Source: Eukaryota sp. GEM-RC1
Taxonomy: Eukaryota
Length of the DNA stretch: 64,000 nucleotides
NCBI GenBank assembly: GCA_040285855.1
Contig: JAUFOQ010000003.1
Location: 1-64,000 of the forward strand
Direction: 5' to 3'
The notes below the pieces were generated by a model. The model saw only the letters and a program-made list of their open reading frames with translations. It searched no databases and had not been told where the DNA came from. The translations under genes and the position numbers were made by a program. Of the stretch, positions 1 to 64,000 are shown one piece after another. Numbering within the stretch: position 1 is the stretch's first letter; every line of letters begins with the position of its first letter.

Positions 1-2329
1 TGCAATCACAATCAAATTTAGGTCAAAATGATTTTCTCTGAGAACAGCTCATGACAGTCAATCATGTTGTACACCGTCATGAACATCCCTGCCCATGTTT
101 GTATGAAGTTAGAACGGTGGAACATGTCTAGAGGCTGTGCACGAGTGTAAAGACTGGTAAAAGTGTCGAAATCGTGATTACTTAGGAGCTCCTTTCGATA
201 CTTTTAACAATTACCAGCATAATCTATGCATACGATAACCTAATAGTACTGTTAACAGCATCAGTTGAATTAGTTTCATCTTAACTCCAGTAGTGTTTGA
301 ATATTGGTCAAGTTCAATTGATTCTCCAGCTTGACTAGTGATACATTTTGATTTCTTCTTTACTACAGTTATGTACCATACTAATATGCAAATGGCACAC
401 CTACTGGTGCATGATCATATGATTGTAGGAAGAAGTTGTTGTATAAGTATGTGATTTCAACTTACCTGTAAACTATCATGTAAAGGGGACATTGGATTCT
501 CTTAGTATACATTCTGTACAGCTAGTGTACACACACATTATAGTAACCCAACAGTACTGGATCGCCTCTCAAGTTGACATGGTGAATTAATTATTTTAGT
601 CAAAATAGTTAAATTTCATTCTTCAGTGGTTACTTGAAAATTGTCTACGACTCTGGTATAGTGTTACTATGGTGGTGTTCATTAGTCATACAACAATCAA
701 AACTCATCATGAAGATCGACAAAGAGCAGTAGTATGGTCAAATTTGAAAATGAACAAAACCACTTCTACAACACTTCAAAGTTGTTTTCACATGCTCACA
801 CAAGAGTAGAATCAGTATCAATGTCAAACACCAAAAGTCAATCAAAATTGTATCACAGTCAATCAAACATCATTCACAGCAATTATATGCCACTACATCA
901 CGTAAATCCAAAATATGAAAAATCAACACCATCTAGTCCAAAAGAAACAATTAAAACAGTATATCAGTACATTGGTAGATCGTTTCTACATCAACACAAC
1001 ACTTTTACAAACAATGACTATTACCACTGTAATACAATGTAAACTATCAATATTGACCCTAATGGATCAACTCAAGTCTATATATTTTGAAACTTTTCAC
1101 CTCAACTATAGTGACAAACTGACCATGTATAAAATGTTGACCAAAGTACATGTGAAAAATAAAAGTCTTTGAAAGTTGATAAATGTTATACCAATGGGTT
1201 GTTTACATCGTTTAGATGATGTATTTGTAATATCAGTGATATTGGTTGGTAAAGTGTATGGTCTTTAGTTATTGGTAATTTTGAAGTGTACATGAAAGTT
1301 GTAAATTTCCACTTTTAACACCTTAACTGATGATCTTGAGAAGTTATATATTGGTTTGGAATCAATTTTATCTGAGTCGAATGTTTTCATTTTGACTTGG
1401 TAGTACTAGTGTATGAGTATCAAAGTGACAAAATGAATGTTATGGATATTGAACAGTTGTACTAGTAGTAGTTGTAGTATCACTGTAGTAGTGTTCACAG
1501 TGAACATAAGTTGTTGAATTAAATTCTGTGGTAAAAAGTGGTCATTGGTGGATTTTGTTTTGGCAGTCCTTTGATTTCACATTGGTTTAATTTGTTTTTG
1601 GATTTTGCGTAGTGGTTTGATAGTTAACAAGTGTACATTTCAAATTAGGTTTGTTCAAGTCAAGTTGTCAATGTTTGGTATATAATGAGTATTTTGGTAT
1701 TAAAATATGAGTCACTTGAGCACTAGTTTTGATCATTATATAGTGGTTAAGTAAGTGTTTTTGTATAATGTGGTTGATGTAAAATTTTAAATTTAATATG
1801 TTTGATTTCTATATTTATTACTTTAATGTATGTAATTGTGTTGTAATTCGTTGAGATTGAGTTAATCGATATAGTTTTGAATCCTCATAGACAGAATGAT
1901 GATACATGTGGGTGTGTATAACAATCAATCAATTTTGATTGGTACCAAGATTTAAGCTCAATATTGGTTCTACTTACTACCTTGAGTTTTGTTTACGTGT
2001 TTAGACTTGTTTGTTGGATAGTGTAGTATGTGAACTGCTGGTTGAAGTTACACATGGTGATTATAAAGTTGGTGTATCTGATAATAAACGAATTATTAAT
2101 GTTTATTAAAAGTATTACTAATATTTTACAACAATATTAGTCGAATTTTTGAATCTTTTGCTTTTGATTGTACTAATGATACTGTCTGTGTTATCATTTG
2201 TTGTACAACTGAAATTCAATTTAACATCCATTTATTATACAGTTGTAATAAGTTTTCAAAATTTTCAACCAAACATCACATAAATCACTACCCAAAGGTA
2301 CAAAATAACTACCCAATAACAAACAAAAA

Positions 2330-2448
2330 GAATGCAGCACTCAGTGTTCGCTTGTGGTCTCCCACCAAACTACTAACTAAGCCTTTGGCCACTTAACTTC
2401 GGAATTCGGAATGGGATCCGGTGCTATGGACCAAGTATGGCCGCATTC
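2330..2448 (-). rRNA. 5S rRNA, copy 1
   Basis: Reverse complement GAATGCGGCCATAC...GATCCCATTCCGAATTCCGAAGTTAAG...GTGCTGCATTC; 119 nt, paired ends, followed by T5 terminator. Confidence 0.95.
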
Positions 2449-5400
2449 ATGGGTTACACTGTGATTGTGGGTTTAAGCTTGATGAGTAGTATACTATTGG
2501 TGTGGTAATACTAATACACTTGGTATGTGTTTTGTACTTTTGTACTACATTGAGTCATGTTCATAGTAGTAGATAGATTGTACATGGTGATGTTGTTACT
2601 ATGACACAATTTTGATACAAACTTATAACCTTTAGAAGTTGAGTCTGACCAATTATCTTGTATATGTGTGACATAGAATTACACTGTTTTAACAATATGT
2701 TTATGTTTGGTAGTATGTGGTATTGTTAATGTTGTGTGATTCAAAATTTGTATAGTTTCAAGTGTCAATATTAAGATGTATGTAACATGTGTAGTCTAGT
2801 GATATGGTGTAGTAGTAGTACAGATGTTTTGTCATTAACATTTGTGATTTTGCATAGATTTATAAAACTATTGGTACAAGACATTGCTAAATATTTGACA
2901 TTATTTAAAATTTGTCAAACTCAAGTAACACTGTTTTATTCGATTTGATGTGAATATGAGTACTGTAAGTGGTGATTATGTATAGTGTATAGTATGTGTC
3001 ATGTATCAGTGTGTGACTTGTACTTACATGTATAAGTCTATTTGATATTGGTGTACTATTTATGTAATTGTGATTAAGACTGTGATTATCAGATAGATTT
3101 AAGTCCATCAATTACATTTGATTAACTCTTGTCATTTGATTTAGTACTATACTATGTATGTATGTAGTACTATGGTACATGTTTAGCTATATGTCTATCT
3201 CATCTACATCACTATCATTATGATTGTGAATGTGATGAAGGTATGTTGTGAATCACTCTAATCAATTTTGATTGGTTTAGTGATTGTGATCGGCAATTAC
3301 TAGTACAACTACACGCCAATGACTACTCTATACTACACTATTAGTGTTAGAGTCATGACACTACATGTACATAACAATTGATCTGATTTTATGAAACTCC
3401 AATTACTACAATTGATGATTGTCTAGTTGATTACAACCACTATACCAACTAATCCATGACACCCATGGACCAATCAAAATTGATTGAAAAATGTTTTCAC
3501 TTGGTATGCTGAAACTGCCTAAAATCAGCTCAAAATGACCCTCAATCCGTCTCTCTACGTGATTTTTTGAAAAGTGATTTTGATTGGTATACCAGATCTA
3601 CTAAGAATCGACTGAAAGTGACCCACAATCAACGAATTTACATGATTTTCGACTAACAATCAGATTTTGACTCCCATGTAACTCCTCACCAATCAAACTT
3701 GAACACTTCTAATTGCTTGTACAGGTTCCCCTACGGGGCCCTAGTACCCTATGTAGTACTCCAAGTTCCCAAAAAAGGCTCTAAAAAATGACCATTTGAA
3801 AGGTTATTGATTGTGTTTACAAAATATCTCTAACTCGAGCCGCCGCAAGTACATCACGCGGCTCCCGAGTTACAACAATTTTGTAAACGCAATCCGAACT
3901 AGACTTATCACCATCGTGCTAGGTACTACATAGTGTAGTACTCAAGTCCACTTCGACTTGGTGTAGGGTACTTCAAACGAGTTCCCCACAAACCCCTAAA
4001 ACATGATGATCCCATTTTACATTTGTCACAAGAAGAAACTTTTTATAAAAAGTTTAAACATTTCCCCCAATAGGAGGCTCTGAGGCCAGGTACTAAAAGG
4101 GCGACTACTCCTCTATCACCAATGCAGTGCACCTATTATCCAAAGGCACAGGGCCCTCAAACAATAAACACAACAACACAGCGAACGAAGATGTCTAGGC
4201 GGAATTGTCTAAGATCCATTGGTTACCCAACATCTCTCAGACTATCCTCGTGCAACCAGTTTTATGGCGTAGAAACACGGCAGATCGATAAATCAATCTA
4301 CAACTAACCCTATTACAGTCCCAGTACCATGCAGGACTTACTTAAAAATTAGTCAATGACTTTCACATAGTATCATTGACTTTGGTAGCATACAGTTGGT
4401 CGGTTACTGTTTGTAGTGTATACACAACATTCTGTGTTTGTACCACTTTATTGTTCCCATCAAATCCATCACCAGTTTCAGCACTAAGTACTACTGTGGT
4501 GTTGTCTTTAATGGGTAAAGTAGTCGTTGACTTGTCGATATAAAAATAATAAAGACTCGTCCTTTGACAATGTACTGCTACTACCGACAGTCAATGTCAA
4601 TTAAACTCAAAAAAATCTTAGTCGTTTTTACGAAATTTATAGTTTTCACTATTGTTTCCTACTAAGTGTATTCGAGTGTGGTACTGTCGTTTGATCCACG
4701 GCACAGACATGAACCATCAAGTACCATGGTTGAGACATGCACTAGTCACTTGACGTGCATTTGGACTGTCAGTATTAGATACCAACAGTCTTGGCTTATA
4801 GATATGGTTCTAAAACAGAACCACTATATACCTTAAGAGTATTAAGACTCTAGTTACTACACAGGAGTCTCTACTCTTTGGTGTGTCATCATTGGTCTTA
4901 GTCAATGATACTTCAGCCTTAGTCATTACAACCAAGGTCGAACCACCATTTATGCAACCAAGACCTAAACACACATGCATCTTATCATCTTAGCATTTTG
5001 AATAACCAAGAATGACAAAGACACATAGTCTCAACCATCTCAACCATTAGCTACTTAGATACATACATACTTATATACAATCTTGAGTAACTATGATTGG
5101 ACTCAACTATGACTAACTCATTGTATGTTCACCACACAACGAATCAGCCAACTCTTGTTGAGTTAGCATTGAACCCCTTCCCAAGTGGTCTAAAGAGAGA
5201 AGACATGTTTAACCACGCCTTCTCCAGAACTAGGAACATCAGATGAGCCTCAGTAACTCGTGTCAATACAACACTTGTACACGTACAGCACTGGTGTTCC
5301 ATATCTGAGTCGTCTACTCAGGTTCCACGCACCAGCAAGTCTTCATAGTTTCAATGATCAATGACTAGTCTTCGACCAATCACCAATCTCACTAGTGTGA

Positions 5401-5648
5401 TATTGGGGCGATGCAAGCACCAATCTCTAATCTTTATCGATTAGTTCTGCTGGACAATATGTGGATCTTTCTAGGCTGGATACTAACTTAGAGGCGTTCA
5501 GTTATAATCCAACATACGTAGCTTCGCAGCAATGCCTTTCAGACAACCGCATAAACCAACTGTATGATGCAAGGGTTCCTCTCGTACTGACTTGCATTAC
5601 TATTAGATCCACTAACAATCAGTAGGGTAAAACTAACCTGTCTCATGA

Positions 5649-6657
5649 CAGGTTAGTAGTTCTACTTGCTTTGTATTTTAGTTTCTTTAGATTCTATTTA
5701 CTTTATAATAAATACCTGTCTCACGAAGACAGAGGTCCACCATGGTCCGGGTGGTAACTGACTTCAACGGCTCTAAAGTATCATCGTGAGTCTGACTCCC
5801 TATGATCGTAAACATTTTTAAATACCAAGGAAGGTTTAAAAAGAAAAGCTAAAATTTCATTTCAGATTTGGTTTCTGAAAACAATTCTGAAATTTTTGGT
5901 AAGTTACAAAAGCGAAGCTGGAGAAGAGTTTTGCCTAAGTAACTATGTTTTAATCAATTTTATATATATGTCGTTTTCGTACAGAATTCAATTAATTATG
6001 AATTTCATTTATTAGTTAGTTTAGTTTTCTTTTAGAATTTTTTCAAATTTTAATAATAAATACCTGTCTCACGAAACATTGAAAAGTTTTTCTCACCAAT
6101 GAGAAAAAGAAAAAGTATGCTGATTTCTTCTTACCTTCAACAGGTTGTTTTTATGATACAACTGTTGTTGGTGGGAATAATCATTCACTTGAGAATGCAT
6201 TCAAGTCCCAGTTCTTGAGAAAAATGAACAATTATCAAGTTTTGATTGATGAAGGGCAAATATCTGAAGTTTGTCCGTTAATTTTTTCAAATTATGGTGG
6301 TATTGATCACAAGACTCTGAAAGTTCTAAGGAAATTGAAGTTCTCAACTCGTTCTTTTCAAATCATTAATTCTATTATTTTACGAGGCTCTTTGAAGTGT
6401 TGGTATGCGTACAGAAATACCAAGGAAGGTTTAAAAAGCAGTGCTTAAAATTTCATTTCAGATTTGGTTTCTGAAAACAATTCTGAAATTTTTGGTAAGT
6501 TACAAAAGCGAAGCTGGAGAAGAGTTTTGCCTAAGTAACTATGTTTTAATCAATTTTATATATATGTCGTTTTCGTACAGAATTCAATTAATTATGAATT
6601 TCATTTATTAGTTAGTTTAGTTTTCTTTTAGAATTTTTTCAAATTTTAATAATAAAT

Positions 6658-6670
<13 letters not shown>
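5649..6670 (+). mobile_element. Three tandem short retroposon inserts in 28S site B: 5649-5713, 5727-6061 (tRNA-like head plus LINE tail), 6075-6657 (5'-truncated REL C-terminus plus 3'UTR)
   Basis: The 13-mer ACCTGTCTCACGA occurs at 5636 (1 mismatch), 5714, 6062 and 6658. Each insert ends AATAAAT. The third encodes ...ADFFLPSTGCFYDTTVVGG...PLIFSNYGG, a REL endonuclease-like segment. Confidence 0.9.
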
Positions 6671-6697
<27 letters not shown>

Positions 6698-6799
6698 TTA
6701 ATGGGTGAACAATCCAACGCTTTGAGAATTCTGCTTCTCAATGATAGGAAGAGCCGACATCGAAGAATCAAAAAGCAACGTCGCTATGAACGCTTGGCT

Positions 6800-6842
<43 letters not shown>

Positions 6843-7196
6843 ATCTAAAAGATCTTTATAAATAAAGGATCGTTAGGCCACAATTTCTTGGTTTGTATTC
6901 GTACTGAAAATCAAAATCAAGTGAGCTTTTGCCCTTATACTCTACGTGAGATTTCTGTCCTCACTGAGCTCACCTTAGGACACCTCCGTTATTATTTTGG
7001 AGATGTGCCGCCCCAGCCAAACTCCCCATCTGATAATGTCCTCAAATCCAATCACACCGAAGTGCTTAGGTCTTGAAACAGGTAAACCTGTCTCGGATTA
7101 ATTGAGTGAGCAAACCAATGTCAAGAGTCAGGGTGTTTCATTGTCGACCGAAGTCTCCCCTGTACACTACACCTCCTGAATCAGTTCACAATATCA

Positions 7197-7234
<38 letters not shown>

Positions 7235-7240
7235 GATTTA

Positions 7241-7274
<34 letters not shown>

Positions 7275-7298
7275 CTAGTAGGTAGGGACAGTGCGAAC

Positions 7299-7331
<33 letters not shown>

Positions 7332-7332
7332 G

Positions 7333-7377
<45 letters not shown>

Positions 7378-8647
7378 TGTTTACACGTGCTTGATTGAAT
7401 CTCTTCACAATGACATTCAGAGCACTGAGCAGAAATCACTTTCTGTCATCACCGTTTCCGGCCATCAGAAAGCTTTGTTTCGATTAAACAGTCGGGTTCG
7501 CTTTGTCCGTTACAGTTCTAGGTTGATCTTTAATTGCACAGAAGTTATCCCAACAGGTCCAGCTTTGCCAACAGCCCAGAGTTGCCTCCAAGCCGTCGAC
7601 TCCACCTTCACTGCCAGGGCCTCCATACAAGACCCCTAGAGCCAATCCTTATCCCGAAGTTACGGATCTATTTTGCCGACTTCCCTTACCTACATTATGC
7701 TATTGACCAGAGGCTACACACCTTGGAGACCTGATGCGGTTATCGGTACGGACATTGATGAAGTACTCGCCCCTAGATTTTCAAGGGCCGTGAAAGATAC
7801 ACCAGACACTACAATTAAGCAGTGCTCTTTCCGCGTTACCTCCATTTCTCCAGCTAAGTTGATTCCATGGACGCTACACAGTTAATAAGAAAAGATAACT
7901 CTTCCTGGGATCCTTCCCGGCATCTCTAAGTTTGATTGTGTTACCACTGCACACCCATCAATGGTGCAGGAATATTAACCTGCTTCCCTTTCCACGTGAT
8001 AGACATAAATGCCTCTCTCCTGAGTTAACCCGCGTGTTAGGACCGACTAACCCATGGCAGAATACCTTTACCATGGAACCCTACTCCACTTCGGTCAACA
8101 AGATTCTAACTTGTTTATTTGCTACTACCACCAAGATCTGTACTGGAGGCTGCTCCAGTCCACCTCACGATGAACCTTCAACGCAACCCCCATTACCTTC
8201 CAACACATTGAGGCATCAAATACCTCAATGGACATGTATAGGTGGCATACTTTAGCGCCATCAATTTTCAGGGCTAGTTGATTCGGCAGGTAAGTTGTTA
8301 CACACTTCTGAGCGGATTCCGACTTCCATGGCCACCGTCCTGCTGTCTAAATGTATCAACACCTTTTTGGGGTCTAAATGAGTACACACTTAGGCACCTT
8401 AACGTGACGTCCGGTTCATCCCGCATCGCCAGTTCTGCTTACCAAAAATGGCCCACTAAGAACTCATATTCAAACGCCACAATCACAAAAGTATTGCAGA
8501 GTGTCTTGCCCATTTAAAGTTTGAGAATAGGCTAAGAGCATTGCGCCCCTAGTACCTCTAATCATTAGCTTTACCGGACAAAACTAACACGAGCTCCAGC
8601 TATCCTGGGGGAAACTTCGGGAGGAACCAGCTACTAGCCGCTTCGAT

Positions 8648-11600
8648 TTTTTTTTTTTCCCTTCATGACACAAACTTTCAAAAGACAAACTCGATCTCTT
8701 CGTTTGGCTTCTTCCTCTGAGAAGCTCCCTGACAAGCCCTCTGATCCTCCTTCGGGTGTTGCCAAGAAAAAACCTGCTTCTTCTTCTTCATCTAAAAAGA
8801 AGAAACCTCCTCCTTCTACTTCTTCTCTACGCGGAACGTCTTCCCCAGAGTGTGTTGTATCTTCTAACAAGCTTTTAGCAACCTCTCATGATGTTTCCGC
8901 AGTTTTAGAGGAAGGAAAAAATCTTCCTCATCTACCTCCTCTACTTCCTCTTCCTCCTTCATTCCTGTACTCAATTCATCCTCTACAAGACCTCCTCCAT
9001 CGGTTAGAAGCAAATCCTCTTCCATTTCTACAAATGTCTCTCCTGAAAAACACGCGTGTTTTGACACGTGTGTTGAAAATTTAAATTCTTCCTCCTTGTA
9101 TCCTGTTACTTGTCCTTCATGTGATTCCTCCTTAGGTACTAAGAAAGCCCTGTACCAACATTTCAATGGGGGCAAGTGCCCAAATGATTTTGTTCCGTCC
9201 TCTTCTTTTCTCTCTCCCTACAATCTTTCTTTCTGTCCTGTTGATGGTTGCTCAACCATCATCACAAAATCGAAAGCTGGTTTAACAGCTCATATTACCA
9301 AGATGCATGGTGATTTGCCTACTGGTGTTCAATTCGATTTTAAAAATTCTAGTTCTTTCCCTTCAAAATCTTTTGGTTCTAATTTGTTTGAATTTTCAGA
9401 TGAACTTTTTGTTTCTTTTTGTGAGCATATTTTTAAAACTGCTCCTTTTCTTTTCCAGTTAAGAAGTCCTTTTTGATGTACTTAACATCATTTGTTCTGC
9501 TCCTTTATCTCTTGAATCCAAAGCACGCTGGATTCTCCTTGCTCTTCCTTGTCTCTTTGCCAAGGGTAACTGTAATTCTAACTTCAAGAATTCAGTTTCT
9601 TTTTGTCGGCAGAGGATTTTTCTTTCTTAACCCCTCAAGTCTCTTCTTCTTCTAAGTCTTGTTCTTCTACTCGTTCCATGAAGTTGCTTCGTGATGGTGC
9701 TATTTCCAAAGCTTTTGATGTGCTGCTGAGAGACCCCTCTTCTCAGCTTTCTTTTCATCTGACACATTTCAAAAGTTGGTTGATCTTCATCCATCTGGTC
9801 CAAATCTGACCAATTTGGTTGAACCAGCTTCTTGTTCGTTTAGTTTTTCTGCTGAATCAGTGGTCTCTGCTATTCGCACTTACCCCAAAGGTTCTGCTGG
9901 TGGTCCTTTTGGCTGGACTTTGTCCCATTTTCCTGCCGTGTTGTCTGCTGATTTAAAAGAAATTTTGGTTTTTTGTTTAACAGCTTTTTAAACAATTCTT
10001 GCTCTTCTGTTCTGTCTTCTGTTTTGACTTCCTCTAAACTTCTTGCTCTTTCAAAACCCAATGGTGGGGTAAGACCTATTGCTGTATCTGAACTGTTTCC
10101 TCGGATTGTTGCTCGTTTCTTGGTTAAGAAGCTTAACTCCGATGTTTTCCGCAAATCTGGCCAGTTTGGTGTTTCATGCCCAAATGGTTCCGAAGCTATC
10201 GTCCATTATCTCCGTTCTTTGCGTTTCTCCCATCCTAGTTCTCGAATTATTTCTGTTGACATCAGGAATGCTTTTAACTGCGTTGACCGCATCCAGATGC
10301 TAAAGGCGGTCAAACAGTTTCCTGATCTACTTCCTTTTTTCTTTTGGAGTTATAGTACTCCTTCTGATTTGTTCTTTGACAATCATTGTCTTTCTTCTTC
10401 TCAAGGCGTCCGTCAAGGAGATCCTCTTGGTCCCTTTCTTTACTCTTTGACCACGCTTCCTGTTCTTTCCTGGCTTAATTCTCTTTCTGGTGTTTCTTGT
10501 GTAGCTTACCTGGATGACACTTATATTGTCATTGATTCTGATGTTGATTCTTCTGACCTTTTGAATCAGTTATCGCAAAAATATGCTGATCTTGGTCTGG
10601 ATCTTAATCTTGACAAGACCAAAATTTTTGCGACCTTTGACAATTTTGTTGCTTTAGGATCTCCAATTGGAGATTCTGCCTTTGAAAACGTTGGCCAAGA
10701 GTGCTTCCTCTTTCCTTAAAAACTATTTCAAAGTTGCCCGTTCAAGCTCAGCTTCTGTCGTACGTTACTGTATTAACTCAAAGTTGATGTATTGGGCTAG
10801 AACAGTGTCTGCTCCTTCTTCCAGGTTGCCCTCAAATTATTTTTCCAAGAACTTCTTTCTTGGATTTCTTCTCTTTACAGACTGCTATCCCTTATCCTGA
10901 TTTACTGTCCTTTCCTGTTTCTCTTGGTGGTTTTGGTTTGGCTGATCTTTCCTTAATTTGTGAGATTCCTAATGCCGTTTCTTTGTTTTCCACCCAGTTG
11001 TTATATTCCTTCCTTATATTCTTTTCCGTCTCCTATTGTAAAACTTACTTTGTCTACTTTAAAACCTATTCTTTTAGACTCAGATAATGCTTTTACCTAA
11101 GGGTGCTCCAGAAAAAACTAACTAGGATCTTCTTTTCAGATCGTGCTGAAATCTTTGCTTCTTCGTTGCCTTCAAATCTTCTTTCTGTCCATAATGCTTG
11201 CCAGTTACCTTTTTCTGGTCGTTTTCTTTCTCTTATTCCTTCTTGTCGAGACCTTACTCTTCAAGACTCCTCCCTCAGATGGATTTGCCGTCATCGTCTT
11301 CTTTGTAGTCAGGACATTGTTTCTTGTAATCTTTGCTCTTTTTCTTCGGTTGATGCTGGTCACAGCTCAAATTGTAACAGCTGTTCTCGTCATCGTACTT
11401 TTAGACATGACGAGATCAAGAATCCTACTGCCGAACACACTTCTTTTGCCGTTGAATTCAAATTGAAGCTTGGTGCCGCTTATGGGGTCATTGACTTGTT
11501 TGACCCCACATCTAAACTTGGTTTGGATGTTGCTGTGGTTGGGGGGAATGGTCATCTCCCTGACTATGATTTGGCCCATGCTGAATCACGTAAGTGGAAC

Positions 11601-11860
11601 AGGTATGGGAAGTTTAGACCTGGATTAATTTCTGATCTAGTTCCTTTGATTTTTTCAATTTTTGGTGGTTTGTTTGAGGAAACTATTGCTTCTTTGAAAT
11701 CTATTGGAGCTGATTCACTTATGGATCAGATTCATTGTATTTTAATTCGTAGAGGTGAGAGTATTTCTTGTTTGTATCAAACACTGGCTAAGCTTCGCTC
11801 AGCTGGTATTTAGTTTTAATTTCTTATATTTTGCTATTTGTATTGATTTACCTTAATAAA
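8648..11860 (+). mobile_element. Near full-length CRE-like (REL endonuclease) non-LTR retrotransposon inserted antisense in 28S site A (family A)
   Basis: 12-bp TSD AGCCGCTTCGAT at 8636-8647 and 11861-11872; the site is empty in unit 2 (23931-23942). Starts with a T-run, ends AATAAA. Confidence 0.93.
8665..11813 (+). pseudogene. Single-ORF retrotransposon protein (Zn fingers, RT, CCHC, REL endonuclease), frameshifted
   Basis: CPSC...H and CPVDGC...HITKMH fingers; SAGGPFGW, RPIAVSE, QFGV, DIRNAFN, GVRQGDPLGP, YLDD; CNLC...HSSNC...RHD...DVAVV...ESRKWNRY...PLIFSIFGG. Confidence 0.9.
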
Positions 11861-12383
11861 AGCCGCTTCGATGAGTCTTTCGCCCCTATACCCAAATTCG
11901 ACGAGTGATTTGCACGTCAACATCGCTGCGGACTTCCACCAGAATTTCTCCTGGCTTCATCCTACTCAGGCATAGTTCAGCGGCTTTCGGGTCGTATCCG
12001 TACTGCTCATACGCGGATCTCTTTACAAGAACCGGTTGGAGTTGCAAGCCGAAGCCATCACTCCATGAAATTACTTTCATTGCGCCCTCAGGTTTTTACA
12101 CCCTACGACTCGCAGTAAAGATACACTCCTTGGTCCGTGTTTCAAGACGGGACAGTTGGACCCTTTATATTGGAGTCTCGGCCGAAGCCGTATACCTGCC
12201 TCCAGAAGAATGTCAATGCCAAGGCTATAACACCACTAACAACCGAAGTCATCAATGGCTACCTTCCTCAACACATTCAAACTCCCAAAGGCACTCCAAT
12301 TCCGACAACCGAAGCTGTCTACTGTGGGGGGCCAACCGCTTATCCTATTAGTGATTTCAGGTACTTTTAACTCTCTCTTCAGA

Positions 12384-12414
<31 letters not shown>

Positions 12415-12926
12415 GAACTATCGGTCTCCAACTATATTTAGCTTTACGGGAATCTTACCCCGCATTTAACGCTGCATTTCCAAACAGCGCGACTCTCGGA
12501 ACACCAACGGTGATTCAGTCATTCGATGTCATGTACGGGATTTTCACCCTCCACGATACCCTTTTCCAAGGGTTTGTACACCGAGGACCAAACGCTGGAG
12601 TCCTTAGACCACATGTCGTCACAGCCAAAAGGCCATGAAGATTTAGTCTTGAGCTTTTTCCTGTTCGTTCGCCACTACTAAGGAAATCATAGTTATTTTC
12701 TTTTCCTCCCCTTATTGATATGCTTAAGTCCAGGGGGTACTCCTACTTGAAATCAGGCCATTTTTAATGGTTAGGACCGAGATCCTCAACTACACATCAG
12801 TAAATAATCAAGCTATTGCAAAAGTTGCCTTCAACAACAGTAATGACCATCAACAGTCAGTACAGAAGATGTATTTAAGATCAGAAGATATACTTCAAAC
12901 CCAATCAACCCGAAGGTTAAAGTGCA

Positions 12927-13090
12927 TACGACACTGATTCAAGTATACCCTAACAACGCCGAAGCATTGAAAGGGTGCCATGTGCGTTCAAAATTTCGAT
13001 GTTTCACAGGTTCTGCAATTCGCATTACGTATCGCATTTCGCTGCGTTCTTCATCGATCTTGGAGCCGAGACATCCATCACTAAGAGTCT
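12927..13090 (-). rRNA. 5.8S rRNA, unit 1
   Basis: GATGAAGAACGCAGCGAAATGCGATACGTAATGCGAATTGCAGAA motif on the minus strand. Confidence 0.93.
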
Positions 13091-13211
13091 TTTAATTTCA
13101 AACACTGTAAACAGCGTCTAAAAAGGTTTTTAAATTTTATAATAAATGAATTGGTTCGTTATTAAGGTTAAGTTATAGTGAAGCTCAACTTGCGTCAAGC
13201 AACACGTCGAC

Positions 13212-13344
13212 AATGATCCATCCGCAGGTTCACCTACGGATACCTTGTTACGACTTCTCCTTCCTCTAAATAGTAAGATTCACCCAATTTTCCCACCAGA
13301 CCTTGCTTTGCAGCTTGATCCAGCGAGTCCAAAGGTTTCACCTC

Positions 13345-13396
<52 letters not shown>

Positions 13397-13833
13397 TTCA
13401 GTGCATGCTGATGACATGCACTTACAAGTTATTCCTCGTTCAAGACCCATAATTGCAAGGGTCTATCCCAGTCAAGACAGACATTCTCAAGATTACCCAA
13501 ACTTTTCAGTTAAGGACAAACTCGTTGAATCTGCCATTGTAGCGCGCGTGCGGCCCAGAACATCTAAGGGCATCACAGACCTGTTATTGCCTAAACCTTC
13601 CTCTGTGTAAAACCACAGCAGTCTCGCTAAGAAGAACAACCTATCCGAAAATAAGCTATCCTATTTAGCGACTTAGATCTCGTTCGTTATCGGAATTAAC
13701 CAGACAAATCACTCCACCAACTAAGAACGGCCATGCGCCACTAACCGTAAGATCATGAAAGAGCTATCAATCTGTCAATCCTTATTACGTCTGGACCTGG
13801 TAAGTTTCTCCGTGTTGAGTCAGATTAAGCCGC

Positions 13834-13901
<68 letters not shown>

Positions 13902-14994
13902 GTTACCCAAGAACTTATGGTTTCCCATAAGGTGCTCAGAGGGTCGTATGTTAACGCCTCCAAATCCCTAGTCGGCATAGTTTATGGTTGAGACTACGAC
14001 GGTGTCTAATCGTCTTCGATCCCCCAACTTTCGACCTTGATTAATGAGAACATCTTTGGCAAATGCTTTCGCAGTAGTTAGTCATCCGGCAATCCAAGAA
14101 TTTCACCTCTGACACCGGAGTACTAATGCCCCCAACTGTCCCTATTAATCATTACTCTAGTCCTCAAAACCAATAAAACAGAACCAAAGTCCTATTCTAT
14201 TATTCCATGCTAATGTATTCAATTGCATAAAGCCTGCTTTGAACACTCTAATTTTTTCAAAGTAAACGGTCTAAATTCAATAACCACCGCCGAAGCAAAT
14301 GATCATTGTCCTTAGACTTAAGAGCTTGCCATCCAACAGGTTAGACCCATCGGACAACAAACTCTGACTTTCAACTACGGACGATTTAAACGCAGCAATT
14401 TTAAGATACACTACTAGAGCTGGAATTACCGCGGCTGCTGGCACCAGACTTGCCCTCTAGTAGCTCCTCGTTAAAGGTTTTAAGTTGTACTCATTCCAAT
14501 TACGAACTCAAAAGAGCCCAGTATTGTTATTTTTTGTCACTACCTCCTCGTGTTGAGATTGGGTAATTTTCGCGCCTGCTGCCTTCCTTGGATGTGGTAG
14601 CCGTTTCTCAGGCTCCCTCTCCGGAATCAAACCCTAATTCCCCGTTACCCGTCATAACCACCGTAAGCCACTACCTTACGGTTTAGTTGATAGGGCAGTG
14701 ATTTAAGCGATATGTCGCCGTCCGAAGACATGCGATCAGCATAGTTATTATGAATCACCAAAGACCTGTTGCCAGGATTGGTTTTGTATCTAATAAATGC
14801 ATCACTGTTGCCAATGATTGAGTGCATGTATTAGCTCTAGATTTACTACGGTTATCCAAGTAGTAAGGCACTATCAAATAAACTATAACTGATTTATTGA
14901 GCCATTCGCAGTTTCGGAGAAAACTCCTGAACTTAGACATGCATGGCTTAATCTTTGAGACAAGCATATGCCTACTGGCAGGATCAACCAGGTA
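13212..14994 (-). rRNA. 18S rRNA, unit 1
   Basis: Starts TACCTGGTTGATCCTGCCAGTAG, ends GTAGGTGAACCTGCGGATGGATCATT; contains GTGCCAGCAGCCGCGGTAA. Confidence 0.97.
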
Positions 14995-15519
14995 TCATCA
15001 GTGATAGCCAATCATCTTGCGACGACTGACTTCAAAGCTATGACATCCTGTTTTAAATCAACCATCAGATGGTCGATTCGTGTTGATCATTTGATCTTTT
15101 CACATGTCCCAACTAGTAGCCTGATAACCACTAATCGTTCCATATGATGTACCTATAGATAGATTGCATGAACTTCAATTCATCTTCTTTCAGTACAGTG
15201 GGTGCATTCAAACCTTAATGTTTCCATCTTGGCTTTCGTACAACACCATTTTGTTACCGAAGTAACAGGGGTCATTCGAACAAAAATCCAATACAACATT
15301 GATAAACATTGTAAAAGACCATGTAAGAAGACATGACTTTAGTATACCTAACCGAAATCAGAATTACTCTGACATCTGAGAGAGGTACACCCTACATATA
15401 TGCCAAGTTTTTCATTTATATACCCTTTTACCAACAATGACTCGGATGACCATACCTAAATAGCTCAAATCCGCAATAAAAATGGTCCCAAAAAACTTTC
15501 AAAAAAAATCAGAAAAACT

Positions 15520-15600
15520 TGTAACTTTTTCTGGGGGCCAAAAAGTTCGGAACTTTTCTGGGGTAGGGGCCAAAAAGTTTGGAACTTTTTTGGGGGTCAT
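15520..15600. repeat. Short spacer subrepeats (aacttttctgggggccaaaaagtt-like) upstream of the 5' ETS; 3 copies here, 2 at about 27590-27636
   Basis: Visible tandem duplication with a copy-number difference between units. The position is typical of Pol I promoter-proximal repeats (inference). Confidence 0.6.
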
Positions 15601-18217
15601 TTGAGTTGGTTTTTTCACGATGAAAACTGGTTGGGGTCTTTTTGACTCGACTTGGTATTACGTTTGTAATTGATTATTTGCACTAAATAAAGGATAGAAT
15701 TGTATTTTTTGTAAAATTTGGAATAGTTGATGGTTATCGATTGATTGATGACCTGGTATGATTGTTGACTGTCATAGGGGTCAAAAATGATTCCGATGGA
15801 TTTAAGATGTCCCAAAGGTATCTTTTTGAATGTTGTTGTGTAACTAGTGGTAGAGGTGCAATCACAATCAAATTTAGGTCAAAAATGATTTTCTCCGAGA
15901 ACAGCTCATGACAGTCAATCATGTTGTACACACCGTCATGAACATCCCCTTGCCCATGTTTGTATGAAGTTAGAACGGTGGAACATGTCTAGAGGCTGTG
16001 CACGAGTGTAAAGACTGGTAAAAGTGTCGAAATCGTGATTACTTAGGAGTTGAGCTCCTTTCGATACTTTTAACAATTACCAGCATAATCTATGCATACG
16101 ATAACCTAATAGTACTGTTAACAGCATCAGTTGAATTAGTTTCATCTTAACTCCAGTAGTGTTTGAATATTGGTCAAGTTCAATTGATTCTCCAGCTTGA
16201 CTAGTGATACATTTTTGATTTCTTCTTTACTACAGTTATGTACCATACTAATATGCAAATGGCACACCTACTGGTGCATGATCATATGATTGTAGGAAGA
16301 AGTTGTTGTATAAGTATGTGATTTCAACTTACTACTCGTAAACTATCATGTAAAAGGGGGACATTGGATTCTCTTAGTATACATTCTGTACAGCTAGTGT
16401 ACACACACATTATAGTAACCCAACAGTACTGGATCGCCTCTCAAGTTGACATGGTGAATTAATTATTTTAGTCAAAATAGTTAAATTCTATCTTTCAGTG
16501 GTTACTTTGGAATTGTCTATGACTCTGGTATAGTGTTACTATGGTGGTGTTCATTAGTCATACAACAATCAAAATCATCATGAAGATCGACAAAGAGCAG
16601 TAGTATGGTCAAATTTGAAAATGAACAAAACCACTTCTACAACACTTCAAAGTTGTTTTCACATGCTCACACAAGAGTAGAATCAGTATCAATGTCAAAC
16701 ACCAAAAGTCAATCAAAATTGTATCACAGTCAATCAAACATCATTCACAGCAATTATATGCCACTACATCACGTAAATCCAAAATATGAAAAATCAACAC
16801 CATCTAGTCCAAAAGAAACAATTAAAACAGTATATCAGTACATTGGTAGATCGTTTCTACATCAACACAACACTTTTACAAACAATGACTATTACCACTG
16901 TAATACAATGTAAACTATCAATATTGACCCTAATGGATCAACTCAAGTCTATATATTTTTGAAACTTTTCACCTCAACTATAGTGACAAACTGACCATGT
17001 ATAAAATGTTGACCAAAGTACATGTGAAAAATAAAAAGTCTTTGAAAGTTGATAAATGTTATACCAATGGGTTGTTTACATCGTTTAGATGATGTATTTG
17101 TAATATCAGTGATATTGGTTGGTAAAGTGTATGGTCTTTAGTTATTGGTAATTTTGAAGTGTACATGAAAGTTGTAAATTTCCACTTTTAACACCTTAAC
17201 TGATGATCTTGAGAAGTTATATATTGGTTTGGAATCAATTTTATCTGAGTCGAATGTTTTTCATTTTGACTTGACTTAGTACTAGTGTATGAGTATCAAA
17301 GTGACAAAATGAATGTTATGGATATTGAACAGTTGTACTAGTAGTAGTTGTAGTATCACTGTAGTAGTGTTCACAGTGAACATAAGTTGTTGAATTAAAT
17401 TCTGTGGTAAAAAGTGGTCATTGGTGGATTTTGTTTTGGCAGTCCTTTGATTTCACATTGGTTTAATTTGTTTTTGATTTTATAGCAGTGTGTAGTGGTT
17501 TGATAGTTAACAAGTGTACATTTCAAATTAGGTTTGTTCAAGTCAAGTTGTCAATGTTTGGTATATAATGAGTATTTTGGTATTAAAATATGAGTCACTT
17601 GAGCACTAGTTTTGATCATTATATAGTGGTTAAGTAAGTGTTTTTGTATAATGTGGTTGATGTAAAAATTTTAAATTTAATATGTTTGATTTCTATATTT
17701 ATTACTTTAATGTATGTAATTGTGTTGTAATTCGTTGAGATTGAGTTAATCGATATAGTTTTTGAATCCTCATAGACAGAATGATGATACATGTGGGTGT
17801 GTATAACAATCAATCAATTTTGATTGGTACCAAGATTTAAGCTCAATATTGGTTCTACTTACTACCTTGAGTTTTGTTTACGTGTTTAGACTTGTTTGTT
17901 GGATAGTGTAGTATGTGAACTGCTGGTTGAAGTTACACATGGTGATTATAAAGTTGGTGTATCTGATAATAAACGAATTATTAATGTTTATTAAAAGTAT
18001 TACTAATATTTTACAACAATATTAGTCGAATTTTTGAATCTTTTGCTTTTTGATTGTACTAATGATACTGTCTGTGTGTTATCATTTGTTGTACAACTGA
18101 AATTCAATTTAACATCCATTTATTATACAGTTGTAATAAGTTTTCAAAATTTTCAACCAAACATCACATAAATCACTACCCAAAGGTACAAAATAACTAC
18201 CCAATAACAAACAAAAA

Positions 18218-18336
18218 GAATGCAGCACTCAGTGTTCGCTTGTGGTCTCCCACCAAACTACTAACTAAGCCTTTGGCCACTTAACTTCGGAATTCGGAAT
18301 GGGATCCGGTGCTATGGACCAAGTATGGCCGCATTC
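18218..18336 (-). rRNA. 5S rRNA, copy 2
   Basis: Identical to copy 1. Confidence 0.95.
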
Positions 18337-19703
18337 ATGGGTTACATTGTGATTGTGGGTTTAAGCTTGATGAGTAGTATACTATTGGTGTGGTAATACT
18401 AATACACTTGGTATGTGTTTTGTACTTTTGTACTACATTGAGTCATGTTCATAGTAGTAGATAGATTGTACATGGTGATGTTGTTACTATGACACAATTT
18501 TGATACAAACTTATAACCTTTAGAAGTTGAGTCTGACCAATTATCTTGTATATGTGTGACATAGAATTACACTGTTTTAACAATATGTTTATGTTTGGTA
18601 GTATGTGGTATTGTTAATGTTGTGTGATTCAAAATTTGTATAGTTTCAAGTGTCAATATTAAGATGTATGTAACACATGTGTAGTCTAGTGATATGGTGT
18701 AGTAGTAGTACAGATGTTTTGTCATTAACATTTGTGATTTTGCATAGATTTATAAAACTATTGGTACAAGACATTGCTAAATATTTGACATTATTTAAAA
18801 TTTGTCAAACTCAAGTAACACTGTTTTATTCGATTTGATGTGAATATGAGTACTGTAAGTGGTGATTATGTATAGTGTATAGTATGTGTCATGTATCAGT
18901 GTGTGACTTGTACTTACATGTATAAGTCTATTTGATATTGGTGTACTATTTATGTAATTGTGATTAAGACTGTGATTATCAGATAGATTTAAGTCCATCA
19001 ATTACATTTGATTAACTCTTTGTCATTTGATTTAGTACTATACTATGTATGTATGTAGTACTATGGTACATGTTTAGCTATATGTCTATCTCATCTACAT
19101 CACTATCATTATGATTGTGAATGTGATGAAGGTATGTTGTGAATCACTCTAATCAATTTTGATTGGTTTAGTGATTGTGATCGGCAATTACTAGTACAAC
19201 TACACGCCAATGACTACTCTATACTACACTATTAGTGTTAGAGTCATGACACTACATGTACATAACAATTGATCTGATTTTATGAAACTCCAATTACTAC
19301 AATTGATGATTGTCTAGTTGATTACAACCACTATACCAACTAATCCATGACACCCATGGACCAATCAAAATTGATTGAAAAAATGTTTTCACTTGGTATG
19401 CTGAAACTGCCTAAAATCAGCTCAAAATGACCCTCAATCCGTCTCTCTACGTGATTTTTTTGAAAAAGTGATTTTGATTGGTATACCAGATCTACTAAGA
19501 ATCGACTGAAAGTGACCCACAATCAACGAATTTACATGATTTTCGACTAACAATCAGATTTTGACTCCCATGTAACTCCTCACCAATCAAACTTGAACAC
19601 TTCTAATTGCTTGTACAGGTCCCCTACGGGGCCCTAGTACCCTATGTAGTACTCCAAGTTCCCAAAAAAAGGCTCTAAAAAAATGACCATTTGAAGGCCA
19701 ATG

Positions 19704-19792
19704 GGATTGCGTTTACAAAATTGTCTCTAACTCGAGCCGCCGCAAGTACATCACGCGGCTCCCGAGTTACAACAATTTTGTAAACGCAATCC
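19704..19792. repeat. Long inverted repeat in the spacer (also 31741-31829; degraded at about 3810-3894)
   Basis: ggattgcgtttacaaaattgt / acaattttgtaaacgcaatcc 21-bp perfect arms, with inner taactcg/cgagtta and agccgc/gcggct pairings. Confidence 0.85.
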
Positions 19793-21550
19793 GAACTAGA
19801 CTTATCACCATCGTGCTAGGTACTACATAGTGTAGTACTCAAGTCCACTTCGACTTGGTGTAGGGTACTTCAAACGAGTTCCCCACAAACCCCTAAAACA
19901 TGATGATCCCATTTTACATTTGTCACAAGAAGAAACTTTTTATAAAAAAGTTTAAACATTTCCCCCCAATAGGAGGCTCTGAGGCCAGGTACTAAAAGGG
20001 CGACTACTCCTCTATCACCAATGCAGTGCACCTATTATCCAAAGGCACAGGGCCCTCAAACAATAAACACAACAACACAGCGAACGAAGATGTCTAAGCG
20101 GAATTGTCTAAGATCCATTGGTTACCCAACATCTCTCAGACTATCCTCGTGCAACCAGTTTTATGGCGTAGAAACACGGCAGATCGATAAATCAATCTAC
20201 AACTAACCCTATTACAGTCCCAGTACCATGCAGGACTTACTTAAAAATTAGTCAATGACTTTCACATAGTATCATTGACTTTGGTAGCATACAGTTGGTC
20301 GGTTACTGTTTGTAGTGTATACACAACATTCTGTGTTTGTACCACTTTATTGTTCCCATCAAATCCATCACCAGTTTCAGCACTAAGTACTACTGTGGTG
20401 TTGTCTTTAATGGGTAAAGTAGTCGTTGACTTGTCGATATAAAAATAATAAAGACTCGTCCTTTGACAATGTACTGCTACTACCGACAGTCAATGTCAAT
20501 TAAACTCAAAAAAATCTTAGTCGTTTTTACGAAATTTATAGTTTTCACTATTGTTTCCTACTAAGTGTATTCGAGTGTGGTACTGTCGTTTGATCCACGG
20601 CACAGACATGAACCATCAAGTACCATGGTTGAGACATGCACTAGTCACTTGGACGTGCATTTGGACTGTCAGTATTAGATACCAACAGTCTTGGCTTATA
20701 GATATGGTTCTAAAACAGAACCACTATATACCTTAAGAGTATTAAGACTCTAGTTACTACACAGGAGTCTCTACTCTTTGGTGTGTCATCATTGGTCTTA
20801 GTCAATGATACTTCAGCCTTAGTCATTACAACCAAGGTCGAACCACCATTTATGCAACCAAGACCTAAACACACATGCATCTTATCATCTTAGCATTTTG
20901 AATAACCAAGAATGACAAAGACACATAGTCTCAACCATCTCAACCATTAGCTACTTAGATACATACATACTTATATACAATCTTGAGCAACTATGATTGG
21001 ACTCAACTATGACTAACTCATTGTATGTTCACCACACAACGAATCAGCCAACTCTTGTTGAGTTAGCATTGAACCCCTTCCCAAGTGGTCCAATTAAAGA
21101 GAGAAGGCATGTTTAACCACGCCTTCTCCAGAACTAGGAACATCAGATGAGCCTCAGTAACTCGTGTCAATACAACACTTGTACACGTACAGCACTGCGT
21201 TCCATATCTGAGTCGTCTACTCAGGTTCCACGCACCAGCAAGTCTTCATAGTTTCAATGATCAATGACTAGTCTTCGACCAATCACCAATCTCACTAGTG
21301 TGATATTGGGGCGATGCAAGCACCACCCTAATCTTTATCGATTAGTTCTGCTGGACAATATGTGGATCTTTCTAGGCTGGATACTAACTTAGAGGCGTTC
21401 AGTTATAATCCAACATACGTAGCTTCGCAGCAATGCCTTTTCAGACAACCGCATAAACCAACTGTATGATGCAAGGGTTCCTCTCGTACTGACTTGCATT
21501 ACTATTAGATCCACTAACAATCAGTAGGGTAAAACTAACCTGTCTCACGA

Positions 21551-21949
21551 CAGGTTAGTAGTTCTGTATTTTAGTTTCTTTAGATTCTATTTACATAATA
21601 AATACCTGTCTCACGAAGACAGAGGTCCACCATGGTCCGGGTGGTAACCGACTTCAACGGCCTAGCATCATCGTGAGTTCGACTCCCTATGATCGTAAAC
21701 ATTTTTAAATACCAAGGAAGGTTTAAAAAAGAAAAGCCAAAATTTCATTTCAGATTTGGTTTCTGAAAACAATTCTGAAATTTTTGGTAAGTTACAAAAG
21801 CGAAGCTGGAGAAGAGTTTTGCCTAAGTAACTATGTTTTAATCAATTTTATATATATGTCGTTTTCGTACAGAATTCAATTAATTATGAATTTCATTTAT
21901 TAGTTAGTTTAGTTTTCTTTTAGAATTTTTTCAAATTTTAATAATAAAT

Positions 21950-21962
<13 letters not shown>
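21551..21962 (+). mobile_element. Two tandem inserts at 28S site B: 21551-21603 and 21617-21949 (tRNA-like head plus LINE tail)
   Basis: TSD ACCTGTCTCACGA at 21538, 21604 and 21950; inserts end AATAAAT. Confidence 0.9.
21626..21706 (+). ncRNA. tRNA-derived Pol III-type head (A box, B box, T5)
   Basis: TGGTCCGGGTGG (21633-21644), GAGTTCGACTC (21675-21685), CCG-acTTCaa-CGG anticodon-like loop, TTTTT (21702-21706). No canonical acceptor stem. Confidence 0.6.
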
Positions 21963-21989
<27 letters not shown>

Positions 21990-22091
21990 TTAATGGGTGA
22001 ACAATCCAACGCTTTGAGAATTCTGCTTCTCAATGATAGGAAGAGCCGACATCGAAGAATCAAAAAGCAACGTCGCTATGAACGCTTGGCT

Positions 22092-22134
<43 letters not shown>

Positions 22135-22488
22135 ATCTAAAAGATCTTTATAAATAAAGGATCGTTAGGCCACAATTTCTTGGTTTGTATTCGTACTGAA
22201 AATCAAAATCAAGTGAGCTTTTGCCCTTATACTCTACGTGAGATTTCTGTCCTCACTGAGCTCACCTTAGGACACCTCCGTTATTATTTTGGAGATGTGC
22301 CGCCCCAGCCAAACTCCCCATCTGATAATGTCCTCAAATCCAATCACACCGAAGTGCTTAGGTCTTGAAACAGGTAAACCTGTCTCGGATTAATTGAGTG
22401 AGCAAACCAATGTCAAGAGTCAGGGTGTTTCATTGTCGACCGAAGTCTCCCCTGTACACTACACCTCCTGAATCAGTTCACAATATCA

Positions 22489-22526
<38 letters not shown>

Positions 22527-22532
22527 GATTTA

Positions 22533-22566
<34 letters not shown>

Positions 22567-22590
22567 CTAGTAGGTAGGGACAGTGCGAAC

Positions 22591-22623
<33 letters not shown>

Positions 22624-22624
22624 G

Positions 22625-22669
<45 letters not shown>

Positions 22670-24453
22670 TGTTTACCCGTGCTTGATTGAATCTCTTCAC
22701 AATGACATTCAGAGCACTGAGCAGAAATCACTTTCTGTCATCACCGTTTCCGGCCATCAGAAAGCTTTGTTTCGATTAAACAGTCGGGTTCGCTTTGTCC
22801 GTTACAGTTCTAGGTTGATCTTTAATTGCACAGAAGTTATCCCAACAGGTCCAGCTTTGCCAACAGCCCAGAGTTGCCTCCAAGCCGTCGACTCCACCTT
22901 CACTGCCAGGGCCTCCATACAAGACCCCTAGAGCCAATCCTTATCCCGAAGTTACGGATCTATTTTGCCGACTTCCCTTACCTACATTATGCTATTGACC
23001 AGAGGCTACACACCTTGGAGACCTGATGCGGTTATCGGTACGGACATTGATGAAGTACTCGCCCCTAGATTTTCAAGGGCCGTGAAAGATACACCAGACA
23101 CTACAATTAAGCAGTGCTCTTTCCGCGTTACCTCCATTTCTCCAGCTAAGCTGATTCCATGGACGCTACACAGTTAATAAGAAAAGATAACTCTTCCTGG
23201 GATCCTTCCCGGCATCTCTAAGTTTGATTGTGTTACCACTGCACACCCATCAATGGTGCAGGAATATTAACCTGCTTCCCTTTCCACGTGATAGGACATA
23301 AATGCCCTCTCCTAAGAGTTAACCCGCGTGTTAGGACCGACTAACCCATGGCAGAATACCTTTACCATGGAACCCTACTCCACTTCGGTCAACAAGATTC
23401 TAACTTGTTTATTTGCTACTACCACCAAGATCTGTACTGGAGGCTGCTCCAGTCCACCTCACGATGAACCTTCAACGCAACCCCCACACCTCCCTACACA
23501 TTGAGGCATCAAATACCTCAATGGACATGTATAGGTGGCATACTTTAGCGCCATCCATTTTCAGGGCTAATACATTTGGCAGGTAAGTTGTTACACACTT
23601 CTGAGCGGATTCCGACTTCCATGGCCACCGTCCTGCTGTCTAAATGTATCAACACCTTTTGTGGTTTCTAGGTGAACGTGCACATTAGGCACCTTAACGT
23701 GACGTCCGGTTCATCCCGCATCGCCAGTTCTGCTTACCAAAAATGGCCCACTAAGAACTCCAATTCAAACGCCACAATCACAAAAGTATTGCAGAGTGTC
23801 TTGCCCATTTAAAGTTTGAGAATAGGCTAAGAGCATTGCGCCCCTAGTACCTCTAATCATTAGCTTTACCGGACAAAACTAACACGAGCTCCAGCTATCC
23901 TGGGGGAAACTTCGGGAGGAACCAGCTACTAGCCGCTTCGATGAGTCTTTCGCCCCTATACCCAAATTCGACGAGTGATTTGCACGTCAACATCGCTGCG
24001 GACTTCCACCAGAATTTCTCCTGGCTTCATCCTACTCAGGCATAGTTCAGCGGCTTTCGGGTCGTATCCGTACTGCTCATACGCGGATCTCTTTACAAGA
24101 ACCGGTTGGAGTTGCAAGCCGAAGCCATCACTCCATGAAATTACTTTCATTGCGCCCTCAGGTTTTTACACCCTACGACTCGCAGTAAAGATACACTCCT
24201 TGGTCCGTGTTTCAAGACGGGACAGTTGGACCCTTTATATTGGAGTCTCGGCCGAAGCCGTATACCTGCCTCCAGAAGAATGTCAATGCCAAGGCTATAA
24301 CACCACTAACAACCGAAGTCATCAATGGCTACCTTCCTCAACACATTCAAACTCCCAAAGGCACTCCAATTCCGACAACCGAAGCTGTCTACTGTGGGGG
24401 GCCAACCGCTTATCCTATTAGTGATTTCAGGTACTTTTAACTCTCTCTTCAGA

Positions 24454-24484
<31 letters not shown>

Positions 24485-24996
24485 GAACTATCGGTCTCCA
24501 ACTATATTTAGCTTTACGGGAATCTTACCCCGCATTTAACGCTGCATTTCCAAACAGCGCGACTCTCGGAACACCAACGGTGATTCAGTCATTCGATGTC
24601 ATGTACGGGATTTTCACCCTCCACGATACCCTTTTCCAAGGGTTTGTACACCGAGGACCAAACGCTGGAGTCCTTAGACCACATGTCGTCACAGCCAAAA
24701 GGCCATGAAGATTTAGTCTTGAGCTTTTTCCTGTTCGTTCGCCACTACTAAGGAAATCATAGTTATTTTCTTTTCCTCCCCTTATTGATATGCTTAAGTC
24801 CAGGGGGTACTCCTACTTGAAATCAGGCCATTTTTAATGGTTAGGACCGAGATCCTCAACTACACATCAGTAAATAATCAAGCTATTGCAAAAGTTGCCT
24901 TCAACAACAGTAATGACCATCAACAGTCAGTACAGAAGATGTATTTAAGATCAGAAGATATACTTCAAACCCAATCAACCCGAAGGTTAAAGTGCA

Positions 24997-25160
24997 TACG
25001 ACACTGATTCAAGTATACCCTAACAACGCCGAAGCATTGAAAGGGTGCCATGTGCGTTCAAAATTTCGATGTTTCACAGGTTCTGCAATTCGCATTACGT
25101 ATCGCATTTCGCTGCGTTCTTCATCGATCTTGGAGCCGAGACATCCATCACTAAGAGTCT
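24997..25160 (-). rRNA. 5.8S rRNA, unit 2
   Basis: Identical to unit 1. Confidence 0.93.
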
Positions 25161-25281
25161 TTTAATTTCAAACACTGTAAACAGCGTCTAAAAAGGTTTT
25201 TAAATTTTATAATAAATGAATTGGTTCGTTATTAAGGTTAAGTTATAGTGAAGCTCAACTTGCGTCAAGCAACACGTCGAC

Positions 25282-25414
25282 AATGATCCATCCGCAGGTT
25301 CACCTACGGATACCTTGTTACGACTTCTCCTTCCTCTAAATAGTAAGATTCACCCAATTTTCCCACCAGACCTTGCTTTGCAGCTTGATCCAGCGAGTCC
25401 AAAGGTTTCACCTC

Positions 25415-25466
<52 letters not shown>

Positions 25467-25903
25467 TTCAGTGCATGCTGATGACATGCACTTACAAGTT
25501 ATTCCTCGTTCAAGACCCATAATTGCAAGGGTCTATCCCAGTCAAGACAGACATTCTCAAGATTACCCAAACTTTTCAGTTAAGGACAAACTCGTTGAAT
25601 CTGCCATTGTAGCGCGCGTGCGGCCCAGGACATCTAAGGGCATCACAGACCTGTTATTGCCTAAACCTTCCTCTGTGTAAAACCACAGCAGTCTCGCTAA
25701 GAAGAACAACCTATCCGAAAATAAGCTATCCTATTTAGCGACTTAGATCTCGTTCGTTAACGGAATTAACCAGACAAATCACTCCACCAACTAAGAACGG
25801 CCATGCACCACCACCCATAGAATCAAGAAAGGTCTTTCAATCTGTCAATCCTCCCTGTGTCCGGACCTGGTGAGTTTCCCCGTGTTGAGTCAAATTAAGC
25901 CGC

Positions 25904-25987
<84 letters not shown>

Positions 25988-26097
25988 GCGATTTCTCTGG
26001 AGGTGCGGACAGAGTCATAAAGTTAACATCTGCCCATCCCTAGTTGGCATCGTTTATGGTTAAGACTACGACGGTATCTGATCGTCTTCGATCCCCT

Positions 26098-26147
<50 letters not shown>

Positions 26148-27063
26148 AGTTCGTCTTTCACAAATCTAAGAATTTCACCTCTGACTGTAAAATACGAATG
26201 CCCCCAACTGTCCCTATTAATCATTACTTCGGTCCTAGAAACCAACAAAATAGGGCCAAAGTCCTATTCTATTATTCCATGCTAATGTATTCACAGCGTA
26301 AGCCTGCTTTGAACACTCTAATTTTTTCACAGTAAACGGTCTAAATTCAATAACCACCGCCGAAGCAAATGATCATTGTCCTTAGACTTAAGAGCTTGCC
26401 ATCCAACAGGTTAGACCCATCGGACAACAAACTCTGACTTTCAACTACGGACGATTTAAACGCAGCAATTTTAAGATACACTACTAGAGCTGGAATTACC
26501 GCGGCTGCTGGCACCAGACTTGCCCTCTAGTAGCTCCTCGTTAAAGGTTTTAAGTTGTACTCATTCCAATTACGAACTCAAAAGAGCCCAGTATTGTTAT
26601 TTTTTGTCACTACCTCCTCGTGTTGAGATTGGGTAATTTTCGCGCCTGCTGCCTTCCTTGGATGTGGTAGCCGTTTCTCAGGCTCCCTCTCCGGAATCAA
26701 ACCCCAATTCCCCGTTACCCGTCATAACCACCGTAAGCCACTACCTTACGGTTTAGTTGATAGGGCAGTGATTTAAGCGATATGTCGCCGTCCGAAGACA
26801 TGCGATCAGCATAGTTATTATGAATCACCAAAGACCTGTTGCCAGGATTGGTTTTGTATCTAATAAATGCATCACTGTTGCCAATGATTGAGTGCATGTA
26901 TTAGCTCTAGAATTACCACGGTTATCCAAGTAGTAAGTACTATCGCATAAATTATCACTGATTTAATGAGCCATTCGCAGTTTCGGAGAAAACTCCTGAA
27001 CTTAGACATGCATGGCTTAATCTTTGAGACAAGCATATGCCTACTGGCAGGATCAACCAGGTA
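25282..27063 (-). rRNA. 18S rRNA, unit 2 (patchily divergent from unit 1)
   Basis: Same termini as unit 1; differs over about 25760-26330 and 26910-26970. Confidence 0.95.
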
Positions 27064-30000
27064 TCATCAGTGATAGCCAATCATCTTGCGACGACTGACT
27101 TCAAAGCTATGACATCCTGTTTTAAATCAACCATCAGATGGTCGATTCGTGTTGATCATTTGATCTTTTCACATGTCCCAACTAGTAGCCTGATAACCAC
27201 TAATCGTTCCATATGATGTACCTATAGATAGATTGCATGAACTTCAATTCATCTTCTTTCAGTACAGTGGGTGCATTCAAACCTTAATGTTTCCATCTTG
27301 GCTTTCGTACAACACCATTTTGTTACCGAAGTAACAGGGGTCATTCGAACAAAAATCCAATACAACATTGATAAACATTGTAAAAGACCATGTAAGAAGA
27401 CATGACTTTAGTATACCTAACCGAAATCAGAATTACTCTGACATCTGAGAGAGGTACACCCTACATATATGCCAAGTTTTTCATTTATATACCCTTTTTA
27501 CCAACAATGACTCGGATGACCATACCTAAATAGCTCAAATCCGCAATAAAAATGGTCCCAAAAAACTTTCAAAAAAAATCAGAAAAACTTGTAACTTTTC
27601 ATAGGGGCCAAAAAAGTTTGGAACTTTTTGGGGGTCATTTGAGTTGGTTTTTTCACGATGAAAACTGGTTGGGGTCTTTTTGACTCGACTTGGTATTACG
27701 TTTGTAATTGATTATTTGCACTAAATAAAGGATAGAATTGTATTTTTTGTAAAATTTGGAATAGTTGATGGTTATCGATTGATTGATGACCTGGTATGAT
27801 TGTTGACTGTCATAGGGGTCAAAAATGATTCCGATGGATTTAAGATGTCCCAAAGGTATCTTTTTGAATGTTGTTGTGTAACTAGTGGTAGAGGTGCAAT
27901 CACAATCAAATTTAGGTCAAAAATGATTTTCTCCGAGAACAGCTCATGACAGTCAATCATGTTGTACACACCGTCATGAACATCCCCTTGCCCATGTTTG
28001 TATGAAGTTAGAACGGTGGAACATGTCTAGAGGCTGTGCACGAGTGTAAAGACTGGTAAAAGTGTCGAAATCGTGATTACTTAGGAGTTGAGCTCCTTTC
28101 GATACTTTTAACAATTACCAGCATAATCTATGCATACGATAACCTAATAGTACTGTTAACAGCATCAGTTGAATTAGTTTCATCTTAACTCCAGTAGTGT
28201 TTGAATATTGGTCAAGTTCAATTGATTCTCCAGCTTGACTAGTGATACATTTTTGATTTCTTCTTTACTACAGTTATGTACCATACTAATATGCAAATGG
28301 CACACCTACTGGTGCATGATCATATGATTGTAGGAAGAAGTTGTTGTATAAGTATGTGATTTCAACTTACTACTCGTAAACTATCATGTAAAAGGGGGAC
28401 ATTGGATTCTCTTAGTATACATTCTGTACAGCTAGTGTACACACACATTATAGTAACCCAACAGTACTGGATCGCCTCTCAAGTTGACATGGTGAATTAA
28501 TTATTTTAGTCAAAATAGTTAAATTCTATCTTTCAGTGGTTACTTTGGAATTGTCTATGACTCTGGTATAGTGTTACTATGGTGGTGTTCATTAGTCATA
28601 CAACAATCAAAATCATCATGAAGATCGACAAAGAGCAGTAGTATGGTCAAATTTGAAAATGAACAAAACCACTTCTACAACACTTCAAAGTTGTTTTCAC
28701 ATGCTCACACAAGAGTAGAATCAGTATCAATGTCAAACACCAAAAGTCAATCAAAATTGTATCACAGTCAATCAAACATCATTCACAGCAATTATATGCC
28801 ACTACATCACGTAAATCCAAAATATGAAAAATCAACACCATCTAGTCCAAAAGAAACAATTAAAACAGTATATCAGTACATTGGTAGATCGTTTCTACAT
28901 CAACACAACACTTTTACAAACAATGACTATTACCACTGTAATACAATGTAAACTATCAATATTGACCCTAATGGATCAACTCAAGTCTATATATTTTTGA
29001 AACTTTTCACCTCAACTATAGTGACAAACTGACCATGTATAAAATGTTGACCAAAGTACATGTGAAAAATAAAAAGTCTTTGAAAGTTGATAAATGTTAT
29101 ACCAATGGGTTGTTTACATCGTTTAGATGATGTATTTGTAATATCAGTGATATTGGTTGGTAAAGTGTATGGTCTTTAGTTATTGGTAATTTTGAAGTGT
29201 ACATGAAAGTTGTAAATTTCCACTTTTAACACCTTAACTGATGATCTTGAGAAGTTATATATTGGTTTGGAATCAATTTTATCTGAGTCGAATGTTTTTC
29301 ATTTTGACTTGGTAGTACTAGTGTATGAGTATCAAAGTGACAAAATGAATGTTATGGATATTGAACAGTTGTACTAGTAGTAGTTGTAGTATCACTGTAG
29401 TAGTGTTCACAGTGAACATAAGTTGTTGAATTAAATTCTGTGGTAAAAAGTGGTCATTGGTGGATTTTTGTTTTGGCAGTCCTTTGATTTCACATTGGTT
29501 TAATTTGTTTTTGATTTTATAGCAGTGTGTAGTGGTTTGATAGTTAACAAGTGTACATTTCAAATTAGGTTTGTTCAAGTCAAGTTGTCAATGTTTGGTA
29601 TATAATGAGTATTTTGGTATTAAAATATGAGTCACTTGAGCACTAGTTTTGATCATTATATAGTGGTTAAGTAAGTGTTTTTGTATAATGTGGTTGATGT
29701 AAAAATTTTAAATTTAATATGTTTGATTTCTATATTTATTACTTTAATGTATGTAATTGTGTTGTAATTCGTTGAGATTGAGTTAATCGATATAGTTTTT
29801 GAATCCTCATAGACAGAATGATGATACATGTGGGTGTGTATAACAATCAATCAATTTTGATTGGTACCAAGATTTAAGCTCAATATTGGTTCTACTTACT
29901 ACCTTGAGTTTTGTTTACGTGTTTAGACTTGTTTGTTGGATAGTGTAGTATGTGAACTGCTGGTTGAAGTTACACATGGTGATTATAAAGTTGGTGTATC

Positions 30001-30254
30001 TGATAATAAACGAATTATTAATGTTTATTAAAAGTATTACTAATATTTTACAACAATATTAGTCGAATTTTTGAATCTTTTGCTTTTTGATTGTACTAAT
30101 GATACTGTCTGTGTGTTATCATTTGTTGTACAACTGAAATTCAATTTAACATCCATTTATTATACAGTTGTAATAAGTTTTCAAAATTTTCAACCAAACA
30201 TCACATAAATCACTACCCAAAGGTACAAAATAACTACCCAATAACAAACAAAAA

Positions 30255-30373
30255 GAATGCAGCACTCAGTGTTCGCTTGTGGTCTCCCACCAAACTACTA
30301 ACTAAGCCTTTGGCCACTTAACTTCGGAATTCGGAATGGGATCCGGTGCTATGGACCAAGTATGGCCGCATTC
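30255..30373 (-). rRNA. 5S rRNA, copy 3
   Basis: Identical to copies 1 and 2. Confidence 0.95.
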
Positions 30374-32762
30374 ATGGGTTACATTGTGATTGTGGGTTTA
30401 AGCTTGATGAGTAGTATACTATTGGTGTGGTAATACTAATACACTTGGTATGTGTTTTGTACTTTTGTACTACATTGAGTCATGTTCATAGTAGTAGATA
30501 GATTGTACATGGTGATGTTGTTACTATGACACAATTTTGATACAAACTTATAACCTTTAGAAGTTGAGTCTGACCAATTATCTTGTATATGTGTGACATA
30601 GAATTACACTGTTTTAACAATATGTTTATGTTTGGTAGTATGTGGTATTGTTAATGTTGTGTGATTCAAAATTTGTATAGTTTCAAGTGTCAATATTAAG
30701 ATGTATGTAACACATGTGTAGTCTAGTGATATGGTGTAGTAGTAGTACAGATGTTTTGTCATTAACATTTGTGATTTTGCATAGATTTATAAAACTATTG
30801 GTACAAGACATTGCTAAATATTTGACATTATTTAAAATTTGTCAAACTCAAGTAACACTGTTTTATTCGATTTGATGTGAATATGAGTACTGTAAGTGGT
30901 GATTATGTATAGTGTATAGTATGTGTCATGTATCAGTGTGTGACTTGTACTTACATGTATAAGTCTATTTGATATTGGTGTACTATTTATGTAATTGTGA
31001 TTAAGACTGTGATTATCAGATAGATTTAAGTCCATCAATTACATTTGATTAACTCTTTGTCATTTGATTTAGTACTATACTATGTATGTATGTAGTACTA
31101 TGGTACATGTTTAGCTATATGTCTATCTCATCTACATCACTATCATTATGATTGTGAATGTGATGAAGGTATGTTGTGAATCACTCTAATCAATTTTGAT
31201 TGGTTTAGTGATTGTGATCGGCAATTACTAGTACAACTACACGCCAATGACTACTCTATACTACACTATTAGTGTTAGAGTCATGACACTACATGTACAT
31301 AACAATTGATCTGATTTTATGAAACTCCAATTACTACAATTGATGATTGTCTAGTTGATTACAACCACTATACCAACTAATCCATGACACCCATGGACCA
31401 ATCAAAATTGATTGAAAAAATGTTTTCACTTGGTATGCTGAAACTGCCTAAAATCAGCTCAAAATGACCCTCAATCCGTCTCTCTACGTGATTTTTTTGA
31501 AAAAGTGATTTTGATTGGTATACCAGATCTACTAAGAATCGACTGAAAGTGACCCACAATCAACGAATTTACATGATTTTCGACTAACAATCAGATTTTG
31601 ACTCCCATGTAACTCCTCACCAATCAAACTTGAACACTTCTAATTGCTTGTACAGGTCCCCTACGGGGCCCTAGTACCCTATGTAGTACTCCAAGTTCCC
31701 AAAAAAAGGCTCTAAAAAAATGACCATTTGAAGGCCAATGGGATTGCGTTTACAAAATTGTCTCTAACTCGAGCCGCCGCAAGTACATCACGCGGCTCCC
31801 GAGTTACAACAATTTTGTAAACGCAATCCGAACTAGACTTATCACCATCGTGCTAGGTACTACATAGTGTAGTACTCAAGTCCACTTCGACTTGGTGTAG
31901 GGTACTTCAAACGAGTTCCCCACAAACCCCTAAAACATGATGATCCCATTTTACATTTGTCACAAGAAGAAACTTTTTATAAAAAAGTTTAAACATTTCC
32001 CCCCAATAGGAGGCTCTGAGGCCAGGTACTAAAAAGGGCGACTACTCCTCTATCACCAATGCAGTGCACCTATTATCCAAAGGCACAGGGCCCTCAAACA
32101 ATAAACACAACAACACAGCGAACGAAGATGTCTAAGCGGAATTGTCTAAGATCCATTGGTTACCCAACATCTCTCAGACTATCCTCGTGCAACCAGTTTT
32201 ATGGCGTAGAAACACGGCAGATCGATAAATCAATCTACAACTAACCCTATTACAGTCCCAGTACCATGCAGGACTTACTTAAAAATTAGTCAATGACTTT
32301 CACATAGTATCATTGACTTTGGTAGCATACAGTTGGTCGGTTACTGTTTGTAGTGTATACACAACATTCTGTGTTTGTACCACTTTATTGTTCCCATCAA
32401 ATCCATCACCAGTTTCAGCACTAAGTACTACTGTGGTGTTGTCTTTAATGGGTAAAGTAGTCGTTGACTTGTCGATATAAAAATAATAAAGACTCGTCCT
32501 TTGACAATGTACTGCTACTACCGACAGTCAATGTCAATTAAACTCAAAAAAATCTTAGTCGTTTTTACGAAATTTATAGTTTTCACTATTGTTTCCTACT
32601 AAGTGTATTCGAGTGTGGTACTGTCGTTTGATCCACGGCACAGACATGAACCATCAAGTACCATGGTTGAGACATGCACTAGTCACTTGGACGTGCATTT
32701 GGACTGTCAGTATTAGATACCAACAGTCTTGGCTTATAGATATGGTTCTAAAACAGAACCAC

Positions 32763-33125
32763 AAATTGGAGTCAAGACTATCAATTAAATTTTGAAGACT
32801 AATTAACCATGCACAAGGTTGTTTTTTCAAACAAAAAATTCTTTAAAGACCCCAAAAAGGCGCCATCACGCATGTACTCTGCTTTCGTGAAATTTATACC
32901 ACCAAAAGAAGTAGAATTGAAACAATGAGAAGGAAGTGAAGAGTCTTTGTTACCAACCAGATAACTAACAAAATTTGTCCGCAATGAATTAAAATTACGA
33001 GATAATTCGAGAGTTAGTTCAGGCGGTAAACCACGTAAAAAGTGATTAATTTTACCACCAAAACAAACTTGCAGCATAGCAAAAGAAACTTGTTTGCCTA
33101 CATCTAGATCAACGATTTGGTTGAT
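32763..33125 (-). mobile_element. Non-LTR retrotransposon fragment (post-RT region) abutting the array end
   Basis: KINHFLRGLPP...FGGINF resembles the post-RT segment of family A (KLMYWARTV...LGGFGL). Confidence 0.6.
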
Positions 33126-33354
33126 CTGAAAGATTGTGTTCTCGTGTGAAACTTTGTATGAGATACAATCGTTTCTGCCTTTCTTCTGAAAGACTTGAAC
33201 GTCAGCTTTAGCTCCACTTCAACAGCCTTCTCTTGGTCTTTGGAACGTTAGCACAATCAGAACTCCCTGTGTATCACATTGGAGTGTAGAAGATGAGAAA
33301 GATTAAATGTATGATGTTTTTGGTTAGTTATTACTTGATGATTTTAGTACACTG

Positions 33355-33454
33355 ATATTGCAATATTGACCAATATATTGTATCCAATACAGTATTGATT
33401 GGCAAGTCATTTTCCAATACCAATATATTTCCAATCCAATATTCGGCATCCCTG
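33355..33454. mobile_element. Possible hAT-type transposon end with CAATA subterminal repeats
   Basis: Dense CAATA/TATTG motifs ending in GCATCCCTG, the reverse complement of CAGGGATG (Ac-like TIR start). No partner end seen. Confidence 0.35.
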
Positions 33455-34022
33455 CTTATTTGTCACAAGGCAACAGTTATTTACTCCAAAAAGGAACTCA
33501 CTGATAGTAGAGGTTTAGCGAACAATTCCACGAATTGATTTACACACAGAATAACTTATACTAACATATGTTCAACACGGTTGTTCATCCTCTTTTTACG
33601 ACTCTTTTTAACATCATTTAGAAAATTGAGTCCACTGTTTCCTAAACAATGGTAAATTGATACATCCTAAAGACATATTTCATATCCAACACGTTTCACA
33701 TGTTTAAGAGTCATCAATGGGTTTTTGTACTTATCTTGTGTTTCCACAGCTAAATTGAAGATCATTTAATAATAGATCGTATAGATGCGGAATTTGATTT
33801 GATTGACTGCAGACGTCTTCTGCAAATCAATTGAGCAATTTGCGACTATTGGATTCTCTTGACTGTGTTTCTCAATCAGAATCTATGATTAGGAGTCTCG
33901 ATGGAGTTCAATAATCCAAAAGCCTCCATGTCTAGCAGCAAATATACTTCAAGTTTGTTTATATACGGTTTTATTGAATAAGATTAGTATCATCTGTATT
34001 TGTGATGCGATACACCTCAAAT

Positions 34023-34071
34023 ATCACACATATCACACTGTGATGTGATGTTGTGATGTGATATGTGTGAT
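34023..34071. repeat. 15-bp perfect inverted repeat built from TGTGAT units
   Basis: atcacacatatcaca ... tgtgatatgtgtgat. Confidence 0.8.
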
Positions 34072-34412
34072 TCACAGGTATCACAAAATGCAAAAAAAGT
34101 GTGAAGTATGTTTAGTTTGTACTGCTGATTTTGTTTGGGTATAATCACATTCAATGTAGCATGTAAGTTATTAACTCTATTAAATCTCTGTTCAAGATTG
34201 TCGATCAGGTGACGTTGAAGGAACGTGTTAAGTGATTTGATTTATACAGATGAATATGAGAGTTTAGGGGTTGACAGACGTTAATGTTGTGTTGGTTTCT
34301 GATAGAAATTCCTTAAACAAGAAACAATGATTCAGATGATTTCAGAAAAAGAAGTTATTGAGTCCCTAACAGCTGAGATCATTTTCGAACACCAACTATA
34401 CACGCAAGCAGT

Positions 34413-34490
34413 TCACGAACAGCAGTAGTGTAGTGGATCTACCATCCACTAGTGGATCCACTAGTGCATCTACACTACTGCTATTTGTGA
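34413..34490. repeat. About 78-bp fold-back (MITE-like) palindrome
   Basis: agcagtagtgtag / ctacactactgct arms around an internal atccactagtggat palindrome. Confidence 0.75.
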
Positions 34491-35689
34491 GTCAGACATG
34501 TCATGGTTCTTGAAGAGAATCCAGAAAGGAAAGTCCAGGATTCAAAGGACGATATGAAGACAGATGCAGATGAAATCATACTTGGAAAATACAGCCACTC
34601 CCTGAAAAAAAATGCAAAAAATACAGAAATTACAGAAATACTGAAAAATACACTTAATACAGAAAATTACAAAATAACTCGACCTAAGACAACTTTCGCA
34701 AAAGTATGGTGAGAACTTTTTCAGTTTTAAATTAACAATGACCATTATTATATGAGTTTCACAGTCAAACTAAACATAACAAAACATCAAAAATACCTGA
34801 ACAAATATCAAGCCATTATATAGTTTGCCGTCTTTTTTGAGCAGCTGCCGTTCCAAAACACTTTTCAATCATTCCAAAGATTGAGATTCCCCAAAAACAT
34901 CAAGAGAATTGGTACCTTTTATCGTCAGACGAGTTTATGACAATAATATACAATATATTCATCAAGAAGACCTAATGTGCTTGCAATTTATCTTCAAATA
35001 AAACACAGTTGCATATGATATCATTGTCATCATTAAAAACTGCTTCGTTTTCGAGAAGAAGTACATCAACACGAGATCTTTGACCACCCTATATGTGCAT
35101 ACTCATACCTCTATTGGTAGTTAAAAAAAGTTAAACACTAGGGTTACCTGTTTTGGAAAGTTGATGTATATTAAATTGCAGGAGTAGAGAACTATCCAAT
35201 GTTGGATGTGAAGAACATTTCGGCCTTTTTGACTCTCAATGGTCCCGATAAGACCAATTGGTGTCTAGTATGTATCAAAATTACGACCAACACGTAGAAA
35301 TAGAGAAAATTGAACAGTACATCTTCATACAAAAATTGTTTTGGTACCATTTTATCCATAAAAATACAAAAAATACAGTATTTATCGAGCCTGAGAAAAT
35401 ACAAAAAATACAAACAATTCAAAAAAAATACAAGTATTTGTATTTTCCAAGTATGGATGAAATGGAAGTGAAGACCTCATTCAAGGAAATATAGTATCAG
35501 AATCAGAGACACGTCTCTAAAGGTTTGGTAAGAAACAATTCTGCTGGTGAGTTTTAAGCCGCCACCACAACAAATACATTGGTCTCTCTACTATTGTTGC
35601 AACTTTACATTTATTGTCCGACCTCACAGTATACAGTTCAATATCATAAATGAATTTCTGTTGATGTTTCTAATGTTTATATATGTAAT

Positions 35690-36690
35690 TCAATCAGTGG
35701 TATTATGGTATCGTTTGTTCTTTTCCCACAATCTCTCTTTTTGATTGACTTTTTTATTCGGAGCTACGGTTGTAGTTCATCTTTGTTTTTACCATCTGGA
35801 AATCCTATTTTCTCCACAACAGGTGTTAAGCAAGGAGATCCAATTTCTCCTTTCTTATATTCACTGGGTTGTCTCTCGATCTTAGAACATTGCAAGTCAT
35901 TAGACTTAGAGATTTTTTCGTATCTCAATGATATATATATTCTCAGTAAAAAATCTCTTGATCCCAATGAGCTTGTTGCTTCAAAGTTTGAATTGATGGG
36001 TCTCTCATTGAATCGAGTTAAAACCCAAATTTATCCTAGTTCATACTCGTGATTCTCATTTTAATGCATTAGAATCTTAAAATGGTTCTAATGATGGTCA
36101 ACGTTGTTTTTTGCAAAATTATATTGATTCCGAAGTTAGACCTTTACTTAATAGTCTTTTCCAGTTGCCGATTCAAACGCAGCTTTTTTCAAAAATGCCT
36201 TCAATTGTGTTATTGAACGGTTCCTAACCCATACCGATAACCTCCGTGTGGAACCGTGGAACATCACTAAGAGACATGATGCAGTTAAATTTTTTTTGAA
36301 TTCATTTAAAAATTTTGTAGTTGAAAATGAAGTTTCCTTAGGATTGAATAGCTTCAAGTTGGATTTATTTGACCCAAAAACTAGGATAGCTTTTGATATT
36401 ACGGTTGTAGGAGGTTTTGGCAATCCTTGGATGCTTATTCCACAGCGTACTGCAAAAAATTTCTAAATATTCAGTTTTGAAGGACATCAATTTGATTTCA
36501 GACAATATTCCTTTGGTTTTTAATATTCATGGGGGTTTTATTCGAAAACCGTTGAATTTTTCAAACAATTTGGTTGGTTAGAGTTGGGACCTTCTATTAG
36601 TTGTATTATTTTGAAAGGTAAGTTGAGATATCATAAGGCTCTGAATCTTATTTTGGGAAAGATAGATCAGAGTAGACGTTTCTGGTAGTA
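35690..36690 (+). mobile_element. Degenerate CRE-like non-LTR fragment (RT C-terminus joined to REL)
   Basis: GVKQGDPISPFLYSL, YLND, KRHD...DLFDPKTRIAFDITVVGG. Confidence 0.85.
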
Positions 36691-36749
36691 GTGATATTAT
36701 AAGTTATTAGTTTCTTCAAAAAAAGATATTTTTCATTATAATTAAATAA

Positions 36750-37410
36750 AAGTCGTTTTGGGATCTGCTGTTGGTGATCCTTCTTTCGAAAAACGCTGAC
36801 TGCAGAACAAGTGTTCTGATCTTTTCCACTTTCTAAATCTCTTGGTGATCTGCCTGTTCAAGCAAAGTTGATCTTGTTGAGGTACTGCATTAACTCTAAA
36901 TTGATGTATTGGGCACGAACTGTTGCTCCCAGTGCATCTAGATATCCCAAAAGAATAAAGTCTTTTTAGTTCTGAGTTCCAGTCTTTTCTTTGTTCTATT
37001 CTGGATTGCAAACTTGCTTTTCCAGAGTTAATTTCTTTCCGATTTCTCATGGTTGTCTTGGTCTTTCGGATCTTTCTATTTTTTTTTAAAAAAAGAAATC
37101 CCTAATATTCTGATACAGTCACTGCTTTACCTAAAATAGCTCAAGGAAAATTGACTAAGTCTTTCTTTTCTTCTCGTTAGGAATTGTTTGTTGAGAAACT
37201 TTCCCATCATTTGCTTTCTGTCCATGAAGCTTGCCAACTGCCTGTTTCTGGTCGTTTTCTTTCCATCATTCCTGTTTCTGAGCCTCTTTGTCTGCAGGAT
37301 TCTACCTTACAGTGGATCTGCTCTCAGCGACTTCTTGAAGCTGAAGCCATTAGTTCTTGTAATCCTTGCCACTTTAAAGATTCTTCCAGTTGATTCTGGT
37401 CTAACTGTAA
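36750..37410 (+). mobile_element. Family A-like non-LTR fragment
   Basis: Nucleotide similarity to 10655-11380; HEACQLPVSGRFLS...LQDSTLQWIC. Confidence 0.85.
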
Positions 37411-40400
37411 TGACGTGATCCAAAACTACTTAAGTAGAAGGCCCTTGGCTGGAAACTTGGTGGGCAAAGACTTCGACCTTATACTCAGAGCAATGTCAGA
37501 GAAGTTATTAATAAATTGGGACTGCGACTTCAAGAAAAATCAAATGAAAAAAGGTATCTATAATCAAGAAAAAAGAGATTCTGGGTAGCAAAAATTACTT
37601 TTTCTACTGAATAGAATCACTAAATGACAGATGTTTCATAAAAGATGTTAACGAAAAAACAAACACGGCAAAAATATATTATAACATTTCGTGGAGTAAC
37701 AGTTCATTTTTAAGTAGAAAGTACACATAAAACAAAGAAAGATTTACCAAATTCTCAAAGTGGTCCAAATTGCTGAAAATTTCAAATTATGCAGCTTTGG
37801 ACAACCATTGTTTTTAAAAAATCAGCAACATTCGGAGACAATTTTAGATAGCTCGTAAAGATCTACAAAATGGCTAGGAATGACATAGTTATAAAAATAC
37901 TTCAATTTTACATTACTTTCAATATGTTTAATTCTTTGAACCCAAGGTGGCAAAAACTCGGCAGATAGAAAGATCAGAAATTAAAAAATGAGTAATAACT
38001 AGAGACAAGATTGACGCGAATCCAATAAAGAAGAGATCTCTTTTAAAGAAAGTAAAAGAGGCATTAAGGACGTGACATCCACGGGTTATTACTTGAAAGT
38101 ATAGGAAGCACCATCACGTGATCATCAAATCAATACAAAAGAGTATTCAGAGCTCGAGATTGGGAAATCCTTGCCACGTGTAAATTCTATGACACGTGGC
38201 AAAAAGAAGACGATGGAGAGGAATTAAGGACAAGAGTTAGAGAAGAAGAAACGCCATTACAAGAAGAAGCTTTGGTATATTGATTGACTTTTATATCAGT
38301 CAACTTCTGACCCCTTGTTACGTCGGGGTAAGATGTCAAGGTAGGACATTAAGGTAAAAGTAAATGATCAAGAAACTCATCACTTCAACACCTTTGCTAC
38401 CACTTTACATGAGTAGTTTCTACATCAACTTAGACAGCTTAATACAACACCTTCAAGGAACCACCCCATGTTGAATTTTACTGTATTTGTTCTTGTTTGA
38501 AGATGACCTGAGGCAAATCAACAATTCTTCTTCTGTGTCACATTTCTCTTTGCTGTTAAGTGATTTTGATGCCGACTGGAGTCATGCGCCTCAAGTTTCC
38601 AAATTTCGAGCAGATGAACTAAAGCCTAAACGGATAAGCCCTCTGTTGAACCCAAAACCATAGTCCTTGGGTTCTACCGATCTCCAATGTCTCGTCATTC
38701 ACAACTGTCTCATCCAGATCTACCAGCTCAAAAACTCAATCCCATCTCCCTCCAATCTGATCTCAGATCTTTGAATAGTCATTCTATTTCTCATCCCCGA
38801 TCACTTTATTCTTTTCGCAAAAGAAGAAATACACAATTCATTTCCTTCTAATAAATCTGTTTACTTCATGATACCCTGACTTATACTTTGTTATACATAG
38901 TCAGAAATATCGACGTTACATTGACTGTAATCTCACTGTACAGTGTATAATGCCACAACCACAAAGTTCCATTCCGTTATGACATGGAAGTCACGGCGGT
39001 CATGGTGCAACACTAATAGGAAGTCCAACTGTGTTTTTTCAAAAAGTAAGAATAAACTTCATCTATCAATGTCATATAAGTGATTACAATAGTATTGGGG
39101 GTTTTCTAGTACACCTTTAATTGATTGAAACTTTTATCGATATCGGGATGGACAAACACATTGATGTCTTGAAATGCTATACATGTAAGTCTCTAACGAA
39201 AAGGGGGAGATGATGAAAGTATGAAATGAAAACAGCAGATGATAACCAATGTTGGCCCTTTCTGGTCTAATGGATACGTCAGTGTTTTTTTTGGGGAGAA
39301 GTCAGCACAACAACTTCCAAATGATGCATTATAGGACATTCGTTGGTGAAACAAGAACTGTAGCGCTACATATAATAGGAAAAGAGGAGTATCTATAGCT
39401 AAATCGCGCCTTGAAGCGTTGGTATTAAGCTCTTTGACGAAGTGTTTCCGTCATGTAAAATGAGGTTCTACTCATTGTCTTGAAGATTATATTGGTGGTT
39501 TCTTGTCAGAAACGGATGTAATGTGGGTTGGTAGAAGACTTGGACATCTGATCAAGTACTCAACAATGCTTCCCACACTTCTAGAATCCCTCACCTAAGA
39601 ATTCGTCGAGTTCTTATCGTCTAGTACCTCGAAGACCGCCCCAGCTGTTTATCTTTCATCCACATCAACTCTCTTCCGATTCATGTCTCTCATTGTCTCT
39701 CTCCTTCTGGTGATCTTTGATACCTGAACACAGTGGTATGATGCTCCGTTCCTCTGTCCTTTGTTGCTTGTTATTGCAGCCGGTCTCTTCTCATTCTTTT
39801 TTTTAAGAATGAGAAGAGACCTGATACCAGATCAAAAACCCGTGTTTCTGATGCATACGACTTCTTCTTTCTTTACTTTCTCTCTTCTCTAGGTCACGTG
39901 ATCATTTGTGATGTATTAGCAGTTCATGAAACTGTTGTTCTAAAGTTCATGATTGGTATTGATTTCTCCTTGTCTAATCTTTCTCACCTCCTTTTCCCTT
40001 CCTTTTCACTTCACTGATCAACGTTTGAATCATTGACTTTATCAAGTTCGATCTTTCTCAAATTTTAATATACTGAATTGAATCTGGTCTTTTCTGATTT
40101 TCAAAAAAGTTGAATAACTCGACTCAAAATTCGTTTTGTTTCTAGTTTAATAATTCAGTTTCAAGATCTTTATAGATCCTAATTTTTACATTTGTCAGTG
40201 AATGTGTACTTCTTTTATTATTAAGTACTACTTTTGTAGTACTAAGGTTATGCAACTTTTCAAAAAAAAAGTTCAATTCCAGCCTTTTGATTTCTTTTAT
40301 TCATCTCAGATGCTATTTAAAGAACTCACACTTACTAGAGTTAAAAACGAAGAATTTTTAACGGTAGTACTTTGTTCTTTTCAAGATGATGAAAGTAAGT

Positions 40401-40479
40401 TTTATCATTGATATGTGAAAAACAGAAAATTGAGAATTATTTAAAAAACTAAGCAAGAAAACACGACTTCTCTTAAAAT

Positions 40480-41101
40480 CGGCTCAGAAAGGGTTGGGAA
40501 ATGGATCAATGTCAAAACGACCAGTACCTTTGGAATCCTTGCTTTGAACTTGGAATCAAACACCAAGCTTCAATTTAATGAGAATGGATTTTAAAGTAGA
40601 CAAAGTAAGTTTTACAATAGGTGACGGAAAAGAATACAAGGAAGGAATAACAAAATTAGAAGAAACCATTGAAACAGCATTTGGAATTTCACAAATTAAT
40701 GAAAGATCAGATAAACCAAAACCACCAAGAGAAAGCAGTTCTTGGAAAAATCATTTGAGAGGTAACCTAGATGAAGTAGCAGAAACAGTTCTAGCTCAAT
40801 ACATCCACTTGGAGTTGATACAATAACGTACAAACAGAAGCTGAGCTTGTACGGGCAACTTTGAAATAACTTTGAACAAAGGAAAGAGAAACGTGCATTT
40901 CTCTTTCAGCCAACGTTTATCAAAAGCAGAATCTCCAATTGGAGATCCTACAGCTACAAAATTACGAAAGGTCGCATAAGTTTTAGTATTGTCTAGAATT
41001 AGATGCAGACCAGGATCAGCATATTTCTGTGATAAACTGATCACGTGATTCAAAAGTTCAACAGAATCAATGACAAACAATGTAAGTGTCATCAAGGTAA
41101 G
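40480..41101 (-). mobile_element. Family A non-LTR fragment
   Basis: SQKYAD...VGSPIGDSAF...RYCINSK matches 10500-11100. Confidence 0.85.
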
Positions 41102-41760
41102 CTACAACAGAACATCGAACGAGTTGAATACTTCAATTTCTTTAAAAAAATTAAGAGTCTTGTGATCAACACAACCATAATTAGAAAAAATCAATGGACA
41201 AACTTCAGATATTTGCCCCTCATCAACCAAAACTTGAGACTTAAATGCATTCTCAAGTGAATGATTATTCCCACCAACAACAGTTGTATCATAAAAACAA
41301 CCTGTTGAAGGTAAGAAAAAATCAGCATACTTCTTCTTTTTCTCATTGGTTAGAAAAACCTTTTCAATATTCTTGTTCTCAACCGACAAAAATGAAGCAA
41401 TAAATAATTTAAGTTCGTCATGTTTCTCTTTTACCATTCGAGAATGACTTCCACAAGACAGTTGATGTGCCGTTGATAAATCTTTGTAATTGCATAAATC
41501 ACACACAGACATCTTTGAAAAATTCAATAATCTCCAGTTGACGAACAAATTAAATTCAACATCATTACAAACAGTGTCACCTACTGGTAACGACAATAAA
41601 AAAGAACCAGAAAACGGTAACCATTGATATTCAAGTTCAATATGCTGATTTTCAGATAGATTATCTTTAAAATCAGAATAATTTCTATTCCAATGAATGT
41701 TGGATATTAAAAGTTAAAAATTATAAGGTAAATCAAACTCAAATAAATAATCATCGGCCA
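41102..41760 (-). mobile_element. Family B non-LTR fragment (CCHC plus REL), same family as the 28S site-B insert
   Basis: CDLC...HQLSC...KHD...NIEKVFLTNEKKKKYADFFLPSTGCFYDTTVVGGNNHSLENAF matches 6075-6340. Confidence 0.9.
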
Positions 41761-41879
41761 AATAATCATAAAAATCAGTCATGTATAACACTAATGCATC
41801 GATATCCTTCTGCACAAGTAAAGTATGTAAACGTTCCTCTAAGAGCATCTTATTTCTGTGATTACTGATTCAAAAGGAC

Positions 41880-42190
41880 AACAGAATCAACATCAGGATC
41901 AATTACAATGTAAGTGTCATCAAGGTAAGCTGCACAAGAACAAAATAAACAGAAAAAATCAACATAACTAGGTCAGAAATTAAACCAGGTAAACTTTCCG
42001 TACATGTTCGACTTACGTGATTCAGCATGAGCCTACTCATAGTCAGAAAGATGACCATTCCTCCCAACAACTGCCACATCCAAGCCAAGTTTAGACTTGG
42101 GATCAAACAAGTTAACGACTCCGTGAGCAGCACCAAGCTCCAACTTAAACTCAACAGCAAGAGAAGAGTGTTTGGTTGTTTCGTTTGGGA
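41880..42190 (-). mobile_element. Family A mosaic fragment (REL joined to the YLDD segment)
   Basis: AVEFKLELGAAHGVVNLFDPKSKLGLDVAVVG matches 11440-11660. Confidence 0.85.
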
Positions 42191-43014
42191 AGCTGTAGAA
42201 GAAGATGAACTGGTATGTACCTTTTGCAACCACACTAGGAGTTAATGGGATTTTTATTTGTTCAAAATGTTTGCTGAATGGTTTCCTTGGTTTAACATCA
42301 AATACTTCTTCCGAAAACAATACTTTCAATTTAATATGAAAAGATATTTTTAATAATATCTAATTTCGGAAAGAATTTTTTATTTTGTTTATTTTCAACC
42401 ATATCTGTTCATGACACCAACAACCCTGCTGTCATGACGTAATGGTGTCATGACATTCATAATTACACCTATGGTTGGAATATAGAGACTATTCTTACCA
42501 GGTTCAACAAAATACAGATACTGCTTAATGCAGTTGTGTTCCAAAACAATTGGTTATTCACTCCTCTGTTGATTATTAAAATTTAAAATTAATAGTTAAA
42601 GCTTTTACTATTAATTTTTAATTTTTATTCTTTTAAATCAAAAATGTTGAAACACTATCTTGTTGAACGATTTAAGGATGTTACGTATGTCATGACATAA
42701 GTTGCTAATTTGTCATGATGTCATGGGTAGCTGTGTTTTTAACATTTTTTATATAAAGATTACTTTCTAAAGATCTGTCATTTAGTGGTTCTATTCAGTA
42801 GAAAAAGTAACTTTCGATACTCAGAATTTCTTCTTGATTATAATGACTTATTTTAAATTGTATTCATATTCTTAAAGTGACACGGAAATGTTTACATCAA
42901 CTTACCTTGTTCTAACACAGTTATGTACTCTTTCTTACCAATTCTCGTCTTATTTGTGGTAGAATGAATGACCATGTTAACAATTGGTAACTACCTTTTC
43001 ATTGATTTAATCAG

Positions 43015-43400
43015 ACTTGGTTCCGCGTCCCTCAAAGGAAGAGATTGCGATGCAAAGGAAGTATCTAGGGAAGAGAGAAAAGAGGAAGAATGTTTGGGAT
43101 CAGAAAGTTGAACATCTGGATAACAAGTATCCGACCTACGAACTCATCACCAGAAGCAGAAGAGACAGAAGGAACAGTTAAAGCATTAACAGAAGAAGGA
43201 GGAGGTTTCTTCTATTTAGATGATGAAGGTTTCTTCTTGATAGCACCTGAAGGAGGATCCGAGGACTTGTCGAGAAGCTTCTCTGAAGAAGAAGCCAAAG
43301 GAGAGAACGCGTTTCTTTCTTCAAAAAATCCATGTATGGTTGATACCTGGCTCGGATAAGTACCGTGAGCTAACACGGTAAAAAAAATTCCGAAATAGCT
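43015..43400 (-). mobile_element. Family A 5'-end fragment with a possible structured 5'UTR
   Basis: LASSSEKLLDKSSDPPSGAIKKKPSSSK matches the N-terminus at 8700-8830; upstream hairpin accgtg/cacggt. Confidence 0.75.
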
Positions 43401-43419
43401 ATTGGACGAATACAACCGT

Positions 43420-43775
43420 TGGGTTTCTTAAGAGATATGATTTTAGAACATCAAACAGTAGGTGAAAGAACATTCAAGAACGTGTTCAACTGTCAGAATT
43501 GTTGATAATACCTTCAAAAATGTATTTCATAACATTGAGAAATGAATGAGAAGGTTTTTTAGTGAAAAGTGAAAGGCCTCAACCTGACAAAGCACATGAT
43601 GAACCTTTTGGATATTTCGAAATTAGTAAAGAGACTTCTTTAATATCAAGAACAATGAGCTTGTTGTTGTGAACTAAGCCAAGATTTTTTTCATGAAGAT
43701 GAAGTGCAAATAAATTCTGAAAAGTCTCTTCATCATTCGCAGCAATTGAATCAGGCTTAAAAGTCAAAGCATCAA
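43420..43775 (-). mobile_element. Non-LTR pre-RT fragment (another family)
   Basis: AFDALT...LH...YPKGSSCALSG parallels family A KAFDVLL...LHP...YPKGSAGGPFG. Confidence 0.7.
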
Positions 43776-44135
43776 AGGCTTAGTTAGTAGTTTTTATTAT
43801 AATAAAAGTAATAAATACATGGAAAAATTAGGGGAAATACCTAAACAACTAATAATCCATTTTTCACTAACAGAATTACATATATTTTAATACGTATTCT
43901 TGGAACGAACACTTCCTTTAACAATTTCACAAGAAACTTCATCAAGAATCTGGGTATAACCAAATTTCTTCAAAGTTTGAAAAGTTTCTTGGAAAATTCC
44001 ACCATGTACGGTAAATACAAGTGGAATTAAATCATTAGTTAATTTCAAGTCTTTTACCACCTTGTACTTTTTGATTTTTTTATTGGCGTAGCTACAATGA
44101 GAGACCACAAGCGAACACTGAGTGCTGCATTCTTT
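43773..44135 (+). pseudogene. Interrupted partial 5S rRNA pseudogene
   Basis: caaaggcttagttagtagttt (43773-43793) and gagaccacaagcgaacactgagtgctgcattctttt (44101 onward) both match the array 5S exactly. Confidence 0.85.
43794..44097 (-). mobile_element. 5'-truncated REL-type non-LTR element inserted antisense in a 5S pseudogene
   Basis: KKIKKY...PLVFTVHGGIF C-terminus, 3'UTR ending AATAAA; flanked by two consecutive parts of the 5S sequence. Confidence 0.75.
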
Positions 44136-44810
44136 TGTTTGTTATTGGGTAGTTATTTACGTGATGTGGCGTTGAAAATGTTGAAAACTTAGTACATCTG
44201 TAGAATAAATGAATGTTAAATTGAACTAGTTGTTCTACAATTAATAACACACATACAGTATCACTAGTATAATCAAAAAGCAAAAGATTTAAATTCAACT
44301 AATATGGTTGTAAAACATTAGTAATACTTCAAATAAACATTAATAATTCCACTTATATCAGATACACCAATTTTACACTGACCATGTGTAACTTCAACCA
44401 GCAGTACACACACGACACTATCCATTATGCATGTATAAACACAAAAACAAAAGGCAATGTAGTAAGTAGAACCAATATTGAGCTTAAATCTTAGTACCAA
44501 TCAAAATTGTTTGATTGTGATATATACCTATATGTATCGCTATTTGGTCTATTAGGATCCAAAAACCATATCCATCAACTCCAACTCAACGATTTACAAC
44601 ACAATTACACACATTAAAGTTCTAAAAACAGAAATCAAACGTATTGAATTTTAAATTTTTACATCCACCACACTAAACAACATCACTTTCTAAACCACTA
44701 TATAATGATTAAAAGAAGTGCTCAAGTGACTCATTTTTAAATACCAAAATACTCATTATATACCAAACATTGACAACTTGACTTGAACAAACCTAATTTG
44801 AAATACATAT
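44136..44810 (+). repeat. Diverged orphan copy of the rDNA spacer downstream of 5S, inverted relative to the array
   Basis: Reverse complement of about 1630-2325 with many substitutions. Confidence 0.9.
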
Positions 44811-45201
44811 TTGTTCATTATAACTTTGTATGATATTGTTGAATTGGTACCTGTCAAAAATCAAATGAAGGTAATCTAATTGGACTGCAGCAACCAAAGA
44901 TTCTTTTTGTTGATACAACAACACCAATAACAACAGCTATATCTATATATGATCTCATGTTTATAATTATTCAACAAATTATACACAATCCCAACTGTTG
45001 ACTCGATATAAACAGAATCTCTTTAAAAAAGTATAAGGTGCCTAGAGTTTGTAGAACTTAGATAGGTGAAATTGTATGTAGATCAAATCTTTGGTTTTCC
45101 TTTGTCCCATTTGCGATTTGACACTATTTGACAACAGTAAATGAGTGCCTCACATAAATAACATATAACAACTAGTCTTGTCAAAAGAGGGGAAAGTAAT
45201 A

Positions 45202-45299
45202 TGTTAGCCAAAGGTATAAGTATGGTTACGTAGTCAGTTATTTCACTTTATAAACACCTTTTACCTTCCCCCATTCTTTACCCATACCTTCTGGTATCA
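45202..45299 (+). repeat. 5' LTR
   Basis: TGTTAGCC...GGTATCA, identical to 51905-52002. Confidence 0.95.
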
Positions 45300-45771
45300 A
45301 TAATTATTGTCTGTTTGTTATGGTTAAAAGAAGACCCGTTCCCGTTCCCAGCTCTTCCAGTGAAGAGTCTGAATCTAACTCCAGCTCAGAGTCATGCTCT
45401 GACAGCTCATCCGATGTAAGTCCTTCGGGCATTCGAAGTCCCCCACCCAGTGGCGAATAGTGGATCCCCCACCTAGTGGCGGTGAAACTAATGGTGTAAG
45501 TCCCCCAAGTCCTGGCGGCATCAAGGATGGTGTAAGACCCCCAGTCTATAAGGCTGGCGGCAATCAAAGGAATGTTCTTCCTGCTCTCGACGTTGAAAGG
45601 TTGTTGAGCAAGTTCACTCCTGCGGAAGGAGTCTCCTCCAATGCGTAGCTTCAACAAGAAGGACCCATTGTAGTACGAAATGGACCTCCTCCTTCCTTTC
45701 CTCCTTCAAATAGTAGTTCTTCAAATAGTTCAATTGCTCATAATAAAGAGAATGTTTTAGTAGATGATAGT

Positions 45772-47709
45772 ATGGACACAGTAGTTCCTCCAGAGAGGGA
45801 TCCTGCTGTAGTTAGGGCAATTCAAGTTTTACAAGAATCCTTAACTAGAGAAAAGACCATGAGAGCCGAAGCAGAGAAGAAGCTTCGTGTTGAACAGGAA
45901 CAACAAGCTTTACGTATGCGTATGTCTCCTGAAGATCGCGCTCGCGAAGTAGAAAGACTTGTTGAGTCTAACGGTATAGGTTTCCATCGAGACGCTATAC
46001 CCGACAGACTAATCCCATGGGTAACCCCACATGATCAGAACGTTTCAATCTCTGATGCTGACATGTGGCTCCTTGCGAAATTCCGTCCATGGCATCCAGT
46101 CATCAGGAACCGCATGCCACCAAGTAGTCATTACTTGCTGAGGAACGTTCCACCTGGTATCAATCCTTCCCTAATCGAACAATTCTTAGGTGGGTTATAC
46201 AACAGGGATGCTGGAGACACGTACCGTTTCCCCTCAGACAGTTCCTGGGATCCAAGACATGGTATCATCATTGAGCCCCTCGAACCCAAATTCAGCTCTG
46301 ACGGCCTAAATGTTACGTATGAGTATACTGCGTGGTATCAACACTGCCTTAACAACCAGTCCCAGATCTACCACAACGTTGCTATTAGTACTAAATGGTT
46401 ATCTCCTAACCACAAGTACTCCCATCTGCCAGTGTCTTCTTTCCGTGATGGCAATTCTAGGTTAGAAGCCCCCGATGTCGACTCTACTCGAATTATACCC
46501 TTCAAGGGTATTGGTGGTTCCCAGAGAGTTCTCCCACTTGCAGCTGGTGCTCTAAGTGAGGTTGGAACTGTAACGCCTAACCAAGACGAGCTAAGCCGAA
46601 CTGAACGCCTTACTCCTGTAACTCCTGGTGAGGTAGAACATCCTGAAGTCGTCGATAGATTTTCAATTGACGATGAAGGCTTCAGGTCCAGAAATGACGA
46701 ATCAACCGCCAAATTCGACGAAGAGAAAGCTAGTACGCGCTACTTAGCCCGTATGGAGCATGAGAATGTGTACCGCAAACCAGCCGCTTTCGCCCAAGGT
46801 CACAACAATGCCGATTCATCAGTAATCCACAAAGATGACCTGCTGAAAGCTAGAAAAGAACGTGCTGCTAGAGTGATTGCCAAAGCCAAACAGAAACGAT
46901 TGGATGCAGAACATCAATCAAAATTGATAGCCGATCTGTCACCTTCCATTGAAGATCACATTGACCTATCAAGCTCATCCTCTGAAGACGAACGTCGTGC
47001 TAACGTCCTTCATGATACTCCGATCCTTTCTTCTGGTGTTACTCAAAAGATTAAGAAGAAGTCCAAGAAAGATTCCAAGAAGAACTGTCCGTTTCTCAAG
47101 AACGATGAACGGTCTGAAGTAGTGTCCTTCTTGCATGATTTCAGCCATTGGGCGGTGCACAAACGAAAACAGCAAGAACACAAAAGTTTCGACACTTGGC
47201 TTGGTTACCCGCGAAATAAGTTTGATTTTGCTAGAACAGCCTTGTGTGAGGTGGACCCAGAAGGGGTAAGCGAGTTCATCGATCAGACAACTCTCTCCAC
47301 CTGGAGGATGATGGATACAATCACCGACAGTAATAGTACTGCTGTTCTTGAACAATCCATCTGGCGGTTGTTAGTGGACAAGAGTCAATACTCTTCTACC
47401 ACTGCAGCCTCGAATGCCATAAGAGCTGTACGCTTAGGCAGAGCCAAAGACCCCCTTGAATGCATCGAGAAGTATCTCTGCAACATCATCGTAGTGCTGA
47501 AGTGTTCTATGGCCATTCCATCCCTCTCAAGTGATTCTGCCCAAAGAGAGCATCTTCATGCTTCCACTGTCGCTGATGTGGTCTTGTCCACGTTAAACCC
47601 CAATCAGGATATTGTACCTCTGAATGAGCTACATGTTCGTTGGGACCAACAACTGAAGACGGATGATAGCCTCCTCCCTCAATTCTTTAACGAAGTCAAA
47701 GGTATCTAG
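45772..47709 (+). CDS. gag: Gag-like ORF (probably extends from about 45320 to the CCHC knuckle at 47873-47914, with disruptions)
   Basis: 645-aa ORF between the LTR and pol; downstream CFNCGIPGHLSSEC zinc knuckle. Confidence 0.7.
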   Translation: MDTVVPPERDPAVVRAIQVLQESLTREKTMRAEAEKKLRVEQEQQALRMRMSPEDRAREVERLVESNGIGFHRDAIPDRLIPWVTPHDQNVSISDADMWLLAKFRPWHPVIRNRMPPSSHYLLRNVPPGINPSLIEQFLGGLYNRDAGDTYRFPSDSSWDPRHGIIIEPLEPKFSSDGLNVTYEYTAWYQHCLNNQSQIYHNVAISTKWLSPNHKYSHLPVSSFRDGNSRLEAPDVDSTRIIPFKGIGGSQRVLPLAAGALSEVGTVTPNQDELSRTERLTPVTPGEVEHPEVVDRFSIDDEGFRSRNDESTAKFDEEKASTRYLARMEHENVYRKPAAFAQGHNNADSSVIHKDDLLKARKERAARVIAKAKQKRLDAEHQSKLIADLSPSIEDHIDLSSSSSEDERRANVLHDTPILSSGVTQKIKKKSKKDSKKNCPFLKNDERSEVVSFLHDFSHWAVHKRKQQEHKSFDTWLGYPRNKFDFARTALCEVDPEGVSEFIDQTTLSTWRMMDTITDSNSTAVLEQSIWRLLVDKSQYSSTTAASNAIRAVRLGRAKDPLECIEKYLCNIIVVLKCSMAIPSLSSDSAQREHLHASTVADVVLSTLNPNQDIVPLNELHVRWDQQLKTDDSLLPQFFNEVKGI

Positions 47710-48097
47710 CTGACCTACAAACGATCCACTGCTGTAGCTCCTTCGCCTGCCTCCCGTAATCTCCCCTGCTAAAGGTAGACAAGATTTCCCAAGAAAACGT
47801 GGCCTCCACCCTAGAAACTATGGTCCCAAATTTGGTAGACCCCAGTCTCAAGATGATAAGTCCCCAATTAAATGTTTCAATTGCGGCATCCCCGGTCATC
47901 TCTCGTCTGAATGCTGTCGTGGCAAATTCAGTGCTCTGACTCCTAGGGACTCTAATGGAAAGCCCTTAAAACGTAGGTCAGGTGATAGTGATAGCAATAG
48001 AGGTCGACCAAATCGTCCTAATAATTTTAATAAATCAAATAATTACATTGTTCAGATTTCAAAGTTACAATCTATACATCCTACACCGACAAAGTAC

Positions 48098-51000
48098 ATG
48101 AACCCATTGGCTGCTTTGAACACACATTCAAGCAAGGGTAGAAGTACATCATCTGTTGAAACAATTCGGAGTCTCAACCAGAACTTAGGGATCGAGTCAA
48201 AGGATAACGGTTCCTTGTGTATTCGATTGTTAATTAACAATGTGCCAGTGACTGGTGAGTTTGATTCGGCAGCTTCGTGCTCAGTCATATCCCAAGATTT
48301 GATTCGTCACTGTGAGATGACAACGATTGACAGTTGTATTGACTACATCTCTGCGCATAATATTCGTGCAACATCCTTAGGTAGTGCAGTAGGTGTTCTG
48401 ACGTTCAACGTTGGCAGCCTAGCTAACCAGATTCATGTTAAGCACACTCTCCCCGTAGTACCTGGTACCAAAATTCTACTGATTGGCAGAGATTTGCAAG
48501 AAGAACTGGGGTTGCTAACGGATGATGGTCTAGTCATCAGATTAGATAAAGAGCATCGCACAATTCTCAATGCAGAGAGTGCATTCGATGGTAGAATGAA
48601 ATCACCATGCGAATCGATCAATAGTGTTCAATCAAATTCCTCAACAATAAATAATTTAAATATTGATCTGTACGGCAACACTCAAACTGACATCAGTTTA
48701 TTTGAAGAGACCATTGACAACTCTGGTTGTTCGATAGAATTGGATGATCCTAATAGAAGAAAGGAGCTTCTGAGCCTACTCAGTAAATACAAACAGGTGT
48801 TCTCTGAAGAGATACATCCAGATGGTATCGATTGTCCACCGATGACCATTCCGTTTTACGATGAATCTGTCACTGTATTTCGTCCTCCTAGAAGGCTTAA
48901 CCCTGAAAAACAGCGTATAGCCGAAGAAATTTTTAACGAACTTATACGACAAGGATGGGCTGTACCATCGACTGGTAAGTTCAGTAGTCCCATTGTGCTC
49001 GTTGTTTATAACGACCACAAAAAGAAGCCTCGTTTGACTGGTGACTTCAGTGGACCAGACGGGATTAACGCTAATACCAGACCGGTGAAACCAAACTTAC
49101 CTCGGATCTGTGATGTTCTAGAGTTCCTTTCGAAAGCAAATTTTATTGGAACACTCGACCTTCCTAAAGCATTCTGGCAGCTAAATGTAGCTGAGGACGA
49201 TGTTGAGAAGACCAGTGTGTCTATACCTGGAATGTCAATTAGCTTCAAACAAGCATGTTTTGGTTTGAAAAACGTACCAGCGATTTTCCAAAACATCATG
49301 ATGGAAATATTCGATGTGGAAGGTGTATTCATTTATATAGACGATATAATTGTAGTAGGTGACACTTTCGAACAGTTTATTTCAAGAATAAATCTAGTAC
49401 TGGAACGAGCAGAACGTTTTAGAGTACGGATTGGATTACGGAAGTGTAGGTTCACCACTTCCAAACATCCTAATAAGATTCTGGGCAGCAATTTTTGCAA
49501 CAAAACCCGTAGCATTGATGAGAAAAGAGTTTCGGCCTTGATTGAGCTTTCAGCTCCTTCAACATTACCCGGGGTAAGAAGTTTACTTGGCGCATTAAAT
49601 TATGTTCGCGAATGGATCCCGAATTATTCAAATTTGACTGCTGCAATCAATGAACTCACTCGCGGAAAACCAAAGAAGATTCTTTGGACTAAAGACCATG
49701 ATGCTTTACTCGCACAACTCAAGTCCGAGATACTAAACCACATGGCATTGGACTTACCTGATACTGATAAAAATATTATCATATCAACTGATGCATCCGA
49801 CATTGCTGTTGGTGGTGTGATCTGGCAGGAAGAAAATCCCCCAGCTCCTCCAGGTACTCCGTTAGAAGAACGTAGAGTCAGACCTGTGTCTTTTTATAGC
49901 CGTTTACTCAATGATAGTCAACAGAATTCGGCAACTATCCAGAAAGAGTTGTACGCCATTCTCTTGATTCTGACCGAATCTAGTTTAGAAGGTTTCTTGT
50001 TAAGTAGGCACTTGACGATCTTCACTGATCATAGGAACCTTGCCTATCTAATATCAGCTCCAGAGAAGAATCGCATTGTGAAACGATGGATTCCCATTTT
50101 ATCTGAGTTTGATTTTGAGATAGTGCACGTAGCTGGTACAAACAATCACTGGGCTGACATTTTGTCACGTGTCATTGACCGACGTCCAGTTGAATCAATC
50201 AAATCTTTGATGATCTCAAATCTGTCCATCAAAAATGATATAACCCTTTGTCACGAAGGCTTACGCTATGATGATGCAGATTATTTTGAGATGCTCCCAC
50301 GTAACACCAACGTGCTAGCTATCAAGTGTCTTCGTGACCTCTCATCTGACAATAAAATCCCTTTATTTGATTCTTGGCTATCAACCATCAGGTTGGAACA
50401 ACGTAAAGCGATAGAACAAGGAGAACATCTGTTCACTGACGCGACTTTGTGTACAACGAGCAACGTTTACATAAACTCTAAGAACAAGATATTGATTCCA
50501 TCCAGTTTGGTAAAGAAGGTTCTTTACATGCTGCATGGATTAGTCCAGTCAGGACATCCAAACAAGAAACAAAGTTTGGACACACTGTGCAATAGTGGTT
50601 ACTTTTGGCCAAGTATGAAAGCTGACATGAAGAAACATGTTGAGCAATGTCCCTCGTGTCAAAAAAACGGCACCTGTTCCCAAAAAGATTATTGAATCAA
50701 CGGGTTCCTTGTGGGCTGACAGACCTTTTGCTAGACTCAACGTCGACACAATTGGTCCACTTCCAAAAGATCAGAGTGGAAACCAATACCTCTTGGTGTT
50801 TGTAGATTCTTTCACCAGATACACCATTCTGAGCCCCCTCGAAGAACTCAACAGTAAAGAAGTAGCATATTGTCTTGTATGGGATGTAATTGCTATCTTC
50901 GGAATACCGTTGTGTATCCATAGTGATAATGGTACGGAGTTTGCCAATGCTATTTTCGAGGCAGTTTGTAACCTACTGGCGATTGAAGTAAGTCGTTCGA

Positions 51001-51904
51001 TTCCTCATTTCTCGCAGAGTAATGTGCTGGTGGAACGACGTCACAGAGACGTTCTGCAGAGCCTACGTCGTCTCCTAGTGGACTTCAATGATTACGACAA
51101 TTGGTCAACGTACATTCCAACTGTACAGTTGCAAATCAACGCAACAAAGAGCTCTGTTACTGGGCATACTCCCTACGAACTGATGTTCGGTAGCGATTTA
51201 AGTCCCGGTGCAGATCCTAGTGGTTTACTAGATGCTGTTGAGAAATCATCAAAGAATGTTCCGTTTATTGACGACATTAAAATGAAACTAGATCGACTAA
51301 CAAAAAGAGAGAAGATGCAGAGATTCGACAATCGTCAGTCAAGCCCAAGAAGAATTCTGAGTCTAGTCAATCATTTAAGATTGGAGATCTTGTCTTGAAA
51401 GTCTCAAAAACTAGTAAGCTCCACGGTAATTACTCTGGGCCTTTTCTAGTGGTATCAATCGATTCGAAGTCGTCAATGTCTTTGAAGAATCTGATCACTG
51501 GTCATGTTAGTAAGAATAGCATGCATCAATGCAAGATCTTTCAATCAGATCTTCCAGCTGATCATGACATCCATAGAGCAATTGCCTCTGGAGATTCTGA
51601 AGAACACATCGTGGTTAAGATCCTGGATAGGTTTAATACACCCGATGGTGAGTATTGTACGGTCCTCTGGTTTGGTGGCGATACCTCATCAGTTCCCACT
51701 AAAGACATCAAGAACACCAAGGCCTACAGTGAATTTGTAAAATTAGAAAATGTAGATTTATTTCATAGTAATAGTAAAATTAAGACTAGTAACAAGAAGC
51801 CTAAGCTTAAACGTACCTCAAGCAAGAAGAGCAATCCTAAGTCACCCAACGTTAAGATACCTGTGGCTAAGAGAACAAGGAGCTCGAAAGAAGAGAAGAG
51901 GTAA
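48098..51904 (+). CDS. pol: Pol polyprotein: protease, RT, RNase H, integrase, chromodomain-like tail; frameshifts near 50660 and 51310-51395
   Basis: FDSAASCS; LDLPKAFWQ, FGLKNVPA, YIDD; TDASD; H..GH...CPSC, VDTIGP, HSDNGTEF, VERRH, GPFLV; EHIVVKILD...VLWFG. Confidence 0.92.
51886..51901 (+). promoter_or_regulatory. Polypurine tract
   Basis: gaaagaagagaagagg, 3 nt before the 3' LTR. Confidence 0.8.
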
Positions 51905-52002
51905 TGTTAGCCAAAGGTATAAGTATGGTTACGTAGTCAGTTATTTCACTTTATAAACACCTTTTACCTTCCCCCATTCTTTACCCATACCTTCTGGTAT
52001 CA
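51905..52002 (+). repeat. 3' LTR
   Basis: Identical to the 5' LTR. Confidence 0.95.
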
Positions 52003-52319
52003 AATAAGAACAAAAGTTACATGTGTTATATTATGATAACATTTTAGAGTTTATGAAAACTTTAAATGTTTTAATCTTGTTTGTGGTGACCACATGACGT
52101 CATGCCCAAGTAAAAAATCGAAATAAAATTGATAACTGCTTAACATATCAATATTCATATCCATTTTTATGGATCCTCTCTCCATTTTTTTTTCTCCTTT
52201 CAATGGCATGATCCAACTTTTCAGTTCTTTCTTGAAAGTGATCGTCGATATCCATGGTTTTCGTAGATCTGGTTGCCAGTTGTTCTTTGGCTATGAACTT
52301 TAGTAGACCTTACACTATT

Positions 52320-52755
52320 CTTTCAATATTTGACGATCGAGAATTCTGCTCGCTACTATCACAACACAGTTTCAAGTTATCTCAGTGCCATGATTCATGG
52401 TGTTCAATAATTTACTTCTTCTGAGCCCTGCTTTCTTTTCCTCTTCGGTGATGTATCCACAAGTTTACAAATCTCGAATAGACAACTTAGACTTATTTCC
52501 CAGATAAGTCCTATAAAACGAAAGCCAAGGCTCTACAGAACGCCATGCCCACTCATACTCAACAAGTATCTCAACTAGATCCACTTTCAACCTACTCTCT
52601 ATTCTTTAACTGGTTCTAGATGTCAGAACTCTTGCACTCATTGTATGTCTCCAAGTCTTCTCAACGTGGTACCTACCATTGTATCTAGAGCGGGAAGAAC
52701 AGACTCAATAGGTTGTATGTGCTCTCAACTTAACGATCAGGATTCTTTGAACTAT
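52320..52755. repeat. Dispersed repeat, inverted diverged copy of about 63145-63620
   Basis: Shared RAGRxxSIGCxCSQLNDQD translation and colinear nucleotide similarity. Confidence 0.8.
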
Positions 52756-53479
52756 CAAGTGGTCTTCTGGTTTATGTATGGGTTAGAAGGTTATAGCATG
52801 GGAAATGTACTGAAATTAAGGTGGTTTATGATGGTAGTTACTAATAATATACTTAGACTCGGTAGAGAAAACAGAGATCGCAACCCTTACAGTCTTCAAA
52901 ATCCGAAAGATTTTTCTCCGGAATAAACACCCAATTTTTGTGTATTTCATACATTCTTTAAATCTGACCTTAATTTATGCTATCAGAATAATTAGGCACC
53001 CCTCCAACCATAGTTGAGAAATACACTTTTTCCATTTTTTCCATTTTTTGTATTTTTTAAACTCAATTTAAATACTGTTTTGGTATTTTTAGTTTTTTTA
53101 GGAAGTTCATTTTTGACTAGTCATTCGTCCTGAATTATGCTCATTTCTGTAATCATAATAACTATTCAATCAATAATCAGTAACATTGTTTGTGTGTCGA
53201 ACATGACCAAAATACACAATCATAGACACCAAAATGGAGACAGGTAAACTATGCAAATGATAAACACTCCATTTAGGTGGTAAATCAGAAATACTTTAAT
53301 TTTTTAAGGTTTTTCCCCAAAAACCACCATAAAATTAACCAAATTTCTTTTCCACCATCACACTTTTTTTTCCACCATTTTAATATAAACGATAGGATTA
53401 GAAATGATCATAGCAGACATTGATTGGTGATATTAAGATGCAATTCTATTACTTCTACAAAAGAAAAGTTACAAAATAT

Positions 53480-53990
53480 CACTATGTTAGATATTTGCAT
53501 TTATGTCCTTTACATGCTAATCTATCTGATCAGCCAAAAGTTGATAGAAGTCGTAGTGATTTGATTGGTCCTTGGTTATCTTGTCAGGAAATTATCATGG
53601 ATTTCACGACTGTTGATCCTTGTAACTCAAGATCAATTTCCAAAATTTTTGATGATGGTTTTGTCTGCTCTTGAAGTGGCGGAAAAGGAAAAATACAAAG
53701 TACTGTCACTTAATTAACCAATTGAATGTTGACAGGTACAATTCTTTTGTGTTTCAACCTTTGCGATGTCGTTATACTGTAATATTGGACCAGCTGCAAG
53801 GTTTTTTAACTTCATTTGGTAAATTGTGTTCTGAGTATGGTAAAGTTTTCAATGAAAATTTTTGGTTGAGTAGGTTAACGTTTGCGTTGTTTCGTTCAAT
53901 GCACAGATATTTTAATTCCATTTTAGGTAAATTGTTCGGTGATGGACAGAAGGATCATAGTTTAGATACTTTAGTTAGTGTCTGTTAGTT
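53480..53990 (+). mobile_element. REL endonuclease C-terminal fragment of a further non-LTR family
   Basis: RSDLIGPW...MDFTTVDPC...K..KY...FGK pattern. Confidence 0.6.
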
Positions 53991-54589
53991 ATTAACTTCT
54001 GCAAATACATTTATTTCACTGACTGATCATAAACCCCGTTTTTTTTGTGTATTTGTGTATTTTTTGTATTATATTTTTAGAGGTGGTGTATTTCCCAGTA
54101 ATGCCTCCAACACTAAGGAAATGAACTATCAACCAGGTCGTAAGCCAATGTAAAGAGGCCTTGGACACTACAAGCTAAATAAGGTGGTAGTGTTACGATT
54201 TATTCCGTATTGCGATTACAAAAATTGTGGAAACTGGCGGCTAACGAGCTAAATCCTTTTAATTCAATTGTAAAGTCTTTGTTTAATGCTGATATGGATG
54301 TCGCTTTTGTTTGTATGTGTTTGTTGTTGCCCAAATTGTCATTTGTATAATGGAATTTGGATGTAGTCATTTCCTTTAAAACACTACAGTCTGTTCTTCC
54401 CTTTTCTTTTGTGTTTTAATCACATTTTTCTTCCATTAGTAGTTGATGAAACTAATTCTGTATCCAAGTTGTTTGGTGCAATAACTACAATAACTACTTC
54501 TCGGAATGAGGTAGTTTGTTTGATAATTTGTTTTAATTATCTTTATTTATTTGTTGTTTTCTTGTTGTCTGCTATTCTCCACACATAAA

Positions 54590-55665
54590 TCCGCTTCTGT
54601 ACCAAAATTTAACCTAAAAAACAGGATTAAAAAAGTGGATTACCTTATCAAGGCTAACGGAAAATCTAAAGCCTTTGCTCTTTTATCTAGTCCACAGACT
54701 GCTATTTCTTTAGCTCCAGATGAGATTTATAATAAGTTAAAGGATATGAATCCTGAATCTCAAAAACTTTTTATTAAAAATAATAATATTCCAGCTGGTA
54801 TTACACTAGCAGAAGTTGAAGCGTCATTTGCTTCGATTTCTAAAACCTTAGAAGGTGGTGTTTCTCTTTGGAACTTATTTCAAATTCTGTGAAACCCAAT
54901 TTTAAAAATTTTTGTTCAATTTATCATCATTAGTTTTAAGTAACTCTCTACCTCGTCAGCTGCACAGAGCGTTGACTTCGTCACGTTTAGTGACAATTCC
55001 AAAAAACGAGGCTGGGACCAAAATTCGACCCATTTGTATCCCGGAACTTTTTTATAAAATTACTTTTAAGGCTCTTGCCTTAACTATTGTCAGTTCAGAT
55101 CTTGCTTTAGCTGGCCAACTTAGCGTTAAAGAAGAATCTGGAGCTGAGTCCATTATTGATGAGACTTTAAAATCAGGTCAGTACTCAAAATTTCAACTAA
55201 AAATCGACGTGGAGAATGCTTTTAACTCTATATCCAGTCAGTAATGATTTCATCTTTTAAAAACTTCAAAATTTCATTATTTCTTTTATTTCGCTTATGG
55301 AATATCTTCTGAGCAGACTTATCAAAATTTTGATATTTCCTTGCAATCTGGAGTGCGTCAAGGAGATTCAATGTTTTTCTTTTTCTTTGGGTATTCACCC
55401 AACAATTTTTAAAATTCGAAGTACTTTTCCTGATATTGCTGTTTTTGCATATCTGGATGACATCTTTGTTTTAACTAAACGTCAAAAAGACTTGGATAAT
55501 GCTTTAAATTTATTTTCTGAACATTTTTCAAAAATTAATCTTAAATTTAATAAAAGTAAGTGTGAGACACTTACTTGAGACAATCCTGGTGAAGCTATTG
55601 GTGGATTTGTCGGTAAAAACATTGATTCATGTATTTGTGACAAAGTTAATTCGATTTTAAGATAG
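54590..55665 (+). mobile_element. Degenerate CRE-like RT fragment
   Basis: KIRPICIPE, AGQL, DVENAFNS, GVRQGD, AYLDDIF. Confidence 0.85.
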
Positions 55666-57007
55666 GTTGCAAAGTGACAATTCTCGGTTGTTGTTACAGT
55701 AAACTCTCACACAAAATTAGTAAATCTGAATCGATCGAGAAGTATCATCATAGTCACAATAGTCAATCATGATCAATGAAGATTCTGAGTAGTTGAAATT
55801 ACTTCTTCCACCGAATAGAATCATCACTAGAGGATGACTTTTAAAAACTATAAGACATTCCTTTGTTTGAAAAAAGTATTTAATGTAAAATCATTAAATT
55901 TAAAGTCTAAGATAATCGAGCAATATTCAAACTGTTAATTTGAACCAATACTTATCAAAAGTTGATGAAACAAAGTGAAATTTACTAATGACCACTAGTC
56001 AAGAAAGAGCATTGTTTTAACTAGTCGAAACAACTAAATAACTCCCAATGATATTCTGAATTATCTAGCCACAACAATTAAACAACAATTAAAATATGAC
56101 ATAGAAAAGGATTCTAGAATTAATCGGAATTAGTAAAAGTCAAAAAGACCTTAAGAACATGTGAAAAAGAGATTCCATCAGTACTGATCCATAGAAACGT
56201 CATCAAAGAGAGAGAAAAGATCACGAGGACTGATAGAATGATTGGAATCACAAGACTCAAGGTTTCAAAAAATGATGGATTGATAAAAGAAGGATACGTT
56301 CATTAGAATGAGTGTCTTTAGATTCAGAAAAGTCCCAAACTATTGAGATGAGTGTTGCCACGTATAGTGACGTGTCATTGGTGTTATTTGATCTGTAGTT
56401 ATAAATAAAAACTCTTGTCTCTCTTTGTTCTTCTTGCCTAGACACGTGTTTCTGGCAACATGAGATAGAACTTCTTAAGAAGTGATAGTAAATCTGCCGC
56501 TTTGCATCACTTGAAAGAAATAGAAAGAAAAAACAAAAGATGTTATCAACAAGTAAGGCAAGTTGTAGACAAGCAAACAAGACAAGAACACTAGGTGAGG
56601 ATGTTAGACCTGAGAAAATGAAATAGATAGAGAGGTATAAGAGCAATCATTAAAAGAAGCATGCCTTTTCACTTGGGCATGGCGACGCTGAAAATAGAGT
56701 AGTTCTTGATGGCTTCATCATGAAGAAGCAGAATATCTGTGTGCATTCTTCGTCCATCATTCCTACTCTAAGTTCTTCATAGAGTGGTACATTCTTAAGA
56801 CGTATGGAATCTCCTTACAACTTAAGCGAAGTAAGGGGGTTCAGTGACAAAGTATTCCCATTTTTCTGTTCCCATGAAAGATGTTGCGAAACTATTACAA
56901 GATGTTATCTTTCTTGAAACTGTTAAGAATCAGATGTCCGTGAATAGTTAAGAAGTAGCAGATATGAAAGTAAGGTTGAGACTGAGTTATGAGTATACTG
57001 TTTTTCA

Positions 57008-57082
57008 ACCAAATGTTGTCATTACAAATGTTGTATCACCAAATGTTGTCATTACAAATGTTGTATCACCAAATGTTGTCAT
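57008..57082 (+). repeat. 30-bp tandem repeat x2.5 (five CAAATGTTGT cores) upstream of a TATA box
   Basis: accaaatgttgtcattacaaatgttgtatc repeated exactly. Confidence 0.9.
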
Positions 57083-57131
57083 AAAAATCATGATGATGTC
57101 ATAATGTCAAGTTGTCACTGTAGACAACATC

Positions 57132-57139
57132 TATAAATA
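57132..57139 (+). promoter_or_regulatory. Candidate TATA box of the Fanzor polyprotein locus
   Basis: TATAAATA 30 nt upstream of the ORF start. Confidence 0.45.
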
Positions 57140-57168
57140 GTTGAAATCCTTTTGAACTGTATCTTTTC

Positions 57169-59110
57169 ATGTTCCTTTGCTCTCAAACACCACAAGGTGT
57201 TTTGGTAGATAATAAGAGGATTAAGTTACTCGAGGCATCACCTGGTCTTTCCTTTCTGTTTTGTTTTTGTTTTCAACACCACAAGGTGTTTTGGATGATA
57301 CTGAGAGTATTTAGTTACTCGAGGCATCATTCTTCTTGTTTGTTCCCTTTGTTGTCACCTTCCAAACACCACAAGGTGTTTTGGATGATAATAGGAGAGA
57401 GATCCCTTTATGTGACAATAAATCAACAGTCATCACAGTTTGCTCATGATTTAACCACGGAAGGAGACATAGAGTCAAACCCTGGTCCTTTTGTTACTGA
57501 GGAAGGAATCACCACATTGAAGCCCTCCGTATGGCTCGATGATTCTGTTGTTGACTTTTATGGTGAGTACATCACCGAGAGTAGCGAGTTATGCCAGTTT
57601 TTCCGTATCGGGAATCTTCATGCTGCAGTGAGTTATGGCGATTTTGACACATTAGCTCTTGAATTTCTAAATGTTCAAAATTCAATGCGAGAGACTGGAA
57701 AAAGGTTTTTATTTATTCCAATAAACGATGGTGTCTTTCGCGGTACAGCAACTCATTGGACTCTACTTGTTTGTGACATTGATAGTACATCATTTTTTTC
57801 ACTTGATCCAATGTACACTGACAGTTCAACTCAACTTTCATTTGACGTTTTAACTCAAAATGATCAAGTTTTAAGTACATTACAGGAATATTTGCGTCAT
57901 TTTGGTAATTTTTCAAATTTAGGAAAGCTCCCAGTTATTAAACAGCAAACTCCCAACGACTGTGGACCATTTATCTTAATGTATATGCAAAGATTTGTTC
58001 ATTTGGCATCAACATCAGACAATTTCCAGGAAATTATGTTTCAAGTCCAAGGTTATGTCGATTATGATGCTTCTGAAATGAGAAAACAAGTTCTTAATCT
58101 AATAGCATCCACGCATCCTATTCCTTTTGCTATACTTGCTGTAAGTATTGTACATGAGTACTTTTCAAACAACATTCAAGCACATGTTCAAGAACACAGT
58201 ACTATAGTTCATTCAACCCCTTCCCATCAACAAATGAATAGATCTGCTGGTACTTCTGAAATAGCCGAACATCCAACAGTAGTTTCATCTCCTGATGAAA
58301 CTCGACAAGTGCCATTGACTATACCCAATCAACTTATAGACTCAAATCGTACAAGAAAAACTCGTCAATCTAGAAAATATCCTCCAAAAAAGAAGAAATT
58401 TTCTCAAAAATATCAAATTTTAAAACATCAACATCGTGGAATTCTAACACAATCTCGTCCTAGACCAATTTTACTAAGATCTAATCAAATTGATACTCTG
58501 AAACCCAATGTGCTGCTTCATGATTCTGTCATTGACTTTGTTGGTCAGTACATTGCTGAAAAGAGTAATCTATGCGAGTTCTTTGAAGTAGCCAACATTC
58601 AAGATGCTATTAATCTTTCACAATATAACATAATGTTTGCACAATTTAGAGAAGTTCAATTATCAATGGAAAAGTCCAGTAAAAGACACACTCAAAAGTG
58701 TAAGAAACGTTTCTTGTTTATTCCAATACATGACGGTCTCTTTGATACAACAGCCACTTACTGGTCACTGTTAATCTGTGATATTCAAAATAAACAATAC
58801 TTCTCTATTGACTCAATGTGTACAGAAGATCAACATTCTCAGATTTCTAACACTTTTATCACGTATTGACAATGTCATTTCACAATTACAGCAATTCCTG
58901 TTTGATATGGCAAATTTCAGCTACATAGCTAGAGTACCAGTTCAACAAGTCCAAACTCTCAATGCCTGTGGTCTATATATTCTAATGTATATGAATAAAA
59001 TTGTCGAGAGTGAATCAACATCAACAAATCTTTTGAAATTCTGTCTAAAGTCTCTAACTGTGTTGTTTATAATGCATTAGAAATGAGAAAACAAATACTG
59101 TCTCAAATCG
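57169..59110 (+). CDS. 2A StopGo peptide followed by two Ulp1/C48-family cysteine protease domains (second is frameshifted, His to Tyr)
   Basis: HDLTTEGDIESNPGP; LKPSVWLDDSVVDFY...FIPIN...HWTLL...LD...QQTPNDCGPF; the repeat has YWSLL...NACGLY. Confidence 0.85.
57184..57390 (+). repeat. About 89-bp tandem repeat with hairpin AACACC-acaa-GGTGTT, three hairpins
   Basis: aacaccacaaggtgttttgg at about 57186, 57275 and 57365; agttactcgaggcatca twice. Confidence 0.9.
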
Positions 59111-59734
59111 TTACTACTCACCCTGATGAAGATCACCCTGATGAATACCGACAATATGTATGTACTCATGCCCAAGGTATTTTAAATGAGTTTTATTCTG
59201 ATGAGATTGAATCACCTGTTAATCAACCTGTACAGTGTCGATCTGAAAGTTTAACTCCTGAAACAATGGTAGATGATAGTAGTTACAAGGAAACGGTATC
59301 AAAGCTCACTTGTCAAAACTTTCTCAAAAGTTTACCTGGAAATTTATCTAACCGGAAAAGAAACGTCTTTTGAAGTTAAAAATGATTGAACAAGCGCTGA
59401 AAGAAGCTGAAGAAATATTTCAAGAAAGTTATCATAACTTTAGTCGTCCAGAGTTAACAGATCTTCCAGAAATAAATTTACCAACTCCAAAAATAAATGT
59501 TGCTGCTTGTGAGAAACCTGATACAACAGAAACAGCAGAAACAATTGAGTCATCTGACACCACTGAACCAACAACAGCAACAGGTAATAGAAAGACAACA
59601 GTTGCCAAAAGGAAAACCACCAAACCAAAAGCAAGTGGAGTATCAAATGCGACAAAGACTTTGAAACCTCCTAAAAAGCCAATGATTGAGTTTCTGAAAC
59701 ATTCCCAATTACCAAATAACTCTAATCATTGTTC

Positions 59735-60450
59735 AATATTGTTTTTGATATTGAAACTAGAGAAATTGATCAAATCCCTGCAGAGACAGTTACACAGGAG
59801 TTGGACGATCAAAGAAAGAACGAGAATGAATCTCTCAAAATGAAAAGTGATGCAGAAAAAGAAGTGTGGATTCAAAACCAACAAGTTTTTATGATTTCTG
59901 GGGTGTTTGGTCATTTTATAAAAGATCAATTTTACCTTCAAGACAATTTTGTTGCAACTTTAGAGTTGACTCAAGAATCTGATGTTGAACTGCCACCTGA
60001 TTGTAGAAACCTTCGATTTTTTGAAAACGAAAAACAGTTACTAGAGTTTTTGTCAACTATTTGAATGATAAAAATCCCTCAGTTTTAACTGGATTTAACA
60101 TAACTGACTTCGATAATGTTGTTTTAGGCAACAGGATTGTTACACTTGGAGTCGACTTTCCAGAACCAATGCTAGATGAAACAACTAAATCTCATTTATC
60201 ATCTCTATGGCAAAATGTTTGTTCTGAATGGGCTGGTAGAATTGCCTGTGATTCATACGTTTATGCTAAGCAATTTATTGTTTCAAAATGTTCAAAGTCT
60301 TTAAGATCATTAAGTTGGTTTTTATTAAACGAATCTAAAGGACGTCTTCATGACGAATTTCACCACTTATTGCCTATTGATTGTGTTGATGAAAGACCTC
60401 AAGAAGTTGTAAACTATTGCTTCAAAGATAGTGTAATAGCATTGAAGTTG
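59735..60450 (+). CDS. DnaQ/PolB-type 3'-5' exonuclease domain (frameshift near 60060)
   Basis: ExoI VFDIET, FENEKQLL, ExoII GFNITDFD, ExoIII YCFKD. Confidence 0.8.
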
Positions 60451-60489
60451 TTTTTATTGTTTCAATCAAATAAAATCGTTCGCCCAACT

Positions 60490-62551
60490 TTTGTAACACA
60501 TAAAACTACACTAAAGTCTATTGTCAAACATTTTGGATTAACGCTATTACTCGATTATTATGCTCAGTTGGTTCACAAACTTAGAATGCACACTTCCTAT
60601 TGCTTGAAGCTGTTTTTATTACACATGGATAAGAATGGTGAAAAATTACCTTTAATTACAAGGAAAGAAGTAGAACATATTCAAACTCTGTTAAGATACA
60701 TCTCTGCTGAACATCATGAGATTGAATTATGTAATCAAGGACGACCTCCCACATATAATGATCACTTAAAAAACTTTGTTTTAGAAGAATACAAACAAGT
60801 AATGCTCAACAATGGAGGAATTCCACTCTTTCCAGCTGCTCATTCCTCACGGCTTATGGCAATGGTTGGTGAAACTATTAAATCGAATTTGGACACAAAC
60901 ATTAAAATGCGATATGCTCAATACATTGACAAATTTATTAATGTTTATTTTCAAAAGACTGATCAAGAAGAAACAATGTCAAAAAAAGAACAGTCTGTTT
61001 TTCGTTGGAGACTAAGACAAGTTAAAAATGTCTTTCTTGAAGGTAACAGAAATGACATTCCAAAAACCCCTGCAGAAATAAAACAATTTATTCAAAGATG
61101 TAATACAGAAATTCTTCAAGGCGACAGTAATAGAAGTTTGAACATTGCAGGTAAAATTAAACTTCTATGGGCAACAAACGACTATGTTGAAGGATTGTTT
61201 AGAGATAAATATTTTATTGATGTTCTCTTCCCACCATCAATTGATGTTCAAAATGCTAATGGTGTTTATAAAAAGAAAGTCGTTAAATCTCTACTAAAAT
61301 CAGTTCGTGAACATCCCCAGTCCTTTATTAAATCTGCGATTCAAATAAATAACTATCTTGAAAGTAAAGGAGCAAGTGCTTACAATGTAATTCCTATTAT
61401 TCGTCACGTCACACCAGGTTTCTTTGTCAAAACAAGTGAATGTCAAGAAGAAAATGTCTGATTGGAATACACAAACTGAAATTCAAAAATGTCTCCTGCT
61501 GAACAAAATCAATTCTGGTCTTACTTTTTCAACTTTAATCGTCCATTTATAAAGAAAGGCTATAAGTTTAACAATACCATTAAAACTGATGGTTTCTCTG
61601 CTTGTGTTGAACTTACCAAAGAGGACTGTGTGGGAATGTCCTTTAAACCAGACAGTGCAAAGTTCTCCAGTAAAGAAGAATATGTTCAAGACTATGATGT
61701 TGAAGAGTTTTCATTGAAAACAAAAGTTTTTATTGATCCTGGAAAAACAGATTTACTCTATTTTTGTTCAGAGAAAGTAAATAGGCCATTTCCTGAACAA
61801 AAAGCCCGTGAAATGAGAAACAAAGAATACGAGTGGCTAAGATTGACAGAGACAGAATGGTCCAGATGGTCAAGGGTCCATCAAAAGTTTAGAAGGGGAA
61901 AGAAAAAAGAATTCATTCTCCGAGATGGAAAGACAGTTGAAGAAGAAGAGTCAACATTGTCCATAGAAAATTCGAAATCGACTCTTTATGAAACCTTCTA
62001 TGACTATGTGGGTTCCAAACTAACAGTTATTGAATCAACATTTGATTACTACTGTTTGATGATATGGCGCATTCAAAAATGCAAAGATACGTCCATATTC
62101 AAAAAACAGAAAGTAAGTTGTTGAAAAATATGACTGCAAAAGGATGGAATAAAAATGACTGTGTATTGATGTTTGGTGACAATGGTAATAAGAGGCAGAA
62201 TCTAAAACACCTCCGATCAAGTAGAGGTGTGATGTGGAGAAACTTCTTTAAGAGAAATCGTTACAACCTTGTTCTCGTAGATGAGAGTTACACATCTTCA
62301 AAGTGTCCTACTTGTTGGGGGCCAGTCAAAGTGTTCAAAGAAATCAGTAATCCAAAACCATGGAAAGAGAGAAGAAACCTCTGGTAAAGTGTCACGCTTT
62401 GTTGAGATGTAAGTCCCAAGAATGTAGAGAAGAATGTCATGGTAGCGCCAAGGTTTGGAATCGTAACAAGTTGGCATGTATCAACATCAAAACCATTGTG
62501 GAGCATCATTTGGAGCGGGGTCTAGGAGTTAGACCCAGTTATTTGTCATAG
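60490..62551 (+). CDS. Fanzor (eukaryotic TnpB-like RNA-guided nuclease), disrupted
   Basis: KTTLKSI...LKLFLL N-terminus, IKTDGFSAC, RuvC-I IDPG, FGD, RuvC-II VDESYTSSKCPTC, LLRCKSQEC, RuvC-III WNRN..ACINI, terminal RPSYL. In frame with the exonuclease C-terminal half. Confidence 0.88.
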
Positions 62552-62715
62552 TCATAGTCATAGCGTTTTTACTACAGTGAATCTGTAGCATTATTGAATC
62601 TTAGAATTTGTCAGACATCTTCTCAGATTCATGGAAGTAGAGAAAATGGAAAAGTATAGCTGAGGATTTCCCAATGGAAACCCCTACCTATCTCAACTGT
62701 TGCTAATTTAGTCAT
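62530..62715 (+). ncRNA. Candidate Fanzor omegaRNA scaffold
   Basis: Three stem-loops directly after the stop: ctacag/ctgtag, tgaatct/agattca, tagctgag/ctcaactg with inner tttcc/ggaaa. Confidence 0.5.
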
Positions 62716-63144
62716 GTATGTTGTCTATGTGCAGATGTTACCCTATCAAACATCCTTAAATCAACGATACCATCATTGAAAACGTCATATAACGAATAAT
62801 ACGGTACACCACTAACATACCAAAGTCCGTTTATATAGAACAAGTGTTCTTCATTCAAGTTTCTTTTGTCCTTTATGGGATCTTGAAGAATATACATGTA
62901 CTATTTTACATTTGATTTTAAAGTTGATGTAATTACGACTATAACATTTCTGAATAATCATTTTCTTTAAAAAGGTTGATCAAGGACGCTGACGTGATTA
63001 CTGTTGTGTACCGGTAAAAGCGATGTAATTGGAGTAGCAAACTTTAGTAACATTCGAACAAGACAATCTGAGTCACAATCACGACCTCCAACGTCATCAA
63101 CAGCAGAAACATATACAATACTAAAATCATATCTAAAAGACAAG

Positions 63145-63620
63145 TTCAAAAAATCCTGATCATTAAGCTGGGAGCACAGACAACCTATTGAGACTGATCT
63201 TCCCGCTCTAGACAAAAGGGGAGAAAACACGTTGAGAAGACTTGAGTGTAAGAAGGAGAAATACAATGACTCCTAGAGTTCTGAGCAAGACCCAGTCAAA
63301 GAATAGAGAGTAGATACTAGATCTAGTTGAGATACTTATTGAGTACGAGTGGAAATAGTGTTCGGTAGAGCCTTGGCTTTCACTTCATAGGACTTATGTG
63401 TCAAATAAGTTTAACTTGTTTCTTCAAGAATTACAAACGTGTAACTACATCACCGAAGAGGAAAAGAAAGCGGTCATAGGAAGAAAGCTGTTGCAAAGGT
63501 CTGCTTCAAATGAGGCGAAACACGTGAACAGCAGATGTAGTTTAGTGCGTCATAGATTAAGGCTCCAGATCTTAGTGTTGTTATGAAGCAGTTGTACTAG
63601 TATGGTATTGAGATAACTTT
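63145..63620. repeat. Dispersed repeat, inverted diverged copy of about 52320-52755
   Basis: See the partner copy. Confidence 0.75.
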
Positions 63621-64000
63621 CGAACTAAGAAGAAAACTAGTGTTACGAGAAACGTACTTTGTTTTTAATAAAGAGGTGCTTTTAAAAAAAAGAAACGTAC
63701 TTTTGCAAATTTTAAAGATGTACATGCTATTTTTTTAGAAATTAATAATGTTATTGCAACAAATAAACCAGCATATATCACCAACGGTGAAACAATGATG
63801 GTCAAAGTCGGTAGACGAATTTAACAGAAATTTCTAGGATTTATCAGTAGTCATATAAGTTGAAGACACGGAGAAATTTCGAATGATTTAGTTCAAGAAC
63901 AAGGTTAGGTTATGAAATTGGCAATATCCTTTTGTTGGCTTGAAAGTGAGTTTTAGAGAATTATCTCACTCAAACTGTATCAATCTGTAGTATTTGGTGA

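Follow-up and report, generated by a model that had tools for sequence, protein, structure and literature searches.

Two neighbouring 28S rRNA genes of Eukaryota sp. GEM-RC1 are interrupted at one point by runs of short inserts, each bordered by the same 13-bp segment of the gene itself. What placed these inserts, and did the same agent return repeatedly to one nucleotide? We addressed these questions in the window, i.e., the whole 64,000-nt stretch of DNA analysed here.

Results

Two rDNA units at the edge of an array

The window opens with the edge of a minus-strand rDNA array, which takes up its first half, contains two full units and a third spacer and ends at 32762. 5S is linked within the spacer, with 5S rRNA genes at 2329, 18217 and 30254, and a copy of a spacer segment (83–84%) lies outside the array at 44098–44821. 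Also in the window are a Ty3/gypsy-like LTR element whose 100-bp terminal repeats are identical and whose gag/pol ORFs are long (45201–52003) and, at 57145–62124, ORFs with an Ulp1/C48 protease domain and a family B polymerase exonuclease fragment, possibly a DNA element. Part of the latter interval, which has no Pfam match, resembles TnpB/Fanzor in its motifs. The RT of the element inside unit 1 shows 99–100% identity to proteins that NCBI lists under Eukaryota sp. GEM-RC1, which is described as a free-living member of the metamonad genus Skoliomonas from a soda lake (PMC11316075). The two 28S genes are:

5226..13087, minus strand: unit 1 28S gene, interrupted by the stack of inserts and by element A
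21128..24830, minus strand: unit 2 28S gene, interrupted by the stack

A 13-bp segment of the 28S gene borders every insert

A preliminary description held that the segment separates three head-to-tail inserts in unit 1 and two in unit 2, that all of these end in AATAAAT, and that the stack lies about 680 nt downstream of the R2 site. All three points were confirmed. With up to one mismatch allowed, the 13-mer has seven matches in the window, against 0.10 expected, and none of 100 shuffles reached seven. Only two of the seven are expected from the two 28S genes, leaving five extra; four copies are in unit 1 and three in unit 2. The segment had been described as standing at all junctions, which is exactly true of six copies (ACCTGTCTCACGA at 5714, 6062 and 6658 in unit 1, and at 21538, 21604 and 21950 in unit 2), but the copy at 5636 has one mismatch (C>T). 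The inserts between the 13-mers are 65, 335 and 583 bp long in unit 1 and 53 and 333 bp in unit 2, AATAAAT is the 3' end of 5/5, and native 28S sequence lies on both outer sides of the stack. The R2 nick and the nearer end of the duplication are 680 nt apart, with the stack downstream, and the R2 site itself is intact and uninserted in both units (7345 and 22637). In the forward orientation of the window, the features of the two stacks are:

5636..5648, plus strand: target duplication copy 1, unit 1 (C>T mismatch); 13-mer search
5649..5713, plus strand: insert i1, unit 1, 65 bp; 9-nt inverted target, then AT-rich, weakly B-like tail, AATAAAT
5714..5726, plus strand: target duplication copy 2, unit 1; 13-mer search
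5727..5819, plus strand: head of i2, unit 1; 6-nt inverted target, tRNA-like A/B-box segment, TTTTT end
5820..6061, plus strand: tail of i2, unit 1; last ~40 codons of family B ORF and 3' UTR
6062..6074, plus strand: target duplication copy 3, unit 1; 13-mer search
6075..6657, plus strand: insert i3, 583 bp; 5'-truncated family B, with RLE C-terminus and ~120-nt 3' UTR
6658..6670, plus strand: target duplication copy 4, unit 1, then native 28S; 13-mer search
21538..21550, plus strand: target duplication copy 1, unit 2; 13-mer search
21551..21603, plus strand: insert i1, unit 2, 53 bp; 5' junction as in unit 1, two short gaps
21604..21616, plus strand: target duplication copy 2, unit 2; 13-mer search
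21617..21706, plus strand: head of i2, unit 2; A-box-like motif at 21633, B box 44 nt on, TTTTT at 21702–21706
21707..21949, plus strand: family B tail of i2, unit 2; P0130 residues 743–784, 95%
21950..21962, plus strand: target duplication copy 3, unit 2; 13-mer search

The target is a near-palindrome, which we take to be 28S helix 93 (about E. coli 2593–2605, including A2602) and to overlap the I-CreI homing site.

Because the first two inserts are common to both units and have identical 5' junctions there, we count three independent insertions, not five; the earlier proposal of repeated hits at one nucleotide therefore stands with the smaller number. The inserts have three different 5' junctions and a single 3' boundary. 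A single insertion followed by tandem duplication was ruled out, since the 5' ends of the three inserts differ. Nor does the stack have the character of a group I intron: Rfam gave no intron match in the window, and a target duplication is present. The orientation, described as antisense throughout, is established by coding sequence in the 335/333-bp and 583-bp inserts and is presumed in the 65/53-bp insert.

The inserts derive in part from an RLE-type element, family B

We searched 1.84 billion proteins for homologues of family B by profile-free HMMER, using as query the ORF of an older relic in the window (below). There were nine matching proteins, all from GEM-RC1, TZLM1-RC or TZLM3-RCL, and the best cluster of matches includes P0130, a GEM-RC1 protein of 784 residues with an RT and a restriction-like endonuclease (RLE). 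P0121 and P0129 are other family B copies in the protein set, and P0124, also from GEM-RC1, is a sister RLE protein (43% identical). Positions 6083–6535 of i3 encode residues 634–784 of P0130 (97%) on the plus strand, i.e., antisense to the rRNA.

P0130 starts near the RT and has RT motifs, a CCHC at 587 and the motifs KHD, ADF, YDTT and RKMNNY, the last four of which we take to be of RLE type. The best seven PDB matches to its predicted fold (mean pLDDT 77.6) were all R2 structures (E = 1e-21 to 8e-18), with a match over the whole length at a TM score of 0.62–0.63 and ~15% structural identity. R2 proteins were also the best PDB matches by sequence, and a search of the ESM Atlas gave only unnamed RT clusters. 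These results place family B among the RLE-type non-LTR elements, with i3 as a 5'-truncated copy. The marks of TPRT are present in the stack, i.e., a fixed 3' end, variable 5' truncation and a target duplication.

A longer relic of family B had been placed at 41102–41760; it exists, but with other limits and on the minus strand:

41117–41842, minus strand: older family B relic outside the rDNA; P0130 residues 474–719, 87%

The relic is identical to the 583-bp insert at 234/282 positions and is embedded in fragments of family A (see below). It has lost its 3' end and is therefore uninformative on targeting. Beside the array is a patchwork of decayed RLE elements of several further families (35600–37500, 40300–44100 and 54575–55394), two of which keep AATAAA-type 3' ends outside the rDNA.

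A sister family occupies a different 28S site

The second element in unit 1 is:

8648..11860, plus strand: family A, near full length, 3.2 kb; zinc finger, RT, CCHC, RLE; frameshifted

It lies antisense in the 28S gene within a 12-bp duplication (8636–8647 and 11861–11872), 1,289 nt upstream of the R2 nick, at a site that is empty in unit 2 and is apparently a second unreported 28S target. The family A ORF matched PF00078 (E = 5e-20) and has one zinc-finger-like motif; Pfam found no APE family on family A ORFs. At the 5' end a T12 run is followed within 20 nt by an ATG, and neither a long 5' UTR nor a ribozyme was evident there. On other contigs of GEM-RC1, P0003 consists of the A C-terminus followed by internal A, and P0004 of antisense 28S followed by internal A; with P0007 they hint at tandem A copies or a further A copy in 28S, although P0003 and P0004 are spliced gene models, from which junctions cannot be fixed.

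In an RT tree of 42 rows (none dropped, several composition-biased, and no named RLE reference among them), A, B and their TZLM relatives formed a single six-row Skoliomonas clade (100/98), and a 100/100 branch split A and B from eight APE-bearing proteins. The RTs of A and B are about 44% identical, and family B is, as originally claimed, distinct from the other rDNA element. The R1 clade, with which a comparison had been suggested, does not accommodate B, which has no APE and stands apart from the APE elements at that 100/100 branch. The RT motifs may be CRE-like; the tree held no named CRE protein.

Two of the 5' junctions carry inverted copies of the target

At its 5' junction i1 has a 9-nt inverted copy of the target (at least 9 nt was found in 11/60000 random 20-mers), and the junction forms an 11-bp hairpin (0/200 shuffles were as stable). 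The corresponding copy in i2 is 6 nt (at least 6 nt in 879/60000 random 20-mers), and i3 has none. Snap-back junctions, containing opposite-strand rDNA, and junctions with extra template are recognised classes of R2 5' junction (PMC11204384).

For the AT-rich tail of i1, the best non-self match in the window was the B tail, and this was weak (87/2000 and 38/2000 shuffles); the corresponding figures with the family A tail were 170/2000 and 409/2000. Judged from these matches, i1 may be an older B variant or may come from a sister family. The earlier claim of site specificity for a second family holds as regards repeated insertion at one nucleotide with a regenerated 13-bp duplication, but only two of the three inserts are clearly B.

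Insert i2 joins a weakly tRNA-like head to a family B tail

The final ~243 bp of i2 is the B tail, beginning inside the ORF (P0130 residues 743–784, 95%) and identical between units at 241/243 positions. Preceding it is a GC-richer head of ~90 nt, found nowhere else in the window beyond the two i2 copies, which ends in TTTTT precisely at the start of the B sequence. In unit 2 the head contains an A-box-like and a B-box motif 44 nt apart, a spacing which, counted by eye, equals that of the planarian tRNA-Glu in S6 of PMC4640811; in unit 1 the B box has two changes. The tRNA-like character was weak by other measures. ARAGORN found no tRNA in the head at default settings and labelled it tRNA-Glu in relaxed mode, at a threshold giving 44 matches in the window. 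Two preset A/B-box patterns had zero matches anywhere in the window, while a loose pattern, defined post hoc, matched 161/200000 shuffled heads and 11 places in the window and failed in unit 1. Rfam gave no tRNA or meaningful match for the head; it had ten weak phage matches, no tRNA among them; it folded no better than shuffles; and inspection by eye revealed no HDV-like or hammerhead ribozyme.

Taken as a whole, this analysis suggests that the head is probably a tRNA-derived Pol III transcript, caught via a template jump. Jumps of R2 onto tRNA have been reported (PMC3414825). A tentative alternative, affecting the reading of i2 only, is that i2 represents a true non-autonomous family (either a tRNA-derived SINE, or an internally deleted B headed by B's own 5' end) that borrows the B protein and site. 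A head joined to a LINE-derived 3' tail is the classic SINE layout, and this tail is common to i2 and its partner LINE, family B, with 241/243 identity between the units; moreover, an antisense element cannot exploit Pol I read-through, so that an internal promoter would help, and R1 tandem arrays are known to contain interspersed SIDEs (PMC3414825). However, i2 amounts to one independent copy, i.e., two copies with a shared junction, its head being absent elsewhere in the window, and the TTTTT at the head/tail junction, together with the ten runs of at least four T in the 333-nt i2 of unit 2, would likely halt Pol III. A captured transcript remains the reading that we prefer.

The stack and the reliability of the sequence

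Could the stack be partly a product of assembly, with reads from rDNA units bearing single inserts merged into one? A merged consensus could produce the stack, but not the shared site; stacking would then fall and site specificity would stand. The rDNA is a collapsed repeat, the 18S copies of units 1 and 2 differ at 91 positions, most of them in one 570-nt block, and element A is frameshifted. Given these 91 substitutions and the frameshift, the local sequence quality is doubtful, and small differences between units 1 and 2 may be errors. Against a merger, the full 13-mer is present at every junction, the two units have the same two-insert order, unit 2 is ~11 kb away from unique sequence at the array edge, and tandem arrays of this form are known biology. 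We therefore regard an assembly product as highly improbable.

The middle of the unit 1 18S (13690–14270) differs from unit 2 at ~80 positions, while the remainder is near-identical; it resembles the 18S of a different eukaryote inserted into the sequence, or a chimera. CpG decay was rejected as the source of the differences between units, as it is not dominant (24/144 substitutions in five compared regions). A search of sequencing runs returned 23, all metatranscriptomes, with a best share of 0.23 and none with half the words; these matches are probably conserved rRNA and weigh neither for nor against the stack.

Order of addition

It had been proposed that inserts were added sequentially on the 3' side. 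This is the more parsimonious order, and we lean towards it: unit 1 has its extra insert on the 3' side of the elements, and i2 and i3 resemble present B more closely than i1 does, both of which fit. It is, however, indistinguishable from loss of i3 in unit 2 via the near-identical tails of i2 and i3 (231/237). A different order is conceivable, if rather doubtful, in which unit 2 lost i3 by recombination between those tails, or in which i1 is the youngest insert, added 5' by a sister family. Drosophila R1 adds copies on the 5' side (PMC2718515), the N-termini of A-clade R2 and of R9 bind upstream of the nick (PMC11204384), and the 43%-identical P0124 shows that GEM-RC1 has a sister RLE. The gradient points the other way, since present B is matched closely by i2 and i3 and least well by i1, as would be expected if i1 were the oldest and i3 the youngest.

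A model for repeated insertion

Our preferred explanation, which we hold to be probable, is that the inserts were placed successively at one 28S nucleotide by the RT and RLE of family B, acting site-specifically and in antisense orientation. The 13-mer is likely to be the target site of a site-specific retrotransposon, with three independent events at the one locus. The B protein would nick the rRNA-sense strand at the 3' edge of the 13-mer and prime cDNA synthesis on its own 3' UTR, and the opposite strand would be cut 13 nt away; these proposed steps of cutting and priming follow the established TPRT mechanism. The 13-mer would thereby be restored on both sides, leaving the site open to further insertion. 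Because the target is a natural rRNA hairpin, the 13-nt single-stranded 3' overhang left by the staggered cut could fold back and prime itself, which would give the 9-nt and 6-nt inverted target copies of i1 and i2. With i2, the RT would have abandoned a truncated B template and continued on a small tRNA-like Pol III transcript, entering it at its oligo-U end. The order would be i1, i2, i3, each added on the element's 3' side, although we are less sure of this, and the unit carrying i1 and i2 would have been duplicated before i3 arrived. Units with inserts would yield no functional 28S rRNA.

The sister family lends support to this model, being likewise antisense in 28S with a short (12-bp) duplication. 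Weighing against site specificity are the small number of independent events (three, at one locus), the presence of one B relic outside the rDNA, and the weak resemblance of i1 to B. These points bear on the possibility that B is not sequence-specific, and that the hairpin-forming 28S segment is a hot spot for breaks, or the site of some other nuclease, at which mixed cDNA was captured. The near-palindromic target, the possible origin of i1 in another family, the copies of B and related families outside the rDNA in the window, and the group I-like intron that adjoins the same boundary in the unrelated contig L001 would all suit break capture. However, three identical 13-bp duplications would be unexpected from it, as would element 3' ends that are intact and share a boundary, and B encodes an endonuclease of its own. 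We consider break capture very unlikely, and retain site-specific insertion by B.

A more ambitious scheme, unlikely to hold in all its parts, would be that a metamonad RLE lineage gave rise to two families, each with a new antisense 28S target, and that B targets helix 93 at the peptidyl-transferase centre, reads its own 3'-side flank (the opposite of R1 and A-clade R2), integrates via overhang fold-back and mobilises a tRNA-headed partner, making a protist rDNA LINE/SINE pair.

Discussion

The B site appears to be a previously unreported target in an unstudied lineage. No element at this site was found in the literature searched; one may be listed in Repbase, in the first papers on R9 and the R1 clade, or in the supplement to Fell et al. 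2025, which includes CRE, NeSL and Hero elements (PMC13580325). Stacking with a regenerated duplication (R1), antisense 28S targeting by RLE elements, template jumps and snap-backs are each already known individually. Animals supply nearly all of the well-described non-LTR elements specific to rDNA; in the entries covered, a 2024 catalogue lists for protists only an undefined Trypanosoma element and a Physarum intron (PMC10946416, Table 1).

A metagenome scan for foreign sequence at the B site gave two loci, neither of them a retroelement, in data where rDNA assembles poorly, so that absence means little. One, L001:1-2787, is an LSU fragment with ~seven group I-like introns in 2.8 kb, one of which adjoins precisely the predicted first-nick boundary of family B; the other, L002, is a decayed rDNA fragment with a short deletion.

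If our interpretation is correct, two metamonad sister families at different 28S sites would show that rDNA was adopted independently in a deep-branching lineage, and the A/B pair, with RTs about 44% identical, would be a natural system in which to study how RLE elements change target. Since the target is conserved across eukaryotes, the B protein, if it works, would be a candidate tool for RNA-guided insertion of genes into rDNA away from the R2 site.

Comparison with known systems

Anopheles RT1 and RT2, of the R1 clade, reportedly insert ~630 bp 3' of the R1 site, i.e., in the same broad region as B, with a 17-bp duplication that is said to hold TNTCCCTNT and GGGATAACT. These elements have an APE, not an RLE. 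The motif of this duplication maps 143 nt from the B site, and the two sites probably differ. The letters of the B target recur in an Anopheles primer (PMC2034484).

The CRE clade (SLACS, CZAR, CRE1/2) resembles the present elements in its single ORF with zinc finger, RT and RLE, its A-rich tail, its TSD and its protist hosts (PMC12278014), a likeness judged from the layout of element A and the C-terminus of B, in features common to other RLE clades. The targets described for the CRE clade and MoTeR are, by contrast, spliced-leader genes or telomere repeats, not 28S.

The planarian elements LIN9_SM, LIN24_SM and LIN26_SM, which are NeSL-related, are closer in this respect, having an RLE and lying antisense in 28S at non-R2 sites; they end in poly-T tails (PMC4640811). 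The LIN9 flank maps 158 nt from the B site, and those of LIN24/26 just upstream of the R2 site.

R9 reportedly makes a 126-bp duplication, compared with 13 bp for B. Otherwise B is like R2, R8 and R9 in its RT-CCHC-RLE protein, its rDNA target and its snap-back and extra-template junctions (PMC5035012, PMC13580325). It differs from R2 in having another site, an antisense orientation and a non-animal host.

R1 has an APE as its endonuclease, whereas B has an RLE, is antisense, lies 680 nt downstream of the R2 site and may add copies on the 3' side. R1 lies near the R2 site in the rRNA sense, with addition on the 5' side (PMC2718515). As regards the stack itself, MoTeR1/2 similarly form head-to-tail arrays with a non-autonomous partner (PMC7367193), and the tandem R1 arrays of Drosophila 28S genes are alike in having head-to-tail elements at one 28S site, a regenerated duplication between them (a 14-bp TSD for R1, PMC2718515; 13 bp here) and non-autonomous inserts intermixed (PMC3414825).

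Follow-up and report, generated by a model that had tools for sequence, protein, structure and literature searches.

The stretch of Eukaryota sp. GEM-RC1 DNA analysed here (64,000 nucleotides, the window) contains rRNA genes on the minus strand, one of which, an LSU rRNA gene, is interrupted by a 3,213-bp element at positions 8648-11860 that is flanked by two copies of a 12-bp target. The insertion is genuine: the target-site duplication (AGCCGCTTCGAT) starts at 8636 and 11861, identity stops at 12 bp on both sides, and the uninserted adjoining rDNA unit contains a single copy of the target, with the empty site at 23931. Strictly, the duplication measures 10-12 bp, as the A at its start and the T at its end may instead belong to the element. 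The coding frames of the element are on the plus strand, and it is therefore antisense to the rRNA. A target-site duplication and the absence of terminal repeats are features shared with RLE non-LTR retrotransposons. The following features were identified:

8636..8647, plus strand: left copy of the 12-bp target-site duplication (sequence comparison with the empty site)
8648..8664, plus strand: 17-nt T-rich 5' leader, preceding the ATG at 8665
8665..11813, plus strand: coding region of about 1,050 codons with at least 10 frame switches as assembled (start common to copies P0173 and P0174)
9111..9308, plus strand: two zinc-finger-like motifs, C2HC-type at 9111-9179 and C2H2-type at 9234-9308 (pattern match)
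9952..10716, plus strand: reverse transcriptase (RT) core with YLDD (Pfam RVT_1, E 4.9e-20)
11325..11810, plus strand: CCHC knuckle, RHD and restriction-like endonuclease domain (motif, family profile against R2 structures, fold search)
11814..11860, plus strand: 47-nt T-rich 3' UTR with a TAATAAA end and no poly(A) run
11861..11872, plus strand: right copy of the target-site duplication
23931..23942, minus strand: empty target in the adjoining rDNA unit (LSU nt 889-900; Rfam model 934-945)
7343..7356, minus strand: unoccupied canonical R2 site of the inserted unit

The target corresponds to nt 889-900 of the host LSU, 1,300 nt upstream of the R2 nick position, and to positions 934-945 of Rfam RF02543 as counted on the alignment to the model. 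This first site lies in the conserved LSU core, with nine of its 12 bases identical to the Rfam consensus, and the canonical R2 site is empty in both rDNA units (7343-7356 and 22635-22648). The original prediction had described a 3.2-kb antisense element with a 12-bp duplication, a 17-nt T-rich leader and an AATAAA end without poly(A), located at about LSU nt 890-900 and about 1.3 kb upstream of an empty R2 site, and the measurements bear it out in each of these respects.

It is rather unlikely that the site is not new but falls within, or is identical to, the 126-bp target duplicated by the rotifer element R9, reached here by an unrelated clade. The distance of the first site from the R2 site (1,300 nt in the host, about 1,345 when counted on the Rfam model, and 1,574-1,579 in two LSU genes from metagenomes) spans a range that overlaps the upstream distance of about 1.4 kb at which R9 is placed. 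R9 of Adineta vaga, likewise an endonuclease-type element at a non-R2 28S site, is however an R2 derivative with a 126-bp duplication or stagger according to PMC5035012 and PMC6895275, as against 12 bp here, and R2 proteins were matched only weakly (E 1e-5). The element is therefore not R9, whatever the site.

Other copies and a second LSU insertion site

Nine close gene models (at least about 90% identical) are distributed over six contigs, five besides that of the window, and four of the six are only 42-100 kb long. The flank is readable on three of the five other contigs and is in all three cases rDNA on the same strand, although none of these informative copies shows the exact first-site junction. 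P0123 starts with 42 residues of antisense LSU, and P0001 with four residues and a GT donor, a combination that occurs a single time in the rDNA unit and that 4 of 1,000 shuffles also contained. P0172 starts in the rDNA spacer, which is directly joined to element base ~40 via a 5-nt overlap, consistent with either a deletion or an off-site insertion. The rDNA-specific lineage of the original prediction thus stands as far as rDNA association is concerned (three of three informative other copies), whereas exact site specificity is based on the single exact junction pair at 8648-11860, gene-model exons bounding the position loosely elsewhere. At 40581..43325 on the minus strand, outside intact rDNA and without LSU flanks, there are older, scrambled remnants of the element (78-86% identity) and of a second family (83%).

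A second LSU insertion site, overlooked in the original prediction, was identified 680 nt downstream of the R2 site. Five antisense inserts with duplications of 12-13 bp occupy it; they fall into three kinds, which all use one 12-mer and have the same precise ATAATAAATA junction at the 3' end:

5637..6670, plus strand: unit 1 at the second site, a tandem array of three antisense inserts with four 12-bp target copies, including a 5'-truncated endonuclease-coding piece at 6076-6415
21539..21962, plus strand: unit 2 at the second site, a tandem array of two antisense inserts with three 12-bp target copies

One of these inserts encodes an endonuclease end that is 35% identical to that of the 8648-11860 element (E 3e-13). 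This fragment of the second family matched none of the proteins of at least 194 residues, the size range covered, which is weak evidence. A related family and its non-coding, SINE-like partner are likely to behave at the second site as the element does at the first. No tRNA was detected in the head of the SINE-like insert by ARAGORN or Rfam, and a tRNA origin is therefore not claimed. Furthermore, neither this head nor the ends of the element folded better than shuffled sequences, and we therefore claim no ribozyme.

Because the copies of the element are so alike, one insertion copied with the rDNA unit could explain all of them: a CRE-like element of low preference may have landed once in rDNA and been multiplied by unequal crossing-over, with no site-specific family involved. 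Nearly identical copies, the start that P0173 and P0174 share with the element, the copy joined to spacer instead of the target site and the older fragments outside intact rDNA all accord with this scenario, which we nevertheless regard as unlikely. A non-rDNA flank was found in none of the nine close gene models, just three others being informative, and a mobile non-specific family should have left young dispersed copies, as has another CRE-like family of 46 members in the same organism, all 15 listed members of which are on contigs >1.8 Mb. In addition, the related family occurs repeatedly in one other LSU 12-mer.

A search for the target joined to an A/T-rich tail returned 34 metagenome loci, of which 31 are plain LSU variants, two carry an insertion with intron-like ends that lies two bases away from the inferred nick, and one ends at a contig edge; none of the 34 matched any of the 174 proteins compared. 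Viral contigs contained neither this junction pattern nor relatives of the element, and five ORF pieces of the window had no exact-sequence match in the protein collection.

Coding region and frame breaks

The predicted layout of zinc fingers, RT and endonuclease is supported by the two zinc-finger-like motifs, the RVT_1 match and the CCHC-RHD endonuclease motif. In the N-terminal frames scanned, which belong to a frameshifted region, no zinc-finger or Myb family was detected at Pfam cut-offs. The match of the family profile to R2 structures extends over positions 237-929 of 973 and includes the endonuclease region, and profile and fold searches both place the RT closest to R2, followed by LINE-1; matches in the Atlas are unnamed RT clusters.

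The single ORF of the original prediction, which had overlooked the frameshifts, is not borne out by the assembled element: no stop-free frame of the coding strand is longer than 255 codons, and a single ORF can only be inferred because at least 10 frame switches are needed between 8665 and 11813. Gene models of other copies bridge five of the breaks, though these bridges could in part represent predicted introns. Indels between rDNA units amount to 7 per 1,993 and 34 per 5,248 bp in the flanks, whereas two further rDNA stretches are nearly noise-free (0 per 1,350 and 5 per 5,164). Some breaks are common to copies, namely P0173 and P0174 at about 8917 and P0001 and P0123 near 10770-10830, which fits systematic read errors or real decay alike. 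One SSU copy in the region looks patched with foreign sequence.

We infer that most of the frameshifts are long-read assembly errors. Were they real, the family would once have targeted the site and would now be dead, its copies kept by duplication of the rDNA unit, as could be read from the number of frame switches in the 8648-11860 copy, the breaks common to several copies and the lack of a full-length version among the nine gene models. We hold this to be improbable: break positions differ between copies, several are in or beside homopolymer runs, all catalytic motifs are kept in in-frame stop-free stretches, and the indels in the flanking rRNA are of the same order. That the insertion is an assembly chimera, as the noisy region and the seemingly patched SSU copy might suggest, is scarcely credible given the perfect duplication at both ends, the exact empty site and the rDNA copies on other contigs.

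Proposed mechanism and significance

In the reading that we consider probable, the element is an RLE non-LTR retrotransposon, likely of the CRE clade, that has inserted against the direction of the LSU rRNA gene and is likely aimed at this one conserved site. The scheme proposed here takes as its starting point the observed ends, duplication, orientation and domains of the element and the rDNA context of its other copies. In keeping with the junctions, and by analogy with R2, a single protein of about 1,050 residues would bind the site via its zinc fingers and nick the strand of rRNA sense at GCGGCT/AGTAGC. Reverse transcription, primed by the 3' end released in this way, would begin at the AATAAA end of the element, and a further nick in the opposite strand, at a distance of about 12 bp, would give rise to the duplication. 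Since an antisense element presumably cannot ride on pre-rRNA as R2 does, it would need a transcript of its own; if this transcript ran into the flanking target, it could base-pair with the primer at the nick, and the lack of poly(A) at the 3' end would thereby be accounted for.

The rDNA-specific retrotransposons in the literature surveyed are from animals (R2, R8, R9 and R5/LIN), and a CRE-type family in a protist would, if confirmed, mean that rDNA targeting has emerged once more, in an early-branching clade. More tentatively, the CRE clade may have evolved rDNA targeting independently in a protist lineage, with two related active families, each using an undescribed LSU site of its own in antisense orientation with a stagger of 12-13 bp, and one of the families driving a SINE-like passenger. 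A pair of related endonucleases whose targets differ within a single gene would allow a direct test of specificity change, and the antisense insertion raises the question of promoter use and of double-stranded RNA formed with pre-rRNA. If the proposed reading is correct, a compact, roughly 1,050-residue protein writes into a near-universal non-R2 rRNA site without Pol I co-transcription, and, because the first site lies in the conserved LSU core, it would be a candidate to take the place of R2 in gene insertion.

Comparison with known systems

Judged by its motifs, the element is an RLE non-LTR retrotransposon. Its predicted CRE-like affiliation is likely, in view of these motifs and the nearest named matches, whereas the RT tree contained no CRE, R2, R4 or NeSL references: in this FastTree tree of 123 rows, built from search matches only (one with a SLACS-like label), the family forms an isolated branch. 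The sole family-named match among the 120 matches listed is P0031 (SLACS ORF2-like, 37%). The closest relatives from another species among the matches listed are members of a CRE-like family of Eukaryota sp. TZLM1-RC (P0002, P0005, P0127), which are 41-43% identical in the RT, a sister relation being unsupported in the tree. Several members of that family have an RNase H domain (P0005), and its gene models contained no rDNA-derived stretch.

Members of the CRE clade (CRE1, CRE2, SLACS, CZAR, Cnl1, MoTeR and FoTeR) share with the element the order of N-terminal zinc fingers, RT and C-terminal endonuclease, though zinc fingers before the RT are not diagnostic because other RLE clades have them. 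Spliced-leader genes are among the targets of the clade. According to PMC12857005, CRE-clade elements target telomere repeats, in contrast to the LSU rDNA target found here. The CCHC-RHD block is an exact fit to the SLACS/CRE pattern given there, whereas the later endonuclease motifs deviate from it: the element is more compact, with 14 instead of 19-33 residues from RHD to E, VID in place of R/KPD, and the last D at a distance of 10 rather than 12-14. The literature searched yielded no CRE-type element inserted in LSU rDNA; according to PMC13580325, the supplement of Fell et al. 2025 includes CRE elements, and it may bear on novelty. The element probably represents an undescribed CRE-type, rDNA-targeting family.

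R2 resides in the same host gene, shares the RT-thumb-endonuclease layout and is the best structural match (profile E 1e-44, Foldseek E 6e-16). It differs in its site, in its opposite, sense orientation with co-transcription in pre-rRNA and in sequence (14-17% identity), and the 12-bp duplication sets the element apart as well. In R2 a Myb domain follows the zinc fingers; none was detected in the scanned, frameshifted N-terminal frames of the element. Identity with R2 was rejected, as the R2 site is empty and the insertion lies 1,300 nt upstream in antisense orientation. Antisense 28S targeting and the implied need for Pol I-independent expression are not without precedent, given the planarian elements LIN9_SM, LIN24_SM and LIN26_SM (R5/LIN, NeSL clade), which are endonuclease-type, 28S-specific and antisense to rRNA (PMC4640811 S6 Fig). 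Mapped on the host LSU, the LIN24/26 sites are about 90 nt upstream and the LIN9 site about 510 nt downstream of the R2 site, target positions that rule out identity with the element. The LIN elements thus resemble it in specificity for 28S and in orientation, but belong to another clade, occupy other sites and have T-rich tails.

Insertion of the element in the rDNA array

Over its first 33 kb, the window is a tandem rDNA array with a unit of about 12 kb, whose SSU, 5.8S, LSU and 5S genes are all on the minus strand; beyond it lie degenerate repeats and one LTR element. Eukaryota sp. GEM-RC1 is presumably a Skoliomonas-group metamonad with a free-living habit; in the taxonomy it stands as an unclassified eukaryote. 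The closest proteins to the element, including near-identical ones, carry this source name.

Features of the window
2329-2448, 18217-18336 and 30254-30373, co-oriented with the other rRNAs: 5S rRNA gene, found in each unit's spacer
5637-6670 (unit 1, carrying the element) and 21539-21962 (unit 2, its neighbour), antisense: tandem inserts at a second LSU site, with 12-13-bp duplications
32826-33128, 35600-37470, 40570-44820 and 54950-55630, beside the array: scrambled remnants from several CRE-like families, plus a decayed piece of rDNA spacer
45200-52007: LTR retrotransposon enclosed by 104-bp repeats (45201, 51904), encoding a gag-like ORF, protease-RT-RNase H and integrase
57169-62124: Ulp1-type protease ORF (E 3.9e-13), and a multicopy 430-aa ORF followed by a 211-aa ORF (12-member cluster), possibly a transposon

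The insertion is real. The 12-mer AGCCGCTTCGAT occurs in the window solely at 8636, 11861 and 23931; the first two copies enclose 3,213 bp of T-rich DNA, as the original prediction of a target duplication had stated, and the third is the uninserted site in the next rDNA unit. The predicted place, at about LSU nt 890-900 and about 1.3 kb upstream of an empty R2 site, was likewise borne out: the target corresponds to nt 889-900 of the host LSU (positions 934-945 on the Rfam model), the R2 nick position follows 1,300 nt further on, and the R2 site is unoccupied in both units. The ends also agree, with a 17-nt leader and a 47-nt 3' UTR whose terminal TAATAAA includes the predicted AATAAA.

Between the SSU copies at 13211-14994 and 25281-27063 there are 86 differences, of which 74 fall within nt 800-1400, where the second copy seems nearer to generic eukaryote sequence; the ITS and the LSU 5' end of these units are identical. 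Polishing with foreign reads is the likely source of this mismatch zone.

Other copies and a second LSU site

The element's family comprises at least nine gene models, the yield of clusters and length-limited searches rather than a census, on six contigs of 2.55 Mb (also bearing the window's own genes), 1.84 Mb and, in four cases, 42-100 kb. Flank information comes from three of the five other contigs with copies. The first 42 residues of gene model P0123 are an antisense LSU translation, and the first four residues and GT donor of P0001 match the rDNA unit once, in the LSU and on the same strand (matched in 4 of 1,000 shuffles). P0172 begins in the intergenic spacer and reads as joined directly to about base 40 of the element via AAACT, so that either an inserted unit suffered a deletion or the insertion was off-site. 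The 90-kb contig has two copies that share the starting ATG of the window's element. These three flanks, and the short contigs as opposed to those over 1.8 Mb that hold a separate CRE-like family of the same organism (15 of the 15 listed among its 46 members), tie the element's family to rDNA. A single insertion duplicated along with its rDNA unit could mimic this tie, and only one exact junction pair was found at the first LSU site; we nevertheless regard specificity for that site as probable. Older fragments, 78-86% identical to the element, lie scrambled at 36.9-43.3 kb without LSU flanks and adjoin a decayed spacer piece.

The second site follows the R2 site by 680 nt, towards the 3' end of the LSU, and is probably close to where the RT element of Anopheles inserts and where I-CreI homes. 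Here unit 1 has four copies of the 12-mer CCTGTCTCACGA, one of them mismatched, and unit 2 has three. The copies are separated by five antisense inserts, which fall into three kinds: a short 54-66-nt piece, an element about 335 nt long with an unrelated 90-nt head, and a 5'-truncated piece encoding an endonuclease end 35% identical to that of the element (E 3e-13). The latter two kinds have a 245-nt tail in common, and every insert ends in ATAATAAATA at the identical base. Two of the three kinds are present in both units, which implies at least three insertion events. Target-primed insertion at a fixed site produces this pattern, which is the strongest sign that the element's lineage targets LSU rDNA; for the first site it counts only as an analogy.

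The non-coding insert of about 335 nt (21617-21950, 5727-6062), which joins a head with A/B-box-like motifs recognised by eye to the tail of the second family, is SINE-like; no tRNA was called in it. At the start of the shortest insert (21534-21560, 5632-5658) the target flank is repeated in inverted form, giving a hairpin that suggests snap-back synthesis at its 5' junction.

Coding region and clade placement

The predicted single ORF was not found intact, as the longest open stretch has 255 codons and at least ten frame switches were counted; a single ORF is what we infer. Read across the breaks, the element's product starts rich in Ser, Lys and Pro; two zinc-finger-like motifs come next, then RT (Pfam E 4.9e-20) and thumb, and last a CCHC-RHD endonuclease. 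True decay would fit the sharing of some breaks between copies and the low gap rates between rDNA units in some stretches (0 per 1,350 and 5 per 5,164). However, five breaks are bridged in gene models of other copies, break positions differ from copy to copy, several fall at homopolymer runs, and gaps between units reach 7 per 1,993 bp in the LSU and 34 per 5,248 bp in the spacer. Furthermore, the P0123 residues for 10686-10719 occur in no window frame, yet match those of an older relative located at 40.9 kb. Read errors are thus the better explanation.

When 63 relatives are combined into a profile, it matches solved R2 proteins over the whole span from RT to endonuclease (E 1e-44), and the predicted structure of another copy (pLDDT 81.7) has R2 as its top match at 14-17% identity. 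The element itself was rejected as an R2 because its single sequence matches R2 (E 1e-5) no more closely than group II intron RTs (E 3e-6). The SLACS/CRE pattern printed in PMC12857005 is matched by the first block of its endonuclease; the spacings further on are tighter. Among the 120 matches listed, one is labelled SLACS-like. The tree of 123 RT stretches, in which the family forms an isolated branch, holds no reference clades. Membership in the CRE clade is therefore likely rather than demonstrated. The closest relatives from another species, P0005, P0127 and P0128 of Eukaryota sp. TZLM1-RC, carry an RNase H-like domain ahead of the zinc fingers; their adjacent gene numbers suggest tandem arrays.

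Proposed mechanism and comparison with known systems

In the R2 model as outlined in PMC6895275, a stagger with 3' overhang yields the duplication. For the element, the rRNA-sense strand would be nicked first, directly behind GCGGCT, with a second nick at a distance of about 12 bp, and at both LSU sites the primer end T would lie opposite the A at the element's 3' end. R2-style co-transcription would be excluded because the element is antisense. If the transcript continued into the flanking target, its sequence would complement the nicked primer, and such pairing would account for ends that are precise and lack poly(A). An initiator or an untemplated addition could underlie the T run at the 5' junction.

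The R9 site, about 1.4 kb upstream of R2, may overlap the element's LSU site. Identity with R9 was rejected because R9, in the relevant passages of PMC5035012, PMC12203849, PMC4838377 and PMC6895275, is an R2 derivative with a 126-bp stagger at another 28S site. The portions consulted of PMC10946416, PMC3849761, PMC13580325, PMC12222951, PMC13188248, PMC13708176 and PMC7650587 describe no CRE element in rDNA, and a word search of the main text of the free-living metamonad genome paper PMC11316075 returned no retrotranspos-, rDNA or rRNA. A metagenome scan for element-like junctions was negative (0 of 34 loci). Two metagenome LSU loci (L002:852-1540, L008:200-462) carry insertions two bases from the proposed first nick that start after U and end in G, resembling group I introns; Rfam made no call on them at its threshold.

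Planarian LIN9, LIN24 and LIN26 are 28S-specific according to PMC4640811, and the junctions in its S6 Fig read as antisense, about 510 nt downstream (LIN9) and 90 nt upstream (LIN24, LIN26) of R2. Antisense 28S targeting is therefore not new. These elements share target gene and orientation with the GEM-RC1 element but belong to another clade; the latter likely represents a protist family of CRE type that targets the LSU in antisense orientation, alongside a second family that uses a second site.

Follow-up and report, generated by a model that had tools for sequence, protein, structure and literature searches.

In the 28S genes of Drosophila, template jumps at the 5' end of R2 have joined that element to tRNA-Lys, tRNA-Gly and U12 snRNA, and several copies can stem from one jump (PMC3414825). 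The R2 SIDEs and R2/R1 hybrid SIDEs described in the same source have the R2 ribozyme as their head and are co-transcribed with 28S. U6/L1 chimeric retrocopies, which can form by ligation, show 4-8 T at the junction with a 5'-truncated L1 (PMC6789731), and tRNA/L1 chimeras are mostly antisense half-tRNAs (PMC11838501). The MINE (WEIRD-MGL) chimeras of Magnaporthe have a 1.1-kb head and represent many dispersed, independent events (PMC2104539). tRNA-derived SINEs with LINE tails combine a tRNA-like head, carrying A and B boxes, with the 3' end of a partner LINE; where the partner has a restriction-like endonuclease (Entamoeba R4, Chlamydomonas RandI), the table part of the same source gives heads of unknown origin, not tRNA (PMC3747384). 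The described trypanosomatid CRE elements (SLACS, CZAR, CRE1/2) target spliced-leader genes (PMC12278014). A tRNA-headed, rDNA-specific SINE was not found in literature searches, in the passages covered of PMC5786205, PMC3747384, PMC5035012, PMC4640811 and PMC12278014, or in parts 1-2 of 3 of section 8 of a review of rDNA transposons (PMC10946416).

The insert described here lies in a window of 64 kb, ie the whole stretch of DNA that was analysed. The nearest named proteins are 95% identical and are assigned to 'Eukaryota sp. GEM-RC1', the name under which the DNA is deposited. The label GEM-RC has been used for an isolate of Skoliomonas, a free-living metamonad (10.1101/2023.05.03.539051), and the host is likely a Skoliomonas-type metamonad or a close organism. 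Three rDNA units are found by Rfam on the - strand of the window, and only two of them extend into the 3' region of the LSU gene. The initial annotation had reported a 333-bp insert, made of a ~90-nt head and a ~240-nt tail from the 3' end of LINE family B, with a second copy at 5727-6061; these coordinates were exact. The insert in unit 2 (21617-21949) is 333 bp long, with a 90-nt head and a 243-nt tail, and the copy in unit 1 is 335 bp long (head 5727-5819, tail 5820-6061). The features are as follows.

21128-24830, - strand: host LSU rRNA gene of unit 2, interrupted by inserts (Rfam)
21538-21550: leftmost 13-bp duplication in unit 2; maps to E. coli 23S 2593-2605, 12/13 identical
21551-21603, + strand: stub of 53 nt in unit 2, likely the 3' end of a related LINE; starts with a 9-nt reverse complement of the target
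21604-21616: 13-bp target-site duplication left of the insert
21617-21706, + strand: head, with a 9-nt leader, a 72-nt decayed tRNA-like body (21626-21697) and a 9-nt trailer ending in T5
21617-21622, + strand: first 6 nt of the head, reverse complement of the adjoining target; possible snap-back extension at the 5' junction
21633-21644, + strand: A-box-like motif, 1 mismatch to the consensus
21676-21686, + strand: B-box-like motif, 1 mismatch; 44 nt from the A box
21702-21706, + strand: T5 run at the head/tail junction, likely a Pol III terminator
21707-21949, + strand: tail, the 3'-terminal 243 nt of LINE family B; holds T5 (21781) and T6 (21926)
21950-21962: 13-bp target-site duplication right of the insert
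5649-5713, + strand: stub of 65 nt in unit 1, with the same 5' junction as the unit-2 stub
5727-6061, + strand: second copy of head and tail, unit 1; B box damaged
6075-6657, + strand: 5'-truncated family-B LINE at the same site, unit 1 only; endonuclease C-terminus and 3' UTR

Target duplications of 13 bp bracket the insert in both copies. Each unit has a stub with a duplication of its own, which precedes the insert. The layout of unit 1 at 5636-6074 equals that of unit 2 and is followed by the truncated family-B LINE and then by another duplication, so that three inserts are stacked at the site in unit 1 and two in unit 2. All of them are on the + strand, antisense to the rRNA. The stubs resemble the family-B 3' end and likely represent a third family at the same site. 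The 5S genes (2329-2448, 18217-18336 and 30254-30373, - strand) lie within the rDNA repeat, on the strand of the large rRNAs, and a decayed copy of the 5S-containing spacer region is present at 44098-44821. The third rDNA unit breaks off in the spacer (32762-33218) beside a - strand LINE fragment which, by eye, resembles P0064.

The stretch 2593-2605 is presumably helix 93 of the peptidyl-transferase centre. R2 lies on the same strand as the rRNA. An R2-type rDNA element is ruled out by the antisense orientation and by the site, 2593-2605 instead of 1928/1929. In E. coli-equivalent numbering the target is ~670 positions downstream of the R2 site, which is at 1928/1929 (PMC2048585). Group I introns L2593 occupy position 2593 too (PMC1995217), and the planarian LIN9/24/26 families target 28S (PMC4640811). 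Both the planarian families and the RT1/RT2 elements of Anopheles could share the 2593-2605 site, which may therefore not be new. The Anopheles elements insert some 600-700 nt downstream of R1/R2.

Like the products of the R2 jumps, the insert has a small RNA sequence 5' of an rDNA-targeted LINE with a restriction-like endonuclease, within the LSU gene. Unlike them, it has a LINE part of only 243 nt and a decayed head without CCA and with a trailer ending in T5, and it sits antisense to the rRNA, at a different LSU site, in a protist. With the U6/L1 retrocopies it shares the joining of an apparent Pol III RNA with a short T-run end to a 5'-truncated LINE, within one target duplication, but here the head is tRNA-like (with no Rfam match), and the LINE carries a restriction-like endonuclease and is tied to one rDNA target. 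It differs from tRNA/L1 chimeras in that the head is sense and full-length. As in MINE, LINE 3' parts in a microbial eukaryote are fused to a non-coding RNA for which no source gene turned up; in contrast to MINE, there are two copies, at one rDNA site and with the same junctions. The tRNA-like head with A and B boxes and the partner LINE 3' end are those of tRNA-derived SINEs, whereas the internal T5 and T6 runs and a tail without separate history are not; the two copies, with the same neighbour and junctions, need not be independent. SIDEs are likewise short, non-autonomous inserts at the 28S site of their LINE and use its 3' end, but the present insert is antisense and its head is absent from the known family-B coding part. 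Families B and C resemble the CRE clade in the order of RT, then zinc knuckle and restriction-like endonuclease motif (by eye), and differ from CRE elements in sitting in LSU rDNA.

The A and B boxes were scored against their consensus with a cut-off of one mismatch each. In the unit-2 head the two are at tRNA spacing. When the head was shuffled 20000 times with its dinucleotides preserved, such a pair arose twice, and among the four one-mismatch B-box matches on both strands of the window only that of the head is paired with an A box. Transcription by Pol III is expected to start about 16 nt before the A box, and both copies begin 16 nt before theirs. ARAGORN found no tRNA gene at the head with default settings, and when relaxed to 80% of its threshold it called a 72-nt tRNA-Glu(TTC), in unit 2 only. 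Three Rfam scans of the head returned 0, 1 and 0 matches, the single match being mir-9428 on the opposite strand (E 8.8), ie no credible family; U6, tRNA-Sec and vault RNA are thus unsupported by Rfam as identities for the head. A tRNA covariance model of our own, built from 18 phage T5 tRNAs (a poor alignment with 5 base pairs), produced 14 weak matches, the head not among them, and an nhmmer profile recovered the B box alone (E 6.2). The stems of the head are broken, with 4 of 7 pairs in the acceptor and 2 of 5 in the T stem, and its folding against shuffles gave no signal (z 0.4-1.2). A working tRNA or pre-tRNA was rejected on the basis of the broken stems, the default ARAGORN result and the absence of an Rfam match.

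The two-motif pattern of the head was also searched for in viral sequence, where it coincided with an ARAGORN tRNA at 23 of 32 loci (10 Asp, 4 Glu); the loci with the exact 57-nt span of the head were all tRNA-Asp (7/7). The pattern contains the T-loop motif, and is therefore a signature of tRNA and not of descent from one isotype. Judged by sequence, the tRNA likeness of the head lies in its two boxes and their spacing, not in structure. The Pol III/tRNA similarity proposed earlier for the head thus holds for boxes and spacing and fails for structure (Rfam, covariance model, stems). The A box, B box and T5 that had been reported are all present in unit 2, but the unit-1 B box has three mismatches, and the TTC anticodon-like loop was recovered in unit 2 at the relaxed threshold, not in unit 1 and not at default. 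Searches with the exact head motifs gave five loci in the metagenome collection, two in the prokaryote collection and none in the viral collection; the flanking bases matched at chance level (25-29 of 99 in the metagenomes, 17/69 and 20/69 in the prokaryotes). No stand-alone head locus occurs within the window. Against 143 proteins the head gave one match, of 6 residues, as expected by chance. Among 24 sequencing runs listed, at most 0.22 of 203 sampled words were present in any one, and these are likely conserved rRNA of other organisms; the runs therefore say nothing about habitat, expression or copy number.

The T5 run directly abuts the LINE sequence, 9 nt past the tRNA-like body. All three copies of the host 5S gene end in T5 and, by analogy with them, the junction T5 is likely a Pol III terminator in this host and may be the natural 3' end of the small RNA. 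Two further runs of at least five T are present in the tail, T5 at 21781 and T6 at 21926, which argue against one Pol III transcript across head and tail. Internal oligo-T has been taken as an argument against Pol III transcription elsewhere, although the SINEU families are mobile despite it (PMC4494074), and this keeps a mobile, SINE-like reading alive. Compared with the usual features of a SINE, the insert has A and B boxes at tRNA spacing (unit 2), a LINE 3' tail and a target duplication; freedom from internal Pol III terminators is what it lacks. As in small RNA/LINE chimeras, there is a direct join within one duplication, the junction falls at a T5 end, and the LINE part is that of a current family.

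The tail starts within the last codons of the family-B ORF and is 97.5-98.4% identical to the family-B 3' end, every difference being in the first ~33 nt. Compared with the neighbouring truncated family-B copy, there are 4 events in unit 1 and 6 in unit 2, again in the first ~33 nt only, and the last ~210 nt are identical across all three copies in the window. A search with a 121-aa fragment returned no longer family-B proteins, and these were reached via a 203-aa fragment and a cluster look-up. One of them, P0143, is a 784-aa protein from another contig, of 2.55 Mb; it runs from RT through the endonuclease to a C-terminus which equals that of the unit-2 tail over 40 of 40 residues. The difference around the stop codon noted in the initial annotation is real in comparison with the neighbouring truncated copy, but is not a difference from family B as a whole, where P0143 is identical. 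Since P0143 carries the same 3' variant, that difference is best described as a LINE polymorphism among family-B copies, and the divergence of the tail, which had been put forward in favour of a SINE, is removed as an argument. The tail itself appears to have no history separate from family B. Within it, a 35-nt imperfect palindrome at 21747-21781, 86% self-complementary, may form an RNA hairpin that the LINE protein recognises.

Family B contains an RT domain (Pfam RVT_1) followed by a restriction-like endonuclease, and the best matches among solved structures are R2 proteins (3 matches). By eye, P0143 shows a zinc knuckle and the motif of a restriction-like endonuclease; zinc fingers were absent from its N-terminal end on inspection, and one match annotated as SLACS-like is 27% identical to it. 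From the order of RT and endonuclease, the motifs seen by eye and the names of the matches, family B looks CRE-like. Its sister, family C (8648-11860, + strand), is a full-length but frameshifted LINE in unit 1. It is antisense as well, and a 12-bp duplication marks its LSU site at E. coli-equivalent 789-800. The first 42 residues of protein P0125, on another contig, correspond to LSU sequence read antisense, a hint that family C occupies LSU at that locus too. Scrambled fragments of families B and C are present outside the rDNA at 40581-43325 (- strand); sequence of family B is therefore not confined to the target site.

The comparison of copies covers the two that lie in the 64-kb window. 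Site, 5' start and head/tail junction are the same in both, and each follows a stub that begins with the 9-nt inverted sequence. None of 5558 control windows reached a reverse complement of 9 nt like that of the stub, while a match as long as the 6-nt one of the head occurred in about 1.4% of them. The inverted starts suggest a fold-back of the cut strand during insertion and, being common to both copies, point to their common descent. It is likely from these comparisons that both copies are one event, duplicated with the rDNA unit. Of the eight differences between the copies, six sit in the head (binomial P 0.007; counting an adjacent swap once gives 0.02), and the two stubs differ by two indels. 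However, when the rest of the two rDNA units was divided into 122 windows of 93 nt without overlap, 11 of these also had at least six differing events. The SSU genes (13211-14994 and 25281-27063) differ by 81 substitutions and 8 indels (5%), clustered in one patch which reflects either rDNA variants or a mosaic consensus, whereas the 5' LSU parts of the two units are nearly identical. Because the units differ in patches in this way, divergence between the copies gives no date, and the cluster in the head may come from assembly error or conversion.

The reading we favour, with moderate confidence, is that the insert is a one-off chimera in which the family-B enzyme copied its own RNA and went on to a U-ended Pol III RNA, the rDNA unit being duplicated later. 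The endonuclease of family B would have nicked the rDNA at the 28S site and primed reverse transcription there; once 243 nt had been copied, a jump would have taken the enzyme to the 3' oligo-U end of a Pol III RNA of 85-90 nt. Alternatively, the two RNAs may have been ligated beforehand; the sequence cannot tell a jump from a ligation. The source RNA would already have been something other than a working tRNA, either from a tRNA pseudogene or from a tailless tRNA-derived repeat, because the head has broken stems next to a tail that is still fresh. Fold-back of the cut target strand may have given rise to the 5' junction, and the unit would have been copied by unequal exchange or conversion. 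Pol III transcription begun in the inserted head would terminate at T5, which would keep the chimera from spreading in the manner of a classical SINE.

This reading is favoured because the T5 is exactly at the junction and the 5S genes end in the same way, because the tail holds two more T runs, equals P0143 in unit 2 and ends identically in three copies, because the copies have the same site, junctions and stub, and because the divergence of the heads is matched or exceeded in other windows of the rDNA. The captured Pol III transcript, one of two possibilities raised initially, has thus gained support from the junction T5, the 5S ends, the T runs of the tail and the common junctions. Several points weigh against it. 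A stand-alone locus for the head did not turn up in the window or in the public collections searched. The head is far more decayed than the near-exact tRNAs captured by R2, and such decay is typical of SINEs. The clustering of differences in the head also fits two insertions from variant masters, and the two indels between the stubs were counted on the same side, as was the remark by the authors of the R2 study that strong amplification of a single inserted rDNA unit had never come to their notice in Drosophila (PMC3414825).

A possible but less likely explanation is that head and tail form a young, non-autonomous SINE family, inserted at the 28S site more than once by family B and transcribed by leaky Pol III activity or by antisense read-through of the rDNA. 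The classical layout (tRNA-like head with boxes, LINE 3' tail, target duplication), the start of both copies at the expected Pol III position, the SINE-like decay of the head and the clustering there of the differences between copies all fit such a family, and for the R2-U12 fusion retrotransposition as a subfamily is the view favoured in PMC3414825. Set against this are the T5 at the junction and the T5 and T6 of the tail, a tail equal to the long family-B copy, the same neighbour and junctions in both copies, the damaged B box in unit 1, and the equal local divergence of other rDNA windows. The fuller proposal, a tRNA-headed SINE or a SINE at birth which would take its strict specificity for the 28S peptidyl-transferase region from an antisense CRE-like LINE in a metamonad, is held equally tentatively.

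It is improbable that full-length family B begins with the head, which would make the insert an internally deleted element, although elements of that kind, the R2 SIDEs, are known in 28S (PMC3414825). An antisense LINE would have to bring its own promoter, and A and B boxes could serve as one; the known family-B sequence also stops short of the 5' end, P0143 starting without N-terminal zinc fingers. However, the head matches none of P0121, P0142 and P0143, so that the earlier idea of the head as a part of family B fails for the known coding part, to which the comparison is limited. In the related family C, which is full-length, the 5' end is a T run directly ahead of the ATG and no such head is present. 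A T5 resembling a terminator, if it directly followed the promoter, would also cut transcription short.

A retrocopy of the head alone and a long family-B copy, inserted separately at this site and fused by a later deletion which removed the duplication between them, would accord with the tandem stacking common here, but this is very unlikely: no trace of a 13-bp duplication is seen between head and tail, the break would need to fall exactly at the end of the T5, and the head-only RNA would lack the family-B 3' end carried by every other B-type insert here. Least credible of all is a head not derived from tRNA, ie another small RNA or unrelated DNA with boxes by chance, a view in keeping with the Rfam, covariance model and folding results but opposed by the rarity of the box pair, in shuffles and in the window at that stringency, and by its coincidence with viral tRNAs, including all those with the 57-nt span.

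The insert is therefore probably an accident of a kind already described, though in a host where it is new and at a site that is unusual, and not the mark of a new parasite family. A one-off chimera would add an early-branching LINE type, in a metamonad, to the LINEs that capture small RNAs, and its layout of head plus tail is the one from which SINEs are thought to arise. It would also point to an abundant, decayed tRNA-like RNA in the host. Should the insert belong to a true mobile family, that family would be a tRNA-headed SINE directed at rDNA, ie a site-specific hyperparasite of rDNA, and a signal of 243 nt would be sufficient for site-specific insertion. The partner LINE is of note either way, being antisense at 2593-2605 and having a sister family at a second LSU site.

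Other mobile sequence is present in the remainder of the window. An LTR retrotransposon at 45201-52003 (+ strand) has RT, RNase H and integrase, and identical terminal repeats of 100 bp. At 52430-63471, inverted repeats of ~330 bp (80% identical) surround ORFs, one of which (57145-58869) has a Ulp1 peptidase domain and another (60025-61461) the exonuclease domain of DNA polymerase B; this region is possibly a decayed large DNA transposon or virus-like element.

Follow-up and report, generated by a model that had tools for sequence, protein, structure and literature searches.

A natural fusion of a PolB-type exonuclease with a Fanzor1 nuclease in a multi-copy skoliomonad family

Introduction

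Known carriers of Fanzor1 are Mariner, MuDR, Sola, IS4-like, hAT, Helitron and Crypton elements, and to our knowledge all characterised Fanzors are stand-alone nucleases. A 64,000-nt stretch of DNA from Eukaryota sp. GEM-RC1 (contig JAUFOQ010000003.1, positions 1 to 64,000; the window in what follows) has a Fanzor behind several other enzymatic domains. The original prediction read here, colinearly and on one strand, a 2A peptide, two C48 proteases, a linker, a DEDDy exonuclease and a Fanzor. That order is confirmed in the window, and the architecture is real. It had been taken for the polyprotein of an undescribed mobile element, and no description of the architecture, or of any natural Fanzor-exonuclease fusion, was found in the literature searched.

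Results

Layout of the locus

A stop-free path with nine frame changes runs from 57145 to 62551 through all the domains (Table 1). Homopolymer runs carry most of the frame breaks, which look like sequencing errors. The relative P0014 (1905 aa) aligns colinearly to 57421-62545, with 46-53% identity over 60049-62545; an alignment read by eye finds part of the linker (~59320-59510) similar to those of P0004, P0014 and P0043. The expected tandem repeats, at 57008-57082 and 57184-57397, and the TATA-like word are present. The core of the 30-bp repeat has no further occurrence in the window. In-frame ATGs (57169, 57295 and 57385) all lie inside the 89-bp repeat region, whose leader hairpins have fold z of -0.65, -2.06 and -1.44.

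Table 1. Features of the locus, in window coordinates
Feature	Position	Strand	Remarks
30-bp tandem repeats, three copies, 5' of the ORF	56999..57088	+	possible subterminal or promoter repeats
TATAAATA, TATA-like word	57132..57139	+	putative, from sequence
89-bp unit, 2.4 copies, in the leader region	57163..57397	+	small hairpin in each
2A/StopGo-like peptide	57430..57489	+	core GDIESNPGP, 57463-57489
C48 protease 1, SENP8-like	57490..58125	+	profile match and motifs
Basic stretch PPKKKKF	58381..58401	+	from sequence; presumably NLS-like
C48 protease 2	58465..59125	+	tandem duplicate of copy 1; two frame changes
Low-complexity basic linker	59126..59743	+	
PolB-type DEDDy 3'-5' exonuclease	59744..60465	+	one frame change near 60050
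Full-length Fanzor1	60466..62551	+	stop 62549-62551; frame changes near 61487, 62077 and 62364
Expected omega RNA and right end	62552..62750	+	local hairpins only; position by analogy with SpuFz1

A frameshift does accompany the break noted near 61460, but the stop-containing gap claimed there is really a loss of ~13 codons (~40 nt, near 61425). The frame-2 stretch 61427-61489 is free of stops and similar to the relatives, and both TGA near 61460 lie out of frame. TGA recoding or an intron at this point was dropped as an explanation, since a stop-free frame is available. The deletion removes a nearly invariant IDT motif, and the window copy may be dead.

With nine frame changes in this copy and predicted proteins for relatives, one might suspect an artefact of nested fragments, or of separate genes stitched together by gene models. 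We regard this as scarcely credible and already largely refuted: a single 478-aa open frame in the raw window DNA contains ExoII, ExoIII and the N-terminal half of the Fanzor, and the domain order is repeated in several distant families.

The exonuclease and its junction with Fanzor1

The exonuclease call is borne out by a match to DNA_pol_B_exo1 (E 2.9e-6). The window has ExoI as DIET (59747-59758), ExoII as GFNITDFD (60091-60114) and ExoIII as YCFKD (60415-60429), corresponding to DxE, NxxxFD and YxxxD of the PolB DEDDy signature; the catalytic motifs appear intact, and activity is predicted. Residues 1-245 of an AlphaFold2 model of the relative P0001 are a PolB exonuclease (Z 14-15; 14.9, rmsd 2.6, 170 aligned). 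By sequence, Pol delta ranks first for this domain (E 1e-12), and in the ESM Atlas residues 1-420 lead at 0.81 to PolB exonuclease clusters (P0177 gave no usable match there). The domain thus shares ExoI-III and fold with the proofreading domain of family B polymerases (Pol delta 3IAY/6S1M; by fold also Pol alpha and archaeal PolB). Unlike in those enzymes, the polymerase domain is absent, and the last exonuclease helix enters a WED strand of the Fanzor directly.

An HMM for the exonuclease matches 31 of 216 collected proteins, all within the 77 named skoliomonad records, and none of the 127 other Fanzor-like matches. ExoI is found in 26 of the 31, ExoII in 28 and ExoIII in 27; the motifs are missing mostly from records too short to include them, P0011 alone having E>K. 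Of the 1084 candidates from a homologue search with the exonuclease region, just 4 were named skoliomonad records. The junction has no linker, and ExoIII and the first strand of the Fanzor are equally far apart in nine relatives and the window, across families 25-53% alike. As expected of a single ORF, P0002, P0007, P0014 and P0177 (skoliomonad metamonad records) each combine 2A, exonuclease and RuvC-III in one predicted protein, these being ab initio gene models in which introns may bridge breaks; P0002 is without short stretches present in P0014. In a FastTree phylogeny of 71 rows, the eleven from skoliomonads group as a single clade (support 1.0). By sequence comparison, the exonuclease-Fanzor1 fusion is the fixed core of the family and its defining novelty.

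The Fanzor1 nuclease

Pfam finds Cas12f1-like_TNB in the window Fanzor at E 0.0013, below its cut-off and weak alone. The Fanzor call is upheld through P0001, onto which the window maps and which matches SpuFz1 by sequence (E 5e-24) and by fold. In its model (pLDDT 85.6, pTM 0.81), residues 248-940 align with SpuFz1 at Z 27.3 (rmsd 4.3, 568 aligned), with Z of 26.5 for PpFz1 and 21.9 for GtFz1; Foldseek against the three solved Fanzor1s gives E from 7e-26 to 8e-16, and a WED-REC-RuvC-TNB fold extends over ~600 aa. The whole fold and the relocated RuvC-II Glu are common to SpuFz1 (8GKH, 9CEU-Z), PpFz1 (9CF0-3) and GtFz1 (9CER), but here, unlike in these, a ~245-aa exonuclease is N-terminal to it, itself preceded by 200-900 aa that comprise linker, proteases and 2A.

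The RuvC-I Asp (61735) lies in IDPGK (61732), the relocated RuvC-II Glu (62283) in VDESYTSSKCPTC (62277), directly 5' of a C4 zinc finger (62304-62425, with CKSQEC at 62408), and RuvC-III has Asn (62465) in WNRNK (62456). The third catalytic residue, Asp in the RD motif of Bao and Jurka, is therefore present in its Asn form only. Of the 40 named records in which the motif is visible, 39 have this Asn; among the 102 others, 1 has it. We had considered a RuvC killed by RD to RN and dropped this because GtFz1 cuts with the same D-E-N triad, SpuFz1 D606N even being more active (PMC11423790); in the skoliomonad family D-E-N is clade-wide. RNA-guided DNA cleavage by Fanzor1s of the window type is predicted from the Fanzor family.

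The proteases

Two stretches match Peptidase_C48 (E 4e-13), as originally read. The C48 domain stands; the top solved relative is the NEDD8 protease SENP8 (E 3e-6), with Ulp1 behind (1e-4). Aligned to SENP8 (1XT9), copy 1 has His 57754, Asp in SLDP, and Gln and Cys in QQTPNDCG (57943-57966), that is, the His-Asp-Cys triad and the oxyanion Gln. Copy 2 is 46% identical to it in amino acids and is predicted to be inactive, because Tyr (58759) replaces the catalytic His. Tandem proteases do not define the family: the window pair is a local duplication, and other members have 0-2 C48 modules of differing sequence on either side of 2A. P0007 and P0192 even bear different cassettes on a near-identical exonuclease-Fanzor. 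Cleavage of the chain by C48 before the exonuclease at a Gly-Gly, the kind of site that the ASFV protease S273R reportedly cleaves, was rejected: GG occurs in the P0014 family only and is absent from the window, P0004, P0043 and P0177.

C48 domains in a repeated element recall the Kaonashi ULP-like cargo of MULEs (PMC6117577); unlike that cargo and SENP8/NEDP1, those here are in frame with a Fanzor and variable in number and position. The exonuclease might likewise be a passenger that a Helitron- or MULE-like carrier picked up a single time, useful alone to element or host and uncoupled from the Fanzor cut. Such cargo in MULEs and the exchange of cassettes in these very elements lend this some support, but it seems to us quite unlikely, given that the exonuclease is retained linker-free in diverged families while proteases come and go, and that the pTM of the model with both domains points to a fixed pose.

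The 2A peptide

The predicted 2A is present as GDIESNPGP, the sole strict match across six frames of the window (~2e-6 expected by composition), and the motif recurs in 16 of the 77 named records (strict core in 12, variant in 4). It shares the core (G/H)D(V/I)ExNPGP with 2A/StopGo peptides known from RNA viruses and non-LTR retrotransposons; in several relatives it takes a W..DL/NL..GDVE form that resembles chimeric A/B peptides (bioRxiv 10.64898/2026.09.24.754024, whose main text is without the words 'transposon' and 'Fanzor'). Unlike those carriers, the Fanzor element has no reverse transcriptase or RdRp.

A ribosomal skip is predicted before the last Pro (57487). The peptide precedes every domain in the window copy, P0002, P0014, P0007 and P0192, so that a skip would shed only a short leader, with no split between protease and nuclease, and would leave one protease-exonuclease-Fanzor chain of ~1690 aa in window-type copies. 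The claim of a self-processing polyprotein is thus not sustained; P0180 alone has a C48 end upstream of 2A. Of retroelement 2As, only 7.4% scored as highly active in one screen.

Ends, RNA and mobility

The structured RNA claimed 3' of the ORF was not recovered: four folds of the window copy alone give z of -0.72, -0.46, +1.07 and +0.12 against shuffles, and no omega RNA signal rises above these. Rfam families were absent at the leader and 3' region. Between the end regions of this one copy only chance-level 10-mers are repeated; a 10-bp inverted match (57121 and 62718-62727) was rejected as element ends, two direct 10-mers turning up in the same scan. No transposase ORF is seen in 55000-64000, as had been noted. 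Spu-1 likewise has no transposase inside the element, though unlike the present one it has 30-nt inverted repeats.

Of the proposed mobile element, a dispersed multi-copy family is confirmed, while ends, target duplication and a mover were not found. Near-identical records form clusters of 10, 3, 4, 7 and 11 on several contigs, and the family spans three named genomes of free-living anaerobic protists. Viral contigs yielded no confirmed related locus, nor did two scans of metagenomes that used single proteins as queries; scans of this kind extend to close relatives only. The element is likely mobile because it is multi-copy; to reach new loci it probably depends on a transposase acting in trans.

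Movement might instead have an RNA intermediate that a non-LTR retrotransposon copies in trans; 2A would then be inherited from such an element, and the Fanzor would have a different role. Reports of cellular 2A peptides concern reverse-transcribing elements, for the most part non-LTR; non-LTR elements are abundant in the window, where transposons and rDNA surround the locus; terminal inverted repeats were not found; and P0016 and P0003 appear 5'-truncated. Against this, no poly(A) tail follows the stop, a 2026 review knows of no Fanzor-encoding retrotransposon, and the truncated records are possibly gene-model breaks, all of which makes this route improbable. A domesticated host defence family, joining an RNA-guided cut to degradation of foreign DNA and expanded by duplication, would suit the deep conservation in three named genomes, but we hold it to be very unlikely: numerous copies are near-identical or partial, the cargo shifts, and transposons and rDNA lie around the locus.

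Discussion

Our tentative reading, which we rate slightly short of an even chance, is that the likely mobile Fanzor1-exonuclease fusion is a cut-and-trim homing enzyme, with repair copying the element into the break. The 2A skip would remove a short leader, or a protease where the protein is of the P0180 type, leaving a defined N-terminus; omega RNA from the right end and flank would guide the nuclease to the empty allele, and the D-E-N RuvC would cut. In characterised Fanzor1s the cut in the non-target strand falls 14-17 nt beyond the TAM (PMC10432273), and the TAM-side 3' end would therefore hold 14-17 nt that, in the template, have no counterpart at the left end of the element. This tail may be clipped by the fused exonuclease, which would also destroy the target against re-ligation, and host repair would then copy the element into the trimmed break; SENP8-like proteases may be optional cargo stripping NEDD8, SUMO or ubiquitin marks. 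Restorative homing is known for TnpB and proposed for Fanzor (PMC13565253).

Some points weigh against the homing model. Fanzor homing is itself only a proposal; a 3'-5' exonuclease might destroy the 3' end required by recombination; and engineered TREX1, TREX2 and T5 fusions all reduced MmeFz2 editing (PMC12923547).

The exonuclease could also act on RNA or in clean-up, either by shortening the omega RNA precursor at its 3' end or by degrading the cut target (rival elements, viruses). Intact catalytic motifs, a fixed junction and the defined 14-15 nt 3' extension of Fanzor guides agree with this, as does the reported increase in mutagenic editing by an exonuclease fusion to Cas12f (PMC12337685). 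We nevertheless consider it unlikely, since the nearest relatives are DNA proofreading domains and other Fanzor1s mature their RNA with no exonuclease (0 of 127).

The cut-and-trim reading extends, more doubtfully, to a transposase-free 'cut, trim and copy' element that, by the fusion and host recombination alone, would occupy empty alleles and reach new loci through guides acquired from new flanks, and that would be the first DNA element to use a viral-type 2A skip for exchangeable deNEDDylase-like counter-silencing modules; we think this rather unlikely. The locus also provides an example of a 2A motif in an element that lacks reverse transcriptase.

Engineered fusions (exoCasMINI, PMC12337685; MmeFz2, PMC12923547) likewise place an RNA-guided RuvC nuclease and an exonuclease in one chain, but are man-made, with T5 or TREX and flexible links, whereas the skoliomonad fusion is natural and co-evolved. 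It is thus a natural counterpart to constructs that failed on Fanzor2, and its D-E-N triad is fixed across the whole clade. The fusion points to an open step in OMEGA homing, the removal of the 14-17 nt that separate the junction from the cut, ahead of copying the element back, and one point mutation makes this trimming step testable.

Relatives and one-protein architecture

Every close protein relative of the element comes from a record named Eukaryota sp. TZLM3-RCL, TZLM1-RC or GEM-RC1 (77 named records). PMC11316075 identifies these organisms as skoliomonads, a group of free-living metamonads, whose assemblies combine Nanopore with Illumina data and carry AUGUSTUS gene models. The nearest records share 72–91% identity with the window's pieces, so that a skoliomonad-type protist is the probable host. 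Nine overlapping + strand frames span 57145–62551, and along them a Pfam search picks out two C48 regions (E 4e-13), then DNA_pol_B_exo1 (E 2.9e-6) and, weakly, a TNB zinc finger (E 0.0013). P0014, a related protein of 1905 aa, can be aligned colinearly over 57421–62545, and the predicted single-strand order of 2A, two C48 proteases, exonuclease and Fanzor is confirmed. Four records (P0002, P0014, P0007 and P0177) carry 2A, exonuclease and the third RuvC motif in a single chain, as gene models that could hide introns. In the raw window DNA the exonuclease motifs ExoII and ExoIII share one 478-aa frame with the N-terminal half of Fanzor; we consider it very improbable that the architecture is an artefact.

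Clustering at 90% identity gave groups of 10, 3, 4, 7, 11, 5, 4, 4 and 6 records spread over several contigs; these are not copy counts, since a single locus is in some cases split over several records. The family is conserved in anatomy and motifs and is present in many copies. One gene model, P0016, joins a DEAH helicase to a 5′-shortened exonuclease-Fanzor, either a host-gene insertion or a model artefact.

Frame changes in the window copy

No nonsense codons were found on the reading path through 57145–62551, which changes frame nine times, in zones picked by the analyst from homologue alignments. Seven changes are one base short, one is opposite (58855) and one is a loss (61425). Six of the seven fall at runs of four or five identical bases and the other at a run of three, against 10% of bases lying in runs of four or more. 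The same homopolymer bias appears in indels between two rDNA copies (5 of 11 in runs of four or more, versus 8.5% background) and in A-run breaks of a gypsy element, so most frame breaks look like read errors. The loss at 61425, which may be genuine, removes ∼13 codons including a nearly invariant IDT motif. It replaces the stop-containing gap noted near 61460: the two TGA codons that follow are off-frame, because frame 2 reads through without stops and resembles the relatives.

Exonuclease-Fanzor1 core

A structure model of the relative P0001 (122-row alignment; pLDDT 85.6, pTM 0.81) upholds both domain identities in the original prediction. Residues 1–245 match the exonuclease domains of family B polymerases (Z 14–15), and 248–940 match SpuFz1, PpFz1 and GtFz1 (Z 27.3, 26.5 and 21.9), with the match beginning where those chains begin. 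Sequence profiles rank Pol delta first for the exonuclease (E 1e-12) and Escherichia coli Pol II next (3e-7).

An exonuclease profile built from 21 skoliomonad records matched 31 of 216 proteins, every one among the 77 named records, and none of 127 other matches (among the best 150 of 1103 from a 1.84-billion-protein search); five unnamed look-alikes (P0018, P0034, P0045, P0141 and P0154) had been left out of the counts beforehand. Of the 31, 26 have ExoI, 28 ExoII and 27 ExoIII; the misses are records that end early and one E>K change. ExoIII lies the same distance ahead of the first Fanzor strand in the window copy and in nine relatives, drawn from families that are 25–53% identical. That the exonuclease is cargo uncoupled from the Fanzor cut seems to us doubtful.

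Asn occupies the third catalytic position of RuvC in 39 of 40 named records that extend to the motif (37 stop before it) and in 1 of 102 other proteins, with 25 giving no match, among the best 150 of 1103. This D-E-N triad is active in GtFz1, and D606N makes SpuFz1 more active (PMC11423790). A FastTree analysis of 71 C-terminal regions (11 skoliomonad rows and 60 others picked by length and motif, the window copy left out) united the skoliomonads in one clade with support 1.0, on a long branch in a quick tree. P0048, an unrelated stand-alone Fanzor1, carries Asn at RuvC-III and falls outside that clade, so the D-E-N triad has more than one origin.

Variable front: 2A and C48 proteases

The front comprises 2A plus two C48 domains in the window, P0002 and P0014; 2A plus one C48 in P0007; 2A plus one different C48, with a core near-identical to that of P0007, in P0192, P0211 and P0216; and 2A with no C48 in P0082 and P0186 (variant core DVHKNPGP). 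In P0180 the end of a C48 precedes 2A, and P0177 starts just ahead of 2A. The window's two C48 domains arose by local duplication, being 46% alike versus 14–21% to those of other records; in copy 2, Tyr replaces His. Their best solved match is SENP8 (E 3e-6) versus Ulp1 (1e-4), a margin that does not settle substrate; further comparisons also favoured SENP8, the last of them biased by SENP8-like rows.

Within the window a strict 2A core occurs once, at 57463 (2e-6 expected), and 2A-like motifs are present in 16 of the 77 named records and in none of the 127 others (among the best 150 of 1103). The proposed self-processing polyprotein stands as to the presence of 2A but not its effect: in the window copy 2A lies upstream of every domain, with in-frame ATGs 34–106 codons 5′ of it, so that a skip would shed a leader only. 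Variants with His for Glu (DVHKNPGP, DIHPNAGP) are kept in several records (P0082, P0186, P0185 and P0007) and are candidate non-canonical skip peptides. 2A is described from RNA viruses and reverse-transcribing elements (bioRxiv 10.64898/2026.09.24.754024); our literature search found no paper on 2A in a DNA transposon.

Element ends and genomic setting

The window's content is eukaryotic: rDNA units, non-LTR and Ty3/gypsy elements. The 28S insertion may deserve attention as a site-specific rDNA element of a metamonad-type protist. Broken reverse transcriptase pieces lie near the Fanzor element; its spread by retroposition in trans we judge improbable.

Features of the window
Feature	Position	Strand	Remarks
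5S rRNA genes	2329, 18217, 30254	-	Within rDNA repeat spacer
18S copies	13211–14994, 25281–27063		88 mismatches, 94.8% identical; whole rDNA units 98.5% alike
Non-LTR retrotransposon, RT and restriction-like end	8734–11813	+	Antisense insertion in 28S rRNA gene, near model position 665
Pieces of same	40581–43325	-	
Pieces of same	6075–6354		
Ty3/gypsy element	45201–52003	+	Identical 100-bp LTRs; frame breaks at A runs
Dispersed 330-bp repeat	52430–52753, 63143–63471		Opposite orientations, 80% alike; second copy is outer bound on Fanzor element's right end
Non-LTR reverse transcriptase pieces, broken	54906–55578	+	Left of Fanzor element
Solo-LTR-like piece, 108 bp	56353–56460		TGTTGCCA inverted ends; TGAG flanking both sides
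Fanzor element, coding path	57145–62551	+	
(GTCATA) x3	62545–62563		Overlaps Fanzor-frame stop codon

No terminal repeats of the Fanzor element stood out in a search of its end regions. The structured RNA noted downstream gained no support: folding of the 3′ region did not outperform that of shuffled sequence, and Rfam gave no match there. Since the SpuFz1 RNA is described as adjoining the stop codon immediately 3′ (PMC10432273), an RNA would be expected from 62552 onward.

Proposed role of the exonuclease

The non-target strand is reported to be cut after base 16–17 by SpuFz1 and after 14–17 by GtFz1 (PMC10432273). From these positions, the TAM-side 3′ end of a cut empty site would bear 14–17 nt of right flank. 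In an occupied template the element would come directly after the TAM, and the 3′ end could prime synthesis across the element only once the tail was gone. Yeast relies in part on Pol delta proofreading to clear short non-homologous 3′ tails, and 3′-5′ exonucleases are required in T4 intron homing, likewise for non-homologous tail removal. A Pol-delta-like exonuclease joined to WED, the first Fanzor domain, would be suited to this task. We tentatively favour, at somewhat short of an even chance, a fused exonuclease that trims the 14–17-nt tail so that the element is copied into the cut empty site. Restorative homing has been demonstrated for TnpB, and Fanzor has been suggested to act likewise (PMC13565253); against such a role, exonuclease fusions are reported to have reduced MmeFz2 editing (PMC12923547). 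An exonuclease that instead trims RNA or degrades the cut target is unlikely in our estimation, and a host-defence function for the family quite improbable.

No exonuclease-Fanzor fusion was described in the literature on Fanzor with Ulp1, exonuclease or protease fusion, proofreading, Skoliomonas or metamonads, or on TnpB with DEDD exonuclease, a scope outside which supplements, Repbase and subscription papers could hold such elements; ‘exonuclease’ is absent from the main text of PMC3627910, PMC10711439, PMC10530073, PMC10432273 and PMC13565253. The element is a genuine and apparently undescribed variant of Fanzor1 elements, one that, among the matches listed, appears so far confined to skoliomonad records.

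Follow-up and report, generated by a model that had tools for sequence, protein, structure and literature searches.

The closest described counterparts of the gene reported here are Fanzor1 proteins, namely SpuFz1 of Spizellomyces punctatus (PDB 8GKH/9CEU-9CEZ), PpFz1 of Parasitella parasitica (9CF0) and, more distant in sequence, GtFz1 of Guillardia theta (9CER). In SpuFz1, the non-target strand is cut after base 16-17 and the target strand after base 20-21; for GtFz1 these positions are 14-17 and 14-16. The first guide-target pair is contacted by two stacking WED residues, H21/T22 (residues 21-22; PMC10432273). Spu-type loci are bordered by 30-nt terminal inverted repeats. GtFz1 loci seem to be free from inverted repeats (PMC10432273). 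In Spu-1 elements, as in the family described here, no transposase is in view.

Exonucleases have been associated with targeted nucleases in two other settings. In the homing of the T4 td intron, the repair step of the homing nuclease uses the PolB-type 3'-5' exonuclease of the phage polymerase (43Exo), as well as DexA, and both affect homing (PMC2988022, PMC12153337). However, these exonucleases are separate phage proteins and the targeting is protein-based, whereas in the present family the exonuclease is fused to an RNA-guided nuclease. The engineered TREX2-Cas9 and T5-SpuFz1 likewise tether an exonuclease to an RNA-guided nuclease, but these are artificial constructs with flexible linkers, and T5 has a 5'-3' polarity, unlike the predicted 3'-5' domain of the family. 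The accessory modules met here are also known: Ulp1 is found in Ginger1 and Mutator polyproteins (PMC2836005), 2A-like peptides in L1Tc, Ingi, Rex1, L2 and CR1 (PMC3708506), and 2A peptides in other mobile elements (PMC12338488). In elements of the Ginger1, Mutator and L1Tc type, however, these modules accompany a transposase or a reverse transcriptase, and the family gene has neither. Ulp1, 2A and DnaQ-like modules were already known elsewhere, and what is new is the tight joining of a conserved proofreading exonuclease to a Fanzor1. In the literature searched, no natural fusion of an exonuclease to a Fanzor or to TnpB was found, although supplements or large TnpB/Cas12 surveys could list one. 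In the main text of PMC10530073, PMC11423790, PMC10432273, PMC13565253, PMC3627910 and PMC10711439, the word 'exonuclease' has 0 occurrences.

The gene was found in a 64,000-nucleotide stretch of contig JAUFOQ010000003.1 from Eukaryota sp. GEM-RC1, hereafter the window. This is eukaryotic DNA, with a tandem rDNA array and linked 5S genes, and it is crowded with other mobile elements (several decayed non-LTR elements and one Gypsy element). The features of the gene and its immediate surroundings are as follows.

57163..57397, + strand: three direct repeats of about 89 bp just upstream of the 2A motif (repeat search).
57385..57489, + strand: short N-terminal peptide, with the 2A-like StopGo motif DIESNPGP at its end, 57466-57489 (sequence).
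57490..58110, + strand: Ulp1/C48 SUMO-protease domain 1 (Pfam Peptidase_C48, E 3.9e-13, 50.2 bits for a cut-off of 20.7).
58450..59110, + strand: Ulp1 domain 2, with two frame changes (sequence and comparison with relatives).
59111..59740, + strand: Lys/Thr-rich, low-complexity basic linker, with one frame change near 59355 (tblastn to the relatives P0051 and P0019).
59738..60470, + strand: predicted family-B polymerase 3'-5' exonuclease (DEDDy), with a frame change near 60047 (motifs, profiles and the fold of the relative P0002).
60471..60501, + strand: short exonuclease-to-WED junction of fixed length (family alignment).
60490..62551, + strand: full-length Fanzor1 (WED/REC/RuvC/TNB), stop codon at 62549-62551 (profiles, alignments and the P0002 fold).
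62552..62700, + strand: putative omega-RNA region, containing three modest hairpins (placed here by analogy with other Fanzor1 loci).

The whole gene copy spans 57385-62551 (+), that is 1,710 codons in ten segments separated by nine frame changes, and no nonsense codon lies along this reading path before the final stop. In the family, the order of parts is a 2A-like peptide, then at most two Ulp1 proteases, a basic linker, an exonuclease of the family-B polymerase type and, last, a whole Fanzor1. The gene thus starts about 2.3 kb upstream of the exonuclease, where the 2A-like motif and the two Ulp1 domains lie, and the stop at 61459 is not its end: the Fanzor continues in pieces to 62551, and comparison with relatives places a deletion of about 14 codons and a frame change near 61428, before this stop. 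Seven of the nine frame changes have the direction that a single lost base would give, six of these seven in A or T runs (as judged by eye). Some of them may be consensus errors, since the neighbouring Gypsy element, whose LTRs are identical at 100 of 100 bases, nevertheless shows two frame changes in A runs. Whether or not the single-base breaks are real, the deletion near 61428 indicates that this copy is probably dead.

Intact relatives exist, among them the gene models KAL0227605, KAL0211769, KAL0213088 and KAL0226007. Out of 2,968 candidates, a search for longer proteins returned four matches; each comes from Eukaryota sp. TZLM3-RCL, the best three being about 45% identical over 97-98% of the window open reading frame (ORF). 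Two family proteins, P0001 (1,846 aa) and P0006 (1,905 aa), carry 2A, Ulp1, Ulp1, linker, exonuclease and Fanzor in a single chain. The family clusters comprise about 90 named gene models, many of them partial (50 from TZLM3-RCL, 17 from TZLM1-RC and 23 from GEM-RC1), and those closest to the window copy are P0028 (72% over 419 aa), P0131 (86% over 139) and P0050 (80-91%). The exonuclease was detected at an E-value of 1e-3 or better in 39 of the 220 proteins compared, all 39 named from these same three related genomes, in which no fewer than eight subfamilies (25-51% identity) show the fusion. The gene family is multicopy and likely mobile, and its hosts are anaerobic protists. We take the three labels to denote Skoliomonas strains. 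The names correspond to skoliomonad metamonads, the assemblies of which combined Nanopore reads with Illumina correction (bioRxiv 2023.05.03.539051), a procedure that fits the many fragmented gene models.

Outside these genomes, the fusion was not retrieved. An HMMER scan with P0002 against 1.84 billion representatives yielded 1,103 hits; among the best 150 of these 1,103, 20 were family members and none of the other 130 Fanzors carried the exonuclease, although as a control the same exonuclease profile finds true polymerases at E-values of 1e-8 to 1e-21. In a metagenome scan, each of the 28 loci obtained was polymerase-like and none had a Fanzor match downstream; a DTDS motif stands in the same frame in 19 of the 28, the remainder being cut short or devoid of the motif. 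Fused relatives were likewise absent from the viral contigs scanned (none of 175 and none of 57 candidates) and from the prokaryote genomes (0 of 59), and phages gave no match.

The exonuclease carries the three motifs of its class, with ExoI of the DxE type (FDIET, 59744-59758, frame 2), ExoII of the NxxxFD type (GFNITDFD, 60091-60114) and ExoIII of the YxxxD type (YCFKD, 60415-60429), the last two in frame 1 within ORF 60061-61461 and ExoI one frame change upstream of it. The Fanzor start, KTTLKSI, lies in the same ORF and frame at 60502-60522, so that all four motifs stand where the initial annotation had placed them. Against the window ORF, the Pfam profile DNA_pol_B_exo1 gives a weak match (E 2.2e-4, 21.2 bits, below the cut-off of 23), whereas intact relatives match it strongly (50-60 bits). 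The catalytic acidic residues, which the same annotation had reported as present, are near-invariant in an alignment of 40 family sequences: among the rows covering each site, the ExoI Asp is kept in 29/29, the ExoI Glu in 28/29, the ExoII Asp in 32/32, the ExoIII Tyr in 37/37 and the ExoIII Asp in 36/36. Representatives of eight subfamilies share 25-51% identity (mean 33%), and invariance between them is confined to 23 of 229 columns, all six catalytic-motif positions included (Asp and Glu of ExoI, Asn and Asp of ExoII, Tyr and Asp of ExoIII); out of 30 columns with Asp or Glu, six are invariant, four of them catalytic. In five distant full-length comparisons, the exonuclease is on a par with the REC region of the Fanzor in its conservation between subfamilies (31-34% for the former versus 25-32% for the latter).

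A structure model of P0002 (940 aa), built from a 98-row alignment, has a mean pLDDT of 88.2 and a pTM of 0.80 over both domains. Its residues 1-245 (pLDDT mostly 82-96) adopt the RNase H-like proofreading fold, with Z-scores of 17-18 (rmsd 2.4-3.3 Å over 170-192 residues) against the corresponding domains of Pol alpha, epsilon and delta, E. coli Pol II and the ASFV polymerase; the DnaQ-like fold expected by the annotation is thus what the model displays. The best sequence match is yeast Pol delta (E 2.7e-12), followed by E. coli Pol II (1.9e-8) and T4 (4e-8), but this lead holds for sequence, as Pol alpha, epsilon and delta score alike by structure. Besides the ExoI-III motifs held in common with the proofreading domains of family-B polymerases (best match Pol delta, 3IAY/6S1M), the family has a charged helical insert of 25-35 residues after ExoI and, after ExoII, a shorter segment in place of the conserved GR/beta-hairpin stretch, which forms the beta-hairpin in polymerases. 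In a tree from which three mis-trimmed polymerase rows were left out, the 10 exonucleases of the family group together, apart from 12 polymerases (branch support 100/99). From its motifs and its modelled fold, the domain is best described as a DnaQ-like DEDDy exonuclease of the PolB type, with a predicted 3'-5' activity on single-stranded DNA. It is not part of a whole family-B DNA polymerase, an identity that we ruled out: no palm, fingers or thumb domain follows, the annotation having also stated that no polymerase domain does, only exonuclease Pfam families match, and the Fanzor fold begins right after the ExoIII helix, from residue 248 of P0002 onward.

The in-frame fusion of this exonuclease to a Fanzor is real, and the catalytic residues of both are kept. 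Nothing separates the two domains in the raw DNA of the window. All six motifs (ExoI, II and III and the three of RuvC) occur in one chain in 10 relatives, rather than being parted by the stop or intergenic gap that would have argued against the annotation, and ExoIII together with a RuvC motif in 21 proteins. Between the Tyr of ExoIII and the first WED strand, no indel occurs in the window or in any of the 10 family proteins shown (10/10). The exonuclease sits about 10 residues from that strand, and the first strand of stand-alone Fanzors is exactly where the junction ends. Moreover, the same sister pairs are found in the exonuclease tree and in the Fanzor core tree, a congruence that fits a single, ancient fusion.

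The Fanzor part is itself a Fanzor1, and is predicted from its sequence and modelled structure to be an RNA-guided DNA cutter. Residues 248-940 of P0002 superimpose on residues 18-631 of SpuFz1 (Z 27.8, rmsd 3.0 Å over 562 residues), and the whole WED/REC/RuvC/TNB fold with its enlarged REC is also shared with PpFz1 (Z 26.8) and GtFz1 (Z 21.4); the corresponding profile E-values are 3e-42, 2e-42 and 3e-21. The window pieces are 45-57% identical to P0002 along the domain, with breaks near 61428 (the deletion), 61487, 62078 and 62364, and they preserve the RuvC triad (Asp 61735, Glu 62283, Asn 62465) and a C4 zinc finger. The RuvC-II Glu has moved next to this zinc finger, the window segment DESYTSSKCPTC aligning to DEYKTSSVCPRC of SpuFz1, and this rearrangement is common to SpuFz1, PpFz1 and the family. 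In a tree including 70 of the 81 eligible full-length other Fanzors, the 10 family cores form one clade against these 70 (FastTree support 1.0). The triad is D-E-N in nine of the 10 family rows (the window and eight of nine relatives) and E-E-N in the other one, versus D-E-D in 68 of the 70 other Fanzors. Accordingly, the terminal 'RD' of Bao and Jurka's Fanzor motif reads RN in the window, as it does in GtFz1, an accepted member, which has the D-E-N triad in common with the family. We dropped the idea that this Asn marks a weakened nuclease, as GtFz1 cuts DNA with D-E-N and the D606N mutant of SpuFz1 cuts better than the wild type (PMC11423790). Unlike SpuFz1 and PpFz1, then, the family adds an N-terminal exonuclease of 245 residues, an upstream 2A and Ulp1, and a third RuvC residue that is Asn; GtFz1 also lacks the exonuclease.

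The region upstream of the exonuclease is more variable. The window DIESNPGP agrees with the class A 2A consensus D(V/I)ExNPGP, and a DxExNPGP-type motif, two variants included, is found in 14 family proteins from at least five subfamilies; it is a predicted StopGo element, with putative ribosomal skipping. Ulp1 domain 1 has all its His-Asp-Cys motifs (THWTLL, FSLDP, QQTPNDCG), while domain 2 of the window copy displays a Tyr in place of the catalytic His (TYWSLL); both copies are intact in P0001 and in P0006. Across subfamilies, the number of Ulp1 domains ranges from none to two and their placement relative to the 2A motif also varies: in P0190 an Ulp1-like sequence precedes the 2A motif, and in P0090, P0187 and P0198 no Ulp1 lies between 2A and exonuclease. 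The Lys/Thr-rich linker is conserved in part. The exonuclease, by contrast, is always directly on the WED strand.

What could such an enzyme do? We propose, with a probability of about 0.5, that it makes an RNA-guided cut in an element-free target and then trims the 3' end, favouring homing from the filled allele. An omega-RNA from the 3' end of the element would guide the cut, as in SpuFz1 and GtFz1, and cutting of the non-target strand 14-17 nt past the TAM would leave a 3' tail on the TAM-side end. As the element would begin right after the TAM, this tail of 14-17 nt (about 16) would be non-homologous to the filled donor, and would have to be removed before synthesis or ligation. With its free 3' end, it should emerge beside the WED strand that bears the exonuclease, so that the latter, tethered near the TAM end of the R-loop, could degrade it as a single strand. 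The target would be destroyed at the same time, precluding simple re-joining and re-cutting. Ulp1 (deSUMOylation) and the 2A-like peptide (translational control) would be accessory. A more specific version, in which this single chain suffices as a cut-and-trim homing enzyme, the strand being removed up to the TAM, the end priming on the filled copy and the gene multiplying without a transposase of its own, is put forward tentatively.

The trimming reading is favoured because a single-stranded 3' tail would lie beside a tethered exonuclease, and because precedents exist in the T4 exonucleases and in Pol delta, which can excise a 3' non-homologous tail during yeast gene conversion (PMC9477423). 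More generally, TnpB and Fanzor cut 14-21 bases from the insertion point, so that a non-homologous 3' tail has to be cleared for homing; the way in which this happens, and whether Fanzors home in eukaryotes, are questions on which the family bears. On the other side, homing has been shown for TnpB and not for Fanzor (PMC13565253), and editing by SpuFz1 dropped when the 5' exonuclease T5 was fused to it (PMC13434818). The 130 other Fanzors without the domain, among the best 150 of 1,103 hits, further imply that hosts normally supply any trimming, and the same trimming could equally yield deletions. The annotation had suggested that the exonuclease resects the Fanzor-made break. What is borne out of the annotation is the natural, in-frame, conserved fusion with its DnaQ-like fold. 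The polarity of the suggested step does not hold: resection for recombination runs 5'-3', whereas a domain of the 3'-5' proofreading type would trim 3' ends and not make recombinogenic tails.

Deletion may also be the purpose rather than a by-product, the exonuclease chewing both cut ends, blocking re-ligation and turning the protein into an RNA-guided mutator or a weapon against other elements or viruses. Conserved catalysis and a tight junction fit this equally well, the window is packed with other mobile elements, and engineered fusions of a 3' exonuclease exist, such as TREX2-Cas9 (PMC13370227). We nevertheless regard it as unlikely, given that a guide from the element's own flank would target its own empty site, where a deletion would gain no copy (an argument drawn from PMC13565253), and that no guide to a foreign target was seen.

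A role in transposition, with the exonuclease trimming the ends of the excised or copied element for a transposase encoded elsewhere and being a polyprotein partner that does not act on the Fanzor cut, appears more doubtful still. DEDDh domains do occur in P and piggyBac elements (PMC3627910) and DnaQ-like domains in LTR elements (PMC6338049), next to the Ulp1 of Ginger and Mutator already mentioned. However, the exonuclease always adjoins the WED strand without an indel while Ulp1 and 2A vary in number and order, and no transposase was found in the 24 long family proteins scanned, nor any remnant of one in 47 flanking frames at the window copy. A decayed reverse transcriptase lies 1.8 kb upstream of the window gene on the same strand, and the 24 long proteins contain none.

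The annotation's other suggestion, that the exonuclease shortens the 3' end of the omega-RNA and so sets guide length, turned out to be the weakest of its options and is most improbable. PolB exonucleases are single-stranded DNA enzymes, and the best matches of the domain are all DNA polymerase exonucleases, with no RNase among them. In Fanzor1, the guide does extend 14-15 nt past the element, and its 3' end requires some processing (PMC10432273); the charged helical insert could bind nucleic acid. But other Fanzors obtain mature, defined guides without an exonuclease domain, even in yeast, and the 3' end of the guide would lie at the heteroduplex end opposite the WED start (as deduced from PMC10432273). 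Finally, an accidental join without selected function, by Fanzor insertion into a polymerase gene or by gene prediction, is largely refuted and has next to no weight, for although unrelated N-termini make some of the family's gene models chimeric (P0017 with a DEAH helicase, P0030 with a DM10 domain), the two domains adjoin in raw window DNA and recur, with invariant catalytic residues, in at least eight subfamilies of three genomes.

Returning to the cut-and-trim proposal, the lineage has kept the exonuclease motifs across 25-51% identity, and one D/E mutation would separate cutting from end processing. The family moreover provides a natural model for editors that pair an exonuclease with a nuclease, a setting in which a first engineered fusion with SpuFz1 did not succeed; its D-E-N active site is the arrangement that increased the activity of SpuFz1, and intact sequences such as P0002 are already public.

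The borders of the element were sought in the window copy. No terminal inverted or direct repeats were found between 55900-57460 and 62552-63140 (length/mismatch settings of 12/0, 14/1 and 18/3, or 12/0 and 16/2), in agreement with GtFz1 loci and unlike Spu-type ones. In the candidate omega-RNA region, there was no Rfam match for 62552-62700, and folding was not significant (z -0.53 for the whole region; z -1.76 for 62560-62640, with 11 of 200 shuffles as good). From this single DNA copy, no TAM, target duplication or omega-RNA is demonstrable. An inverted pair of 330 bp (52430-52753 / 63143-63471) was rejected as element ends, since it is 80% identical with no sharp outer end; it reads like decayed coding sequence. 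As for the direct repeats of about 89 bp upstream of the 2A motif, each unit contains a small hairpin of the AAACACC-ACAA-GGTGTTT type, and a single unit folds no better than shuffles (z -0.01); they are possibly the 5' end or leader of the element.

The Fanzor gene of the window (a frameshifted exonuclease–Fanzor1 copy preceded by a 2A-like motif and two Ulp1 domains) lies in a region containing several other repeats and mobile elements, and the following features were delineated in the window:

6075–6414: another insert, a short one, in the LSU rRNA copy that also holds the next element
8648–11860 (reverse transcriptase frames on +): non-LTR element of 3.2 kb, inside one LSU rRNA copy
45201–52003: Gypsy element, young, its two 100-bp LTRs being identical
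52430–52753 and 63143–63471: inverted pair (80% identity), enclosing the reverse transcriptase remnant and the Fanzor gene
54551–55700 (same strand as the Fanzor gene): decayed non-LTR reverse transcriptase
56999–57088: three tandem repeats of 30 bp each, immediately upstream of the three direct repeats of approximately 89 bp

The 30-bp and 89-bp repeats may jointly represent the 5′ end of the Fanzor-bearing element. Some 1.8 kb separate the decayed reverse transcriptase from the 2A motif downstream of it. The inverted pair resembles degraded coding DNA more than it does terminal repeats.

Among the relatives of this gene, the nearly invariant DPG of RuvC-I is replaced by DLGK or DIGK in the subfamily of P0187 and P0202. 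A D-E-N triad also occurs beyond the exonuclease-fusion family, in the stand-alone Fanzor1 representatives P0056 and P0151. The P0190 subfamily displays an Ulp1-like sequence upstream of the 2A motif, whereas the order is reversed in the window (2A before Ulp1); in these relatives, 2A would thereby split the protease from the exonuclease–Fanzor part. In four family gene models (P0017, P0030, P0003 and P0216), 5′-shortened copies follow N-termini of other kinds, namely a DEAH helicase, a DM10 domain or repeats, with no relation to the family; these models reflect either truncated insertions beside host genes or joins introduced by gene prediction.

In the Gypsy element, a stop separates gag from pol, and the integrase region exhibits two frame changes, both in A runs.

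The rDNA array (1–32762) is composed of units of approximately 12 kb, all on the − strand and each with an internal 5S gene. The 3.2-kb non-LTR element, antisense to its host LSU (rRNA on −), is inserted roughly 890 nt away from the 5′ end of the LSU gene, flanked by a 12-bp target duplication (AGCCGCTTCGAT), with a T run at its start and AATAAA at its end. The short insert is bordered on both sides by a 255-bp duplication (5820–6074 and 6415–6670), and matches a non-LTR remnant at 41117–41371 (83%).
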